Shown here: positions 1 through 40,849 of the stretch, piece after piece | Numbering within the stretch: position 1 is the stretch's first letter | How the letters are laid out: every line of letters starts with the position of its first letter | From: a bacterium | GTDB taxonomy: Bacteria > Ratteibacteria > UBA8468 | DNA length: 40,849 nucleotides | Direction of reading: 5' to 3' | Assembly (NCBI GenBank): GCA_030672255.1 | Contig: DAOVGU010000202.1 | Span: forward strand, 1-40,849 | Made by a program: the position numbers and the translations under genes | Notes under the pieces: generated by a model | Seen by the model: the letters and a program-made list of their open reading frames with translations, nothing else | What the model was told of the DNA's origin: nothing | Database searches by the model: none

Positions 1-150
1 GTCAAAGAACTAACAGACGCTATTAAACAATACATTGAAGCCAATAATAAAAATCCAAGATCATTTGTCTGGATAAAGACAGCAAATGAAATTCTTGCAA
101 AGTCACAAAAGTGTAAAGATGTTTCAGTTACAGGACACTAGGTGCCTACA
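1..150 (+). mobile_element. IS630-family insertion sequence, right end (transposase C-terminus, partial at window edge)
   Basis: Frame +1 is open from nt 1 to TAG at 139-141: VKELTDAIKQYIEANNKNPRSFVWIKTANEILAKSQKCKDVSVTGH. The NPxxFxW.KTA.EIL tail is the typical C-terminus of IS630-type transposases. The element end must lie within about 10 nt of the stop, because methyltransferase-like coding sequence on the other strand resumes at about 150. Confidence 0.7.
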
Positions 151-744
151 CTCTATCAATGTGGTTCCACTTCCAACAAAGGTATCAACTACCCATTCAC
201 CTTTTTTAGTATACCTCATCATCAATTGATGGGGTATTTGAGGAATAAAATTTCCCCAATATCCGGCGCAATGTGCACCAGAGCTATCCCGCTTATCTAA
301 TATCCATAGACTATCCGTAAGTATATCTGTATATTCTTTCCATCTATTTAAATTTATATCGTTGACTTTACTCGTCTTAATTTCAGTAACTCCTTTTTTG
401 AGACGCTCTAAATAATATCCAGCCCTCTCGATTGTCTGCGCCTCTCGTATTTGTTTCAATTCTTCAAGTAGTGGTCCCTTTTTTAAAACAACCGTATCTC
501 CATTCGTGTCAATGTTCCGCAACCCCATATTGTCGTTTTTGGGATAATTTACTACAGTAGAAATGGAATATACTTTTTTCTTTAATGAAGTTATCTCTTT
601 ATCCTTCAGTGCCCCTTCTACTTCTTCTATAAATTTGACCTTATTTATGATAATGTCTTTTTTCCAATCATAAGACTCTTTTTGTAAGTCAACGGACAAA
701 TCTAATACTTGATTATTAGTTTTCACTTCCTTTTCCTCCCTCAT
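124..744 (-). pseudogene. N6/N4 DNA methyltransferase-like gene, 3' end truncated by the IS630 insertion
   Basis: The C-terminal part reads TDSLWILDKRD..HCAGYWGNFIPQIPHQLMMRYTKKGEWVVDTFVGSGTTLIEC, which matches motif X plus SAM motif I (FxGSGTT). The last 7 codons (RHLVSCN) are read antisense through the transposase stop. No (D/N/S)PP(Y/F) catalytic motif is present in the retained 206 aa. Confidence 0.6.
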
Positions 745-768
745 ATTTTACGCTTGTTATTCCATCCC

Positions 769-799
769 AATGTCGCAAAAGTAGTAGTTTTGCGACATT
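769..799 (-). terminator. perfect 12-bp stem / 7-nt loop hairpin directly after the 4-TM gene stop
   Basis: aatgtcgcaaaa-gtagtag-ttttgcgacatt. There is no clear U-tract on the minus strand, so terminator function is uncertain. Confidence 0.35.
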
Positions 800-1389
800 T
801 ACTTCTTAAAGTGTACCAATAACAAATAGAACAAAGTCGAGAGCACGATGAATAATGCAATAGTAACATTGACACTGATAAGTAATGAGATACTTCCAGC
901 CTGACAGATCTCTCCAACGATTTTAACGATAACCAGCCCTACCAAGAATGTGGGGAAGACAATTGTGTAAAGAATCCACGCCCAACTTGAAAACAAAGGA
1001 TAGTCATTTAGATATGACTTGCCTTCCCGTGTAAATACCTTATTCGCATACTCGGCACTTAATTGTTCTTCAATCTGGTGAATGTATTTGTATTGCCTCT
1101 CGATATGTACTACTGTCTGGAAGTATCGAATAACGAGACTCAGTAACCCAAACCAGAGAATGCTCCCAATGAATGTTATGTTTATTGGAGACTTCAACTC
1201 AAGCTTCTTGGTGATAAACTGCGAAACGGCTTCACCGAATTCTGACGGTGAATGAACCTGGAAGAGCATAAGTGTTACTACGATCAAGATAAAGAGAAAC
1301 AACCTGTCCCGAAGTTTTATATATTCCTGAATGTAAAAAAAAGTATCTTTGTAGTGGTCATGCAGTAATTGCAGTTTAGCGTCTTCCAT
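799..1389 (-). CDS. small integral membrane protein, 4 predicted TM helices (candidate effector partner of the TIR-like protein)
   Basis: Hydrophobic stretches: LFLFILIVVTLMLFQV, ITFIGSILWFGLLSLVIRYF, WAWILYTIVFPTFLVGLVIVKIV and ISLLISVNVTIALFIVLSTLFYLLLV. GGGGAG lies upstream of the ATG, and the gene starts 20 nt downstream of the TIR-like gene. I recognise no known soluble domain. Confidence 0.7.
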   Translation of the reverse strand: MEDAKLQLLHDHYKDTFFYIQEYIKLRDRLFLFILIVVTLMLFQVHSPSEFGEAVSQFITKKLELKSPINITFIGSILWFGLLSLVIRYFQTVVHIERQYKYIHQIEEQLSAEYANKVFTREGKSYLNDYPLFSSWAWILYTIVFPTFLVGLVIVKIVGEICQAGSISLLISVNVTIALFIVLSTLFYLLLVHFKK

Positions 1390-1409
1390 TGATAGAAAAG
1401 TACTCCCCG

Positions 1410-1838
1410 TTAATTAGCTTCATTGAGTGCTTTGATAATTGCATCTTCTGTAAAGCTCATAGCCCAAGAAGCACCCGCACCGATAATTTCGTCCGGCGAT
1501 TCATAACTTTTGTCGATCTTGACTGCGGCAATCTTATTTGAGTTTTGTTTGCTTTGATAAATCTCAAAATTGAGCCAATTCTTAAAGCCAATCAGCTTAG
1601 AATGTTTGTGCGTCTTGTTTGCTTCCTTCCCCACTATTACAAGCGTGTGTGTTGCAGAATTTATCTTAGCTGTTATGGCCGCCTTGATCCGACCGATATT
1701 AGTAGTGTCAATTTCATCCGGGGTTTTGTCGCTAAAAACGAAATCAAAATCTGGATTTGCATCCCAAGCCTCAAGCAGATACTTATAGCGCTTATCATTA
1801 TCATAATCAAAACTCACAAAAACTTTTTTCTTTGCCAT
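1410..1838 (-). CDS. TIR-like domain protein (DUF1863 / ThsB-type)
   Basis: KKVFVSFDYDNDKRYKYLL...HTLVIVGKEANKTHKHSKLIGFKNWLNFEIYQS...KIAAVKID follows the flavodoxin-like pattern of ThsB/MTH538 TIR-like proteins. That pattern is beta1 VFVSF, then hydrophobic beta LVIVG, then W..xEI with a candidate catalytic Glu. An AGGGAGG RBS lies 6 nt upstream of the ATG. Confidence 0.7.
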   Translation of the reverse strand: MAKKKVFVSFDYDNDKRYKYLLEAWDANPDFDFVFSDKTPDEIDTTNIGRIKAAITAKINSATHTLVIVGKEANKTHKHSKLIGFKNWLNFEIYQSKQNSNKIAAVKIDKSYESPDEIIGAGASWAMSFTEDAIIKALNEAN

Positions 1839-1916
1839 GACTGCCTCCCTTTATTTTAAATTACATCTACCCATTTTATCTTTTCTTTTTCAACCTTTCC
1901 GTCCGCTGGTTGGGTA

Positions 1917-2198
1917 TTATTTCCCTTTTTCGTTATACTTCGGCTCAGATCGAGCAATAATTCGCGCCTCTGCCTTCTCTGCTTCCTTAATGCTCGACAT
2001 CTGTTTAATCTGAACCTTTGAACCTGAGATTTTACCATCTTCCAAGTGTTCTTCAATTCGCTCTTGAACACGCCCTTTCTTGGCTACGCCAACATAATTT
2101 GTTTTCCCACTGTCAGTCTGAATTTTGTAGACTACCGGCTTGTTATTCGGCAATTTTGACGCGCCACTTTGGTTGAATGGTACCGTTTTTCTTGCCAT
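1917..2198 (-). CDS. minimal GIY-YIG domain nuclease-family protein (93 aa from the RBS-supported ATG)
   Basis: VVYKI (GIY) ... NYVGV (YIG) ... RVQERIEEH (Arg) ... EAEKAEARII (Glu) ... PKYN (Asn). An AAGGAGGGAAG RBS precedes the internal ATG (MARKTVPF), so the ORF-track start at 2225 is probably too long. Confidence 0.7.
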   Translation of the reverse strand: MARKTVPFNQSGASKLPNNKPVVYKIQTDSGKTNYVGVAKKGRVQERIEEHLEDGKISGSKVQIKQMSSIKEAEKAEARIIARSEPKYNEKGK

Positions 2199-2316
2199 GG
2201 ATCTTCCCTCCTTTTTTTGCTCCACACTCTTGTTGGAGCTATTTTTAGTCTTTCATTAATTGTTATTGTTCCTCATCGCTCGTCACTTTAAGATCTTTTT
2301 GTCTCTACAAATTAAA

Positions 2317-2545
2317 CTATCTTTCCGCTAACATCTCCGCTGTTTCTTCTGAATCTTCCGGGAACACATCAACATAATATCTCAGTGTCGTTGTTATCTG
2401 AATTCCCTAAATATCGTTGAACCAATTTAGCATTTTTAAACTTCTTTAGAAGTCTTGTCCCGACCGTATGTCTTAAAGCATACGGCGTGAGCGATTCTCC
2501 CTTTTTAACACCTCGTCTTGCCTCATTATTCTGAATTTTAGCATT
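2317..2545 (-). pseudogene. tyrosine recombinase/integrase remnant (5'-truncated and frameshifted)
   Basis: ARRGVKKGESLTPYALRHTVGTRLLKKFKNAKLVQRYLGNSD matches the integrase box II region. After a 1-nt frameshift near 2385 the reading continues as TLRYYVDVFPEDSEETAEMLAER*, carrying the catalytic-Tyr motif. Nothing resembling the N-terminal two-thirds of an integrase is present. Confidence 0.65.
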
Positions 2546-2995
2546 ATAGGGGGGCTCTGTCAAGCATTTGTAAAGTGGAATGATCAAATTCTTTTAAAAT
2601 TCTGACATAAGAGATATAAGAAAAAAAGATTTCTCCGAAAAGAAGATTATAGTAAGATTAACGGGTTCTTTTCTCTATTTCTTTGAGGGTTTGTTTGAGG
2701 AGTTTTTGGGTCTTGCCGTATTTAGCCCAGTCACCCTTCTTTAAGGATTCCACACCCGCCTGATAGTAGTTCAATGCCTGCCTGACCAATGCTGAAACCT
2801 GCTTGCCGGTAGGCAGGGTTGGCTCTTCTCTTTTGGGAGTTTCTGCTATCCTGAATGTCCCGGCCAGAAGAGAGGATAGGGTAGCATCCAGGCTTTCGCC
2901 TATTACAACCTCATTCGCCTGGCCAAGGATGATGCGCTTGAATTCGGGAAGTTCTCCCTGCTCGGCCTTGAGGTAAAGAGGCTCTGCGTAAAGAA
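2500..2995 (-). repeat. copy B of a ~0.5-0.6 kb segment (UPF0182 3' end + downstream spacer + start of integrase remnant)
   Basis: Aligns with 3912-4535. It shares identical runs such as agaggatagggtagcatccaggctttcgcc and ccaaggatgatgcgcttgaattcgggaagttctccctgctcggcctt, with diverged sequence between them. Confidence 0.85.
2658..2995 (-). pseudogene. orphan duplicated 3' fragment of the UPF0182 gene (last ~110 codons)
   Basis: YAEPLYLKAEQGELPEFKRIILGQ...VSALVRQALNYYQAGVESLKKGDWAKYG.TQKLL.QTL..IEKRT is near-identical to the C-terminus of the 933-aa protein. Sequence 5' of ~2995 is unrelated, so the listed 156-aa ORF is not a real gene. Confidence 0.85.
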
Positions 2996-3093
2996 AAATT
3001 GGGTATAAGTGTAGTAGGGGGTAGTAGGGGTGAGAATTTTCAATGGGAATCTGCGGTTGCCCACTGTTTGCGCAGTGGGCCGGTCGCACCAAA

Positions 3094-3136
3094 TAAAAAA
3101 AGCCGACACTACAGGATTTCTCCTGCAATGTCGGCT
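3094..3136 (-). terminator. rho-independent terminator downstream of the 174-aa gene
   Basis: The minus strand reads agccgacattgcaggagaaatcctgtagtgtcggc followed by ttttttttatttgg (hairpin plus T-run). Confidence 0.7.
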
Positions 3137-3242
3137 ACGAGTTTTTCGATTACCGACTTACTCCTTCTCAACAGAGGGAAATAAATCTATTTTTCAGTTA
3201 TCTATTGTGATTATGCCTCAAATTTAACGATTTGTCAATTGA

Positions 3243-3767
3243 TTATTTAGTAGAAGGCACTATTTTTTTCTGTATTTCATCAAGACTTTTAATAAACTTT
3301 TGTATGGTATCGCGCTCAAAGGAAATAATCCGCAAAATTTCTTGTTTATTAATATTGCCGTCATTGTAATCTTTTATTGATTTATTTATAAAAAGTTCCG
3401 TGCCTTGATTCATGTGTTCTAATATTGTAGCAATAAGATTAAGATCCTCTGTACTCAATTTTTCATAGAGAAACCCTTGATTAAAATAACTAAGAGTGAA
3501 TAAACGTTGGTAATTCACATATTTAGGGTAATAAAAAACTTTATCCTCAACGCCTATTTTTTCTATGGTTTTGGTTAAATCTTCGAGGGTTTTTTCTAAA
3601 TATTTTTTATTGAAATTAAATTCACATCTAAGATTTTTCTCAAGTAACTTCTTTGCTGCATCTTTAGTCCATTTATTTGTCAGATGAAAAAGCAGGATAG
3701 AAAAAATAAAGGCTAAGAATACTCCAATAAATGTAGGGAATGCTAATTGCCAGAATGTCATACTCAA
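3243..3767 (-). CDS. hypothetical N-terminally membrane-anchored protein (AT-rich cargo gene)
   Basis: One N-terminal TM (FWQLAFPTFIGVFLAFIFSILLFHL) is followed by a Lys/Glu-rich helical region. It has an AAGGAG RBS and its own terminator. It lies between the two UPF0182 3'-end copies. I recognise no family. Confidence 0.6.
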   Translation of the reverse strand: MSMTFWQLAFPTFIGVFLAFIFSILLFHLTNKWTKDAAKKLLEKNLRCEFNFNKKYLEKTLEDLTKTIEKIGVEDKVFYYPKYVNYQRLFTLSYFNQGFLYEKLSTEDLNLIATILEHMNQGTELFINKSIKDYNDGNINKQEILRIISFERDTIQKFIKSLDEIQKKIVPSTK

Positions 3768-3911
3768 TCTCCTTTTTGGCTACTCCTTCTCCACACTGAT
3801 ATTTTATCCTCTTTCCCTGCAGAAATCAAGAGCCACTTCTCAATTACATTACCTTTCTCATCCCTAACCGACCAGATGATAGGAACTTCGTTTTTCTGGC
3901 CAGCAGCAGCA

Positions 3912-4535
3912 TCTTTTTGACACCTCATCTTGCCTCATTATTCTGAATTGTGTCGATATTCTCCTTGGAAGTTGAGATGATATCCAGCATTGCTTTTCTT
4001 CGCTTGCGACACAATGGTGAGTAATTAAGCAAGAATAACAAGGATGTATCGCAATTTTAGTATTATAGGGGGGCTCTGTCAAGTATTTGTATTGTATCTA
4101 AAATTTCGACATAAGAAAAAAAGGGTTCTCCGAAAAGAAGGTTATGGGAGGATTAATGTGTTCTTTTCTCTATTGCTTGGAGGGTTTGTTGGAGGAGTTT
4201 TTGGGTCTCGCCATACTTAGCCCAGTCACCCTTTTTTAAGGATTCCACACCAGCCTGGTAGTAGTTTAGAGCCTGCCTGACTAAAGCGGATACAGATTCT
4301 CCCCCCTCCTCAATCCTCCCCCGCAAGTGGGGAGGAGAAGAAACATCCTCAATCTCCCCCCTCGAGGGAGGAGGTAGGTGGGGGTCTATCTTAAATGTCC
4401 CTGTTAGGAGAGAGGATAGGGTAGCATCCAGGCTTTCGCCCATGACAACTCTATTCCCCTGACCAAGGATGATGCGCTTGAATTCGGGAAGTTCTCCCTG
4501 CTCGGCCTTCAGATAAAGTGGCTCTGCGTAAAGAA
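3912..4535 (-). repeat. copy A of the duplicated segment (functional 3' end of the UPF0182 gene + spacer + short integrase-remnant piece)
   Basis: See copy B. Copy A also carries a 103-nt insertion (3950-4052, bounded by AATT/AATT) and the GC-rich palindromic element at 4297-4386. Confidence 0.85.
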
Positions 4536-6924
4536 TCGATTGCTCGATGGGGATGACAAGCAAATTACCGCGAATGACGGAGGAGCCTCTCTGACCCCAG
4601 AGGGTTAGCTGCTCAGAGATTGTTGGGTTCTGGTCGATACGCGCCTCAATCTGCATCGGACCATAGACCAGTTTGTCCTTGGGAAATTTGTAGAGCAGAA
4701 GGTTTCCGTAATTTTCTCCGTCACAGGCTGCGGCAAGCCAGGCAATCATATTGTTCTTTCCTGTTGGGGTAAATGGCAAAAGAAGAAAAAATTCCTCTTT
4801 TTCTTCTATTTTCAGAATCATATAATAGGGCTCCATTTGCTGTTCGGATGATGTATAAATTTCCCGGGGAATATCCCAGTAGTCCTCCTTGTTATAGAAT
4901 ACCTCAGGATTGCGCATATGGTATGTTCGATATATTTGCGCCTGAATTTTAAACAGTGTCTCCGGATAACGAATGTGTTTTTTTAAGTCTAATGGCATTT
5001 GCGCAAATGGTTTGAACAACGTCGGAAAAATCTTCTGGTAAACGTTGATTAAGGGATCTTCATTGTCCAGGAGATAAAAAGAAACATCTCCATGGTAAGC
5101 ATCAATAATAATCTTAACCGAATTGCGGATGTAGTTAAAACTTTTCTGGTAAGGAGTGGCGTAGGGATACATATTGCTTACCGTGTAAGCATCGAGAATC
5201 CAGAATAATTTTCCTTCCGACGAGATTACAAGATAAGGGTCCTGGTCGTAATGCAGGAAGGGAGCAATTTTTTGGCAACGCTCGCGGATATTACGATAGA
5301 GCATAATTCTGCTTTCAGGTGTAATATTCCGCGTCAAAAGCAGTTTAAAGTCAAGGTATTTCAGGGAAAGGAGAAGCTTTCTGAAAGTGGAGGAGATCGG
5401 TGTTCCTCCTTTACCTTCATAAAAGGTATAGATATTCTTATCCCCTTTGGGATAATCAAATTCCTTAGTCTTTGTCTTTACGATGCAGTAGTTGTCGGTT
5501 AACTCCCCGTAGTAGATTTCCGGTCTTTTTACCTTAAGATTAGATTCAGATACGGGAGGGATATCTTTAATCAGGAGGCTGGGAAATCCTTCTCTGGTAA
5601 CCTCCCCTACGGGAGAAAGAACAACTCCATAGCCATGCGTATACTTCATCCGCTCATTGATCCAGGTCCTGGCTTTTTGCGGAATCTTAGATTGATTCAG
5701 TTCTCTTGCCGAAAGAAATACCTGTCGGTACTCTCCATTAATTTCGTAGCGGTCGATATCTACATTGGGAAAATCATAGTAAAGACGCAATCCCTGAAGC
5801 TGGCGATATGTTGCCTTCAGAGGTCTTGGGTCCCAGAGCCTGATATTCTTGATGATTGCTTTGTTCCTTTTGACCTCTTCGATTGTAAGGCTTTCTTTCA
5901 AGGGAAATTTTCTCTCCTTAATTTTAGTTAACCCATAGGCGAGGGTTGTATATTTAATGTTATGCTCAATATAAGGGCTCTCCTTTAAAATCTCATTTGG
6001 CTCCACAACCATCTTTTGCAGGATTGTCGGATAGATGCTCTGAAGGATGAGGGAGACACCAATCAAGGCTCCGATGCCGTATAGGGCGGGCTTGATTGTG
6101 CGCTGCCAAAGAAATGTAAAGATTGAAACTGCGCAGAGGATAGAAAGCACGATAAGTGCCTTTAAACCAATTAATCGCGCATGAATATCGGCATAACCGG
6201 CACCAAAGACTACTCCCTGCGAGGAGAAAAGAAGCCCATAGATATTGAGCCGATATTGCCAGGCTTTCAGCAAAATAAAAACAGCGATTAAAGCGAGGAT
6301 ATGATTTTTTACATATTGCTCAACTCTCAAGCGATTAAAATCTATCCTGATGGCTCCCTTAAGCCCATAAAGAGCAAGAGTTAAAAGAGTAATAAAGAAG
6401 ATAGAACCGGAAAGCCAGTTCTGGATAAAGGAAAAGAAGGGAAGGGAGAAGAGATAAAAACCAATATCTTTCTGAAAAATGGGATCAGCAATTCCCACGT
6501 TCACCCGGTTGAAATAGGCAAGGACAATTTCCCAGCGCTTCATTTGAGAAATTCCCACAAGGAAAGCAATAAATAAGGAGCAGAGGAGTAGGAAACGAGG
6601 TTCCGTCAGAACTTTAAGTAGTTTTCCCAGCTGATACAGTTCGGGTGGAATCTGGAATCTCTCAGAGAAATCTTGCTCAGAACTTGGAGAAAGGCGGGCT
6701 GCTAAAAGAAGGTTAAGATAGAGAAGAAAAAAGAAAAGAAGAGAAAAGAGTAAAGCAATTTCAATTCTGGTGAAGAAAATCTTTGTAAATACAGGCAGGT
6801 AATTCAGAGTCTTAAACCAGATAAAATTTACATAAAAGTTTATTAGGGCTCTGTTTGTCACCAACCCTAACAATAGCAATCCTGCCAACACCCAACCAAC
6901 CTTTCTTTTTAGCATTGATTGCAT
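4153..6924 (-). CDS. UPF0182-family large membrane protein
   Basis: About 920 aa. The N-terminal third has multiple TM helices, followed by a large soluble domain and a conserved YAEPLYLKAE...LPE.KRII block near the C-terminus. The track start at 6954 is a TTG inside an intergenic hairpin; the ATGs at 6924 and 6915 (MQSMLKRK) are more likely. Confidence 0.8.
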   Translation of the reverse strand: MQSMLKRKVGWVLAGLLLLGLVTNRALINFYVNFIWFKTLNYLPVFTKIFFTRIEIALLFSLLFFFLLYLNLLLAARLSPSSEQDFSERFQIPPELYQLGKLLKVLTEPRFLLLCSLFIAFLVGISQMKRWEIVLAYFNRVNVGIADPIFQKDIGFYLFSLPFFSFIQNWLSGSIFFITLLTLALYGLKGAIRIDFNRLRVEQYVKNHILALIAVFILLKAWQYRLNIYGLLFSSQGVVFGAGYADIHARLIGLKALIVLSILCAVSIFTFLWQRTIKPALYGIGALIGVSLILQSIYPTILQKMVVEPNEILKESPYIEHNIKYTTLAYGLTKIKERKFPLKESLTIEEVKRNKAIIKNIRLWDPRPLKATYRQLQGLRLYYDFPNVDIDRYEINGEYRQVFLSARELNQSKIPQKARTWINERMKYTHGYGVVLSPVGEVTREGFPSLLIKDIPPVSESNLKVKRPEIYYGELTDNYCIVKTKTKEFDYPKGDKNIYTFYEGKGGTPISSTFRKLLLSLKYLDFKLLLTRNITPESRIMLYRNIRERCQKIAPFLHYDQDPYLVISSEGKLFWILDAYTVSNMYPYATPYQKSFNYIRNSVKIIIDAYHGDVSFYLLDNEDPLINVYQKIFPTLFKPFAQMPLDLKKHIRYPETLFKIQAQIYRTYHMRNPEVFYNKEDYWDIPREIYTSSEQQMEPYYMILKIEEKEEFFLLLPFTPTGKNNMIAWLAAACDGENYGNLLLYKFPKDKLVYGPMQIEARIDQNPTISEQLTLWGQRGSSVIRGNLLVIPIEQSILYAEPLYLKAEQGELPEFKRIILGQGNRVVMGESLDATLSSLLTGTFKIDPHLPPPSRGEIEDVSSPPHLRGRIEEGGESVSALVRQALNYYQAGVESLKKGDWAKYGETQKLLQQTLQAIEKRTH
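4297..4386 (-). repeat. GC-rich palindromic element, copy 1 (in frame inside the UPF0182 gene)
   Basis: Sense strand: cccccacctacctcctccctcgaggggggag...cctccccacttgcgggggagg. It encodes DPHLPPPSRGEIEDVSSPPHLRGRIEEGGES and replaces 16 unrelated residues present in pseudogene copy B. Confidence 0.8.
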
Positions 6925-6944
6925 AGGAATTTCAAAGCAAATCA

Positions 6945-7011
6945 GGCAAAGCAAGCTTTGCCACTACATAGACAAAATAAATATGTAGTTGCCGTCCCTG
7001 CGGAAGCAGGG
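6945..7011. repeat. three consecutive intergenic hairpins
   Basis: ggcaaagc-aa-gctttgcc, then actacata-N11-tatgtagt, then ccctgc-ggaa-gcaggg. The ctacat-type hairpin recurs at 39036-39055. Confidence 0.7.
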
Positions 7012-7111
7012 ATTGCTCGGCTATGTTCTTTCTACTAACTCTTGCTTATTTTTTCTGATGGTGGTATCTTACCATATAGGAAACTTTTACACAAGAGCAA
7101 CATAATTGAAT

Positions 7112-7867
7112 ATGCTTATTGATGCTTTTATCCTCGGTATTATCCAGGGAATTGCCGAATGGCTTCCCGTAAGTAGTTCTGGCCATCTTGTCCTCGCCCA
7201 GCAGTTTTTCAAACTCGGAGGAGGCATATCCTTTGATGTTTTTCTTCATTTCTCGGCTCTAATTGTAGTTCTCATCTTCTTCCGCGATGATATTCTTAAG
7301 ATTGGAAAGGCATTTTTTACCCTGGATAAAGAGAGTTATGAGTTTAAACTTGCAATTTATATCGTCTCGGCTTCGATAGTGACAGCGATTTTTGGTTTTC
7401 TACTCAAAAGCAGGAAAGATCTTCTGAACAATCTCAGTGTCGTTGGGTTTTCTTTTCTCTTTACTTCAATCCTCCTCTTTTTCTCAAAGCGAGAAACTCA
7501 CAAAAAATTGAATTTCAAAAAAGCGATCTTTATCGGGTTCATGCAGGGATTAGCACTTCTTCCAGGGGTTTCAAGGTCCGGGAGCACCATCGCCGGAGCA
7601 AAGATTGTAGGGGTAAATGATAAAGATGCATTCAGGTTTTCATTTCTCATCGTAATTCCTGCTATTCTTGGGGCGATGATTATGGAATTGAGAGAGATTA
7701 AGCTCATCCAGCCTGAGTTTTTGATGGTGGGGTTTTTTACCTCCCTCATTATAAGTTTTTTCTCAATTACTCTCCTTAAAAAAATGGTAATCAAAAACAG
7801 GCTCCATTACTTCGGATACTACTGCTTTTTCTTATCTATTCTCACCTTTTGCCTGAAGACTCTTTAG
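7112..7867 (+). CDS. uppP: undecaprenyl-diphosphate phosphatase
   Basis: ILGIIQGIAEWLPVSSSGHL and GVSRSGSTI are the UppP/BacA signature motifs. The protein is polytopic. The ATG at 7112 lies just inside the TTG of the ORF track. Confidence 0.9.
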   Translation: MLIDAFILGIIQGIAEWLPVSSSGHLVLAQQFFKLGGGISFDVFLHFSALIVVLIFFRDDILKIGKAFFTLDKESYEFKLAIYIVSASIVTAIFGFLLKSRKDLLNNLSVVGFSFLFTSILLFFSKRETHKKLNFKKAIFIGFMQGLALLPGVSRSGSTIAGAKIVGVNDKDAFRFSFLIVIPAILGAMIMELREIKLIQPEFLMVGFFTSLIISFFSITLLKKMVIKNRLHYFGYYCFFLSILTFCLKTL

Positions 7868-7922
7868 AAGCCTGACCTCTGAACCTTTGACTTCCCCTTT
7901 TCTTTCTGCTAATCTATTCTTA

Positions 7923-9164
7923 ATGAGGCGAAAATTTACGAAGGCCTTCTTAGAACTTTTATTAACTTCTCTATTCATTTTCTCCCTGGCTCAAGCAGAA
8001 GAAAATTCTATCTATGAAAGCATTCCCAACCAAATCCTGATCTATCAAGGAAATCTTGTCTATGCTACAGATATCATCTCCCACCTTCCTGATGAGCCAA
8101 GAGTGCTTCTGCCTAAAAGCGCGATAGCGGAGTCAATAGAGATCCTCGATAATGAAAGGATAAAGGAGTTCCAACTAAGTAGTTCCTCGGGCCGTTATTT
8201 GCTTACCTGGGAGAGAAAGGGGAAAGGCAAGGTAAAGTTAAGTTACCTTTTAACCGCTATCTCCTGGCATCCCTTATATACCCTAAATATTCTCTCTGCG
8301 AAGCAAGGCAGAATTCGTTATCAAGTTATCATTGATAATAAGCTAACTCCCTTAGAAGCAATGGTAACGCTTGTCTTTGGCAGAGCGAAAAGGGGTTTAC
8401 AAAGCTTTAAACTTCCTTTTCTAAAAGAGGAAAAACTGAAGGAGGAGCAGGTTTATTCCTCCTCACTTTCCCCTTTCTATCTTTATAATCTTGGCCAGAA
8501 GGGGTTAAAGGAAGGAAGAAATTGTTTTGTCATTTTAGAGGAAGCTCTCGAATTAAAAAAGGGTTTTGTTTGGTCTGCCAATGAAAGGGAGGCAAAGATT
8601 GTTTATATCTTAAAGAATTCTACCCAGCAGCCTTTTGCCAGTGGCATAATTGAACTCTATAAAGATGGGCTATATCTCGGGATGAACCGCATCAAAGAGG
8701 TTCCGATTGGTGAGGAAGTTAGGATAGTTGTTTCTGCGGCTGGTAATATCCGGGTGAAAAAAACGGTTAATACTACCGAGACATCAGAACATGAATTAAT
8801 TCGTATCGCCGAAGCCAAAAAACCTACAAAAAGGATTGTTGGTCATGGGGTAATTAGCACTCCTCGGGCGCCTATTGGAGTGGTAAGGAAAACCCATAAA
8901 TATCGTCATCGGGTAGAATTGCATATAAAAAATCTCGCTGAAGAGGATTTGGAGATAGATATATTCGAAAAAGCCAGAGCCAATTACCTTGATCTAGAAT
9001 TTTTCCTCAATCCAACCCGGATTGATGTAGCCGACTTCATCTGGAAGATATTCCTTAGGCCCGGAGAATCCCGGATGATAGGCTATACCTTCTATTCCGG
9101 CTCTATTTTTACCGGAGAAAGAGAAACCCGTCCTTATTTTCCCCAACTAAAACCAAAGCAGTAG
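7923..9164 (+). CDS. secreted hypothetical protein, possibly DUF4139-type
   Basis: A signal-peptide-like N-terminus (LLLTSLFIFSLAQA) follows the ATG at 7923. LSYLLTAISWHPLYTLNI resembles the DUF4139 core motif. The assignment is tentative. Confidence 0.45.
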   Translation: MRRKFTKAFLELLLTSLFIFSLAQAEENSIYESIPNQILIYQGNLVYATDIISHLPDEPRVLLPKSAIAESIEILDNERIKEFQLSSSSGRYLLTWERKGKGKVKLSYLLTAISWHPLYTLNILSAKQGRIRYQVIIDNKLTPLEAMVTLVFGRAKRGLQSFKLPFLKEEKLKEEQVYSSSLSPFYLYNLGQKGLKEGRNCFVILEEALELKKGFVWSANEREAKIVYILKNSTQQPFASGIIELYKDGLYLGMNRIKEVPIGEEVRIVVSAAGNIRVKKTVNTTETSEHELIRIAEAKKPTKRIVGHGVISTPRAPIGVVRKTHKYRHRVELHIKNLAEEDLEIDIFEKARANYLDLEFFLNPTRIDVADFIWKIFLRPGESRMIGYTFYSGSIFTGERETRPYFPQLKPKQ

Positions 9165-9228
9165 CGAGCAGAAACCTCTCCATTTTTTATCTTTACAAGG
9201 AAGGCTTAAGTATGGTAATGTTTTCTCT

Positions 9229-10770
9229 GTGGAAAGTCATAAAAATATCGCGAAAGCGGCCGGAATTATTGCTTTAGCCACCATTTGCTGCCGGATTGCA
9301 GGGTTGGGCCGAGAGGTAGTAACGGCAAACTTCTTCGGCACCGCTCTTGTCTATGATGCCTTCCTGATTGCCTTTATGATTCCTAACTTTTTCCGTCGGC
9401 TCTTTGCCGAAGGGGCACTTTCCACCGCCTTTATTCCGGTTTTTACCGGATATGTAACGACCGAAAAAAAAGAAGAGGCAGAAAAGGTAGCCTCTATCGG
9501 TTTTACCCTTTCTCTGGTGGCGACCTCATCCCTGGTAATTCTCTCAATTTTTGGAATTTTTATCTTCTCCCATTTTTTTCATTTCTCCTCCAAGGTTGCT
9601 CTGGTCTTAAACTTACTTAAAATTACTCTGCCTTATCTCATCCTGATTTCCTTAGCCGCGATTGCTATGGGAATCCTGAATTCCTATCAGCATTTTACCA
9701 CTCCCGCATTCGCTCCGATAATGCTTGATATCTGCTGGATCGGGGCTATCTTCCTTCTCTGCCCTTTATTTGGAGAAAGTATCGAGAGAAGAATCTTTGG
9801 ATTAGCAATTGGGGTGCTTATTGGAGGTTTAGGTCAATTCTGGATTCAGTTGCCAATGCTGAAAAAAAGGAAACTGAAAATTCGCTTTAACCTTAATTTC
9901 CGCCATCCGGCGATTAAGCGGATGGCAATTCTTCTTGCTCCCTCCGTTATTGGGGTTGCGGTGACCCCGATTAATATTTTAGTGGATGCTCTCTTAGCGA
10001 TAAGGCTTGGTTCGGGGATGGTTTCTTCTCTCTGGTATGCTAATAGATTAATGCAACTTCCTCTGGGTATCTTTGGGGTGGCAATGGCTACCGCAACTCT
10101 GCCAACATTATCCACTTACTTTGCTCAAGGAGAATTCAAAAAATTAAAGGAAACCTTATCCTTTGCTCTGCGCAATGTTCTCTTTGTCATCATCCCTTCC
10201 AGTATTGGTTTGATTTTGCTCAGAAGACCGATCATTTCCCTTCTCTTTCAGCGTGGGCTCTTTACGGCCACCTCAACCGAAAATACTGCCTTTGCTTTGC
10301 TCTTTTATTCTATTGGTCTTTTTGCCTATGCCGCCTCAATCATTGTGGTCAGGGGCTTCTACAGTATCCAGGATACTAAAACACCGGTGAAGGTGGGTCT
10401 TCTCTCTATTCTTGCCAATATTATCTTAGACCTTATTTTAATGGGACCCTTAAGGCAGGGTGGAATTGCCCTCTCTACCAGTTTTGTGGGCATTATCAAC
10501 TTTGTGGTTTTATCCTTTATTTTGGCAAAAAGGCTAAAAGGATTGGATGGCAGAAAAATTCTTTCCTCTTCTCTAACAACTCTCCTCGTCTCGGGATTAA
10601 TGGGGGTTCTGGTCTGGAACTCCTTACTCTTTTGTCAGGGGGCAAAAATTTTAATTTTGCGTAGTAGATTTGCTTTAGTATTTATTCCTGCTATAATAGG
10701 TATTGTATTTTATCTTCTTTTCTCCCATCTTTTGGGAAGGGAGGAGATGAGGTCATTGCGAACGAAGTGA
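9229..10770 (+). CDS. murJ: lipid II flippase MurJ (MviN family)
   Basis: The N-terminus IAKAAGIIALATICCRIAGLGREVVTANFFGT...DAFLIAFMIPNFFRRLFAEGALSTAFIPVF is typical of MurJ, with about 14 TM segments. It has a GTG start. The last codons (RSLRTK*) lie inside a repeat element. Confidence 0.9.
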   Translation: MESHKNIAKAAGIIALATICCRIAGLGREVVTANFFGTALVYDAFLIAFMIPNFFRRLFAEGALSTAFIPVFTGYVTTEKKEEAEKVASIGFTLSLVATSSLVILSIFGIFIFSHFFHFSSKVALVLNLLKITLPYLILISLAAIAMGILNSYQHFTTPAFAPIMLDICWIGAIFLLCPLFGESIERRIFGLAIGVLIGGLGQFWIQLPMLKKRKLKIRFNLNFRHPAIKRMAILLAPSVIGVAVTPINILVDALLAIRLGSGMVSSLWYANRLMQLPLGIFGVAMATATLPTLSTYFAQGEFKKLKETLSFALRNVLFVIIPSSIGLILLRRPIISLLFQRGLFTATSTENTAFALLFYSIGLFAYAASIIVVRGFYSIQDTKTPVKVGLLSILANIILDLILMGPLRQGGIALSTSFVGIINFVVLSFILAKRLKGLDGRKILSSSLTTLLVSGLMGVLVWNSLLFCQGAKILILRSRFALVFIPAIIGIVFYLLFSHLLGREEMRSLRTK

Positions 10771-10933
10771 AGCCGAAGTTGCGAGCGAGGTCCCTCGCTG
10801 GTCATTGCGAAGGACAAAGTCCTGAAGCAATCTCGCTCGGGATAAACTCCGCAAACTCATTGAGATTGCCACGTCGCTGACGCTCCTCGCAACGACTGCG
10901 TCGGATTGCCACGACCTTTGGTCTCGCAATGAC
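10752..10933. repeat. composite palindromic repeat of the gtcattgcga / tcgcaatgac family
   Basis: gtcattgcga occurs at 10752 and 10801, and its inverted partner tcgcaatgac at 10924. Internal pairs are gaagcaatctc/gagattgcc and attgccacg x2. The same family occurs at 37736-37817. Confidence 0.8.
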
Positions 10934-10953
10934 TTTGTCGGTTGGAGTAGAAA

Positions 10954-11583
10954 ATGAATCCTATATTTCTGATAACCCTTTTGGTTGTTTTATTCTTCTC
11001 AATCATCATCCATGAGAACGCTCACGGGTATGCGGCTTTGCTCTGTGGGGATGATACGGCAAAAATAATGGGAAGATTAACCCTAAATCCCTTGTCCCAT
11101 ATTGACCCCCTAGGGACAATATTTCTGCCCATATTTATGCTGCTTCTTTCTGGAGGTAGGTTTGCCTTTGGCTGGGCAAAGCCGGTTCCCATTAACCCTT
11201 ATAACTTCCGGGACTATAAAAGAGGGATACTCTTTACTGGAGCCGCTGGACCTCTAAGCAACATCGGTCTTGCTTTTTGTTTTGCTCTTGTCTTTCGCCT
11301 TTTCCCTGGGGGGACAAGGTCGCCTTTTGGCCTTCTCTTAGCTTATGGCTGCCTGCTTAATTTACTTTTAGCCATCTTTAACCTTATCCCCATTCCTCCC
11401 CTTGATGGCTCAAGGATACTCAGCGGACTTTTGCCGCCACATCTGGACGCTTCCTACCGGCGGTTGGAGCCATTTGGGATTTTCATCGTAATGTTTCTCT
11501 TTATCTCCGGACTTTTCAGTGTTATCTGGAGGATTGTAGAGGTTTTAGGTGCAATTCTATTGGGAACAACGATAAGTATTTAA
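10954..11583 (+). CDS. site-2 protease family (M50) membrane metalloprotease
   Basis: HENAHG (HExxH) lies in TM1 and NLIPIPPLDGSR is the second metal-ligand motif. Confidence 0.85.
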   Translation: MNPIFLITLLVVLFFSIIIHENAHGYAALLCGDDTAKIMGRLTLNPLSHIDPLGTIFLPIFMLLLSGGRFAFGWAKPVPINPYNFRDYKRGILFTGAAGPLSNIGLAFCFALVFRLFPGGTRSPFGLLLAYGCLLNLLLAIFNLIPIPPLDGSRILSGLLPPHLDASYRRLEPFGIFIVMFLFISGLFSVIWRIVEVLGAILLGTTISI

Positions 11584-11597
11584 GAGGAGAAGAAAAA

Positions 11598-11906
11598 ATG
11601 GTAGAAGAGAAAATTTCACAAGCGGAGCTACAGTTTATTCAGTTCGTCTCGATGCTTTCCAACTCGGCGATGCAGCATCTTGGTAAATTCACCAATCCCC
11701 TAACAGGAAAGATTGAAAAGAGCCTTGAGGCCGCCCGAGCAACGATTGACCTTCTTTCGATGCTCAAGGAAAAGACGAAAGGAAATCTGACAAAGAGAGA
11801 GGAGGAAACGCTTACCAGCTCTTTAGCAAACCTACAGTTAAATTATGCCGATGAGGTAAAGAGAGAAGAAAGCAAAAAGGATGAGAAGGCAAAGAAAGAG
11901 AATTAA
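11598..11906 (+). CDS. DUF1844 domain protein
   Basis: FVSMLSNSAMQHLG..NPLTGK...LEAARATIDLLSMLKEKTKGNLT matches the DUF1844 pattern. It has a GAGGAG RBS. Confidence 0.6.
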   Translation: MVEEKISQAELQFIQFVSMLSNSAMQHLGKFTNPLTGKIEKSLEAARATIDLLSMLKEKTKGNLTKREEETLTSSLANLQLNYADEVKREESKKDEKAKKEN

Positions 11907-11940
11907 GGCACTACTTATTACCATATAGGGAGTTGACATT

Positions 11941-12904
11941 ATGAGGAAACGGTTGGGAATTGGTGTAGTTGGTTGCGGTAGGATTTCTGAGTTCCATATA
12001 GCGGCAATTAACAAGATTGAAGATGTTGTTCTTGTTGCGGTAGCTGATATTGATGAAAAACGGGCCAAAGAAACAACTAAAAATATGCTGCCAAAAAATG
12101 CTATTTAGCAGGTTCTGAGCTCTTTCAAGATTCAGAAATAGATGCTGTAGTTTTATGTTTACCTCATTATTTGCATTGTCCAATAACTCTTGAGGCTGCT
12201 CAATATGGTAAGCATATTCTGGTTGAGAAGCCATTAGCATTAACAGTGAAAGATGCTGACAGGATGATTCAAGCAGCAGAGAACAAGACTGTTATTCTTA
12301 ATGATAGGTCAGGTCCAACGATTCTTTCGACAATATACCAGAGTAAAAAATTATATTCAATCTGGAAAACTTGGCCAACCACTCCAGGTTGTTGAAAAAA
12401 GGTTATTAAAGATAGAAACCCCTCCAACTCCCTGGTGGAAGTCATCCAAGAAAACCGGGGGGCTTCTTCTTCCTTTGAATGGAAGCCATTCCATAGACCT
12501 TTTCCTTTCCCTATTTAATACAAGACCGGTTCGGGTTTACTGTGAGACTCAGCATAATAATTTAGAGTGGGAAGGGGAAGACGAATTTTCTCTACAGATG
12601 AAATTGAAAAATGGAGCGATAGTAACTCTGCATCATTCATTCAATTCCTCTGAAGATATTAATGAAGTGATGATTGTTGGCTCTGAAAGTAATATTCATT
12701 TTAATGGAATAGTCCGATTTTTATATTAATGGTAAAGCAATAATGGATTTTGAACCAGCATTTGAAGCTCAAATGAGAGAATTCATTTCAGCAATAAATG
12801 AAAAAAGGGAACCTATTGTCACTGCAAAAGATACCAGAGATACAATAAGAGTTCTGGAAGCAGCAAGAATTTCAGCAGAGAAACATATGGTCATTAATCT
12901 TTAA
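11941..12904 (+). pseudogene. Gfo/Idh/MocA-family oxidoreductase, interrupted by at least three frameshifts
   Basis: MRKRLGIGVVGCGRISEFHIAAI (Rossmann) stops at ~12107. It continues in other frames as DAVVLCLPHYLHCPITLEAAQYGKHILVEKPLA, then IGQVQRFF...GKLGQPL, then INGKAIMDFEPAFEAQMREFISAI...VLEAARISAEKHMVINL*. Confidence 0.8.
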
Positions 12905-12917
12905 GTATGGAGGCACT

Positions 12918-13746
12918 ATGAAGAAAAGTCTTTGTGCTTTTCCAGCAGATATGGGTATTAAAGAGAGATTAATTTTAGCCAAAAAAGCGGGGTTTGATGC
13001 TATCGAGATTGAGTTGACTGAAAAAGGAGAAGTGAATTTAAGCTCATCAGAAAAAGAGATAAATCGTATTAAAGAAATCGTCAGGGAAACAGAAATGGAA
13101 TTGAGTAGTTTATCCACTTCCCTTCTCTGGAGATATCCTTTAACAAGTAGTGATAGGTCAAAAAGAGAAAAGGGAGAGGAAATTGTAAAGAAGATGTTAC
13201 GGATTGCCTCTCAACTAAAAATAGATACTATCCTTGTAGTTCCTGGGGCAGTGGATGTTTGGTCTGACCCAACGGCTGAAATAGTTCCCTATGATGTAGC
13301 ATATGAAAGGTCTCAAGAAGCAATCTGAATTAAGTAAAATCGCCGAACAATATCAAGTAAATATCGGAATTGAGAATGTCTGGAATAAATTCTTGCTGAG
13401 TCCATTAGAAATGAGGGATTTTATTGATAAAATTGGTAGCAAGTATCTTGGTTCATTTTTTGATGTAGGCAATATATTGGCTTTTGGCTATCCTGAGCAT
13501 TGGATAAGAATTTTAGGAAAAAGAATTAAGAAAGTTCACATAAAGGATTTTAGAAAGGATATTGGAAATGTAACCGGATTTACTTCTTTGTTAGAGGGAG
13601 ATGTCAATTGGCCAGCAGTGATGCAGGCACTCAAGGAGATAGGCTATAACGATTTTATAATCGCAGAGTTATCTCCTTACAAGTTTTATCCCGAACAGTT
13701 AGTAGAAAATACTTCAAAAGCGATGGATAAAATTATGGGAAAGTGA
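12918..13746 (+). pseudogene. sugar phosphate isomerase/epimerase (xylose-isomerase-like TIM barrel), single frameshift near 13320
   Basis: AKKAGFDAIEIEL ... VVPGAV ... in frame 1. After the shift it reads ELSKIAEQYQVNIGIENVWN...FFDVGN...HIKDF. The two ORFs (136 + 147 aa) together make one normal-length protein. Confidence 0.75.
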
Positions 13747-13748
13747 TA

Positions 13749-14756
13749 ATGAAATCTTGGATTTTAAAAAAACCTTATGAACTGGAATTGATTGAGATAC
13801 CAAAGCCTGTCCCAAAAAAGGACGAGGTTTTAGTGCGGATGCGATACATTGGATTATGTGGTTCAGATATTGAAATCTACCGAGGGAAGCGAGACCCGGA
13901 GTTCCTTGCCAATCCTGTTCGTTTAGGGCATGAAGCATCGGGAGTTGTTGAAGAAGTTGGTCCAGAAGTGCAGGGTTTAAAGACCGGAAACAAAGTTGCA
14001 GTAAGAGGTATTTGGGGATGTTTCTCGGAATATATTTCCGCTTCCCAGGTGAGTGCTTTTAGTGTTTCCTCAATGCCGGCATTACAAATTGTAAAATTAC
14101 CGGATACTTTTCCCGAAGCGATTGGTCCCTTTGTTGAAGTTTTACCAAAAATTATTCGCACCGGCGAGAAAATAGGAATTACCCAACAAACTGATGTAGT
14201 AATTGTTGGCCAGGGGGTATGCGGTCTATTATTAACTCAGGTGGTTAAAATGCAAAATCCTCATCGCTTGGTTACTCTTGACCTTTATGATGAAAAATTA
14301 GGGTTAAGTAAAGATTATGGCGCAACAGATACACTTAATGCCTCTTCTGAAAATCTTAATGATTTAGTTCGCTCTGTATTACCGGATGGAGCGGATATTA
14401 TTATTGTTGCTCATTTAGAGGGAGAAGGAGTTGCAGAAGCTATAGAATTTCTAAAATGGAATGGAAAACTTATCCTCTGGGGATGTTTAGGAAAAACAGA
14501 AATTGATTTCTTCCGGCTGCACATCAGGGGTGGAGATATCTTGGGAACAAGAATGGCTGATTTAGAAGAAGATATTTATTACTGTCAAAAAACGATTAAA
14601 TATTTAGAAGATGGAATTATTGATGTAAAGAAAATGATTACCCATCAGTTCAAGTTTGATGTTACTCCAGAGGCTTTTGAATTGAAGGATAAAGGGAAAG
14701 GAGATGTAATTGCCGTAGAAGTAATTTCAACTGACGGCAAAAAGGTATACCCCTGA
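13749..14756 (+). CDS. zinc-dependent MDR alcohol/polyol dehydrogenase
   Basis: GLCGSDIEIYRG, GHEASGVVEEVG and VVIVGQGVCG are the MDR motifs. Confidence 0.85.
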   Translation: MKSWILKKPYELELIEIPKPVPKKDEVLVRMRYIGLCGSDIEIYRGKRDPEFLANPVRLGHEASGVVEEVGPEVQGLKTGNKVAVRGIWGCFSEYISASQVSAFSVSSMPALQIVKLPDTFPEAIGPFVEVLPKIIRTGEKIGITQQTDVVIVGQGVCGLLLTQVVKMQNPHRLVTLDLYDEKLGLSKDYGATDTLNASSENLNDLVRSVLPDGADIIIVAHLEGEGVAEAIEFLKWNGKLILWGCLGKTEIDFFRLHIRGGDILGTRMADLEEDIYYCQKTIKYLEDGIIDVKKMITHQFKFDVTPEAFELKDKGKGDVIAVEVISTDGKKVYP

Positions 14757-14768
14757 TTTAATCAGGGG
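14750..14768 (+). other. hairpin overlapping the dehydrogenase stop codon
   Basis: cccctgat-tta-atcagggg. No T-tract follows. Confidence 0.3.
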
Positions 14769-14828
14769 GAAACGGTAGAGAAAGTGTCAAATTTACCAGG
14801 GGTTCAGAATCCCTGAAGGAGGATATAA

Positions 14829-16181
14829 ATGAGTAAGCGACCAAATATTGTCTTGATTGTCCTGGACACCTTGAGAGCCCAGAATATGAGTTGTTATGGA
14901 TATCCCTGTAACACGACTCCCGCGATGGATGAATATGCTAATAAGGGAGTTCTTTTTAATTATGCCTTTGCGAATGTTATTCCCACCCAACCTTCACATA
15001 CTGCAATACTCACCGGCACCAACCCTAATACCAACAACATTGTCTCTCATTTTCTTCTGAAGGACTGTTTGGGAGGTTGGAGAGAAATAGCTCCAAAGCT
15101 GACATTGGGAGTGAAACTTGTTTCTCAGTTGATGCAGGAGAAGGGTTATATGACCTGTGCGGTGGATAACCTGACAATGATGCGATCGTATTTCCGGAGA
15201 GGCTATGATAACTATCTTTACTCAAGCCTGGCGGAGGGTGTGGACAAACTCATTCGCGTCACTGCGGACGAAATCAACGCTAAACTTTTTCCATTATTGG
15301 AGGAGATAAAAGATAAGACATTCTTTTTGTTTGTTCACTACTGGGATCCACACGGACCTTACGTCCCTCCCAAGGAGTTCCAGAAGTTTATGAAGAGTAA
15401 AAAAGAGAAAGAGAAAATGGAAAGAGAGATGGTGGTTAGAGGAGTAAATCTTTCCTGGCAGGATTTTGTTCCTTCCGAATCCCCGGGTGAGGATAAAGAG
15501 ACAATGAGCAAATATGATGGCGAGGTTGCCTATGTAGATGACCGCCTTAGGCAGGTCTTTACCAAACTATGTCAACTGGGGCTGGAAAAAGAGACAATTG
15601 TTATCATAACTGCGGACCATGGTGAAGAGTTCGGCACCCATAACGTTAGAGGACACGCTGGACTTCACGACCAGCAGATTCGTATCCCTTTGATTCTTTA
15701 TGGACCAGGCTGTTTGCCTTCAGGGAAGAAGATTGATAACTTTGCTTCACATATAGATATTGTACCTACTATTTTAGACTATGCGGGTATAGAATTTAAA
15801 GAAGATTATCCTTTAAGCGGTACCAGCCTCAAGCCAATTATTGAAGGGAAACGCGAGGAGGCTGATGATATTATCTACTCTGTAGAATGCACGCAGCAGA
15901 AGACGCGGGCAATTAGAACAAAGAAGTGGAAATTCATCAAAGCAGTTGGCGATGAACCTCGCTCGGACCAACTCCCACCCAAGGAACTTTATGATTTGGC
16001 AAATGATCCGTTGGAGGAGAGAAATCTCATTGATGCGGAAATAGATATAGCCAGAAAATTAGAGGCAAAGATGGATGAGAGGATTAAAAAGGAGTGTCAA
16101 AGAGCGGGCAGAAAAGAAGATATTGCCTTGATTACTCCCATAGGAACACAGGTATGGAAGTATAGGGACAGAGATCTTTAG
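14829..16181 (+). CDS. sulfatase-like alkaline-phosphatase-superfamily hydrolase with a non-canonical nucleophile motif
   Basis: PNIVLIVLDTLRAQ...TTPAMDEYANKGVLF...ITADHGEEFG fits the sulfatase fold. The position of C/S-x-P-x-R reads T-Q-P-S-H. It has a GAAGGAGG RBS. Confidence 0.8.
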   Translation: MSKRPNIVLIVLDTLRAQNMSCYGYPCNTTPAMDEYANKGVLFNYAFANVIPTQPSHTAILTGTNPNTNNIVSHFLLKDCLGGWREIAPKLTLGVKLVSQLMQEKGYMTCAVDNLTMMRSYFRRGYDNYLYSSLAEGVDKLIRVTADEINAKLFPLLEEIKDKTFFLFVHYWDPHGPYVPPKEFQKFMKSKKEKEKMEREMVVRGVNLSWQDFVPSESPGEDKETMSKYDGEVAYVDDRLRQVFTKLCQLGLEKETIVIITADHGEEFGTHNVRGHAGLHDQQIRIPLILYGPGCLPSGKKIDNFASHIDIVPTILDYAGIEFKEDYPLSGTSLKPIIEGKREEADDIIYSVECTQQKTRAIRTKKWKFIKAVGDEPRSDQLPPKELYDLANDPLEERNLIDAEIDIARKLEAKMDERIKKECQRAGRKEDIALITPIGTQVWKYRDRDL

Positions 16182-16453
16182 AATTGAGAAAATATCTGCA
16201 ATTTGGCTTAATTTTCTTCTGAGGTAAGGAAGGAGAAAATAGCCAGAGATGAAAAAATAGAGGGATTTATTCTTGGAATGTGTAGAGAAAATTTAGGCGG
16301 AATAAAAGTGTTCTCAGTGAGAGAGAGCGAAGAGAGTGAAAACATAGGTATTCACCTTGTCGGTAGGCCCAGTCTATTTTTACTGGAAAACTGTGGGGGC
16401 AAAGATTCCCCGTTTGCTTTGGGAAATGGGCAAAGAGCTCAAAAAGCAATAAG

Positions 16454-17581
16454 ATGATTGAAACTGCAGAACTGAAAAAGGGTGCTATAAATTTCTTGGA
16501 AGAAATGCGTATACCTAAAACATGGAATTTTAAATTTTGTTCTGAGAATAATCCTACTCTTATAGGTTCTTGTTTAGCCGCAATGTTGGGAAATTTTATC
16601 GGTTATTTTGATAAATTAACCAAAAGTGATAAGAAAAACTGGGCTAATTATATAAAAAGTTTTCAAAGGAAAGATGGTTGGTTTGAAGACGAAGACATAG
16701 CCGAAAAGAATCTTTCTCCGGGATACTTAAAAGATAGGGCTTTACTCCATAGAACCCGTCACGCATTATTTGCCCTCTATGCTTTAGAGGAAAGGCCTCT
16801 TTATAAATTTTATTTCTTAGAAAACTGGCTTGGTAAAGGGAAAATGAGAAAATGGTGCGAGACATTAAATTTATCAGATTATTGGTATAGCAGTAATGTG
16901 ATGATGGATATTGCCATTTTTCTGATGGATAATGGCTACTATAATAAAAATGAAAGATCTTGGCAGGCAGTGGAAGAACTTTTAAACTTTTGTGATGAAA
17001 ATGTAAACACTGAAACGGGTTTCCACGATAAAGGGATTAGTGAAATACGTAACGCAATGGCTGGCGCTATGCATCTATATCCAGTATATTTTTTAATGAA
17101 GCGACCGGTTAAAAAGATTAAAGAGACAATTCAAACTACTGTAAGTTTACAGCAGCCAGACGGTCTTTTTGGATATGAGTCAGGCAAAGGGGGAGAGGAT
17201 TGTCTGGATTATGATGCAGTTTTTATCTTAGCGAATTTATGCTTTACCAATAAAGAATTTGAAGCAGTGATTAAGGAATCTTTTCTGAGGTGCCTGAAAG
17301 GGATTATGGTTTGCAAAAATCCAGATGGCGGCTTTTCATGCCATCGAAGAAATGAAACATATTTTTTTGGCACAAAAACCACAGTAGTTCCCACAGGGAA
17401 AAGCAGTCTCTGGGCAACATATAGTCGTCTTTTAACCATTGCGATGATGATGAATATTCTTTATCCAGAAACCCGCTCAGAATGGAAAATGGGAGCAAAT
17501 TTGATGGAAATATGGGATGGAGGTACAGGAATTATGCAGAATTATCCACCATCACGATTAAGGAATGAAATGGGGGGATAA
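16454..17581 (+). CDS. hypothetical protein with prenyltransferase/terpene-cyclase-like alpha/alpha-toroid repeats
   Basis: It contains QQPDGLFGY, KNPDGGFSCH and RKDGWFED repeats of the Q-x-x-DG-x-F type. Confidence 0.35.
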   Translation: MIETAELKKGAINFLEEMRIPKTWNFKFCSENNPTLIGSCLAAMLGNFIGYFDKLTKSDKKNWANYIKSFQRKDGWFEDEDIAEKNLSPGYLKDRALLHRTRHALFALYALEERPLYKFYFLENWLGKGKMRKWCETLNLSDYWYSSNVMMDIAIFLMDNGYYNKNERSWQAVEELLNFCDENVNTETGFHDKGISEIRNAMAGAMHLYPVYFLMKRPVKKIKETIQTTVSLQQPDGLFGYESGKGGEDCLDYDAVFILANLCFTNKEFEAVIKESFLRCLKGIMVCKNPDGGFSCHRRNETYFFGTKTTVVPTGKSSLWATYSRLLTIAMMMNILYPETRSEWKMGANLMEIWDGGTGIMQNYPPSRLRNEMGG

Positions 17582-17583
17582 AT

Positions 17584-19272
17584 ATGACTTCTTTCATAAT
17601 TGCCAGAGGTAAAAAACCTGCTTGCACTGTTCTTCTTGGCTCAGCAAAAGAGGATTTAGAGACAGCAGAACTATTGCAAAAAAGAGTTGAAGGAATTAGC
17701 GATGTAAGGTTAAAGATAACCACCAAAAGACAGAATAGCCACCACAAAAATCAAATTCTTATCGGTTCCCCGGTTTCAAATTCTCTCTCCCGGCAAATAT
17801 TAAGAGAAAAAAAGATTTTAGTGGCACCAAAGGATAAAGAGAGAGAAGAGAATAAGCGGTTATTAGTTCTTGAGGATTTAGGCAATCAGGGATTTATTAT
17901 CTATAAAACAAACTACAAAGGAAAAAAATATTTAATTCTCTCTGGGGAAACTTCCCAAGGTGTTTTCTATGCAGTAAACACCTTTATTAACCGGTTATAT
18001 CTCAAAGGGAAAGATTTAATAGTAGATAATCTTGATTCTAATATAACCCCAGTTATAAATATTCCTGCCTTTAAATATAGAAGTGTAGCCACCAATATTG
18101 GTGGTCCAGATTGGCTTGGTCATAACCAATGGGAGAAAGAATGGGGTTATGATTATAAAGGTTTTATTGACTGGTTGGCCAGCCATAAGATAAATAATCT
18201 TAATATCTGGCCATTTGATTTAGCCTTTGGTATTGCCTATAACTCCAAGAAATTTTCTGAGTGTGTAAACAGATATCATCCTAATGTAAAAAGAGAGTTT
18301 ATTCAGGATATGATTAAATATGCTCACAAAAGATATATAAAAGTATTCTTCTTCATAGATTTCCCGGATAACTGGACAGCAATAATCAAGGCTCATCCGG
18401 AATTAGCCGGGAAAAATGTTAATCCAAAAAATATCCCTTCAGGAAAAGAATGGGAGAATTATCAAAAGCGAGGAGAAGGATTGTGCGCTGGTGGGGAGCG
18501 TTTCCGGAGTAAATTTAGCTGGGTCTGTGCCAGCAATCCAAAGACAATGCAATTCTGGAAAGATTACTGGGAAGAACTTTTAGACAGATATCCAGATGTA
18601 GATGGAATAGGGGGACAATTCTGCGAACATTCTAATACCCGATGTAACTGCAAGAATTGCACAAAAAATTTCTTCCAACTTCAGTTAAAATACTTTGAAG
18701 AAATGATAAAAATTGGTAAAAAGAAGAATCCTCACATCAAAATCTGGCTTTATGATGTCTGGGGAACAAGAGACATCCTAAAAAATAAAGATGAATTTCC
18801 TGGTCTCATTCGTATTGACTGGAATAGTAAATTCGTTCCTTTTATCTTCAGGCACTATGTCCCCCGGGGTAACTGGTATCTTTATCATCGGGGTTATAAC
18901 GAGGTTGGCTCAGAATTTGGGATAAGAGAATGTGCTAAAATATTTAATGAAAGGAACTTAGAAGGTTATCAGATAAGAGGCGTTCATTATAAAGAGACGG
19001 AACAAATCTATTCTGCCTTTGAAGAATTTTCCTGGAATCCTTCTCTTTCCATAGAAGATTTTGCCTATCTTTATGCCTTAAAAAGATTTAGAAAAAGGGA
19101 TGAAAGATTTTCTCGGACCTATATTTCCTGGATAAAAGTTCAAGGCTATCAGGAAATTCTTTCTTACGAAAAAATATCTCCAGAGATTAAAAAAGATTAT
19201 CGGAGAAGACTAAAAGAGGAAACAGAAATTTTCAAGAGGACTTCAAAGGGGGTAAAGAGTCTTTTTCCTTAG
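17584..19272 (+). CDS. hypothetical protein, possibly glycoside-hydrolase-like (GH20b-type N-domain + TIM barrel, DUF4838-like)
   Basis: QGFIIYKT..KYLILSGETSQGVFYAVNTFINRL resembles the N-domain of hexosaminidase/DUF4838 proteins. It also has a Cys cluster, CEHSNTRCNCKNC. The assignment is tentative. Confidence 0.3.
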   Translation: MTSFIIARGKKPACTVLLGSAKEDLETAELLQKRVEGISDVRLKITTKRQNSHHKNQILIGSPVSNSLSRQILREKKILVAPKDKEREENKRLLVLEDLGNQGFIIYKTNYKGKKYLILSGETSQGVFYAVNTFINRLYLKGKDLIVDNLDSNITPVINIPAFKYRSVATNIGGPDWLGHNQWEKEWGYDYKGFIDWLASHKINNLNIWPFDLAFGIAYNSKKFSECVNRYHPNVKREFIQDMIKYAHKRYIKVFFFIDFPDNWTAIIKAHPELAGKNVNPKNIPSGKEWENYQKRGEGLCAGGERFRSKFSWVCASNPKTMQFWKDYWEELLDRYPDVDGIGGQFCEHSNTRCNCKNCTKNFFQLQLKYFEEMIKIGKKKNPHIKIWLYDVWGTRDILKNKDEFPGLIRIDWNSKFVPFIFRHYVPRGNWYLYHRGYNEVGSEFGIRECAKIFNERNLEGYQIRGVHYKETEQIYSAFEEFSWNPSLSIEDFAYLYALKRFRKRDERFSRTYISWIKVQGYQEILSYEKISPEIKKDYRRRLKEETEIFKRTSKGVKSLFP

Positions 19273-19286
19273 ATGAAATCTGCAGG

Positions 19287-20828
19287 ATGAACGTTAAGGA
19301 GAAGCTAAAAAGTCTTCCTGATTCCCCTGGGGTTTATCTTCTCAGGGATAAGGGTCATAGAGTTATCTATATTGGCAAGAGCTTCTCTTTAAAAAAAAGG
19401 GTCGCCAGTTACTTTCAGAAGGGCTCTTTTGATCCAAAGATTGGCCAACTTATTCAGCATCTTGCCGACTTTGACTATATTCGCCTGACCTCAGAACCAG
19501 AGGCCCTTCTTCTGGAAGTCAGACTAATCAAACAATTTCAGCCAAAGTATAATCAGCTTGCTAAGGATGATAAGAGTTACCCTTTTTTAAAAATTACCAA
19601 GGAGAGATTTTCCTCCTTCACCATTGTTCGGGACCCAGGGAGATTTCGTAACCATCACCCTCCCCCTCACCCCTCCCATAAAGGGAGAGGAGGAGAGGAA
19701 AGTCTCTTTATCCCCTCCCCTCGAGGGAGGGGAATAGAGAGGAGGGGGGCATTTTACTTCGGTCCCTATACGGATGTTATCGGTTTGAGGCAAGCCTATC
19801 GCTATATCAGAAATATCTTTCCTGTCCGCCGCTGTAGGAAAAAGATTAATCCGGAGAAGAAACTACGGCCTTGCCTTGATTTTTGGCTTGGGAGATGCAA
19901 AGGACCCTGCGCCGGCAAGATCAAGGAGAAGGAGTACCAGAGATTGGTAGATTCACTTATTTCTTTTTTGAAAGGAAAATATAAAGAAACTATGCAACAA
20001 TTAAAGGAATTGATGAAAAGAGCAGCGGTAGAATTGAATTTTGAAGAGGCCGCAAAATACAGAAATCGGATTGAGGCGATTAGAAGGATGAAGCAGAGTG
20101 AGGTGCATCCCTGTAGGGGTTCGAGTTATCGAACCCGCGGGCTTGATAAATCAAGCCCCTACATTCACTTAAATGAGCTCAAAAAAGTTCTTTCCCTTCC
20201 AAGATTACCGCAGAGGATTGAGGCCATTGATATTTCCGACATCTCGGGAGACAAGGCGGTGGGCAGTCTCGTTTCCTTTAAAGATGGAAGGCCATATAAG
20301 GATGGCTACCGGAGATTTAAGATTAAAGGGGTTTCTAAGATTGATGACTATAAGATGATGGCCGAGGTGGTAGAGAGGCGATATAGAGAAAAGAAAAACC
20401 TTCCTGACCTTCTGCTTATTGATGGGGGAAAGGGACATCTTTCGGTGGTAATGCAGAGATTAAAAAATATGAAATTGCATTTCCCGGTAGCCGCTTTAGC
20501 CAAGAGGAGGGAGGCCATATTTTTGCCAGATTCTCCCTCTCCCCTTATCTTGAAGAAGAATACCTTCTCTCTTCGTCTTCTTCAGGAGATCCGGGATGAG
20601 GCGCACCGTTTTGCCATTTCTTACCATAAGCGGCTACGCCGAAGAGCGTTAAAGGAATCCGGTCTTGATGAGATAGAAGGAATTGGCGCGCAGAGAAAGA
20701 AGAGGCTCCTTTCCCATTTTGATTCACTTGCCGAGATTAAAAAGAGCAGTGTGGAGGAATTAAAGAGATTGGGGCTTTCCGAAAAGTTAAGCAAAAGAGT
20801 AATTGAATTTCTTGGCAAAGTAGGGTAA
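19287..20828 (+). CDS. uvrC: excinuclease ABC subunit C, atypically short and carrying two in-frame repeat insertions
   Basis: Recognised regions: the GIY-YIG N-domain (PGVYLLRD..VIYIGKS), FGPY...RRC...RPCLDFWLGRCKGPC, the UVR motif NFEEAAKYRNRIEAI, RIEAIDISD, PDLLLIDGGKGHL, IRDEAHRFAI, and the (HhH)2 motif LDEIEGIGAQRKKRLL. Confidence 0.85.
   Translation: MNVKEKLKSLPDSPGVYLLRDKGHRVIYIGKSFSLKKRVASYFQKGSFDPKIGQLIQHLADFDYIRLTSEPEALLLEVRLIKQFQPKYNQLAKDDKSYPFLKITKERFSSFTIVRDPGRFRNHHPPPHPSHKGRGGEESLFIPSPRGRGIERRGAFYFGPYTDVIGLRQAYRYIRNIFPVRRCRKKINPEKKLRPCLDFWLGRCKGPCAGKIKEKEYQRLVDSLISFLKGKYKETMQQLKELMKRAAVELNFEEAAKYRNRIEAIRRMKQSEVHPCRGSSYRTRGLDKSSPYIHLNELKKVLSLPRLPQRIEAIDISDISGDKAVGSLVSFKDGRPYKDGYRRFKIKGVSKIDDYKMMAEVVERRYREKKNLPDLLLIDGGKGHLSVVMQRLKNMKLHFPVAALAKRREAIFLPDSPSPLILKKNTFSLRLLQEIRDEAHRFAISYHKRLRRRALKESGLDEIEGIGAQRKKRLLSHFDSLAEIKKSSVEELKRLGLSEKLSKRVIEFLGKVG
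19655..19749 (+). repeat. GC-rich palindromic element, copy 2 (in frame inside uvrC)
   Basis: caccctccccctcacccctcccataaagggagagg...tcccctcccctcgagggaggggaatagagaggagggggg encodes HHPPPHPSHKGRGGEESLFIPSPRGRGIERRGA, between the GIY-YIG domain and the FGPY motif. Confidence 0.8.
20113..20162 (+). repeat. double-hairpin element in frame inside uvrC
   Basis: gtagg-[ggttcga-gtta-tcgaacc]-cgc-[gggcttga-taaa-tcaagccc]-ctac encodes CRGSSYRTRGLDKSSPY. The two-hairpins-plus-closing-stem layout is the same as at 39116-39167. Confidence 0.75.
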
Positions 20829-20848
20829 ACTTTGATATAAAAGAAAAA

Positions 20849-22759
20849 ATGGCAAAATTGACTAAAATCTTAATGATGGGTTTCTTGTTTTTAATAATGG
20901 TTTGCTGCTTAAGCAACACCATTAATGCGGGTAATCGAGAAACCTTCTCGCCGATAGAGAGGCTATTTTTTGATGAATCAAAAGAAGCTCTCCAACAATT
21001 TGGTTATAAGATCTTTGAAGATGCGGCCGGTTTTGTTGCTCCGACCGATATCGCCGTAGAGCCAGACTATCTCTTAGGTTCAGGCGATGAAGTGGTAATC
21101 AGCCTCTGGGGTCTTTTCGAGAAGGAATACCGGGAAACAATTGACCGGGACGGCAATATCTTTCTCCCCAAGCTTGGCAAAATTACCTTAGGCAGAAGGA
21201 CTTTCTCTCAGGCAAAGAAAGACCTCAAAGAAAGGTTCGACCACTACTACAAGAATATCCGCATAAGTATCACTCTGGGAAAAATAAGGACGATCAAAAT
21301 TTTTATTGTTGGGGAGGTGAAACGACCGGGTAGTTACCGGATGAGCGCTCTTTCTAATCTGTTTCACGGGCTTTATCTGGCTGGTGGTCCGACCAAAATG
21401 GGCAGTTTAAGGAATATCAGGGTAATGAGAGGGCGAAGGAAGGAAACTTCCTTTGACCTTTATCCTTTCTTAGTTTCTGGAGATGCCGGGGAAGATTTTC
21501 ACCTTTCCTCCGGGGATACCATCTTCGTTCCTCCCATCGGGCCGGTCGCGGCTATCTGCGGCAATGTGAAAAGACCGGCCATCTATGAACTGAAAGGGAA
21601 AACATCCTTAAAGGATTTAATTGACATCGCCGGTGGTTTTTTGCCCTCAGCCGAGATTTCCCGCATCCAGATCGAGCGGATAGAAAATTTTCAGAAAAAG
21701 GTTCTCTTTGATGTTGAACTCTCCGCTCGGATTAGCCAACGGTTAGCCGATATTTTGCTGAAGGACAGTGATTTAGTGAAAGTCTTTTCTATTGAAAAGA
21801 GAATCTATAACCGTATCTCTTTAGAAGGGATGGTCAAACATCCTGGAGATTACCAACTGAAACCATCGATGCGCTTGAGGGAGATACTTACCCCAGAAGA
21901 GCTTCTGCCAGAAGCATCCCTGAGTAAAGCGGAGATAGTTCGACTGAAAGAGAATGGCTTGACCGAAATTATTGGATTTTCTCCGGAAAAATTGTTTAAG
22001 GGAGAGAAGCAAGAAAATATTATCCTGAAACGTTGGGACCGTGTCATCATCAGGTCGGCCTGGGAGCAGGTCTCCAATGTTGATCTAAAAGGAGAAGTGA
22101 AATTCCCGGGCCAATATACCATCAGGAGGGGAGAAAAGTGCAGTTCCCTGATCGAGCGGGCAGGGGGATATACCTCAGAAGCTTTTCTGCCTGGAGCGGT
22201 CTTCACCAGAGAATCTGTTAAGGAAAAAGAAAGGAGAGATTTAGAGGAATTTATCCAGCGGCAGGGAACAATTTTAGAAAAAAGAAAGAAGGGTGCTACC
22301 GATGAGGAGAAGCGCTTGATCGCCGAAGGAGAAACTCTCCTGGAAGAACTAACTAAGAAGGTTCCTCTTGGAAGAATAGTTTTTCACTTGGGCCCTCTAA
22401 AAAAATTCAAAGGCTCTCCCGATGACTTAATTTTAAAGGACGGGGACACGCTGGACATTCCTAAGCCGCTGGCTGCGGTATCAATCTTAGGCGAGGTAAA
22501 TAATCCCGGGGCAATTTGCTACCAGGAGGGAAAGGGTCTGAATTACTATTTGGAAAAGGCTGGCGGTTTTAGTAAGCATGCCGATAAAAAATATCTTTAT
22601 GTTATTAGACCGGATGGAACGGCCACAGCCAAACCCCCTCTTATTGGCAGAGGGGATGCCATCATCGTCCCGCAAATGATAAAAACAAGAATTGGTAAAG
22701 TCGTCAAGGATATCATCCAGATGATTTATCAAGTTAGTGTAGGCATTTCCTCATTCTAA
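20849..22759 (+). CDS. polysaccharide export protein (Wza-like Poly_export domain + multiple SLBB domains)
   Basis: It has a signal peptide and LGSGDEVVISLWG...DGNIFLPKLGKITLGRRTFSQAKKDL. Repeated G.V..PG.Y SLBB-like units follow (VKRPGSY, VKRPAIY, VKHPGDY, VKFPGQY, VNNPGAI). Confidence 0.8.
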   Translation: MAKLTKILMMGFLFLIMVCCLSNTINAGNRETFSPIERLFFDESKEALQQFGYKIFEDAAGFVAPTDIAVEPDYLLGSGDEVVISLWGLFEKEYRETIDRDGNIFLPKLGKITLGRRTFSQAKKDLKERFDHYYKNIRISITLGKIRTIKIFIVGEVKRPGSYRMSALSNLFHGLYLAGGPTKMGSLRNIRVMRGRRKETSFDLYPFLVSGDAGEDFHLSSGDTIFVPPIGPVAAICGNVKRPAIYELKGKTSLKDLIDIAGGFLPSAEISRIQIERIENFQKKVLFDVELSARISQRLADILLKDSDLVKVFSIEKRIYNRISLEGMVKHPGDYQLKPSMRLREILTPEELLPEASLSKAEIVRLKENGLTEIIGFSPEKLFKGEKQENIILKRWDRVIIRSAWEQVSNVDLKGEVKFPGQYTIRRGEKCSSLIERAGGYTSEAFLPGAVFTRESVKEKERRDLEEFIQRQGTILEKRKKGATDEEKRLIAEGETLLEELTKKVPLGRIVFHLGPLKKFKGSPDDLILKDGDTLDIPKPLAAVSILGEVNNPGAICYQEGKGLNYYLEKAGGFSKHADKKYLYVIRPDGTATAKPPLIGRGDAIIVPQMIKTRIGKVVKDIIQMIYQVSVGISSF

Positions 22760-22763
22760 GTTG

Positions 22764-23798
22764 ATGGATAGAAAATCAAAGGATAGAAATAGAAAGATTC
22801 TCAAAAGACATGGGCATTTTCTCCTTATTTCCTATGGAGTGACCCTGACGGTTACCCTCTTGTTGAGTCTTATTTTGCCAAGGACATACCGGGCTATCGC
22901 TACCATCTTTAGGCCGTCGGAGAGCAAGGCAAGTCTGGAATGGCTCAAAGCCGCTTCTGCCACGAAAGGGTTCGTTTCACCCTTAAGTACCAACGTTGAG
23001 CTATTTCTTTCCATCTTAAAGAGCCGTTCTATGCAGGATGAAATTATTAGGAAGTTTGATTTGTTAAAGGTCTACCGTGTTAAAGATATGGAGGAGGCAC
23101 GGGAAGAGCTGGGGGATTATGCCAAAATTGGTATTTCCAAGGAGAAGGTGATTACCATCGCCGTCTGTGACCGAGATCCAGCCAGAGCTGCCGCGATCGC
23201 CAACTTCTATGTGGAAAATCTGGATAAAACCATGCAAACTTTGAATATCGGTGCCGCCAAGCGCAACCGATTGTTCGTAGAGGAGAGGTTGAAGAAAACG
23301 ATTGAATCCTTAAATAAGGCAGAAGAGGAATTGAAGAATTTCCAGGTTAAAGAGAAAATGGCAGTTAGCAAAGACCTCTCTCAGATGTCTGAGATAGCCG
23401 GTGAGTTAGAAGGGAGGCTTATCGGCGCAAAGGTACAGTTGGAAATCCTGAAAAGATACGCGAGAAGCCATCACCCCGAGGTTCTTAAATTGAAGAGCGA
23501 GATTGGCGAAATCCAGAAAGCCCTCGCCCAATTGCCGGCCAGCGAAGAAAAGCTATCCAAACTACTAAGAAAGGTCAAAACCCAGGAGACAATTTATAGT
23601 TTTTTGACCAACCAATTGGAGCAGGCTAAAATCGCCGAGGCCAAAGACACCCCTATTGTTCAAGTCCTTGATTATGCCATTGTTCCCGATAGGAGTTACC
23701 GACCCGATATAAAATTAAATTTAGGGATAGCAAGTCTGGTGGTTCTGTTTTTGGGCGCAATACTTTCCTTTTTTGATGTCCTCCGTTATTTTGGCTAA
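22764..23798 (+). CDS. Wzz/GumC-type polysaccharide co-polymerase (chain-length determinant), no kinase domain
   Basis: An N-terminal TM is followed by a long coiled-coil region and a C-terminal TM (LNLGIASLVVLFLGAILSFF). It lies immediately downstream of the Wza-like gene. Confidence 0.65.
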   Translation: MDRKSKDRNRKILKRHGHFLLISYGVTLTVTLLLSLILPRTYRAIATIFRPSESKASLEWLKAASATKGFVSPLSTNVELFLSILKSRSMQDEIIRKFDLLKVYRVKDMEEAREELGDYAKIGISKEKVITIAVCDRDPARAAAIANFYVENLDKTMQTLNIGAAKRNRLFVEERLKKTIESLNKAEEELKNFQVKEKMAVSKDLSQMSEIAGELEGRLIGAKVQLEILKRYARSHHPEVLKLKSEIGEIQKALAQLPASEEKLSKLLRKVKTQETIYSFLTNQLEQAKIAEAKDTPIVQVLDYAIVPDRSYRPDIKLNLGIASLVVLFLGAILSFFDVLRYFG

Positions 23799-23815
23799 CC
23801 ACTAATATAACACAA

Positions 23816-25561
23816 ATGAAAAGTTTTAGGCGATTGTTGGATTATTTGGGGCCTTATCGCTTCTTCTTGATTGTCGGTTTAGGGGCAGCAACAGTGGCCA
23901 CATTGGTCCAGCTTGGTCCACCCTATCTCATTAAGATTATTATTGATAAGGTGATTGTCCAGAAAAACCTTCTCCTTCTTAATTATTTAATCTTAGCCCT
24001 TATCGGGCTTTATCTTTTGCGGAGTGGATTTACTACCCTCAGACTCATTTATGTCAATAAGGTGCAGCAAGGCTTGATTTTAGATTTGCGTAATGAGGCC
24101 CATCGTCATCTGCAGAGACTCTCCCTTTCCTACTTTGAGAAAAGACAAAGCGGAAGGATTGTGAGCAGAGTGATTAATGACGTGGAGGCACTTCAGGCAG
24201 TTGTGAGCACGGGAGCGGTAACACTTACCATTGCCCTGGTAACCTTGCTTGGTTCCTTGATAATTTTAATCCGTTTGAATCTTAAACTTACCCTTTTGGC
24301 GATGATTCCCATTCCAGGCCTTGTTTTCCTTGTGGCTACCTTCAGCAAAAGGGCGCATAAGGGTTACCGTCAGATGAGAAGAAGACTGGCAGATATCAAT
24401 GCCCTCTTGCAGGAAAGTATTGCTGGAATCCGGGTGATTAAATCCTTCCGCCAGGAAAGATATGAACAGGAGAGATTTATCCATAAAGGAGGAAGCTACT
24501 ATCGAGCAAATATGGCTATTGTCAGACTCTGGGCCTTCTTCTTTCCTCTGATTATGCTTGCCAGCGCTTTAGGTACGGTGGTTGTTCTCTGGTATGGTGG
24601 TAGAGCGGTTATCCTTGGTAATCTCACCATAGGTGGGTTGGTAGCCTTTGTCTCCTACCTTGCTCTTTTTTATGCTCCGATTAATCAATTGAATGAGGTA
24701 AATAATATATTTCAGTATGCGCGAGCGGCCGGGGAAAGAATCTTTGCGATTATTGATGCTGTTCCAGAGGTGAAGGAAAAGAAAGGGGCGATTGCGCCAA
24801 CTTCTCCTTTAAAGGGAAGAGTTAAATTCAATAATGTAGATTTTTCCTATGGGAAAGAAAAAAAGGTGCAAAAGGAAATATTACATCAAATCAGTTTTGC
24901 GGCAAATCCCGGTGACCTTATTGCTCTTGTGGGAGCTTCGGGCTCAGGAAAGAGCACCATTGTCAGTCTTATTCCCCGCTTCTATGATGTCACCTCGGGC
25001 TCTATCGCCATCGATAATTACGATATCAAACATTTAAAACTCGATTATCTGCGGCAGAACGTAGGGATGGTGCTACAGGAGCCATTCCTCTTTAATGGAA
25101 CAATCCTGGAGAATATTCTCTTTGGAAGACCAACTGCCTCAAGGGAGGAGGCAATTGAAGTGGCAAAGACAGCCAATGCCCATGATTTCATCACTCGGTT
25201 ACTCCATGGTTATGAGACTGAAGTGGGAGAGCGAGGAGTGAAACTCTCGGTAGGAGAAAAGCAGCGTATTACCATTGCCCGGGTGATTCTGAAAGACCCA
25301 CCCATCCTTATTCTGGATGAAGCCACCTCATCGGTTGACTCGGAAACCGAAATCCTCATTCAGGAGGCTTTAGAACGGTTGATGAAAGGCAAAGCCAGTT
25401 TTGTCATTGCTCACAGGCTTTCCACCATCAGAAATGCCACCCGGATTTTGGTCATCTCCGATGGAAAAATCGTTGAGGAAGGTACCCATCAGGAACTCCT
25501 TGCCAAGAGAGGTCACTACTCTCATCTTTACCAGATACAGTTTCAAGTTGAGAATGTGTAA
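23816..25561 (+). CDS. ABC exporter, fused permease/ATPase (MsbA-like)
   Basis: 6-TM N-domain, Walker A GASGSGKST, signature LSVGEKQR, Walker B ILILDEATS. Confidence 0.9.
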   Translation: MKSFRRLLDYLGPYRFFLIVGLGAATVATLVQLGPPYLIKIIIDKVIVQKNLLLLNYLILALIGLYLLRSGFTTLRLIYVNKVQQGLILDLRNEAHRHLQRLSLSYFEKRQSGRIVSRVINDVEALQAVVSTGAVTLTIALVTLLGSLIILIRLNLKLTLLAMIPIPGLVFLVATFSKRAHKGYRQMRRRLADINALLQESIAGIRVIKSFRQERYEQERFIHKGGSYYRANMAIVRLWAFFFPLIMLASALGTVVVLWYGGRAVILGNLTIGGLVAFVSYLALFYAPINQLNEVNNIFQYARAAGERIFAIIDAVPEVKEKKGAIAPTSPLKGRVKFNNVDFSYGKEKKVQKEILHQISFAANPGDLIALVGASGSGKSTIVSLIPRFYDVTSGSIAIDNYDIKHLKLDYLRQNVGMVLQEPFLFNGTILENILFGRPTASREEAIEVAKTANAHDFITRLLHGYETEVGERGVKLSVGEKQRITIARVILKDPPILILDEATSSVDSETEILIQEALERLMKGKASFVIAHRLSTIRNATRILVISDGKIVEEGTHQELLAKRGHYSHLYQIQFQVENV

Positions 25562-25746
25562 GGTGATTAAAATAAAGATTTCTCCGTTGCAAAAGAAATT
25601 TAACTTTCAGGATAAAGGTATTGCAGTTTCTGCCTTTTCTACAACCCATCTTTTAGAAAGTTATGGTTTTTTCATTTCTGCGGAAAAAACTCCTCATTGC
25701 CTCCGATGGTCTACAACTAAACCTCTGAAATTGTCATAAGGGCCAA

Positions 25747-25775
25747 TTGCAATTAGTTCAGAAATGTAATATACT
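25747..25775 (+). promoter_or_regulatory. putative sigma70-type promoter for the HEPN/MNT pair
   Basis: TTGCAA, 17-nt spacer, TATACT. The -10 ends 12 nt before the ATG and there is no SD, so the transcript would be nearly leaderless. Confidence 0.4.
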
Positions 25776-25787
25776 ATAATTAAAAAA

Positions 25788-26171
25788 ATGAGGATTGAAA
25801 TAGAAAGATTGGTAAAGCAGGCCAGTCGGGATTTGGAAAATGCCAAGAAGAATTTAGATATAGAGGCATATGAGGTCTCTGCGTTTCTTGCTCAGCAATC
25901 TGTAGAAAAACACCTGAAATCTCTTTGGATACATCTCCATCAGGAAAATCCTCCTGCCACTCATACTTTAACCGAGTTAGGTCAGGGTATAGGTATTCCT
26001 GAAAAATTGAAGCATAATCTGGCTAACCTCACTCCAGACTATACTGTCTCCCGTTACCCTGACGCAGCTAACGGAGTTCCTTATGAGATGTATGATAAAG
26101 AAACGGCTGAAAGGAAGGTATCTCTTGCTGAAGAGATAGTTTTATGGGTGAGAAGAAAAATAGGACTATAG
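25788..26171 (+). CDS. HEPN domain protein (toxin-like partner of MNT)
   Basis: AFLAQQSVEKHLKSLWI ... DYTVSRYPD are classical HEPN helices and the RY motif. Confidence 0.75.
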   Translation: MRIEIERLVKQASRDLENAKKNLDIEAYEVSAFLAQQSVEKHLKSLWIHLHQENPPATHTLTELGQGIGIPEKLKHNLANLTPDYTVSRYPDAANGVPYEMYDKETAERKVSLAEEIVLWVRRKIGL

Positions 26172-26464
26172 ATCTGTTTAAGCGTTCTTTGCCCCGGATA
26201 AGAAAGAGGTTCAAGCCAGAAAGATTATATCTTTTTGGTTCCCATGCTAAGGGAGAAGCCCTTGTTAATAGCGACTTAGATGTAGTTATAGTGTCTGAAC
26301 GCTTTGGGCATATAAAATTTATTGATCGCCTTAGTGCAGTCCTCGAACTTATTGAGCCAGCAGTAGCAATAGACCTGCTGTGCTATACACCTGAGGAGTT
26401 TAAGCGAAAGAGCCAAGAAATAGGAATAGTTAGGGAGTCATTGAAGCATAAAATAGACCTTTAG
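26144..26464 (+). CDS. minimal nucleotidyltransferase (MNT) domain protein
   Basis: LFGSHAKGEALVNSDLDVVIV is the GS-x9/10-DxD NTase motif. The gene overlaps the HEPN gene by 28 nt. Confidence 0.8.
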   Translation: MGEKKNRTIDLFKRSLPRIRKRFKPERLYLFGSHAKGEALVNSDLDVVIVSERFGHIKFIDRLSAVLELIEPAVAIDLLCYTPEEFKRKSQEIGIVRESLKHKIDL

Positions 26465-26526
26465 ATAAGAGAGATCTTGCCATCCCTCAGTTCTGAAATC
26501 CTTAAGAGACTTGCCCCCTTCATATT

Positions 26527-27495
26527 ATGTTTATCGATAGGGTAGATATATTTGTCAAGGCCGGAGACGGCGGTAATGGTGTTGTTGCTTTCCGGAGGGA
26601 GAAATTTGTCCCCAGAGGAGGACCTTCCGGGGGTGATGGCGGCAAGGGCGGAGATATTATCATTAAGGCCGATAGACATCTCAGAACCCTGCTTGATTTT
26701 CAGTATCGGCACCATTTTCGCGCGCAAAAAGGGGAAAATGGAAAAGGAAATAAGCAAACCGGCAAAGATGGGACTGATTTGATACTTAAGGTTCCCCCCG
26801 GCACCTTAATAGAGGAGGAAGAAGAAATTCTTATCGATTTGGTCAAAAATGAAGACTCTTTCTTAATAGTAAAAGGAGGGAAAGGTGGAAGGGGAAATGC
26901 CCGCTTTGCCACCTCCGTCAATCAGGCGCCAAAGTATAGCGAAAAAGGAGAAAAGGGCGAAGAAAAAAGATTAACCTTAGAGCTGAAACTGATTGCCGAG
27001 GCTGGTTTAATTGGCGAGCCCAACTCCGGAAAAAGCACCCTTCTCTCCAAGGTCTCCGCGGCCAGGCCAAAGGTTGCCGACTATCCATTTACCACATTGG
27101 AGCCAACCTTAGGAGTAGTAAAACTTGAGGAGGGAGAAAGCTTTGTTCTTGCCGATATCCCGGGGCTTATTGAGGGAGCCCATAAAGGGGCAGGTTTAGG
27201 GGATGAGTTCCTGCGCCATATTGAGCGGACAAAGGTTCTTGTTCATCTAATTGACCTCGCAGAGCCAAATCCTGCTCAACGTTATTTCCAATTACGCAAT
27301 GAACTGAAACTATACAATCCTTTGCTCCTTGAGAAACCTGAGATTCTCGTGGCCAATAAGATGGATCTATTAGAAGCCAAAGAAAACCTTAAAAATTTTA
27401 AGAAAGAAATAAAAAAAGAGGTAATCCCCATCTCCGCCCTCACCGGAAAAGGGGTAAAGGAACTTATCTGGAAGGTCTGGAAGGAAATCTCCTGA
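26527..27495 (+). CDS. obg: GTPase Obg/CgtA
   Basis: MFIDRVDIFVKAGDGGNGVVAFRREKFVPRGGPSGGDGGKGGDII is the Obg fold. The G motifs are GEPNSGKST, DIPGLIEGA and NKMD. Confidence 0.95.
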   Translation: MFIDRVDIFVKAGDGGNGVVAFRREKFVPRGGPSGGDGGKGGDIIIKADRHLRTLLDFQYRHHFRAQKGENGKGNKQTGKDGTDLILKVPPGTLIEEEEEILIDLVKNEDSFLIVKGGKGGRGNARFATSVNQAPKYSEKGEKGEEKRLTLELKLIAEAGLIGEPNSGKSTLLSKVSAARPKVADYPFTTLEPTLGVVKLEEGESFVLADIPGLIEGAHKGAGLGDEFLRHIERTKVLVHLIDLAEPNPAQRYFQLRNELKLYNPLLLEKPEILVANKMDLLEAKENLKNFKKEIKKEVIPISALTGKGVKELIWKVWKEIS

Positions 27496-27528
27496 GCCCG
27501 TTTAATCCCCCTGAATTGAAACAGTCCC

Positions 27529-27556
27529 TTGACAAATTATTTTTTTGGGGTATAAT
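27529..27556 (+). promoter_or_regulatory. near-consensus sigma70 promoter upstream of the IclR-family gene
   Basis: TTGACA (27529-27534), 16-nt spacer, TATAAT (27551-27556). Confidence 0.65.
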
Positions 27557-27606
27557 TCTATATAGTTGAATAATAGTCCATAATGTTGGATAAAATAACT
27601 TAGAAA

Positions 27607-28362
27607 ATGATGGTTCAATCGGTGGAGCGGGCATTAAATATCTTGGAGGAGTTAGGCCGGATTAAGGATGAATCCAAAGGCATTGGCGTTTTGGAACTAA
27701 GCAGAATCCTTGAACTTAAAAGTTCTACCGCCCATAACCTTTTAAAGACTTTGCTCCAGCATCAATATGTGGAGAAGATAGAGGAAACAAAAAAATATCG
27801 GCTGGGGCAAAATTGCTATAATTTAGTGAAGGAAAAATTAATAACCAACAGGTTGGCAAAATCTGCTGAACCGACCATCCTTAATCTCAGCCAAAAGCTC
27901 AACGAATCCATTGTCCTGGCGGTTTACCACCAGGGAGAAAGATTCGTTATCTCTAAGGTAGAGAGCCAGCAACCCTTGAAGGTGGATATGAGTTTTTCCC
28001 TTGCTCCTGATGCCTATCACCCAGTAACTGGGCGAGTTTTACTCAGCCAACTCACCAATGAAGAGTTAAAGGACTATACCAAGCGCCATGGATTTCCCGG
28101 TAAGCGGTGGAACGGAATCAGTGATTTTGCCTCCCTGCAGAAAGAATTAATAAAAATTAAGCGAGAAGGAATGGCAATTCGACAAAATAAAGATGAGCAA
28201 ATTTGTGCCTTAGCCGTTCCCATTATGGGAGGAAGGGAAAGGTTAATTGCCGCTTTAGGCATATACTTACCTTTAGTCAGGTTTAGAGGAAAGCACAAAA
28301 GAGAGATTATAAAAGGATTAAAGGATGCCGCTAAGAATATCTCAATGAGGTTTAATTATTAG
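27607..28362 (+). CDS. IclR-family transcriptional regulator
   Basis: [14 protein letters not shown]...[27 protein letters not shown] is the wHTH, followed by a C-terminal effector domain of typical length. Confidence 0.85.
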
Positions 28363-28394
28363 GAGAAATTGCGGATAAAACGCAGGGGGTCAAG

Positions 28395-29416
28395 ATGGAA
28401 TATTTGCCAATGCAAAAAAATGTTCCAGTAGCAAAGAAAGTGGACGTTGTTGTTTGTGGCGGGGGGCCGGCAGGGTTAGCGGCGGCGATTGCCGCAGCAA
28501 GAAATGGGGCGCAAACTCTCCTGATAGAACAACTTAATTGTTTGGGGGGAATGGCCACTGCAGGCTTGGTCGGTCCTTTTGTGGCGACCGCCGGTGAAAA
28601 AGGGGGTATCTACAAAGAACTTCTTGAGCGGTTAGAAAAAAATAAGGGCGCGGAAGGTAGGGGTTTTGATGTAGAATCCCTTAAATATTTTGCTCAGATA
28701 ATCTGTGAAGAAACCGGAGTAAAATTCCTTCTGCATACTTTTGTCTGTGGCGTTGTAAGGGAGAAGTTACCCTTCCTGATTATGTTAACCATATCTGGGG
28801 CAGCAAGGGGAGTACCATCCGGAAGGGAGAGATATCCCTTAACCTTGATATGACTACCGGCATTGATGGAACAAGCCCTGAAGTATTAACGCAAGCCGAA
28901 GTTGAAGGAAGAAGATTGGTCTGGGAATGCATCAGATTCATTCGTAAATATGTTCCTGGGGCAGAAAATGCTTATCTTTCTAAAACCCCTTTTCTTTATG
29001 GAATCAGGGAGACCCGGATGATCTTAGGGGAATATCTTCTTACGGAAGATGATGTATTGAAAGCAAGGAAGTTTAAGGACGGAATTGCCAAAGACTCCTT
29101 TTTTATCGACATTCATGGTCCACACTTACAGGATAAAGAGTGGGTGAAATCCCATCGTGTTCCTGAAGGCGATTGGTATGAGATTCCCTACCATTGCCTT
29201 CTGCCCAAGGATATAGATAATTTGCTCACCGCGGGAAGGTGTATCTCTTCTGACCGGGAAGCCAACGGTTCTTTAAGAATTATGCCCACCTGTATGGCCA
29301 CGGGGCAAGCGGCCGGAACGGCAGGAGCAATGGCAATAAAGGGAAAGATAAAACCCAGAGAGATAAAAGGAGAAAAGCTTCGGGAAATCTTAATTTCTCA
29401 AGGAGCAGATTTATAA
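28395..29416 (+). pseudogene. FAD-dependent oxidoreductase (FAD_oxidored-type), frameshifted with an apparent internal deletion
   Basis: [37 protein letters not shown] is the dinucleotide fold. The frame breaks near 28770-28850. The C-terminal part (RCISSDREANGSLRIMPTCMATGQAAG) is in another frame. The parts total about 340 aa, and the central IDATGD-type region is not seen. Confidence 0.6.
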
Positions 29417-29428
29417 GCAAAAAAGTAA

Positions 29429-29505
29429 TCCCCCACCCTCCCCCTATAGGTGGGGAGGGCTCCCATCCGGTGGATGAGATGGAGGGAAAGAGGGAAGGGG
29501 GAAAA
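29429..29505 (+). repeat. GC-rich palindromic element, copy 3 (intergenic)
   Basis: cccccaccctccccctataggtggggagggctccc...ggagggaaagagggaagggggaaaag. Confidence 0.75.
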
Positions 29506-29516
29506 GTGAGGAAACA

Positions 29517-30566
29517 ATGGACAGATTAACAAAAGAAGTAAAAAAATATGCTAAGAAGTGCGGAGCCGATATTGTTGGAATCACCTCAATGGAGAGGTTT
29601 GAGGGTTTGTCAAAACAGATGGACCCTCGCCATATCTTCCCAGAGGCAAAATCAATGATTGTCATCGGTTTCCGTATCTTCAGGGGTGTTTTTAGAGGTA
29701 TTGAGGAAGGAACCTTTTTCGCTCCCTATTCAATTATGGGCTATGAGGGAACACGCTGGGTGTTTCAGCCGGTTGTCCTCTGGAATTTCACCAAGTTGCT
29801 CGAAAACAAAGGTTACGAAGCAATACCGATACCGGATAATTTTCCCTGGAGCAATATCGAGAACCTTGACCCGGACGATATTGGTCAGAACTTCATCAAT
29901 GTGAATCCATCACAAGTTGGCAATGCAAATGGCAACTGGAGCAAATCTGTCTCTCCAGGAAAGCCCGCTCCGGATGTCTTTTTTCAATTGAAAATTGCTG
30001 CCTTTTGTGCAGGCTTGGGTGAGATAGGTTATAGTGGAATGTTTCTGACTCCTGAGTTTGGGCCGAGACAGATGTTTGCGGCGATTATTACCGATGCTTC
30101 TTTGCGACCTGACCCTTTATTTGAAGGAAAGCTCTGCGATAACTGTATGGCTTGCGTCGAAGAATGCCCGGCACATGCTATATCAAAAACCGAAAAGGTC
30201 AAGATTACTGTAGCGGGAAGAAAACTGGAATGGGCAAAACTGGATTTTAATAAATGCAGTGTTGCTTTTCACGGCGGGGTTAAGGAATATAATCCATTTA
30301 TGATTACGACTGAGGACGAAAAGGGGTTTGCCCAGCAACCCTATACTAAATCTATGAAGTATAAACTCGGGCCCGTTTACTGGTACGGTAGAGGGCTTGA
30401 GGGAATGCGCGGTTGCCAGATTGCCTGCATGGTTCATCTGGAGGAGCAAGGCAAACTCAAGAATGTTTTTAAGGGGTCTGTCCGCAAAAGAAAACCCTGG
30501 AGGGCGGAATGGAAGTTAGAGTCAAAAGTCAAAAAAGAGGAGAAGAGAATAAAGGTAGATGAATGA
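29517..30566 (+). CDS. QueG / reductive-dehalogenase-like Fe-S protein, paralogue 1
   Basis: LTKEVKKYAKKCGADIVGITS...EAKSMIVIG...LKIAAFCAGLGEIGYSGMFLTPEFGPRQMFAAIITDASLRPD...LCDNCMACVEECPAHAI parallels B. subtilis QueG (AVAERAGIGFSAKNCMITTPEYGSYVYLAEMITN...CGSCTKCLDACPTGAL). There is one CxxCxxCxxxCP motif, plus KCSVAFHGG and GCQIACMVH. Confidence 0.65.
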   Translation: MDRLTKEVKKYAKKCGADIVGITSMERFEGLSKQMDPRHIFPEAKSMIVIGFRIFRGVFRGIEEGTFFAPYSIMGYEGTRWVFQPVVLWNFTKLLENKGYEAIPIPDNFPWSNIENLDPDDIGQNFINVNPSQVGNANGNWSKSVSPGKPAPDVFFQLKIAAFCAGLGEIGYSGMFLTPEFGPRQMFAAIITDASLRPDPLFEGKLCDNCMACVEECPAHAISKTEKVKITVAGRKLEWAKLDFNKCSVAFHGGVKEYNPFMITTEDEKGFAQQPYTKSMKYKLGPVYWYGRGLEGMRGCQIACMVHLEEQGKLKNVFKGSVRKRKPWRAEWKLESKVKKEEKRIKVDE

Positions 30567-30584
30567 TTATTTTGGAGGAATAGT

Positions 30585-31541
30585 ATGTTAACATCTGAAA
30601 AAATAAAGAAGTATGCCAAGAGTTGCGGGGCTGATATTGTCGGCATCACATCAATGGGGAGGTTTGAGGGCGCGCCAAAACAGATGGACCCAAGATACAT
30701 TTTCCCTGAAGCAAAATCAATGATTGTGATGGGCTTTCGCCATTTCAGAGGGGTTTTTCGGGGCATTGAGGAGGGAACCTTCTTCACCGCTTATTCGGCA
30801 ATGGGTTATGCGGGAATAAACTATATCCAGCAGCCATTGGTTCTCTGGAATGTAAGCAGAATAATTGAGGATGAAGGATATGAAGCGGTTCCTATACCGA
30901 ACAATTTCCCGTGGGGTAACACAGCTACAAGCGGCCAAAATCCGGAAAAAACCGGTAAGATGAATCCAGATCTTAGCAGACCTGTCTCGCCGGATAGGCC
31001 TGCCCCTAATGTTTTTCTTCAGTTAAGAATTGCGGCATTTTGTGCCGGCTTAGGCGAGATAGGTTATAGCAAGATGTTTCTGTCTCCTGAGTTCGGACCA
31101 AGGCAAAGACTTGCCGCAATTATCACCGATGCACCTTTAACGCCAGATTCCTTATTTAAGGGAAAACTCTGTGATAAGTGTATGCTCTGTGTTAAGGCTT
31201 GTACAGTGCAGGCAATACCAAAGGATAGGACGGTCAAGATTACTGTAGCGGGAAGAAAACTGGAATGGGCAGACATAGATATGCGAAAATGCAGTGTTGG
31301 TTTTTGTGGTGGGAGCAAACATGCCAATCCATTTATGGTTACCTCTGAGGATGAGAAAAGGTTTAAACAGGAAGTAGGCAACGCTCAAAGGTATAAACTT
31401 CACCCGATGTATGTCTATGCCCGGGCACTCGAAGGGGCGGCGGGTTGCATCCGTGCGTGTATGATTCACTTAGAACAAAAAGGAGTATTAAAAAACAAAT
31501 TCAAACACCCCTTTAGAAAAAGAAAACCCTGGAGGTTATAA
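30585..31541 (+). CDS. QueG / reductive-dehalogenase-like Fe-S protein, paralogue 2
   Basis: It has the same architecture as paralogue 1 and high identity to it (LRIAAFCAGLGEIGYSKMFLSPEFGPRQRLAAIITDAPLTPD...CDKCMLCVKACTVQAI). Confidence 0.65.
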   Translation: MLTSEKIKKYAKSCGADIVGITSMGRFEGAPKQMDPRYIFPEAKSMIVMGFRHFRGVFRGIEEGTFFTAYSAMGYAGINYIQQPLVLWNVSRIIEDEGYEAVPIPNNFPWGNTATSGQNPEKTGKMNPDLSRPVSPDRPAPNVFLQLRIAAFCAGLGEIGYSKMFLSPEFGPRQRLAAIITDAPLTPDSLFKGKLCDKCMLCVKACTVQAIPKDRTVKITVAGRKLEWADIDMRKCSVGFCGGSKHANPFMVTSEDEKRFKQEVGNAQRYKLHPMYVYARALEGAAGCIRACMIHLEQKGVLKNKFKHPFRKRKPWRL

Positions 31542-31543
31542 AA

Positions 31544-32575
31544 ATGAAATTCGCAATAGGCTATCAACTTCCTGAAGAAGACGAGGAACCCTTCACAGAG
31601 ATTGTCAGGGATTTCCGCGAGGATGTAGAAGAGGTTTACTTTCCCTGGCTGGATATGCCCAGTGGTCGTTCTCCAATGACAATGCGGGATGGTGTTGTTG
31701 ACTGGAACGGTCAGCGCAAACTGGAAGAGGAACTAAAGAAATTCAAGAAGATGGGCATTAAACTGGACTTACTCTTAAACGCCAACTGTTATGGCCGGAA
31801 CAGTTTGTCGCAGCATCTCAAAAATCTCGTATGCTCGATTGTCGCCCACCTGAAGGAAACAACAGGACTGGATGTGGTTACAACCGCCTCCCTGATGATT
31901 GCCAGAACGGTAAAGGAAAATTTTCCCGAGATAGACGTTCGCGCCTCGGTGAATATGAGAATTGGCACGATAAAGGCGATGGAGTATGTAGCAGACCTCT
32001 TTGATAGTTTCTATATCCAGAGGGAATACAACCGGGACTTCAAGAGAATAAGAGAAATAAAAAAGTGGACGGACAAACAAGGCAAGGGATTATGTCTTCT
32101 CGCAAACAGCGGTTGTTTGAATTTCTGTTCAGGACAGGTCTTTCACGATAACCTTGTCGCCCATGAGGCAGAGATATCGGCAATGAATAACATTGAGGGC
32201 TGGAACCCAAGTGTGTGCTGGAATTACTACAAAAAAAGGGAGAACCGGGTTACCTTCTTAGAGAACTCCTGGATAAGGCCTGAGGATTTACACAACTACG
32301 ACACTTATTTCCCGATGGCGAAACTCGCCACGAGGATGCATGCCCATCCCCGGAAAGTTATTCAGGCCTACTGCGAGCAGAGATTTCAGGGAAACTTGCT
32401 TGACCTTCTTGAACCAGGTCACGGTCCAATATTTTCTGACTATCTCATTGATAATGCAAAATTTCCCGAAGATTGGTTCAAAAGAACGAGCACCTGTGAT
32501 AAGAAATGTCATCAATGCAACTATTGTTCAGAGGTCTTAAAAAAAGTCCTGGTAAGAATTGGCCTCCATGGTTAA
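31544..32575 (+). CDS. Cys-rich TIM-barrel-like protein, possibly U32 (collagenase/UbiV-like) family
   Basis: The N-terminus MKFAIGYQL...VEEVYFPW...SGRS and the NSGCLNFCSGQ motif recall U32-family proteins. There is a C-terminal cluster CDKKCHQCNYC. The assignment is tentative. Confidence 0.3.
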   Translation: MKFAIGYQLPEEDEEPFTEIVRDFREDVEEVYFPWLDMPSGRSPMTMRDGVVDWNGQRKLEEELKKFKKMGIKLDLLLNANCYGRNSLSQHLKNLVCSIVAHLKETTGLDVVTTASLMIARTVKENFPEIDVRASVNMRIGTIKAMEYVADLFDSFYIQREYNRDFKRIREIKKWTDKQGKGLCLLANSGCLNFCSGQVFHDNLVAHEAEISAMNNIEGWNPSVCWNYYKKRENRVTFLENSWIRPEDLHNYDTYFPMAKLATRMHAHPRKVIQAYCEQRFQGNLLDLLEPGHGPIFSDYLIDNAKFPEDWFKRTSTCDKKCHQCNYCSEVLKKVLVRIGLHG

Positions 32576-32623
32576 GAACTCACGGGGTATAAGAAAATCT
32601 CCCCCAGGTTTAATTATTAAGGA

Positions 32624-33224
32624 ATGAAAATGACACCTAAAGAAAATTTATTAACTGTCTTCCAGCATAAAAATCCTCAGTGGGTGCCCTGCACCCCGCA
32701 TATAGCTAATGAATATAACATTCCTGGCCAATTACCTGAAGAACTTTTAAAAAAGCCTCTGGATCGGCTTAAAATTATCAGATATTTAGGCGGGGATGTG
32801 CTCTACCAAATTTTCCCTGTTAAAGGTATTGAATCCCCGGGAATAAAAAGAAGGAGCGAACGAAAAGGCGATGTCGTAATTAACAATATTGAAACATCGG
32901 TAGGCAATCTTTCTTCAAAAACAAAGACAACTTCAATTGAATCGCCAGTCTATGCTGAAATGGATAAAAGCCTTGTTTCTGTCGGTTCTATTGAGCTGAG
33001 TAGAATAATAGAATTCCCGATAAAATCTGTTCAGGATTGACCCTCCTATTTTACTTGAGGGCAATCCTGAAAAGGTCTCTGCTACTGTAATAGAGATGTT
33101 AAGGGGAGTAGCCCCGGCTGACAATTTCATTCTTATTATACCCTGTGGACGAGCACCTTTGCAGAATTTGCGCGCAGCTATTAGCACTATGAAAGAATAC
33201 GGCAAATATCCGGTGAAAATTTAA
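32624..33224 (+). pseudogene. uroporphyrinogen-decarboxylase (URO-D)/MtaA-like gene, internally deleted and frameshifted
   Basis: The N-terminus is MTPKENLLTVFQHKNPQWVP. The C-terminal piece is in another frame (IDPPILLEGNPEKVSATVIEMLRGVAPADNFILIIPCGRAPLQNLRAAISTMKEYG). The pieces total about 200 aa, against roughly 340 expected. Confidence 0.5.
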
Positions 33225-33244
33225 GGAAAAAGGAGAAGAGAGAA

Positions 33245-35494
33245 ATGGATAGATTGACTAAGGAAGTAAAGGAATATGCTAAGAAGTGTGGAGCAGATTT
33301 AATCGGGATAGCTCCGGTGGAAAGGTTTAAGAATGCACCCTTGCGAATGAGCCCGAAAGGGCTTTTGCCTTCAGCTAAATCAGTAATTGTCGTCGCGGTT
33401 CATCATCTGGATGCTTCGGTAGAATTGGGAGGTGAGCCATCTCCTCACGACGGAGGTCCTTATTGGGGGCAGAGTTCGGCAATGAATCCTAAATTGGATG
33501 ATATCGCTTTCCTTTTAGCTCGTTTTTTGGAGGAGAAGGGATATAAAACCTTACCCATTCCGGTTACCAATATCTGGCGGTATAAAGGGTATAAAGATTT
33601 GAAAGTTGACTTTGCTCCGGATTTGGTGCATCGCTATGCGGCGGTAGCCGCCGGATTGGGAGAAATTGGTTGGAGCGGGTTGTTTCTTTCCCCGCAATTT
33701 GGTCCCCGGCAACGGTTAACCTCCATCATTACCGAGGCAGAACTTACTCCCGACCCGATGTATTCGGGAAAATCCTTATGCGATAAATGTATGGAATGCG
33801 TAAAGCATTGTCCTACGGATGCCTTTCGCAAAGAGGTAAAGAAGATAAACAAGATTGAAATTGGCGGAAAAGTTTTTAAGTTCCCGGATACGAATAAATG
33901 GCGCTGCGCCTGGGCGGAGAATTTTGCACTGAGTTTAGACCTGAAAATTCCGGAAAAGGTGGACGAAAAGGTAATCTTAGATACTCAGGAAAAATATGGA
34001 CAGCGTGGAGGAGAAGAAGGAAGTTGCTTAAAATACTGTATGGTTCCGGATAGAAGGTACTATGATAAGAAATACACATCTGCTCCTCATAGAAGGAAAG
34101 AAAAATTGAATATTTCTGCTAAAAAAATTGCTAATAAAATCAAAGAAATGGCCAAAGAGAGCTTCGTAGAACTTTTGGCAATCGGCAATAAAAAAGATTT
34201 CAAAGATAATCCATTTGTGCATCCGGAATTTCATCTGCCGGATGCCGAATCAATCATTTGCCTGGGGATAGAAGTATCGGCTAACGAAGAAAACCCTGAT
34301 TTTAAAGGAGCAGTCTTAAGAAGATTAAATTATATTGAGTTTGAAATCGCCCATTATCTGGACATAACTGGCTATTCCGCGGTTACAAAAACTAAAATAG
34401 CCGATGATTTGGTTGCCCAGCAATTAGGGATTTACCAGAGTAACCTCTATTTTACCAGCGTTTTAACCAATGCCAAATTGCCGAAATTGAAGCGGGACAC
34501 AAAGATAAAGAAAAAAACAAAAATAGAAAAGGAAGATTTAAAAAGATTCTCTCGGGAAAGAGGAGCAGATCTTGTAGGGTTCTTTTCGCAGAAGAGGTTC
34601 GAGGAATTTAAGAATAGCGTCCTTAAAACAAGATTGCTTTCCCAAAAGGAGAATTTTTATATCGAGGATAAAGGAGCAGGATACGGATCTTATATTCCTG
34701 AGGTCAAGCCGATTAATCCCGAGTTAAGAACCCCACAAGATTATTTATCCGGAGCAAAGTCGGTTATTGTGCTTGGTTTACATTTCCCGGATGCCTGTCT
34801 GGATACCGCGAAGATAACACCGGCCGAGACAGTTGGTCCTTACGCTTTTGCTCATTATGAAACACTATTTCTTCTCCGGGATAAGGCAATTAATATCGTA
34901 AAGTATATCCAGCAGAGAGGGTATCAAGCAACTATCAGTTATGACCTTTGTGGAATGGCTTCTTTGGTTAAAAGTTCACGGGGGATGCTGCCCGATAGCC
35001 GGGCTAATCGATTCGCCGCGATTCTTTCAGGTTTGGGGTATATCGGGGATAATGGTATTCCCTTAACGGAAAAATATGGCTCACGGCAGCGATTTATCTC
35101 TATCATCACCGACTATCCCTTTTCCGATGACCCGCTCTATGATGGAGAGATAATCTGTCAAAAATGCTCTCATCTCTGCATTAAAGCCTGCCCCACCAAG
35201 GCAATTAGAGAGAAAAAAATATCATTTTCTATAGAAGGAAAACAGTTTACTTTTCCCGAAATCGATACCAAGCGTTGTGATTGGGCTAAAAGATATGGTC
35301 TTGTCGGTAAAGGAGGTCCTGCCTATTATGGCCTAAAGACAGACTCTCCCCTTCCCCGAGGAAGAATAACCCCGGAGAAAATAGCTGCAGCATTGAGTAA
35401 AATAAAATGGGGAGTACAGAAGAGACATATCAATATCTGCGAGGAATGCATCAGGCTCTGCCCGGCACACAAAAATTCTAAGCCTTCAATATAA
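33245..35494 (+). CDS. tandem fusion of two QueG / reductive-dehalogenase-like modules (paralogues 3 and 4)
   Basis: Module 1: MDRLTKEVKEYAKKCGADLIGIA...YAAVAAGLGEIGWSGLFLSPQFGPRQRLTSIITEAELTPD...CDKCMECVKHCPTDAF. Module 2: LKRFSRERGADLVGFF...FAAILSGLGYIGDNGIPLTEKYGSRQRFISIITDYPFSDD...CQKCSHLCIKACPTKAI...CEECIRLCP. Confidence 0.65.
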   Translation: MDRLTKEVKEYAKKCGADLIGIAPVERFKNAPLRMSPKGLLPSAKSVIVVAVHHLDASVELGGEPSPHDGGPYWGQSSAMNPKLDDIAFLLARFLEEKGYKTLPIPVTNIWRYKGYKDLKVDFAPDLVHRYAAVAAGLGEIGWSGLFLSPQFGPRQRLTSIITEAELTPDPMYSGKSLCDKCMECVKHCPTDAFRKEVKKINKIEIGGKVFKFPDTNKWRCAWAENFALSLDLKIPEKVDEKVILDTQEKYGQRGGEEGSCLKYCMVPDRRYYDKKYTSAPHRRKEKLNISAKKIANKIKEMAKESFVELLAIGNKKDFKDNPFVHPEFHLPDAESIICLGIEVSANEENPDFKGAVLRRLNYIEFEIAHYLDITGYSAVTKTKIADDLVAQQLGIYQSNLYFTSVLTNAKLPKLKRDTKIKKKTKIEKEDLKRFSRERGADLVGFFSQKRFEEFKNSVLKTRLLSQKENFYIEDKGAGYGSYIPEVKPINPELRTPQDYLSGAKSVIVLGLHFPDACLDTAKITPAETVGPYAFAHYETLFLLRDKAINIVKYIQQRGYQATISYDLCGMASLVKSSRGMLPDSRANRFAAILSGLGYIGDNGIPLTEKYGSRQRFISIITDYPFSDDPLYDGEIICQKCSHLCIKACPTKAIREKKISFSIEGKQFTFPEIDTKRCDWAKRYGLVGKGGPAYYGLKTDSPLPRGRITPEKIAAALSKIKWGVQKRHINICEECIRLCPAHKNSKPSI

Positions 35495-35560
35495 TCTTTT
35501 CCTCTTATAATCAACGATTTGGAATTTTTATTGTAGATATAATTTCTATATATACGGAAA

Positions 35561-35589
35561 TTGGCATTTCTGGCTAAATCTACTATAAT
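35561..35589 (+). promoter_or_regulatory. putative sigma70 promoter upstream of the dehydrogenase genes
   Basis: TTGGCA, 17-nt spacer, TATAAT. A GAAGGAGGAG RBS follows before the ATG at 35611. Confidence 0.55.
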
Positions 35590-35610
35590 AGATAACGAAG
35601 GAGGAGATTT

Positions 35611-36657
35611 ATGAAGATAGCAATTACTGAGGGGAATGGAAAAGTAAAGTTAGCGGAGGCTCCTATTCCTGAGCCAAACGAATACCAATGCCTGTGTAAA
35701 ATCCTGGCCTGTGCTACCTGTACGGGGACAGATCTCAAGATTATGAATAGGAAGATGTCTTGGGCAAAAGAGTATCCCGGTGTTTTAGGACATGAAAGCG
35801 TGGGTAGGGTGATTAAAATTGGCGCTAAGGTCAAGAATATCAAGGAAGGAGATATTTTTCTGCGGCCAACCGCGGTCTATCCCGGGGAAAAATTAGGGAA
35901 CTACTCCTCCCTGATAGGTGGTTTTGCCGAATATGGTCTGGTTACCGATACACAAGCACTTTTGGAAGACCAACCGGATGTAAAACCTAACCACTATACT
36001 ATCTACCAGCAGAAGATACCCCCGGATACTGCAATCTCACCGGCAGATGCGACGATGTTGATTACCCTGAAAGAAATTTCGAGTTTCGTCGCCAATGTTG
36101 GGGTGAAGTTCAATTCCTCCCTTGTTATTCTCGGTGCCGGAGCGGTTGCGATGAGCATCTGTTTCTTTGCAAAACTCTACGGTGCGTATCCGGTCATTGT
36201 TGTCAGTCGCAGGGATGAGCCCTTAGGACGCATAAAGAAGATTGGGGCAGATTTTACGGTAAACAACCAGAAGGAAGATATAATTGCTCAGGTGAAGGAG
36301 GTAACCGCTAATAAAGGCGTCAATTTTATAATTGATGCGGCGGGAGATTCGGCTTTTGTTTCAGAGGCGAGCCAATCTCTTGCGCCAAATGGAAAAATAG
36401 CGCTTTATGCTACCGGGAGTTCTTCCCAGGATATTGTAGGGCATAGCAAAACTCTTTCAGAAAAAGATTTTATTGCTGCGGGTCCCAGCGAAGAAATGGC
36501 TCACCAATACCTACTCGATATGGTAAGACTTAAGATAGTAGCGATAGATGCTTTTTACTCGCACCGTTTACCATTCAGTGAAATTAAAGAAGGCTTTGAA
36601 CTTTTAAAGAAAAAAGAGGCTTTTAAAATTGTTTTTGAAATGGAGGAATCAAGATGA
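35611..36657 (+). CDS. zinc-type MDR dehydrogenase
   Basis: CATCTGTDLKI, GHESVGRVIKIG and VILGAGAVAM are the MDR motifs. Confidence 0.8.
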   Translation: MKIAITEGNGKVKLAEAPIPEPNEYQCLCKILACATCTGTDLKIMNRKMSWAKEYPGVLGHESVGRVIKIGAKVKNIKEGDIFLRPTAVYPGEKLGNYSSLIGGFAEYGLVTDTQALLEDQPDVKPNHYTIYQQKIPPDTAISPADATMLITLKEISSFVANVGVKFNSSLVILGAGAVAMSICFFAKLYGAYPVIVVSRRDEPLGRIKKIGADFTVNNQKEDIIAQVKEVTANKGVNFIIDAAGDSAFVSEASQSLAPNGKIALYATGSSSQDIVGHSKTLSEKDFIAAGPSEEMAHQYLLDMVRLKIVAIDAFYSHRLPFSEIKEGFELLKKKEAFKIVFEMEESR

Positions 36658-36658
36658 G

Positions 36659-36710
36659 CTCTCACCCTGCCCTCTCCCCAGGTGGGAGAGGAATATAGGT
36701 GAGGGGGAGG
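36659..36710 (+). repeat. GC-rich palindromic element, copy 4 (short form, intergenic; supplies the downstream SD)
   Basis: ctcaccctgccctctccccaggtgggagaggaatataggtgagggggagg. The GGGGGAGG at its 3' end lies 6-13 nt upstream of the ATG at 36716. Confidence 0.75.
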
Positions 36711-36715
36711 TTAAA

Positions 36716-37726
36716 ATGTCTACTCGACAAACGAAGGCGGTAGTTTTTCCTGAGGCAAATAAATTTGAGATGACCCAGTTGGAGCTGGAAAAACCCGGGC
36801 CGGGCGACATCGTCGTCAAAACTCTAATATCGGCGATATCGCCAGGGACGGAGAGATGGGTTCTGCGCGGCAAGCATATTGGCACACGGTTTCCTTGTGT
36901 TCCGGGATACCACCGCATTGGCATTGTTGAAGAAAGCGGAAAAGGAGTAAAAAACTTTCGGGTCGGTGATATTGTATATGGAAGCGGAAACCGCTGGCAA
37001 GGAGATATTGTTTCGATGTGGGGAGCGCATCTTGGCCTATCCGTGGGTAATTGGGCCGGCTATCGCTTCCTTGACTCTTCCTTGCCAAAACGGTTAGAGT
37101 TAGAAACAATGGCCTTTGCAATTTTAGCCGGGGTTGCCAACCGCGGGATACGTTTCTGCGATGTCAAAGCCGGGCAAAGGGTTTTGATCATCGGAGCCGG
37201 TTTTATTGGAATTTGTGCATCACAACTGGTTTCCCTTCGTGGTGCGCATCCTGTCCTGCTTGAAATTGACCCCGAGCATATCGCATTTGCAAAACAATTA
37301 ATCCAGAATGTGCTCAGTCCAAAGGATGAAAAACTAAAAGAGGCGCTCCAGGAACTGGCACCGAATGGATTTGATGTCCTTTATGATACAGTGGGAGATG
37401 CAGCCACGACAGACAGAATGGTCCAGCATATGCGAGGCCAGGGAACTCTTTTACTCCAGGCGCAGTATTTTGACAAAGAACGCTGCGCGCTCGACCTCGA
37501 CCAGATTAAGATCCGCGAACTGACGGTGAAAACAACCTGTGGGACTGATGACCAGGACTGGGCAGAGACAATAAATAACATCCGCAGTCGTCTCCTTAAA
37601 ATAGCTCCCTTGATTACGCACCGCTTTGAGGCGGCTAATGCGCTTAAAGGATACGAACTGCTTCATACCGGCAAGCCGTTCAATTTAGGGATTGTTTTTC
37701 GCTGGGACGAAAGAGTAAAGGATTGA
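36716..37726 (+). CDS. MDR-superfamily dehydrogenase lacking the classical zinc ligands
   Basis: ISPGTERWVL stands in place of C-G-S/T-D and GYHRIGIVEESG in place of GHE. The Rossmann motif is LIIGAGFIGI. The start is taken at MSTRQTKAVVF; the 5' extension in the ORF track runs through the repeat. Confidence 0.7.
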   Translation: MSTRQTKAVVFPEANKFEMTQLELEKPGPGDIVVKTLISAISPGTERWVLRGKHIGTRFPCVPGYHRIGIVEESGKGVKNFRVGDIVYGSGNRWQGDIVSMWGAHLGLSVGNWAGYRFLDSSLPKRLELETMAFAILAGVANRGIRFCDVKAGQRVLIIGAGFIGICASQLVSLRGAHPVLLEIDPEHIAFAKQLIQNVLSPKDEKLKEALQELAPNGFDVLYDTVGDAATTDRMVQHMRGQGTLLLQAQYFDKERCALDLDQIKIRELTVKTTCGTDDQDWAETINNIRSRLLKIAPLITHRFEAANALKGYELLHTGKPFNLGIVFRWDERVKD

Positions 37727-37735
37727 TGTAGAAAC

Positions 37736-37817
37736 GTCATTGCGAGGGGATGTAATCCCCGAAGCAATCTCAAAGAAGTAAGGGATTGCCGCGCTCCTTT
37801 CAGTCGCTCGCAATGAC
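37736..37817. repeat. palindromic repeat of the gtcattgcgag / ctcgcaatgac family
   Basis: gtcattgcgag-gggatgtaatcccc-gaagcaatctc...gggattgcc...ctcgcaatgac, same family as 10752-10933. Confidence 0.8.
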
Positions 37818-37849
37818 AGAGCATTGTTGTTATAAAACAAGGGAGGAAT

Positions 37850-39013
37850 ATGGAAGGGTATCGATTGCCAGATAGGGAATTTGAGGTAAGGTGGCAAAAG
37901 GTTCAGGAAGGGGTGAGGGCGAAAGGATTGGATTTGCTTCTCGCTCATTCTGATGAGGCGGATTTTGCCAATGTACGGTATTTATCCGATTACTGGCCTA
38001 TCTTTGAGTCCGCCGGAGTTATTGTGCCGGCGGAAGGCGAACCGGCCTTACTGATTGGTCCGGAAAGCGAGACTTTTGCCCGCGACCGCAGCCGAATTAA
38101 AAAGATTTATAAACTGGTGGAATACCGGGAAAGTGCGGAGCCGGACTACCCGGATATAAAGGTGGATACCTTTTCCTCAATTTTCCCGGAGATGATGCCG
38201 GGTAAGAAGGTCAAAAAGATCGGGTTAGCCGGTTACCAGATTTTTCCTCTGCCTGTTTACGAGAGCCTGAAAGCCGCGGCTCCGGAAGCGGAAATAATTA
38301 AGAGCGATGAATTGATTGTTAACCTCAGGATTATTAAGAGCCCCGCGGAATTGGAAATGCTTCAGGAGGCATTTCGTATTTCGGAAAAGGCATTGGAAGA
38401 AACCCTGAGAGAAATTAAGCCAGAGATGACCGAACTGGAAGTGGTGGGTATTATTGAGAAGGAGCTCTATGCCAACGGCGCGGAATACGAGGGTCATCCC
38501 CAGTATGTTTTATCAGGGAAGAATTCAACGCATGCCATCGGAAGACCTAACTATCAAAGGTTGGAAAAGGGAGCCTTGATCCAACTTAATATCGGCGCCC
38601 GGGTTGCTGGCTACTCCGCCAGTGTGGGCCGACCGGTTTGTATCGGAAAGATGAGTAGAGAAATGCGGCGTCTGGTGCAGGCAGGTCTTGACTTGCACCT
38701 GAAGACGATGGAATGGATGGCGCCGGGCGTAATCGCTAAAGATGTGGTGCAAAAGTTTAATGATTATGCAACAAAATTGGGGGTAAATCAGAATCTCCTT
38801 TATGGTCCCTGTCACGGCCTGGGGATGATGGAAGTGGAACGTCCCTGGATGGAATCACATTCCGATTACCCGTTGCAGGAGAAGATGACCTTCCAGGTCG
38901 ATACGTTTCTCTACAACCCTGATTTCGGTCTGCGCTGGGAAGATGGAGTTTGTATCACTAAAGATGGAGTGAGACCTTTTTCTAATCAGTTGCAAAAAAT
39001 AATCGAGATTTAA
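37850..39013 (+). CDS. M24-fold protein (creatinase / Xaa-Pro peptidase family) lacking both Asp metal ligands
   Basis: It has a creatinase/prolidase N-domain plus the pita-bread domain. GALIQLNIGARVAGYSASVGRP aligns to the PepP motif GDLVLIDAGCEYKGYAGDITRT, with D to N and D to S substitutions. Confidence 0.7.
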   Translation: MEGYRLPDREFEVRWQKVQEGVRAKGLDLLLAHSDEADFANVRYLSDYWPIFESAGVIVPAEGEPALLIGPESETFARDRSRIKKIYKLVEYRESAEPDYPDIKVDTFSSIFPEMMPGKKVKKIGLAGYQIFPLPVYESLKAAAPEAEIIKSDELIVNLRIIKSPAELEMLQEAFRISEKALEETLREIKPEMTELEVVGIIEKELYANGAEYEGHPQYVLSGKNSTHAIGRPNYQRLEKGALIQLNIGARVAGYSASVGRPVCIGKMSREMRRLVQAGLDLHLKTMEWMAPGVIAKDVVQKFNDYATKLGVNQNLLYGPCHGLGMMEVERPWMESHSDYPLQEKMTFQVDTFLYNPDFGLRWEDGVCITKDGVRPFSNQLQKIIEI

Positions 39014-39212
39014 ATCAGCGAGGTTAAAAACCTCGCACTACATTACATAGTAGTGGTCGAGCTTGCTCGACATAAGCAGAGTAAACGTAAATACTCAGTG
39101 AACACCGTACCAAAAGGTAGTCGCAACCTTTAGGTTGCGCAGGCGCAGGATGAATCCTGCGGCTACCAGCCTACGTCTACTTGAAAATAACGGCTTTTAC
39201 TGAATATTTACG
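39014..39212. repeat. array of five perfect hairpins, including a 127-nt unit bounded by 14-nt inverted repeats
   Basis: Hairpins lie at 39018-39036, 39036-39055, 39056-39071, 39122-39139 and 39144-39161. The last two are closed by ggtag/ctacc (39116/39163). The inverted repeat is cgtaaatactcagt (39086) against actgaatatttacg (39199), with 1 mismatch. Confidence 0.75.
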
Positions 39213-39243
39213 AATTCAGGTTCGCTAAAAAAGGGAGGTAGAT

Positions 39244-39987
39244 ATGCGTTATGAACTAATGTTTTCCTATCAAATAAGGAAAGCAATCAAGGAGGAATGG
39301 CCTGTTGTTCTTCCTCTTGGGGTGCTGGAATATCATAGCGAGCATTGTGTTGTTGGAGTGGATACACTTTTGGTAACAAAGGCTTTAGAAATTCTGGAAA
39401 ATGAAATTGACATGATTATTCTGCCACCGTTTTTTTATGGAGCTGGCAGTTATGCGGTGGAACCGCCTGAAAACAAAGGAACAATTCATGTTGCATCAAA
39501 GGCTCTCCATATTTTTGCAAAGGACCTCTTTTTAAGTTTATTGAGAATAGGTTTCAAAAATATTCATATCTTTATCCATCATCAGAGCGAAAATTTTGTT
39601 GCCGGAATGCCAACTGACCTTGCTTTTAAACTGGCAGCACGCGAGATAATGTTTGATTATTTAGAGAAAGCAAGAGGAGAAGGCTGGTGGGGTGATAATA
39701 GGATGCAGGACTACTATTCAAGACATGAGACCGGAACAGACCCTTTCAATTGGATAAAAATTCATCCATTTATGGATGAAGAGACACAGAAAAAATTCCC
39801 AATAGACCATGCCGGTCTTCAAGAAACCTCTTTAATGATGGCTTTTTGTCCGGAAGGAGTTGATGCGAAAAAAATTTCTGATAAGAAGTGGTATGCCAGG
39901 CAAGCAAAAAAGGCAAATTTAAGGTATGGTGAAGAAGCCAAGGAAATGATTCTTAAAAAAATGCGAGAGATACTTAAAAAGAAATGA
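39244..39987 (+). CDS. creatininase-family amidohydrolase
   Basis: VVLPLGVLEYHSEHCVVGVDTLL corresponds to the family motif lP.Gs.EqHG.HLP...D. It has a GGGAGG RBS. Confidence 0.7.
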   Translation: MRYELMFSYQIRKAIKEEWPVVLPLGVLEYHSEHCVVGVDTLLVTKALEILENEIDMIILPPFFYGAGSYAVEPPENKGTIHVASKALHIFAKDLFLSLLRIGFKNIHIFIHHQSENFVAGMPTDLAFKLAAREIMFDYLEKARGEGWWGDNRMQDYYSRHETGTDPFNWIKIHPFMDEETQKKFPIDHAGLQETSLMMAFCPEGVDAKKISDKKWYARQAKKANLRYGEEAKEMILKKMREILKKK

Positions 39988-40849
39988 AGAATAAATTTGT
40001 TTTTAACCCAAGAATTATCCGCTCACCCTCCTCCGACTACTATGGTGATGAAATTGAAAATTCTCTCCAGGCTTATCCAGAGAGGTACCTGAAAGAGATT
40101 GCGAGAGAAGGTTATAACGGAATCTGGCTGCAGGTTATCCTCAGAGAAATAGTTCCCTGCACCCCTTTTCCGGAATTTGGAGATAAAAGAAAAGGGCAAC
40201 TAACGGTCTTAAACAGACTGGTAGCAAAAGCGGGTCGTTTTGGAATCAAGGTCTACCTTTATTTTTGCGAACCCAGGGGATTCAGAGCAAAGGACCCATT
40301 CTGGCAACGCCATCCGGAGGTTAAAGGCCAGCCGGCAACCTTCCAGGCAACCGGCGGCAGCGGTGGCATTTATTTTGCCCTCTGTTCCAGCACGACTGCG
40401 GTTAGGGAATACTTAGAGGAGAGTTCCTTTAATCTCTTCAAGTGCGTCCCCGGCTTAGGGGGTGTTTTCCTGATTACCGCAAGTGAGCAACACACCCACT
40501 GCTATTCCCATTTTCCAAAACATCAAAAGGAATACAGCGACCCAAATGTCGAAGCGTGGTCAAAGGCAAAGTTTTTCTGTCCTAGGTGTATTGGTCGTCA
40601 ACCAACCAAAGTGGTTGCCGAAGTTATCCGTTTAATAAACCGCGGGGTAAAAAGTGCCGCATCCGAGGCCAAAGTTATTGCCCACACCTGGAGCTGGTCA
40701 ATCCTGGAACGAGACCCCCAAAAGAAATTAATCGGTCTTTTGCCCAAGGACGTTATTCTGATGTCGGACTGGGAAAGAGGTGGACAGAAGAAGGTTTGTG
40801 GAAAGCGCTATCCATTGGACGAATACAGTTTTTCTTATCCGGGTCCCTC
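39984..40849 (+). CDS. hypothetical protein, partial (runs off the window), TIM-barrel/glycosidase-like
   Basis: Its ATG overlaps the upstream stop (ATGA), and I read the frame as open to the window end. GYNGIWLQV, GIKVYLYFCEPRG and GGVFLITASEQHTHCY...FFCPRCIG loosely resemble the 17584-19272 protein (GIGGQFCEHSNTRCNCKNC). Confidence 0.5.
   Translation, partial: MKNKFVFNPRIIRSPSSDYYGDEIENSLQAYPERYLKEIAREGYNGIWLQVILREIVPCTPFPEFGDKRKGQLTVLNRLVAKAGRFGIKVYLYFCEPRGFRAKDPFWQRHPEVKGQPATFQATGGSGGIYFALCSSTTAVREYLEESSFNLFKCVPGLGGVFLITASEQHTHCYSHFPKHQKEYSDPNVEAWSKAKFFCPRCIGRQPTKVVAEVIRLINRGVKSAASEAKVIAHTWSWSILERDPQKKLIGLLPKDVILMSDWERGGQKKVCGKRYPLDEYSFSYPGP

Follow-up and report, generated by a model that had tools for sequence, protein, structure and literature searches.

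Three small minus-strand genes at positions 799-2198 of the window, that is of the whole 40,849-nucleotide stretch of DNA analysed here, encode a TIR-like protein, a small membrane protein and a GIY-YIG-like protein, and the question they raise is whether they constitute an anti-phage system of the Thoeris kind and, if so, what the membrane protein does in it. In Thoeris, TIR enzymes convert NAD+ to immune messengers, a logic common to plants and animals, and every new Thoeris effector class so far has amounted to a new signal or a new sensing mode. The initial annotation had read the locus as a three-gene operon with a new effector, but the conserved unit is found to consist of two genes, those of the TIR and of the membrane protein (4-TM), and we consider it probable (roughly 60%) that these two, located on a small integrase-borne islet, form a Thoeris-type module for anti-phage signalling.

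The three open reading frames lie exactly as first described, with intergenic gaps of 78 and 20 nt, and the elements of the cassette are the following:

769..799 (-): hairpin with a 12-bp stem, right after the 4-TM stop codon
799..1389 (-): 4-TM partner gene, 196 aa, from the ORF listing; predicted membrane effector
1410..1838 (-): ThsB-type TIR gene, 142 aa, with candidate catalytic Glu92 in NWLNFEIY
1917..2198 (-): minimal GIY-YIG-like gene, 93 aa from its ATG, upstream of the TIR and 4-TM pair
2535..2563 (-): sigma-70-like promoter, near-consensus TTGACA-17-TAAAAT plus TG, pointing toward the cassette and lying within a repeated 39-nt element

The GIY-YIG ORF is 102 aa long if begun at GTG 2225 instead of the ATG. 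Shine-Dalgarno sequences precede the GIY-YIG gene (AGGAGGG) and the TIR gene (AGGGAGG), and the sole such stretch at the 4-TM gene is GGGGAG, which lies rather far upstream (about 16 nt). The hairpin 3' of the 4-TM gene has no T-run behind it on the coding strand and is possibly the end of the transcript, and the 39-nt element that holds the promoter is found in two copies, at 2534-2572 and 4053-4091.

The GIY-YIG protein is only marginally recognised by profiles, with PF01541 scoring 19.8 bits (E 1e-3) under a gathering score of 22.6 and a PHROG endonuclease matching at E 2e-3, and the elements VVY...YVG, R42/R46, E72/E75 and N89 are readable in the 93-aa sequence. The gene is present in the four closest relatives only (L001, L081, L082 and L084, of which L082 carries a full-length 210-aa integrase followed by the GIY-YIG, TIR and 4-TM genes) and absent at all other loci, and tblastn returned no phage homologue of its product. 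The proposal that it serves as a second effector is therefore unsupported, since the gene does not occur beyond those four relatives, and it is by this distribution a lineage-specific passenger of the islet and not a core component.

The identity of the 142-aa protein is clear. It was originally described as a ThsB-type TIR with a candidate catalytic glutamate, and this is confirmed: PF08937 (ThsB_TIR) matches with 40.2 bits against a Pfam cut-off of 21.2, PADLOC ThsB1 matches with E 1.7e-11, phrog_6988 matches among the PHROGs, and the top Foldseek matches of its AF2 model (pLDDT 86) are the ThsB folds of EcThsB2 (8v6t, TM 0.74) and BcThsB (9b7d). Furthermore, Glu92 is invariant in 48 of 48 aligned TIR sequences and aligns with the WVRYE glutamate of Bacillus cereus ThsB (RRWVRYEI). 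The PADLOC candidate system PDC-M50 was considered as well and rejected, as the TIR matches PDC-M50B and the 4-TM protein matches neither PDC-M50A nor any other model.

Whether homologues of the 196-aa protein recurrently adjoin TIR genes, as the initial annotation would have it, was assessed at 64 genome loci of the 4-TM family, 62 of which are not truncated by a contig edge. A TIR gene directly adjoins the 4-TM gene at 53 of these 62 uncut loci, and the pair is likewise present at all seven viral loci and at all twelve loci from six contig look-ups. Mostly the partner is a ThsB gene directly upstream (49 of 64 loci), separated by a median gap of 2 nt and commonly overlapping by 1-29 nt, spacings of the kind that go with translational coupling, and at one edge locus (L036) a partial TIR is cut off by the contig end. 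The partner is however not always of this type: TIR_2 genes are found directly downstream at L007 and L035, CAP12-type TIR genes directly downstream at L015 and L017, and L041 has the order ThsB-4TM-TIR_2 with TIR genes on both sides. The TIR_2 proteins of L041 and L035 both match PADLOC ThsB1, the partner at L015 and L017 resembles the NADase effector TIRs of CBASS and Pycsar (E 2.5e-42), and the C-terminal regions of these alternative partners gave no informative match beyond the TIR domain. At L040 the 4-TM protein is paired with a STAND NTPase, and at nine genome loci no TIR is found within 5 kb of the 4-TM homologue. The divergence of the two proteins is correlated (Mantel r 0.58, a value not attained in any of 999 permutations), with a mean pairwise identity of 0.51 for the TIR versus 0.34 for the 4-TM protein. 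The pair is flanked by cas1/cas2 and transposases in Thermincola potens, and elsewhere occupies a prophage integrase-proximal slot or neighbours Fic, Zeta and NOV_C, RES-Xre and AbiEii, HicAB or integrases. Judged from these neighbour genes, it has the location in defence islands and mobile elements that is one of the marks of Thoeris. The linkage in such contexts is seen across many phyla, and the original proposal, which had staked itself on a TIR match and on conserved linkage, therefore passes these tests. Two further marks of Thoeris, a ThsB-type TIR with a catalytic-type glutamate and an adjacent conserved non-TIR gene around which the TIRs vary, are likewise present.

The partner protein was said to have four TM helices and neither a Macro nor a SLOG domain, and this agrees with its AF2 model and with the absence of a Pfam match. 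The model is all-helical (pLDDT 85.7, pTM 0.81), with helices at residues 3-46, 49-62, 71-112, 131-164 and 169-194, and hydropathy likewise gives four hydrophobic segments in agreement with the four TM helices of the model. The topology is N-in/C-in (positive-inside count about 13 versus 3 K+R), which puts every conserved polar motif in the cytoplasm, namely DHYKDTF and RDRLF in the conserved N-terminal helix, and RYFQT, IERQYxYIHxxE and FTREGKSYLxxYP in the conserved loop 2 between TM2 and TM3, the best-conserved segment of the protein. About 70 cytoplasmic residues are conserved, rich in Arg, Lys, His and Tyr and with H12, R27, R121 and E122 among the invariant ones. The largest soluble part is a loop of about 46 residues, and the chain stops 5 residues past TM4.

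The family to which this protein belongs is large, with 273 homologues and 839 clusters at 50% identity, spans bacteria, archaea, CPR lineages and phages, and has no known domain or structural relative. The window protein itself has no family match in Pfam, NCBIfam, PADLOC or PHROGs, 31 alignment members of the family gave only scattered noise in Pfam and PADLOC, and a fold search of the PDB and BFVD returned generic helical bundles (E>0.09) and no structural homologue. A profile search of 1.84 billion representatives revealed no informative domain fusion in the 839 clusters, almost all members being stand-alone proteins of about 200 aa, and the extra length of the longer ones consists of low-complexity tails. 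Neither the profile nor the fold searches found a recognisable nucleotide-binding or enzymatic domain.

The suggestion that the 4-TM protein may be SLATT-like did not hold up. A type VII-related system in which DUF4231/SLATT_1 is combined with a TIR is found on a Staphylococcus plasmid. This DUF4231 and TIR system served as the reference from which a 44-sequence DUF4231/SLATT_1 alignment (A4) was made, and hhalign of the 4-TM family alignment (A2) against it gave a probability of 0.5% (0.46%, E 0.13). The SLATT models of Pfam likewise matched none of 31 family members at E<=1, and the plasmid DUF4231 protein, used as a positive control, matched PF14015 and PF18181. Furthermore, two TM helices are expected of a SLATT protein and four are found here by AF2 and hydropathy. 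A single-sequence comparison with SLATT gives 40% over 29 columns, which is misleading. Other effector families fared no better: membership of the type II ThsA proteins (TM plus Macro) is contradicted by the lack of a Macro match and of room past TM4, neither PF10028 nor PF18159, representing type V ThsF (DUF2270) and the CBASS S-4TM effectors, matched any of the 31 members at E<=1, and the CBASS and Pycsar effector models of Pfam and PADLOC, S_4TM included, did not match the 4-TM protein.

The effector is nonetheless not new as a prediction, contrary to what the initial annotation supposed, since "TIR + 4TM" is already a predicted configuration, with TIRs of the same family, in a preprint by Yirmiya et al. 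(bioRxiv Dec 2025, doi 10.64898/2025.12.03.692087). There "4TM" is one of 29 predicted Thoeris effector classes and is merely listed, not picked for testing, named or described. The label occurs in Table S1 of that work for TIR cluster 2727267812, which also contains validated type VII TIRs, and neither of the two "SLOG and 4TM" candidates of the preprint protected E. coli. The TIR of the window is 38-70% identical to 17 TIR domains of the "4TM" class in Table S1 (137-227 bits by HMM) and about 40% identical to the SLATT-linked TIRs of the same cluster (80-106 bits), and the "4TM" TIRs of the table are up to 80% identical to TIRs at loci of the 4-TM family. On these figures, which are clearly higher for the "4TM" TIRs than for the SLATT-linked ones, the window TIR belongs with the predicted "TIR + 4TM" class, and we infer from TIR identity, and not from effector sequences, that the "4TM" effector of that work probably is the present 4-TM family. 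The locus is thus apparently a further member of a predicted, unvalidated Thoeris type, and it is confirmatory because that class has already been catalogued. What it adds is a clear negative on SLATT homology, an example from an Omnitrophota lineage and TIR partner swapping around a constant 4-TM protein. It shares with the predicted configuration the TIR family and the two-gene operon with a 4-TM partner, and in some Table S1 entries the partner is flanked by a TIR gene on each side, as at L041, but the window differs in its lineage-specific GIY-YIG gene and its integrase-islet context.

The operon layout described for Thoeris, a constant non-TIR gene accompanied by a variable TIR gene or several of them (Sabonis et al.; Yirmiya et al.), is the one seen here, and membrane effectors are also used by the validated types II, V, VII and X. 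In type VII, where ThsB is combined with the SLATT effector ThsH and the signal is canonical cADPR, the effector is likewise a small protein of the membrane and devoid of enzymatic domains. The type VII ThsBs of Bacillus also belong to TIR cluster 2727267812 and, of the experimentally tested proteins, are most closely related to the window TIR (about 40% identity, with E as low as 7e-34), the nearest one, from Bacillus licheniformis, making canonical cADPR. However, the SLATT effector has 2 TM helices in about 145 aa, as opposed to 4 in 196 aa here. Type II, with ThsB, a 2-TM Macro protein (ThsA/ThsC) and His-ADPR as signal, also unites a ThsB-type TIR with a membrane effector, and its EcThsB2 (8v6t) is the best structural match of the window TIR, but the 4-TM protein has no Macro or other globular ligand-binding domain. 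In type V (ThsB with the 3-TM DUF2270 protein ThsF, signalling by 3'cADPR) the effector is similarly a small multi-TM protein of unassigned fold, although it has three TM helices and not four, PF10028 does not match the 4-TM protein and the TIR cluster is another. The effectors of CBASS and Pycsar (S-4TM/Cap13-like, PycTM) are small TM proteins as well and end a defence based on nucleotide second messengers, but the partner here is a TIR and not a CD-NTase or cyclase.

For signal production, for the binding of a ligand to the 4-TM protein and for damage to the membrane, we infer the following course. The 142-aa TIR would sense infection and, by way of Glu92, turn NAD+ into an ADP-ribose-derived second messenger, which may be a cADPR isomer. 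The 4-TM protein would be the effector and would bind this signal through its conserved cytoplasmic residues in the N-terminal helix and the TM2-TM3 loop, probably in pockets between the protomers of an oligomer, whereupon it would open or disrupt the membrane and infection would be aborted. Signal binding in positively charged pockets between ring protomers has been proposed for type V ThsF, and this is arguably the best available mechanistic analogy, but since neither a nucleotide-binding domain nor a structural homologue is recognisable for the 4-TM protein, ligand gating is an analogy and not an observation. The CAP12-type partner at L015 and L017, the nine loci without a TIR within 5 kb and the two "SLOG and 4TM" candidates that did not protect E. 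coli count against Thoeris signalling, and so does the higher conservation of the TIR, if it is assumed that the sensor evolves faster.

Alternatively, the roles may be reversed: the 4-TM protein would detect infection at the membrane (through DNA injection, envelope stress or a membrane protein of the phage) or restrain the TIR, and the TIR would be an NAD+-depleting toxic effector with no diffusible signal. The faster evolution of the 4-TM protein, its lack of a recognisable ligand-binding domain and the affiliation of the L015 and L017 partner with the CAP12/PycTIR type, a class known as NADase effectors, would agree with this, and Yirmiya et al. indeed caution, as a limitation for unverified types, that the TIR may be the toxic effector. 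We nevertheless find such a reversal rather unlikely, since the TIR is of the ThsB family and shares its cluster with TIRs shown to make signals, since the best-conserved part of the 4-TM protein is cytoplasmic and not external, and since the 142-aa TIR has no extra domain for obvious regulation by a membrane sensor. Furthermore, TIRs of different families flank one 4-TM gene at L041 and in several Table S1 entries, and several sensors converging on one effector fit this arrangement better than multiple effectors would.

The diversity of partners likewise bears on the notion that the TIR docks onto the 4-TM protein from the cytoplasmic side and opens the pore directly, through infection-triggered oligomerisation or NAD+ cleavage in place and with no diffusing messenger. 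The overlapping stop and start codons and the 2-nt median gap are suggestive of co-production in stoichiometric amounts, the two proteins diverge in a significantly correlated manner and the cytoplasmic module is small, all of which would suit such gating, but co-inheritance alone can give correlated divergence. In addition, TIRs of three unrelated families occur as partners of the 4-TM protein, with their genes on either side of its own, and one partner is a STAND NTPase, so that a shared small-molecule signal is an easier explanation than a conserved protein interface and direct gating appears quite improbable. A function outside defence, as a toxin-antitoxin-like addiction module or other mobile-element cargo with no specific anti-phage role, would be in keeping with the company of integrases, IS elements and toxin-antitoxin genes in which the pair travels and with the fact that no phenotype has been reported for it. 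It is, however, in poor agreement with the invariant catalytic glutamate, with the adjoining cas genes and prophage moron positions, and with the passage of the TIR clusters of Yirmiya et al. through a defence-island enrichment filter (defence score >0.4), and we hold it to be very unlikely.

The 4-TM protein may, quite tentatively, be a ligand-gated membrane effector of a new kind that responds to a TIR-made and possibly undescribed molecule, with a helical cytoplasmic module of some 70 residues unrelated to SLOG, Macro, SLATT, SAVED and DUF2270, and also a portable plug-in executioner for ThsB, TIR_2 and CAP12-type TIRs and the STAND NTPase in bacteria, CPR lineages, archaea and phages. Should about 70 cytoplasmic residues on a four-helix scaffold indeed read a TIR signal, this would represent a minimal signal-gated suicide pore, and a further TIR-derived molecule could emerge.

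The islet that carries the pair in the window is delimited by the following features:

1..138 (+): 3' end of an IS630-family transposase gene (C-terminal end of the protein), adjoining the methyltransferase break at the contig end; tblastn matches annotated IS630 transposases with E as low as 2e-7
124..744 (-): truncated type II DNA methyltransferase gene, residues 1-202 of 388 left; PADLOC MTase_II, E 4.6e-54
2369..2587 (-): C-terminal remnant of a tyrosine recombinase (integrase), upstream of the cassette; PF00589, E 1.8e-5, and XerD-type models
2501..3128 (no strand): older copy of the attachment region, with the displaced 3' end of a UPF0182 gene and spacer; duplicate at about 3913-4640

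An IS-disrupted methyltransferase gene and an integrase remnant had been named as the flanks from the outset, and both are present according to PADLOC, Pfam, tblastn and the comparison with L081 and L082, the methyltransferase fragment sharing 97% identity with residues 1-202 of the intact L081 methyltransferase and the integrase remnant 56-85% with the C-terminal portion of the L082 integrase. The DNA in between had been called visibly AT-richer, which is overstated, the cassette having 39.6% GC versus 42.5 +/- 3.1% for same-sized windows of the remaining contig; the whole islet (1-2657) has 37.4%. A 174-aa ORF at 3243-3767 was compared with the 174-aa gene downstream of the pair at L085 and is unrelated to it. 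The ORF at 2658-3128 corresponds to the C-terminal end of the 933-aa UPF0182 protein, the direct repeats of the attachment region (D1-D5) are 87-95% identical, and the duplicated attachment region marks repeated integration at the same site.

The cassette and its flanks hold the following features in the window:

1-138, plus strand, end of an IS630-family transposase gene, abutting the broken methyltransferase gene
1-744 region, type II methyltransferase gene, interrupted after residue 202 (full length 388)
799-1389, minus strand, ORF of 196 aa, the 4-TM gene
1410-1838, minus strand, ORF of 142 aa, the TIR gene
1917-2198, minus strand, ORF of 93 aa counted from ATG, the GIY-YIG-like gene
2369-2587, C-terminal remnant of a tyrosine recombinase

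The three minus-strand ORFs, the gaps of 78 and 20 nt between them, the disrupted methyltransferase gene and the integrase remnant all lie where the initial annotation had placed them; its description of the cassette as visibly AT-richer is somewhat too strong, the difference being mild (39.6% GC vs 42.5 ± 3.1% elsewhere in the contig). The GIY-YIG and TIR genes have good Shine-Dalgarno sites, the 4-TM gene only a distant GGGGAG. The element that broke the methyltransferase gene, at the contig end, belongs to the IS630 family, and outside the islet region the contig carries housekeeping genes. In the closely related locus L081 (2119-4444) the methyltransferase has its full 388 aa, and the 385-aa gene next downstream, possibly its restriction partner, has no Pfam match.

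The 142-aa protein is a TIR protein of the ThsB type, as had been proposed, since it scores 40.2 bits on the Pfam family PF08937 (ThsB_TIR, gathering score 21.2), matches the ThsB1 models of PADLOC, and has an AF2 model (42 homologues, pLDDT 86) whose best PDB matches are the solved ThsB proteins EcThsB2 8v6t (TM 0.74), BcThsB 9b7d and EcThsB 8wcf; it also matches phrog_6988 (E 1.5e-34). The glutamate of NWLNFEIY, already put forward as a catalytic candidate, is Glu92, which is invariant in 48/48 TIR sequences from 4-TM-linked loci and corresponds in the alignment to the Glu in the B. cereus ThsB motif RRWVRYEI, the catalytic residue of that protein.

The 196-aa protein has no match in Pfam, NCBIfam, PADLOC or PHROGs, and none of 31 diverse members of its family has any consistent match to family models. 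The family comprises 273 homologues in an indexed search and 839 clusters at 50% identity in an exhaustive profile search, nearly all being stand-alone proteins of about 200 aa, while the few longer ones have low-complexity tails only. AF2, run on 85 sequences, gave a confident model (pLDDT 85.7, pTM 0.81) with helices at 3-46, 49-62, 71-112, 131-164 and 169-194, and Foldseek retrieved generic helical bundles at best from PDB and BFVD. Lys and Arg number about 13 on the side of the N-terminus, loop 2 and the C-terminus vs about 3 on the opposite side, and the topology of the four helices is therefore N-in/C-in; the conserved polar motifs (DHYKDTF, RDRLF, RYFQT, IERQYxYIHxxE and FTREGKSYLxxYP) are all cytoplasmic, and conservation peaks in loop 2. 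The notion that the protein might be SLATT-like, or indeed a cryptic SLATT protein, was abandoned, since the profile-profile comparison with DUF4231/SLATT_1 detected no homology (probability 0.46%, E 0.13) and the TM helices number 4 vs 2; the SLATT profile comprised 44 aligned homologues of a DUF4231/SLATT_1 protein that accompanies a related TIR on a Staphylococcus plasmid.

With one genome scanned per species, 4-TM homologues were found at 64 loci from very diverse lineages, among them Omnitrophota, Bacillus, Saccharibacteria, Parcubacteria, Chloroflexota, Bacteroidota, cyanobacteria, Poribacteria and a Methanotrichaceae archaeon, the closest being an Omnitrophota MAG at 87% identity. The expected association with TIR genes was indeed found, as a ThsB-family TIR gene lies directly upstream in 49 of the 64 (median gap 2 nt, overlap frequent). 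L036 has a partial TIR at the contig edge, L037 is uninformative with its 4-TM gene at the contig edge, and nine loci, degraded Poribacteria copies and L040 among them, have no TIR within 5 kb. The partner is furthermore swapped, a TIR_2 protein being encoded immediately downstream of the 4-TM gene in L007 and L035 and a CAP12/Pycsar-type TIR protein in L015 and L017; the order in L041 is ThsB-4TM-TIR_2, additional TIR genes occur in the vicinity in L044 and L049, and the TIR_2 partners of L035 and L041 match the PADLOC ThsB1 model. One constant partner with at least one variable TIR gene around it is the Thoeris operon layout (Sabonis et al.; Yirmiya et al.). The ThsB-4TM pair is likewise present in 7/7 IMG/VR loci and in 12/12 loci from six contig look-ups, and the pairwise divergences of the two proteins correlate with each other (Mantel r 0.58; 0/999 permutations attained this value).

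Some loci deviate from this arrangement. In the Bacillaceae loci L015 and L017 (4992-6779) the gene downstream of the 4-TM gene encodes a 335-344-aa protein whose N-terminal TIR is similar to the NADase effector TIRs of CBASS/Pycsar (PF10137; PADLOC "Effector TIR", E 2.5e-42) and whose C-terminal ~170 aa have no match. In Mucilaginibacter sp. (L040, 1000-5693) no TIR lies near the 4-TM gene, which begins 26 nt downstream of the end of a gene for a 1324-aa nSTAND1 NTPase, a single case in which the 4-TM protein may also be a separate effector for a STAND sensor. The Poribacteria loci L054, L056, L058, L060 and L062 have divergent 4-TM homologues, several truncated or split, without a TIR gene within 5 kb, and these may be decaying or repurposed copies; those of L054 and L056 lie near proteins that appear TPR-repeat-like from sequence.

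The effector is not as novel as initially supposed. Yirmiya et al. (bioRxiv, 3 Dec 2025), in a survey of about 600 million proteins, arrived at 29 putative Thoeris types and validated types V-XI; the effector label "4TM" of their Table S1 covers 33 TIR genes, which all belong to TIR cluster 2727267812 and of which none (0/33) was selected for testing. The 17 of these TIR domains that we compared are 38-70% identical to the window TIR and at most 80% identical to TIRs of the loci found here, and score 137-227 bits on the HMM built here, whereas the type VII (SLATT effector) TIRs of the same cluster, which includes the validated B. licheniformis system that makes canonical cADPR, show about 40% identity to the window TIR and 80-106 bits. 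Going by TIR identity, the window locus is therefore a further member of an already catalogued, predicted Thoeris type; a literature search found no paper naming Thoeris and "4TM" together in its main text.

Nor does the GIY-YIG gene appear to be a conserved component of the system, as had been suggested. Its profile match in the window is below threshold, and homologues occur in the four closest relatives (L001, L081, L082 and L084), always directly upstream of the TIR gene, and are absent from all other loci, so that it is rather a lineage-specific passenger of the islet. In L082 its other neighbour is a full-length integrase gene, and the downstream context is different.

The best-supported reading, to which we assign a probability of roughly 0.6, is that TIR and 4-TM protein form a Thoeris-type signalling pair. 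The TIR would sense infection and produce an ADPR-derived signal, which would bind on the conserved cytoplasmic face of the 4-TM protein, most plausibly in inter-protomer pockets such as those proposed for DUF2270/ThsF (Yirmiya et al.), whereupon the 4-TM protein would breach the membrane. The identities of both proteins, the linkage, the topology, the swapping of partners and the genomic setting are observed, whereas the making of a signal and its nature, its binding and the damage to the membrane are inferred. The original idea, a Thoeris-like module whose membrane effector is non-canonical, holds in essence, but without its novelty, SLATT likeness and nuclease component. The main rival reverses the roles and makes the TIR an NADase effector, a caveat that Yirmiya et al. 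raise for TIRs of unverified types as depleting NAD+; conservation is higher in the TIR than in the 4-TM protein, the latter has no recognisable ligand-binding domain, and the partners in L015 and L017 are of CAP12 type, all of which favour the reversal, and yet we regard it as unlikely. That the TIR gates the 4-TM protein directly, as one protein acting on another, seems less probable still, and a role outside defence is the least probable of the four readings.

As for genomic context, a pair adjoins cas1/cas2 and Mu-like transposases in Thermincola potens, and others occupy the integrase-proximal slot of a prophage, lie among Fic, Zeta-toxin and NOV_C genes, adjoin RES-Xre and AbiEii genes, or directly follow a short integrase gene. 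The cassette, be it the bare pair or the pair plus the GIY-YIG gene, is immediately preceded in several lineages by a gene for a short tyrosine recombinase (187-210 aa):

L082, 2961-7658, recombinase-preceded TIR-4TM pair
L085, 6857-8591, recombinase-preceded TIR-4TM pair, directly following a nuo operon

This suggests a very small mobile unit of integrase plus cargo. A type VII ThsB query also retrieved L080 (1857-4701) on the Acinetobacter radioresistens plasmid pAR1, a TIR-TIR-TPR-TIR gene cluster that adjoins an IS5 transposase gene and resembles Thoeris arrangements in which several TIR genes accompany a TPR-containing partner.

The window carries two copies, at 2501-3128 and 3913-4640 (87-95% identity), of a stretch of about 630 bp that comprises the 3' end of a UPF0182 gene and the sequence after it, and the ORF at 2658-3128, minus strand, is a former, now displaced C-terminus of the 933-aa UPF0182 protein (gene 4153-6954). 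It looks as if a single attachment site in the 3' end of this gene had taken up two integrations, one after the other. Between the copies lies a very AT-rich islet (3129-3912, 32% GC) with an ORF of 174 aa (3243-3767, minus strand) that has an N-terminal TM helix, has no match in Pfam, NCBIfam, PADLOC or PHROGs, and proved unrelated to the 174-aa gene 3' of the pair in L085. A 39-nt element, repeated at 2534-2572 and 4053-4091, holds a near-consensus sigma-70-like promoter on the minus strand (TTGACA-17-TAAAAT with TG), which is oriented towards the GIY-TIR-4TM cassette in one copy and towards the AT-rich islet in the other.

Follow-up and report, generated by a model that had tools for sequence, protein, structure and literature searches.

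A modular family of palindromic repeats, probably selfish DNA, with in-frame copies in housekeeping genes of an uncultivated Omnitrophota-like lineage

The window analyzed here, a 40,849-nt stretch of DNA from an uncultivated Omnitrophota-like lineage, carries four copies of a GC-rich palindromic element, two of them in frame inside protein-coding genes, and these elements are probably short non-coding selfish repeats of the REP/REPIN/MITE kind. They constitute a new family of a known sort of selfish DNA and cannot be assigned to either the REP/REPIN or the RPE families. The anatomy of the family is modular, individual sites are filled or empty among close relatives, and the genic copies keep the reading frame and lie in loops. 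That this is a true repeat family, as a sequence-only reading of the window had proposed, is borne out by homologous copies in other genes and in independent assemblies of related organisms. An assembly artefact was considered and rejected, as homologous in-frame copies are present in independent ENA, JGI, NCBI, and Logan assemblies.

The copies were located with a covariance model (R1) built from seven seed copies with unambiguous anatomy, six of which come from other contigs. When every position of the window is scored, R1 matches four places, with E-values from 1e-21 to 7e-3: copy 3 at 29424-29501 (74.4 bits; this copy belongs to the seed), copy 1 at 4301-4385 (36.6 bits, E of 2.9e-9), copy 2 at 19658-19746 (22.0 bits, E of 1.4e-4), and copy 4 at 36658-36710 (16.9 bits, E of 6.7e-3). 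No fifth match in the window has an E of <0.6, the next best having an E of 0.68, and the four places are exactly those at which the elements had been proposed and are seen upon inspection of the sequence. The window has a GC content of ~42%, and the four elements are its strongest C-run and G-run outliers; they contain nearly all of its extreme C-rich or G-rich 12-mers and nearly all of its perfect GC-rich hairpins in which the 5′ arm is made of pyrimidines. The motif CCCTCGAGGG, which had been attributed to two of the copies, is indeed found in copies 1 and 2.

Copy 1 (4297-4386, strand undefined) is an inverted dimer that lies in frame in the C-terminal linker of a UPF0182 family gene (4153-6954, minus strand; identified from the open reading frame [ORF] list and Pfam PF03699). 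Its two units have their heads outward and their hairpins inward and encode ~31 residues, with the in-frame peptide DPHLPPPSRGEIEDVSSPPHLRGRIEEGGES. Copy 2 (19655-19749, strand undefined) is a two-hairpin, dimer-like element in frame at the first of two sites in uvrC (19287-20828, plus strand; identified by homologue search and alignment). Copy 3 (29424-29501, plus strand) consists of one unit and a closing stem and lies in a 100-nt spacer, with a fragment of an FAD-oxidoreductase gene on one side and a gene without known identity on the other; its head is at 29429-29438, its hairpin P2 at 29436-29459, and its tail at 29487-29501. Copy 4 (36658-36710, strand undefined) is a short single unit that fills a 58-nt spacer between two genes that Pfam identifies as zinc-dependent alcohol dehydrogenase paralogues. 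Its G-rich 3′ end supplies a GGAGG located 6 nt before the ATG at 36716, and this GGAGG stays unpaired in the fold of the element. Each of the two intergenic copies follows immediately upon a stop codon and precedes a start codon, and the genes on either side point in the same direction.

The basic unit of these elements is ~40 nt long (38 to 42 nt) and consists of a head, CACCCCCACC(C), 3 to 4 variable bases, and a hairpin (P2), CCCTCCCC-loop-GGGGAGGG, with a GC-rich stem of 8 to 9 bp. An element may further contain an optional hairpin, P3, and it ends in a G-rich tail, GG(A/T)GGGGGG, that pairs with the head; terminal inverted repeats are therefore present and form a closing stem with one mismatch. 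Two forms are found: copies 3 and 4 each consist of one unit that a partial inverted head closes, and copies 1 and 2 are inverted dimers. The inverted pair with a short spacer typical of REPINs is present in copy 1, in which a second model (R2, described below) places one unit at 4299-4338 on the plus strand (23.2 bits) and one at 4352-4388 on the minus strand (13.8 bits); no second unit is present in copy 3 or copy 4. In copy 1, the P2 loop has the opposite orientation from the termini.

Extra small hairpins (P3, of 27 nt, and P4) are gained or lost as blocks. P3, CTCCCRTCCRGTGGAYGGGATGGGGGG, occupies positions 29460-29486 of the plus strand in copy 3 (27 nt, CTCCCATCCGGTGGATGAGATGGAGGG), directly 3′ of GGGGAGGG, and it sits, 27 nt long, after GGGGAGGG in three contexts. 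Its presence or absence is a clean 27-nt difference between the related loci L007 and L008 and between L002 and L003, and a further insertion of P3, in L021, follows a native GGGGAGGGCTC in a decayed Sir2-like gene. The consensus structure was specified by hand and then used for model-based realignment. Across the nine copies in this model-guided alignment, stem positions pair in 85% of cells versus 54 to 69% with slid partners, a generous measure given that the alignment is fitted to the model and that four of the nine rows are orthologous copies from uvrC site 1. Double changes are found at nine pairs, and P3 shows a compensatory change from G-C to A-U. The predicted folds, which have a closing stem and inner hairpins, form on either strand. 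Overall, there are about ten independent element sites in ~140 kb of DNA from the lineage.

The UPF0182 site preserves both the ancestral and the filled states within the window. The Pfam domain PF03699 spans residues 22 to 786 of the UPF0182 protein (E of 2.6e-298), and the insert, at approximately residues 857 to 887, lies beyond the end of that domain. An orphan UPF0182 3′ end (2613-2995) is 87 to 89% identical to 4108-4535 and, as had been observed, lacks the element; DNA alignment shows a 47-nt linker there (AETPKREEPTLPTGKQ; 2799-2845, minus strand), versus 92 nt in the UPF0182 gene, a difference of 15 codons. The 16 residues of the orphan at this position had been described as unrelated, which is not the case: they are the ancestral linker, AETP(R/K)(K/R)EEPTLPTG(R/K)Q, also present in an orthologue with 90% identity (P0121). 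Since this linker is common to the orphan and P0121, the orphan retains the ancestral state, and the element, which encodes 31 residues in the linker's place in the UPF0182 gene of the window, replaced 47 nt by 92 nt. Acquisition of the element by this gene therefore stands, as a replacement of the ancestral linker and not as a simple insertion. Another UPF0182 orthologue (L027, 84% identity) has a one-hairpin version at the linker. The closest named relative of the UPF0182 protein, with 90% identity, is from a “Candidatus Omnitrophica” metagenome-assembled genome (MAG).

In UvrC, copy 2 occupies site 1, with the strand FTIVR on one side and FYFGPYT on the other, and adds 33 codons relative to empty orthologues between ...FTIVRDPGRFRN and AFYFGPYT. 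The in-frame peptide is HHPPPHPSHKGRGGEESLFIPSPRGRGIERRG, and ...FRNHHPPPHPSHK... is an example of a UvrC peptide that spans the insert junction. The relatives of this UvrC have 64 to 75% identity, with the next tier belonging to Omnitrophica/Ratteibacteria; it is on these UvrC and UPF0182 relatives that the assignment of the window to an Omnitrophota-like bacterium is based. Site 1 is filled, by variants that differ, in the window and in L001, L002, L003, L025, and L026; L002, L026, and L025 have a different variant from that of the window and L003 has a 10-codon version, and P0002 and P0004 carry a 19-codon version of the window's variant. The site is empty in P0003, P0005, P0006, P0008, and P0009 and in all distant UvrCs. 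Site 2, in the linker after the UVR domain, is filled in L007 (27 codons), L008 (18 codons), and L009 and is empty in L002 and L003. A neighbor-joining tree of the UvrC core shows a mixture of filled and empty states within each of the two subclades, and thus both sites have been hit or cleared repeatedly.

In the AlphaFold model of the window's UvrC, residues 119 to 147 (copy 2) have a pLDDT of <50 and no secondary structure. Of the checks that had been proposed, the alignment of orthologues shows that the UvrC and UPF0182 inserts are lineage specific, with close orthologues that lack the element, and the mapping onto a predicted structure places the UvrC insert in a disordered loop. Residues 274 to 290 of the same model, which correspond to a different palindromic insert, likewise have a pLDDT of <50 and no secondary structure. 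The same uvrC gene hosts an unrelated, textbook GTAG-REP inverted dimer at 20113-20163, so REP-type elements do colonize this lineage.

The known genic sites comprise two in UvrC and one each in UPF0182, LipA, a GT1 glycosyltransferase, and a Sir2-like gene. Net length changes of in-frame copies are +15, +33, +19, +10, +27, +18, and +10 codons. At lipA (lipoyl synthase) in L007, the filled sequence GVKK[VPPSPTPPVKGGVLS]VDNTEP corresponds to GVKK[GESLP]VDNTEP. The copy in the GT1 glycosyltransferase gene of L045 has an R1 score of 90.6 bits and is ~90% identical over 79 nt to the uvrC copy of L007; with R1, copy 3, the copy at uvrC site 2 of L007, and the glycosyltransferase copy of L045 score between 74 and 91 bits. 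A peptide census, in which the six frames of two variants were compared with 5.8 billion proteins, returned two known UvrCs and one new host, which is the GT1 glycosyltransferase, with all of the matches in sense frames. A metagenome scan with a P3-specific pattern revealed only two further contigs, both of them orthologues of uvrC site 1. Four to five of the six reading frames are open in the L002, L007, L008, and L001 copies, and the element is read in at least two frames (L002, ...PSKWGGLPSGGRDGG...; L007, ...PQVGRAAIQWMGWGERG...). Translation confirms that both genic copies of the window are frame preserving, with ~31 residues for copy 1 and 33 codons for copy 2. These comparisons of sequence support the view that the genic copies are acquired, lineage-specific, in-frame insertions, and the peptides that they add probably have no function of their own.

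All four copies had been thought to have the same orientation relative to transcription. The cue, however, was a C-rich 5′ end and a G-rich 3′ end, which in a palindrome is invariant under reverse complementation and therefore carries no information on polarity, and the calls made by the two models conflict for copies 1, 2, and 4. With R1, copy 1 scores 36.6 bits on the plus strand, which is antisense to the UPF0182 gene, versus 18.5 bits on the minus strand; copy 2 is undecided (22.0 bits on the minus strand versus 19.1 on the plus strand), and copy 4 is matched on the plus strand (16.9 bits). With R2, the plus strand is favored for copy 1 (23.2 versus 13.8 bits), copy 2 (20.7 bits at 19654-19693), and copy 3 (17.6 versus 15.0 bits), and the minus strand is favored for copy 4 (18.9 versus 12.7 bits). 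Pairwise alignments place copy 1 closer to several relatives in the opposite orientation, and its termini match the “sense” reading of L009 and L027, as expected for an inverted dimer. The best reading of copies 1 and 2 is that each is such a dimer and has no net polarity. Firm polarity is found only in the P3-bearing copies, which are sense to the local genes at all five independent sites (copy 3, uvrC sites 1 and 2, Sir2, and GT1), but the result is not statistically significant (two-sided P of ~0.06). The antisense frames of these copies are equally open and were covered by the peptide census. This sense trend is suggestive and weak. A possible replication origin that would explain orientation, with the genes at 14829-17581 as dnaA/dnaN, was rejected, as these are a sulfatase gene and a prenyltransferase-like gene.

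There is also no difference between the strands at the level of RNA structure. The stems show no RNA-strand asymmetry, with G·U and C·A mismatches being equally frequent, and no strand difference in folding energy, with sense and antisense values being similar; in copies 2 to 4, folding of the antisense strand is equal to or better than that of the sense strand. The elements have no Rfam match at the gathering score or at an E of ≤1, and neither of the intergenic copies overlaps with a terminator or promoter.

The insertion sites do not carry a uniform signature. No consistent pattern of target-site duplication emerges; a duplication of TA (up to GGTA) would fit uvrC site 2 alone, the empty site reading GAGGTA-AGTCAAC and the filled site reading AAGGTA[CACCCCC...GGGGGGTA]AGTCAAC, and 13 other flanks show none. 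At UPF0182, UvrC site 1, and lipA, host sequence (12 to 47 nt) was replaced and not just added to. No transposase gene of any kind is found in the window or the lineage loci, no insertion sequence is found in the loci examined, and none of the 62 small ORFs beside units in the IMG/VR and Dehalococcoidia loci matches a Y1 transposase. An ORF between two units in L072 was considered as a candidate transposase gene and rejected, since its predicted product, as judged from the sequence alone, resembles a protein of a phage structural cluster. Neither GTAG nor CGTC is adjacent to the stem in the flanks of 14 copies, in which the conserved extension is CACCCCCACC; the sole GTAG among the copies is in copy 1, on the wrong side of the stem.

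The unit also occurs beyond the lineage. A 23-nt pattern for the P2-P3 junction matches one relative MAG and 14 places in one Dehalococcoidia MAG with a GC content of 62%. In the latter, the same hairpin recurs with its 5′ context unchanged, lying inside the loop of a GGGG...CCCC hairpin, in 11 of ~27 copies of an unrelated composite repeat of ~200 nt; Rfam matches at the Dehalococcoidia loci are limited to rRNA and tRNA. A pattern composed of the head and the P2 5′ arm matches 36 stretches of IMG/VR DNA with GC contents of 44 to 74%, and a complementary arm is present within 22 nt in 23 of the 43 matches, although the pattern did not require it. P3 was not found in the viral scans, and a looser P2 pattern was rejected, having matched an unrelated giant-virus repeat.

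Model R2 was built from nine units taken only from foreign genomes (GC-rich IMG/VR contigs). When applied to the ~140 kb of lineage DNA, it recovers lineage copies at 17 to 36 bits, with almost every match falling on an element (L008, 36.3; L045, 30.7; L007, 29.4; L001, 26.5; copy 1, 23.2; copy 2, 20.7). It also identifies a clear inverted dimer in the Dehalococcoidia MAG (L010, 5877-5961; 47.8 and 46.6 bits). R2 scores need to be read with caution in that generic C/G hairpins reach 12 to 20 bits in GC-rich, repeat-rich DNA, and thus copies 3 and 4 cannot be assigned by R2 alone.

The unit is present in the Omnitrophota-like lineage, in a Dehalococcoidia MAG, and in many GC-rich prophage-like contigs, and this cross-phylum spread would imply a conserved recognition machinery. 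The unit CACCCCCACC(C)-N3-4-CCCTCCCC-loop-GGGGAGGG may represent a superfamily beside the GTAG- and CGTC-tagged ones. P3 (22 to 27 nt, CTCCCRTCCRGTGGAYGGGA...), which is nested in unrelated repeats of two phyla and is found once in a native gene containing GGGG(AGGG), may be inserting on its own, targeted directly 3′ of GGGG(AGGG); if so, it would be among the smallest mobile units known. Taken jointly, the proposals that the CACCCCCACC unit is a third cross-phylum REP-like superfamily and that P3 is an independently inserting cassette are tentative and somewhat doubtful. Literature searches turned up no description of the CACCCCCACC unit or of the P3 hairpin, but absence from the literature that could be searched does not prove novelty. 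Should both the cross-phylum unit and the P3 cassette hold, they would point to an undescribed hairpin-recognizing mobilization system.

Several explanations need to be weighed against these data. An RNA-level role had been suggested on the basis of the shared orientation, and in such a case the elements would act as mRNA structures that stabilize transcripts, pause ribosomes, or tune downstream translation, with their orientation being kept. The placement of the intergenic copies after a stop codon and before a start codon of co-directional genes, the GGAGG that the tail of copy 4 provides before the next ATG, and the sense orientation of P3-bearing copies at five independent sites are all consistent with such action, and REPs elsewhere have been reported as RNA hairpins (PMC3733652). 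However, the polarity calls for copies 1, 2, and 4 conflict, G·U mismatches are about as frequent as C·A mismatches, the antisense strands of copies 2 to 4 fold equally well or better, and there is no Rfam family, no terminator-like tail, and no promoter. Half of the copies lie within genes, at coding positions that bear no relation to one another, and the elements are dispensable, given their presence or absence among close relatives. An RNA-level role thus appears improbable. It is harder still to credit that the inserts are immobile, P/G/R-rich disordered linkers that were shaped in situ by selection on the protein, with their palindromy being incidental. They do occur in loops and linkers whose lengths vary among orthologues anyway, but one nucleotide sequence is used in at least two frames (L002 versus L007) and is also present in the non-coding spacers of copies 3 and 4, so that what the genes for unrelated proteins have in common is conserved at the level of DNA. 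As judged from the sequences, this frame-independent nucleotide conservation already effectively refutes an origin in place.

If the elements are selfish repeats, as we consider probable, copies would spread at the DNA level to new sites, and insertions could persist in genes because most of the six frames contain almost no stop codons. Survival inside genes would follow from a net length that is a multiple of three together with landing in a disordered loop or linker; copies would also persist in short operon spacers and would be kept only where harmless. As for the mobilizing enzyme, our best guess is a hairpin-recognizing transposase that acts on single strands (HUH/Y1, RAYT-like) and not one of the DDE type, because of the lack of target-site duplication, the hairpin modules, the invariable location of P3 directly after one fixed motif, and the GTAG-REP dimer in uvrC. 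Some observations count against selfish repeats: plain transposition does not predict the replacement of 12 to 47 nt, an orientation-blind element does not predict the sense trend of the P3-bearing copies, and no copy is adjoined by a transposase or consistently flanked by a target-site duplication. Alternatively, the elements could be cassettes that are spread or remodeled without a dedicated transposase by recombination or templated repair between copies, whether by gene conversion, template switching at hairpins, or microhomology-mediated copying, with new sites arising where a short G-run or C-run gives microhomology. The replacement of ancestral sequence at UPF0182, UvrC site 1, and lipA would fit this route, as would the lack of target-site duplication, the gain and loss as blocks of modules flanked by short G-runs, the occurrence of P3 after GGGGAGGG in three contexts (one of them being the native GGGGAGGGCTC of the Sir2-like gene), the inversion of the P2 loop versus the termini in copy 1, and the lack of a transposase among the ORFs beside units. 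Repair is less easily reconciled with the ~90% identity over 79 nt between the L007 uvrC and L045 glycosyltransferase copies, which have no flanking homology, or with the 11-nt head, which is conserved outside the hairpin across phyla and resembles a recognition signal and not a repair by-product. We therefore regard repair as an unlikely source of the family and selfish palindromic repeats as the probable one.

An uncultivated, PVC-related Omnitrophota lineage, which is probably free-living, thus joins the short list of those with in-frame palindromic selfish DNA in housekeeping genes, and the decoration of proteins by repeats is therefore not a peculiarity of Rickettsia. In practical terms, the inserts inflate and distort protein alignments and create spurious P/G/R-rich “hypothetical proteins,” and they mark permissive loops in UvrC, LipA, and UPF0182.

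Among known systems, REPs are grouped into superfamilies by their GTAG or CGTC tag (Di Nocera et al. 2013, PMC3733652). Intragenic REPs are found in several species, with most in Opitutus terrae (PVC superphylum) and R. conorii, and many of their hosts encode excinuclease ABC, UvrD, RecBCD, or polymerases, including uvrA, uvrB, recB, and “excinuclease ABC complex proteins”; intragenic REP dimers encode 20 to 30 residues (PMC3733652). The family in the window is similar to REPs/REPINs in its ~40-nt unit, its GC-rich stem-loop of 8 to 9 bp with a conserved 5′ extension, its occurrence as singles and inverted dimers, and its intergenic copies between co-directional genes. It also shares with them the lack of target-site duplication, the coexistence of several families in one genome, and in-frame intragenic copies that favor excision-repair genes, here adding 10 to 33 residues with uvrC as a host. 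It differs in that the GTAG or CGTC tetranucleotide is replaced by the 11-mer CACCCCCACC(C), located 3 to 4 nt from the stem, in that its arms are strictly C-rich and then G-rich, and in that small hairpins (P3) are nested as cassettes; no RAYT was seen in the window, the lineage loci, or the 62 unit-adjacent ORFs.

The precedent first invoked for these elements was that of the in-frame palindromic elements (RPEs) of Rickettsia, as summarized in a MITE review (Ogata et al. 2000, 2002; PMC10969869). The resemblance in behavior holds, but the accompanying statement that such elements are rare outside that lineage does not, given the intragenic REPs (PMC3733652). As far as the summary in that review goes, both families are palindromic repeats placed in frame, at fold-compatible positions, in unrelated housekeeping genes, with mixed intragenic and intergenic copies and several families per genome. 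In the same terms, the elements in the window are shorter (50 to 95 nt versus ~100 to 150 bp), and RPE-1 to RPE-10 as described there are set apart from them by the lack of a conserved peptide in the window family, in which at least two frames are used. The window family also differs in being GC-rich in an AT-rich genome, in having a host from a different phylum, and in sharing its unit with distant phyla. Like bacterial MITEs (Correia, ERIC, BOX/RUP, Nezha, and others), these elements combine small size and a lack of autonomy with imperfect terminal inverted repeats; they also show polymorphism between relatives and an occasional in-frame fusion with an ORF. Unlike the MITEs, they have no reproducible target-site duplication and no known related insertion sequence, and they are much shorter than most MITEs and are composed of hairpin modules instead of representing a deleted transposon.

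The linker of uvrC (19287-20828, plus strand) that follows the UVR domain, site 2, holds a GTAG-tagged REP inverted dimer of the classic form (TGTAGGGGTTCGAGTTATCGAACCCGCGGGCTTGATAAATCAAGCCCCTACA, 20113-20163), which is inserted in frame and contributes the peptide ...CRGSSYRTRGLDKSSPYI... to the protein. In three contigs from relatives (L007, L008, and L009), the same site is occupied by the C/G element. The dimer is also present in uvrC of the relative L005 and is absent from that of L002 and L003. AlphaFold assigns a pLDDT of <50 to UvrC residues 274 to 290, which correspond to the dimer.

A third palindromic family, with at least five units overall, is found in two intergenic regions of the window (10752-10935 and 37736-37817), and its unit reads GTCATTGCGA...GAAGCAATC / GATTGC...TCGCAATGAC. 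A row of four short GC hairpins (GCGAGGTTAAAAACCTCGC, GTCGAGCTTGCTCGAC, CGCAACCTTTAGGTTGCG, and CGCAGGATGAATCCTGCG; 39018-39161) lies 3' of the M24 peptidase gene and has no match in Rfam.

The 3' end of the UPF0182 gene (4153-6954, minus strand), together with the sequence downstream of it, is present twice within 2501-4535 (2501-2995 versus 3913-4535, 87 to 95% identity). The approximately 0.9 kb between the duplicates contains an ORF (3243-3767) without a match in Pfam. Because the duplicates have diverged and their similarity to orthologues is mosaic, sequence comparison suggests that they arose by recombination with a foreign allele and not by a recent tandem duplication. A possible remnant of a defence island occupies the left end of the window (124-1838), where an ORF with a ThsB-like TIR domain (Thoeris) is found together with an N6/N4 DNA methylase that is truncated.

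Immediately upstream of copy 3 of the C/G element (29424-29501) is a split gene for an FAD-dependent oxidoreductase (PF12831; 28395-29416). It consists of two overlapping ORFs, lacks profile positions ~118 to 240, and is probably a pseudogene. Three genes bearing the C/G element in relatives appear to be damaged: lipA of L007 (1-738) has a frameshift near its 3' end, a Sir2-like gene of L021 (3892-4553) is split and carries an internal deletion, and the UPF0182 gene of L027 has a 2-nt insertion directly after the element (~2730-2760). The genes have either genuinely decayed or been misassembled at the hairpins.

AT-rich giant-virus MAG contigs from IMG/VR (L031 to L044) carry a recurrent conserved repeat that is unrelated to the C/G element of the window and in which GGAAAAGGTAAGGAATTAGAATTCCCCGAAGGGTGGGGAGGGGGCAAGGGG precedes a GGAACC...GGTTCC hairpin. 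The Dehalococcoidia MAG JACVQK01 (L010 to L024) is very rich in a modular repeat of ~200 nt with multiple hairpins, of which 112 kb contain >25 copies. Variants of this repeat are distinguished by entire hairpin modules, one of which is the same hairpin as P3, the optional 27-nt hairpin nested in the C/G element (for example, at 29460-29486 in copy 3).

Follow-up and report, generated by a model that had tools for sequence, protein, structure and literature searches.

What kind of enzyme is formed by four related Fe-S modules that lie side by side in a bacterium of the GTDB lineage Ratteibacteria (UBA8468), and does it belong with QueG, with the reductive dehalogenases (RdhA) or with neither? 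The window analysed is a stretch of 40,849 nucleotides (contig DAOVGU010000202.1, positions 1 to 40,849), in which the open reading frames lie exactly where the first-pass annotation had placed four paralogous QueG/RdhA-like modules, two of them fused, at positions 29517-35494. All features described here are on the + strand. P1, or module 1 (29517..30566; 349 aa; P1-type), is class-III cobalamin/[Fe-S]-like and is followed by P2, or module 2 (30585..31541; 318 aa; P2-type), by a Cys-rich TIM-barrel protein with a U32-like fold (31544..32575; 343 aa) and by a 749-aa fusion protein (33245..35494), of which module 3 forms the N-terminal part (33245..34120) and module 4 the C-terminal part (34505..35494). 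The intergenic gaps in the cassette measure 18, 2 and 48 nt. The reading favoured here, with a probability of about one half, is an inducible, IclR-controlled cytoplasmic operon for a B12/Fe-S reductase composed of paired modules together with a U32-like Fe-S partner.

The four modules can be aligned end to end, with identities to P1 of 66% (P2), 36% (module 3) and 25% (module 4, the most divergent), and comparisons among paralogues and orthologues give E-values from 1e-30 to 1e-150 (tblastn), far beyond chance. Forty-six columns are invariant across the four modules, including GAD.VG, AGLGEIG, GPRQ, IITD and CxxCxxCxxxC, and the QueG-type core motifs previously quoted as common to all four modules are seen among them. 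The entire N-terminal core is strongly conserved and not the ferredoxin part alone, and the most conserved stretch of the family, AGLGEIG...TPEFGPRQR, is also the most conserved stretch common to RdhA and QueG. Searched against the PDB, a profile of the family matches PceA (1e-18), QueG (4e-15) and NpRdhA (1e-10), with matches spanning the N-terminal GAD.VG region to the ferredoxin module. The leading Foldseek matches of the AF2 model of module 1 (pLDDT 84) are RdhA and QueG; the first 46 matches are all RdhA, QueG or NpRdhA, with MMACHC next, and the TM-scores to solved class-III enzymes are 0.41-0.48 (Foldseek). The class-III superfamily comprises QueG, the reductive dehalogenases and, without the ferredoxin module, MMACHC. 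Its characteristic architecture, a nitroreductase-like core and then a bacterial two-cluster ferredoxin module, is shared by the four modules. Judged by sequence and predicted fold, the modules are members of this cobalamin/[Fe-S] superfamily; they are QueG/RdhA-like but neither QueG nor RdhA, as had been proposed, with HMM scores far under both family cut-offs and profile and fold matches that are remote. They are a previously uncharacterised clade of the class-III oxidoreductases, and a limited literature search found no description of the family, in agreement with the first-pass view of an undescribed system. No sequence motif is diagnostic of B12 (corrinoid) binding in class-III enzymes, and Payne et al. 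predicted additional families of this class (PMC4646009).

The distance from QueG is visible in scores, residues and domain content. Matches to the QueG model TIGR00276 reach 35.7 bits for P1, 34.5 for P2 and 84.8 for the fusion protein, below the cut-off of 200, with P1 and P2 covering only model positions 137-202 of 337; E. coli QueG aligns with the family over only 71 core columns (hhalign). QueG carries a strictly conserved D-Y-H motif and the catalytic Asp130 (S. thermophilus numbering; PMC4646009). The D-Y-H motif aligns with D-I-A in module 3 (phmmer against 5D6S) and with gap columns in P1 and P2, and D or N is conserved at both candidate positions for QueG Asp130 or PceA Asn272, between which the placement is ambiguous. 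The C-terminal HEAT-like tRNA-binding domain is absent; P1, P2 and module 4 stop 10-45 residues past the last Fe-S Cys. A role in RNA modification, either as QueG paralogues or as a QueG-like protein paired with a TrhP/RlhA-like protein on tRNA or rRNA, would accord with the label 'epoxyqueuosine reductase' of some database members, with a match to PF08331 (QueG_DUF1730) marginally over its cut-off on the fusion protein, with the strong cross-phylum conservation of both partners and with the known hydroxylation of tRNA and rRNA by U32 oxidases (PMC11574389). This role is nevertheless highly improbable in view of TIGR00276 scores of 35-85 bits with partial model matches for P1 and P2, the altered or missing D-Y-H motif, the lack of the tRNA-binding extension, a patchy phyletic distribution and related operons with up to six modules under IclR/AraC control. 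A housekeeping tRNA role, already doubted by the first-pass annotation, is unlikely because the paralogues are multiple and differentiated, IclR and AraC sensors lie nearby and the QueG motif and tail are absent.

On the RdhA side, TIGR02486 is the top NCBIfam match for P1 and P2, and PceA is the top PDB match, but the TIGR02486 scores (48.1 bits for P1, 41.9 for P2 and 77.2 for the fusion protein) remain below the cut-off of 160.35, and PF13486 (Dehalogenase) gives no match at E <= 0.01 in the Pfam profile search. Tyr246, Asn272 and Arg305 of PceA form the catalytic triad of RdhA (PMC4646009). An Arg aligning with Arg305 is kept in P2-type modules and in modules 3 and 4, with Met in P1-type modules, and Tyr246, the active-site Tyr conserved in QueG and RdhA, aligns to Phe or to a variable position in a low-confidence stretch (HMMER) and has no confidently placed counterpart. 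No RR motif of a TAT signal occurs in the N-termini MDRLTKEVKKYAK, MLTSEKIKKYAK and MDRLTKEVKEYAK, and no small hydrophobic ORF that could serve as an RdhB-like anchor lies nearby, the gaps being too short for one, in contrast to respiratory RdhA types, which have a TAT signal or N-terminal transmembrane helices and an RdhB gene, and in keeping with a cytoplasmic enzyme; inspection of the termini and gaps thus bears out the earlier statement that HEAT tail, TAT signal and RdhB anchor are all missing. It is quite unlikely that the modules are non-respiratory (catabolic) reductive dehalogenases, which would free the carbon skeleton of natural organohalides and use paralogues for different substrates. 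The best NCBIfam and PDB matches and the Arg305 equivalent in three of four modules speak for such enzymes, but scores of 42-77 bits are far under the 160-bit cut-off, the catalytic Tyr has no confident alignment, organohalides are not obvious substrates for hosts in anaerobic digesters and groundwater and, to our knowledge, a U32-like partner is not needed by known dehalogenases. The regulatory setting is a parallel, in that cytosolic RdhA-like genes of cold-seep MAGs often adjoin IclR or MarR regulators; those proteins, however, have TM-scores of 0.92-0.95 to NpRdhA (PMC12219181), compared with only 0.43-0.48 for the present family.

The Fe-S sites differ among the modules. The first motif, CxxCxxCxxxC, is invariant, and the second cluster has three to four ligands: C-x4-H...C-x3-C in P1-type modules; C-x4-C...C-x3-C in P2-type modules, which have eight Cys in total, end the first motif in C-T and keep GPRQR; three Cys only in module 3, which also keeps GPRQR; and a canonical CxxCxxxCP (CEECIRLCP) in module 4. 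The initial description of one canonical ferredoxin motif and a degenerate second one therefore holds in part: it fails for module 4, with its canonical motif, and is too strong for the P2-type, which retains eight Cys. The linker of the fusion protein (about aa 295-385; approximately 34127..34399) contains a degenerate extra half-module, which aligns with P1 positions 5-103 (hhalign E 7e-5, probability 63%).

Relatives of the modules are found in at least 573 species-representative genomes, and hundreds of uncultured anaerobes share the cassette, among them MAGs from anaerobic digesters and groundwater; a comparison across genomes finds the gene cluster conserved in many of them, the opposite of one outcome that the first-pass annotation had named as refuting its view. 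When the four modules are placed in a phylogeny, each module type forms its own clade. P2-type is the most widespread type, and P1 orthologues (57-81% identity) adjoin P2-type genes, the two being separate orthologous groups that have stayed adjacent in Kiritimatiellia, in Victivallales/Lentisphaeria and in unclassified MAGs. P1 and P2 had been taken for a recent tandem duplication, a view that is abandoned here because their nucleotide identity is 72% and distant phyla contain separate orthologues of P1 and of P2. Module 3 groups with the N-terminal modules of 738-756-aa fusions from five related loci, and module 4 belongs to a clade of its own that spans phyla. Among the best 150 cluster representatives, roughly one in three is a fused form (725-836 aa), and fused forms of ~740 aa, IclR and the PF12831 flavoprotein recur across phyla. 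Substrate diversification, proposed in the first-pass annotation to account for the paralogues, is one reading of these data, but conserved pairing and fusion indicate a hetero-oligomeric enzyme at least as strongly.

Another element of the cassette is the Cys-rich protein, the gene for which starts 2 nt after the P2 stop codon. A P-family gene lies immediately upstream of the U32-like gene in 36 of the 59 assessable related loci, with 0-10 nt between them in half of these 36, and the U32-like gene is absent alongside in the other 23. The protein scores 19.3 bits against PF01136 (cut-off 22.4), over profile positions 9-82 of 233 only, and has 4430 homologues at 60-91% identity, a few of which carry a precomputed PF01136 match. 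Its AF2 model (pLDDT 86.5) has Mk0906 (5d88) as its first Foldseek match (E 1.7e-8; TM 0.70, target-normalised), with the runner-up about 3,000-fold weaker; E. coli UbiU gives a marginal match and E. coli UbiV no match in hhalign. The predicted fold thus supports the suggestion that this neighbour is U32-like. The [4Fe-4S] cluster of U32 oxidases is held by a CX6CX15CX3C motif with its four Cys (PMC11574389). This motif is not present in the cassette protein, which has the CX3C element alone, within four invariant Cys (C82...C191-x3-C195...C225), and a near-invariant C-terminal C318-x3-C322-x2-C325-x2-C328; by its model, the protein is a U32-type TIM barrel with a Cys pattern unlike that of known U32 oxidases.

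The conservation of this partner raises the alternative that the modules have lost the corrinoid and are Fe-S electron-transfer or scaffold subunits of the U32-like enzyme, which would be the true catalyst. Mean column identity is higher in the U32-like protein (65%) than in the P family (50%), the second-cluster motifs are non-canonical in three modules, the fold similarity to B12 enzymes is only moderate, the fusion linker contains a degenerate half-module, and Payne et al. are reported to have noted vestigial cobalamin domains in NpRdhA-type enzymes (PMC12219181). Loss of the corrinoid is still an unlikely explanation, as the strongly conserved N-terminal core includes the AGLGEIG/GPRQR stretch of the B12-binding relatives and in 23 of the 59 assessable loci no U32-like gene adjoins the P genes.

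Regulation of the operon is suggested by its upstream genes. The IclR-family regulator (27607..28362) has an N-terminal HTH_IclR domain (PF09339, 6.8e-9) and a C-terminal effector domain (PF01614, 4.1e-24), both over their cut-offs, and is a putative small-molecule sensor of the cassette. A promoter-like site (27529..27556; TTGACA, 16-nt spacer, TATAAT; 12/12 matches by consensus scan only) lies 50 nt 5' of its start codon and fits the consensus better than any other site in the 14 kb scanned. Of 80 related loci, 11 have an IclR gene close to the cassette, IclR being the commonest immediate neighbour, followed by AraC. A search of the window and of 13 related loci found no cobalamin riboswitch. 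Between the regulator and P1 lies a decayed gene for a PF12831 FAD-dependent oxidoreductase (28395..29416), frameshifted into two ORFs (28395-28853 and 28850-29416) that match profile positions 1-117 and 241-416 of 416 in different frames, with positions 118-240 lost; intact orthologues of 450-500 aa lie within the cassette in five related loci. A URO-D/MtaA-family remnant (32624..33218) retains two ends in two frames, which match an HMM built from URO-D-like neighbours at positions 4-73 (ORF 32624-33040) and 317-372 (about 33056-33218). Both genes had been reported as remnants, and the profile matches agree that both are decayed in the window; the cassette may be partly disabled here because these two genes have decayed.

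The URO-D remnant bears on a further proposal, in which the modules are corrinoid carriers in methyl transfer (ether O-demethylation): Co(I) would demethylate a methoxylated sugar or aromatic compound, a URO-D/MtaA-type methyltransferase would pass the methyl group on and the Fe-S clusters would re-reduce Co(II). Genes of the URO-D neighbour family (PF01208) are present in nine related loci, directly adjacent in three of them, and the remnant lies inside the cluster of the window, but most loci, including that of the closest relative, are without URO-D, and here the URO-D gene has decayed and the P genes are intact. URO-D-like genes give the impression of being abundant in these phyla, so some of the adjacency may be chance, and we know of no class-III enzyme with a methyl-carrier role; the proposal is decidedly improbable. 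Downstream, a strong promoter-like site (35561-35589; consensus scan) heads genes for two MDR dehydrogenases, an M24 (creatinase/Xaa-Pro peptidase-like) protein and a creatininase-family protein (35561..39987). Linkage of these genes elsewhere is weak, with creatininase-like genes in five loci and MDR-like genes, at 23-25% identity, in a few. They had been listed among the neighbours of the modules and are probably a separate unit because they have their own promoter-like site and an inconsistent linkage to the cassette.

The data establish the homology and fold of the modules, their conserved pairing and fusion, the conserved linkage to the U32-like gene and the differences from QueG and RdhA; for the reductase favoured here, we infer the chemistry, the course of the electrons, the formation of a complex and the binding of a corrinoid as follows. 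The working unit would be a pair of modules, a heterodimer in P1-P2 and covalently fused in modules 3-4, and each pair would be coupled to the divergent U32-fold Fe-S TIM-barrel protein, the gene for which may be translationally coupled to the P2-type gene. Electrons from a low-potential source, either ferredoxin or the PF12831 flavoprotein where its gene is intact, would reach a base-off corrinoid by way of the two Fe-S sites of a module, and the Co(I) form would reductively cleave a C-O or C-X bond in a small organic substrate. The U32-like partner would act on the same molecule in a complementary, O2-independent reaction, and the IclR regulator would sense the substrate that is cleaved. Related neighbourhoods contain sugar-type oxidoreductases, isomerase-like TIM barrels, glycoside hydrolases and sulfatases, which suggests a compound from glycans or plant/algal biomass; the regulators and the flavoprotein aside, none of the neighbours recurs regularly enough to point to a substrate. 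The Arg305 equivalent and the conserved D/N residues also speak for this reading, and the IclR and AraC neighbours for inducibility. Against it stand the TM-scores of only 0.41-0.48, the Tyr without a confident counterpart, the absence of a cobalamin riboswitch from the loci searched, the 23 loci in which the U32-like gene is not adjacent, the inconsistent neighbours and the decay of the FAD and URO-D genes in the window.

Among known systems, RdhA (PceA-type 4UQU and 8Q4H; NpRdhA/BhbA 4RAS and 6ZXU) shares with the modules the superfamily, the predicted fold (an alpha/beta core at the N-terminus and a two-cluster ferredoxin module after it), the AGLG...PEFGPR.R stretch, an Arg305 equivalent in three modules and the first Cys of the second motif (NKC), and the vestigial duplicated core domain of NpRdhA resembles the half-module in the 749-aa fusion. 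The modules differ from RdhA in having about 50 residues inserted inside the second Fe-S motif, in their conserved arrangement as heterologous pairs or fusions, in their linkage to a U32-like protein, and in lacking the TAT signal, RdhB, a transmembrane helix and an NAD(P)H-reductase fusion. QueG (5D08, 5D6S) is similarly a cytoplasmic member of the superfamily of comparable size, its N-terminal K..A...G.D.(V/I)G region and AG(I/L)G core align, and it resembles P1-type modules in having no Arg305 equivalent, whereas the modules are without its D-Y-H motif and HEAT-like domain and occur as multiple paralogues in regulated operons. The Cys-rich protein has a TIM-barrel fold nearest to that of Mk0906 and resembles the U32 oxidases (UbiU/UbiV, TrhP, RlhA) in its four invariant Cys, which would suit an Fe-S site, in its anaerobic setting and in being partnered, as UbiU is with UbiV; it differs in its sub-threshold PF01136 match, in its extra C-terminal four-Cys motif and in its probable partner, which is a class-III B12-like protein and not a second U32 protein.

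All genes across 26527-39987 lie on the plus strand, including the gene of an IclR regulator (27607-28362, +; PF01614 at 4e-24, PF09339) and a FAD-oxidoreductase gene of the PF12831 family that now comprises two ORFs (28395-28853 and 28850-29416, +), is frameshifted, and has lost about 110 internal codons. These are followed by the single-module QueG/RdhA-like proteins P1 (349 aa; 29517-30566, +) and P2 (318 aa; 30585-31541, +), a Cys-rich, U32-like TIM-barrel protein of 343 aa (31544-32575, +), a 138-aa ORF (32624-33040, +), and a 749-aa fusion protein whose halves are modules 3 and 4 (33245-35494, +). Downstream of the fusion gene, profile matches identify two MDR dehydrogenases, an M24 peptidase/creatinase-like protein, and a creatininase-family protein (all +). 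A perfect sigma-70 consensus match upstream of the IclR gene and an 11/12 match upstream of the first MDR gene (both by consensus matching only) suggest two putative transcription units, one IclR-headed and the other MDR-headed. The first-pass annotation had listed the MDR and creatinase/creatininase genes among the neighbours, and membership of the MDR, M24, and creatininase genes in the system finds no support in the promoter-like sites or in the neighbours of related loci. Between P1 and the decayed FAD gene lies a spacer of 100 nt with a C/G-rich inverted repeat at 29430-29465 (CCCACCCTCCCC CTATAGG TGGGGAGGG), after which a purine-rich tract reaches the P1 start codon. In addition, the final 30 nt of the IclR gene (28332-28361) are repeated at 32590-32619 (25/30 bases identical), where a spacer separates the U32-like gene from a URO-D gene remnant reduced to its two ends; the repeat could be a rearrangement scar of a second IclR-headed cassette or a chance resemblance.

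The four modules can be aligned end to end, with identities to P1 of 66% (P2), 36% (module 3), and 25% (module 4), and they share 46 invariant columns that include the motifs quoted in the first-pass annotation, whose observation of four paralogues is borne out. The first Fe-S motif, CxxCxxCxxxC, is invariant in the P family, which comprises all such modules. The second motif in P2-type modules consists of C-x4-C and C-x3-C separated by about 47 residues (eight Cys in all); in P1-type modules its second Cys is replaced by His, module 3 has three Cys only, and module 4 carries a canonical CEECIRLCP. P2-type modules and modules 3 and 4 keep the Arg that aligns with PceA Arg305, and the P1-type has a Met there. 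Conserved D/N residues occur after a beta-strand (PIP-DN-FPW) and 12 residues before AGLG (AP-D), and by alignment these two positions are candidate equivalents of QueG Asp130/PceA Asn272; a conserved active-site Tyr was sought in the module alignments and could not be placed. The linker of the fusion (approximately aa 295-385, window 34127-34399) is a degenerate copy of an N-terminal half-module (hhalign E 7e-5), which brings the fusion protein to about two and a third modules.

The P proteins form a distinct, widespread class-III-like clade in which heterologous pairs or fusions are the conserved arrangement. A database search with P1 yields 2805 homologues, the family profile recovers 417 clusters at 50% identity (E <= 1e-30), and fusions of 725-836 aa account for about one third of the best 150 of these 417 clusters. 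In a neighbour-joining tree, the P1-type, P2-type, fusion N-module, fusion C-module, and extra Omnitrophota modules each form their own cross-phylum clade. Orthologues of the P1-type share 57-81% identity with P1 and only 40-63% with P2, with the reverse holding for the P2-type, and P1 and P2 share 72% nucleotide identity; judged from these identities, the duplication is ancient and maintained, and not the recent tandem event that had been proposed. A P-family relative is encoded at no fewer than 573 loci of species-representative genomes, and the best 80 of these all lie in MAGs, from Kiritimatiellia, Victivallales/Lentisphaeria, Verrucomicrobiota, Planctomycetota, Armatimonadota, Zipacnadia, WS1, Omnitrophota, Ratteibacteria, Anaerolineae, Clostridia, and one Bathyarchaeia; a look-up of cluster members for cultured hosts returned MAG-derived entries only.

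Across these best 80 loci, two or more P genes are present in 29 and the fused form in six, an IclR gene lies near the cassette in 11, and a PF12831 FAD gene occurs in six. The P genes are genetically coupled to the U32-like gene, which adjoins a P gene in 36 of the 59 assessable loci and starts 0-10 nt after it in half of those 36 cases, and the cassette is under one-component regulators. The closest locus (L010) has the order IclR-P1-P2-U32-like and the same upstream ABC-transporter genes as the window, and the closest cassette is in GCA_018812485.1. In Omnitrophota and Ratteibacteria, the order is IclR, fusion, FAD, P2-like, U32-like, three further modules, and a second FAD gene. Three MAG loci from these two groups (L077 632-11089, L078 1-7806, and L076 1-6993) carry an expanded cassette as one co-directional array, whose six modules (one fusion and four single genes) are accompanied by two PF12831 flavoproteins and a single U32-like gene.

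The understanding of U32-family chemistry, O2-independent hydroxylation, is still at its beginnings. The U32-like protein of the cassette falls below the Pfam U32 threshold (19.3 vs 22.4 bits) and has no match in NCBIfam; the labels of its 4430 homologues (60-91% identity among the 120 listed) include 'collagenase-like PrtC protease' and 'U32 family peptidase'. The top structural match of its model (pLDDT 86.5) is the U32 protein Mk0906 (5d88; E 1.7e-8, TM 0.70), the remaining matches being generic TIM barrels, and it is a divergent U32-fold protein. C82, C191, C195, and C225 are invariant, a C-terminal C-x3-C-x2-C-x2-C is nearly so, and the protein probably binds Fe-S clusters. A comparison of the TIM-barrel profile with E. 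coli UbiU by hhalign gave a marginal match (E 0.027) and with UbiV none, so the method is of no use here for mapping Fe-S ligands. The Cys pattern also differs from the CX6CX15CX3C motif of the U32 oxidases (PMC11574389).

The cassette sits in a context of anaerobic carbohydrate or biomass catabolism. For example, one related locus (L003) has its P-gene cassette beside GH4 and GH42 genes, and in a Firmicutes MAG (L074, 8934-18028) a P2-like gene with AraC and no following U32-like gene adjoins GH88, SDR, RraA-like, and heparinase II/III-like genes. In a second Firmicutes MAG (L079, 9983-15980), P2-like and U32-like genes with an AraC regulator adjoin two sulfatases. The latter sulfatases and the GH88/heparinase genes suggested that the cassette might serve sulfatase maturation or the use of sulfated glycans, an idea rejected as a general link because sulfatase is not recurrent among the 130 immediate flanking proteins of related loci. 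The recurrent Pfam families in that set are IclR (9), PF12831 (6), xylose-isomerase-like TIM barrel, AraC, and Pyr_redox_2 (5 each), and CstA, aldo-keto reductase, and GFO_IDH_MocA (3 each). Because antisense ORFs of high-GC loci had contaminated a de novo grouping of the neighbours' ORFs, only clusters confirmed by Pfam were used. Creatininase-like genes occur at five related loci and URO-D-family genes at nine. An alternative role for the P proteins would be corrinoid methyl transfer together with URO-D proteins; the URO-D gene of the window itself is a remnant. No further single partner among the related-locus neighbours points to a substrate. In Lentisphaeria (L004-L009, L033; ~10001-16588 in L004), P1-P2 are followed, in the place of the U32-like gene, by genes for an M14 peptidase and an 1100-aa NPCBM/HZS_alpha-domain protein, a layout that recurs on many contigs.

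Elsewhere in the window, at 13743-19272, a sulfatase gene (PF00884, 1e-52) is grouped with genes for an MDR dehydrogenase, a GHL6/GH20-like protein, and a prenyltransferase-like toroid protein, which fits a host that lives by degrading sulfated glycans. Two overlapping genes at 25788-26464, one for a HEPN-domain protein (PF05168, 3e-25) and the other for a protein with a nucleotidyltransferase domain (PF01909, 4e-12), show a HEPN/MNT toxin-antitoxin layout and are flanked by obg and an ABC transporter gene. A ThsB/TIR-like protein (PF08937, 5e-10), a DNA-methylase-like ORF (PF01555), and an adjoining unannotated 196-aa ORF (124-1838, -) may be a defence-island fragment at the window edge.

The most far-reaching reading, to which a probability of roughly 30% is given, is a new class-III B12 system in which a hetero-paired or fused corrinoid/Fe-S reductase and an obligate new U32-fold Fe-S partner carry out an O2-independent reaction without a known anaerobic enzyme, with ether, epoxide, or methoxy cleavage/deoxygenation on glycan- or plant-derived compounds as one candidate. 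In the main reading, the modules would bind corrinoid, and the clusters would relay electrons from ferredoxin or a flavoprotein to give Co(I). This Co(I) would split a C-O or C-X bond of a small inducer molecule, and the U32-like protein would perform a coupled O2-independent step. Alternatively, the P proteins may have a cobalamin-free electron-transfer role. A scan of the window and of 13 related loci for Rfam families gave no match, and in particular none to a cobalamin riboswitch. If the reading with the obligate U32-fold partner is true, the system would be a widespread, hitherto invisible route of anaerobic carbon turnover in PVC-group bacteria, Armatimonadota, Omnitrophota, and Clostridia.

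To our knowledge, class-III cobalamin enzymes with a ferredoxin module catalyse two reaction types only, dehalogenation and epoxyqueuosine reduction. The nearest NCBIfam model is RDH TIGR02486 (P1 48, P2 42, fusion 77 bits; cut-off 160), followed by QueG TIGR00276 (36, 35, and 85 bits; cut-off 200). A 39-sequence family profile matches PceA-type dehalogenases (1e-18), QueG (4e-15), and NpRdhA (1e-10), with an alignment that spans the N-terminal GAD.VG segment to the ferredoxin module, and the best 46 PDB matches of the P1 AlphaFold model (pLDDT 84) are exclusively RdhA, QueG, and NpRdhA at modest TM-scores (0.41-0.48), with MMACHC next. Dehalogenation by the P proteins is an alternative to which the RDH scores and the retained Arg relate, and a search of the locus for the RdhA hallmarks found no TAT motif, transmembrane helix, or RdhB-like ORF. 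A role in RNA modification, as in QueG, ranks below all other readings: just 71 core columns of E. coli QueG can be aligned to the P family, the C-terminal tRNA-binding extension is absent, the D-Y-H motif strictly conserved in QueG (PMC4646009) aligns to D-I-A in module 3 and to a gap in P1 and P2. QueG has no equivalent of PceA Arg305 (PMC4646009). From the sub-cut-off scores, the fold matches, and the missing QueG and RdhA hallmarks, it follows that the modules are cytoplasmic members of the class-III cobalamin/[Fe-S] superfamily that belong to neither characterised family. Many databases label the cassette proteins 'epoxyqueuosine reductase' or 'collagenase-like protease', and these names are very probably wrong. 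No published description of the P family or its U32 partnership was found within a partial coverage of the literature, which is absence of evidence only. The family offers B12 and Fe-S enzymology, and work on how uncultured anaerobes live, a solid lead that can be tested. Knowing its substrate would add a new B12-dependent reaction and help to account for metabolism in the abundant, uncultured anaerobes that degrade polymers. The P family is also distinct from the cytosolic RdhA-like proteins of cold seeps, which reach TM-scores of 0.92-0.95 to NpRdhA (PMC12219181). Structural work on QueG foresaw further class-III families that are hard to spot by sequence (PMC4646009), and the P family, which is large, has a conserved U32 partner, and is distinctive in its conserved heterologous pairs or fusions and altered second-cluster ligands, is a concrete candidate for one of them.
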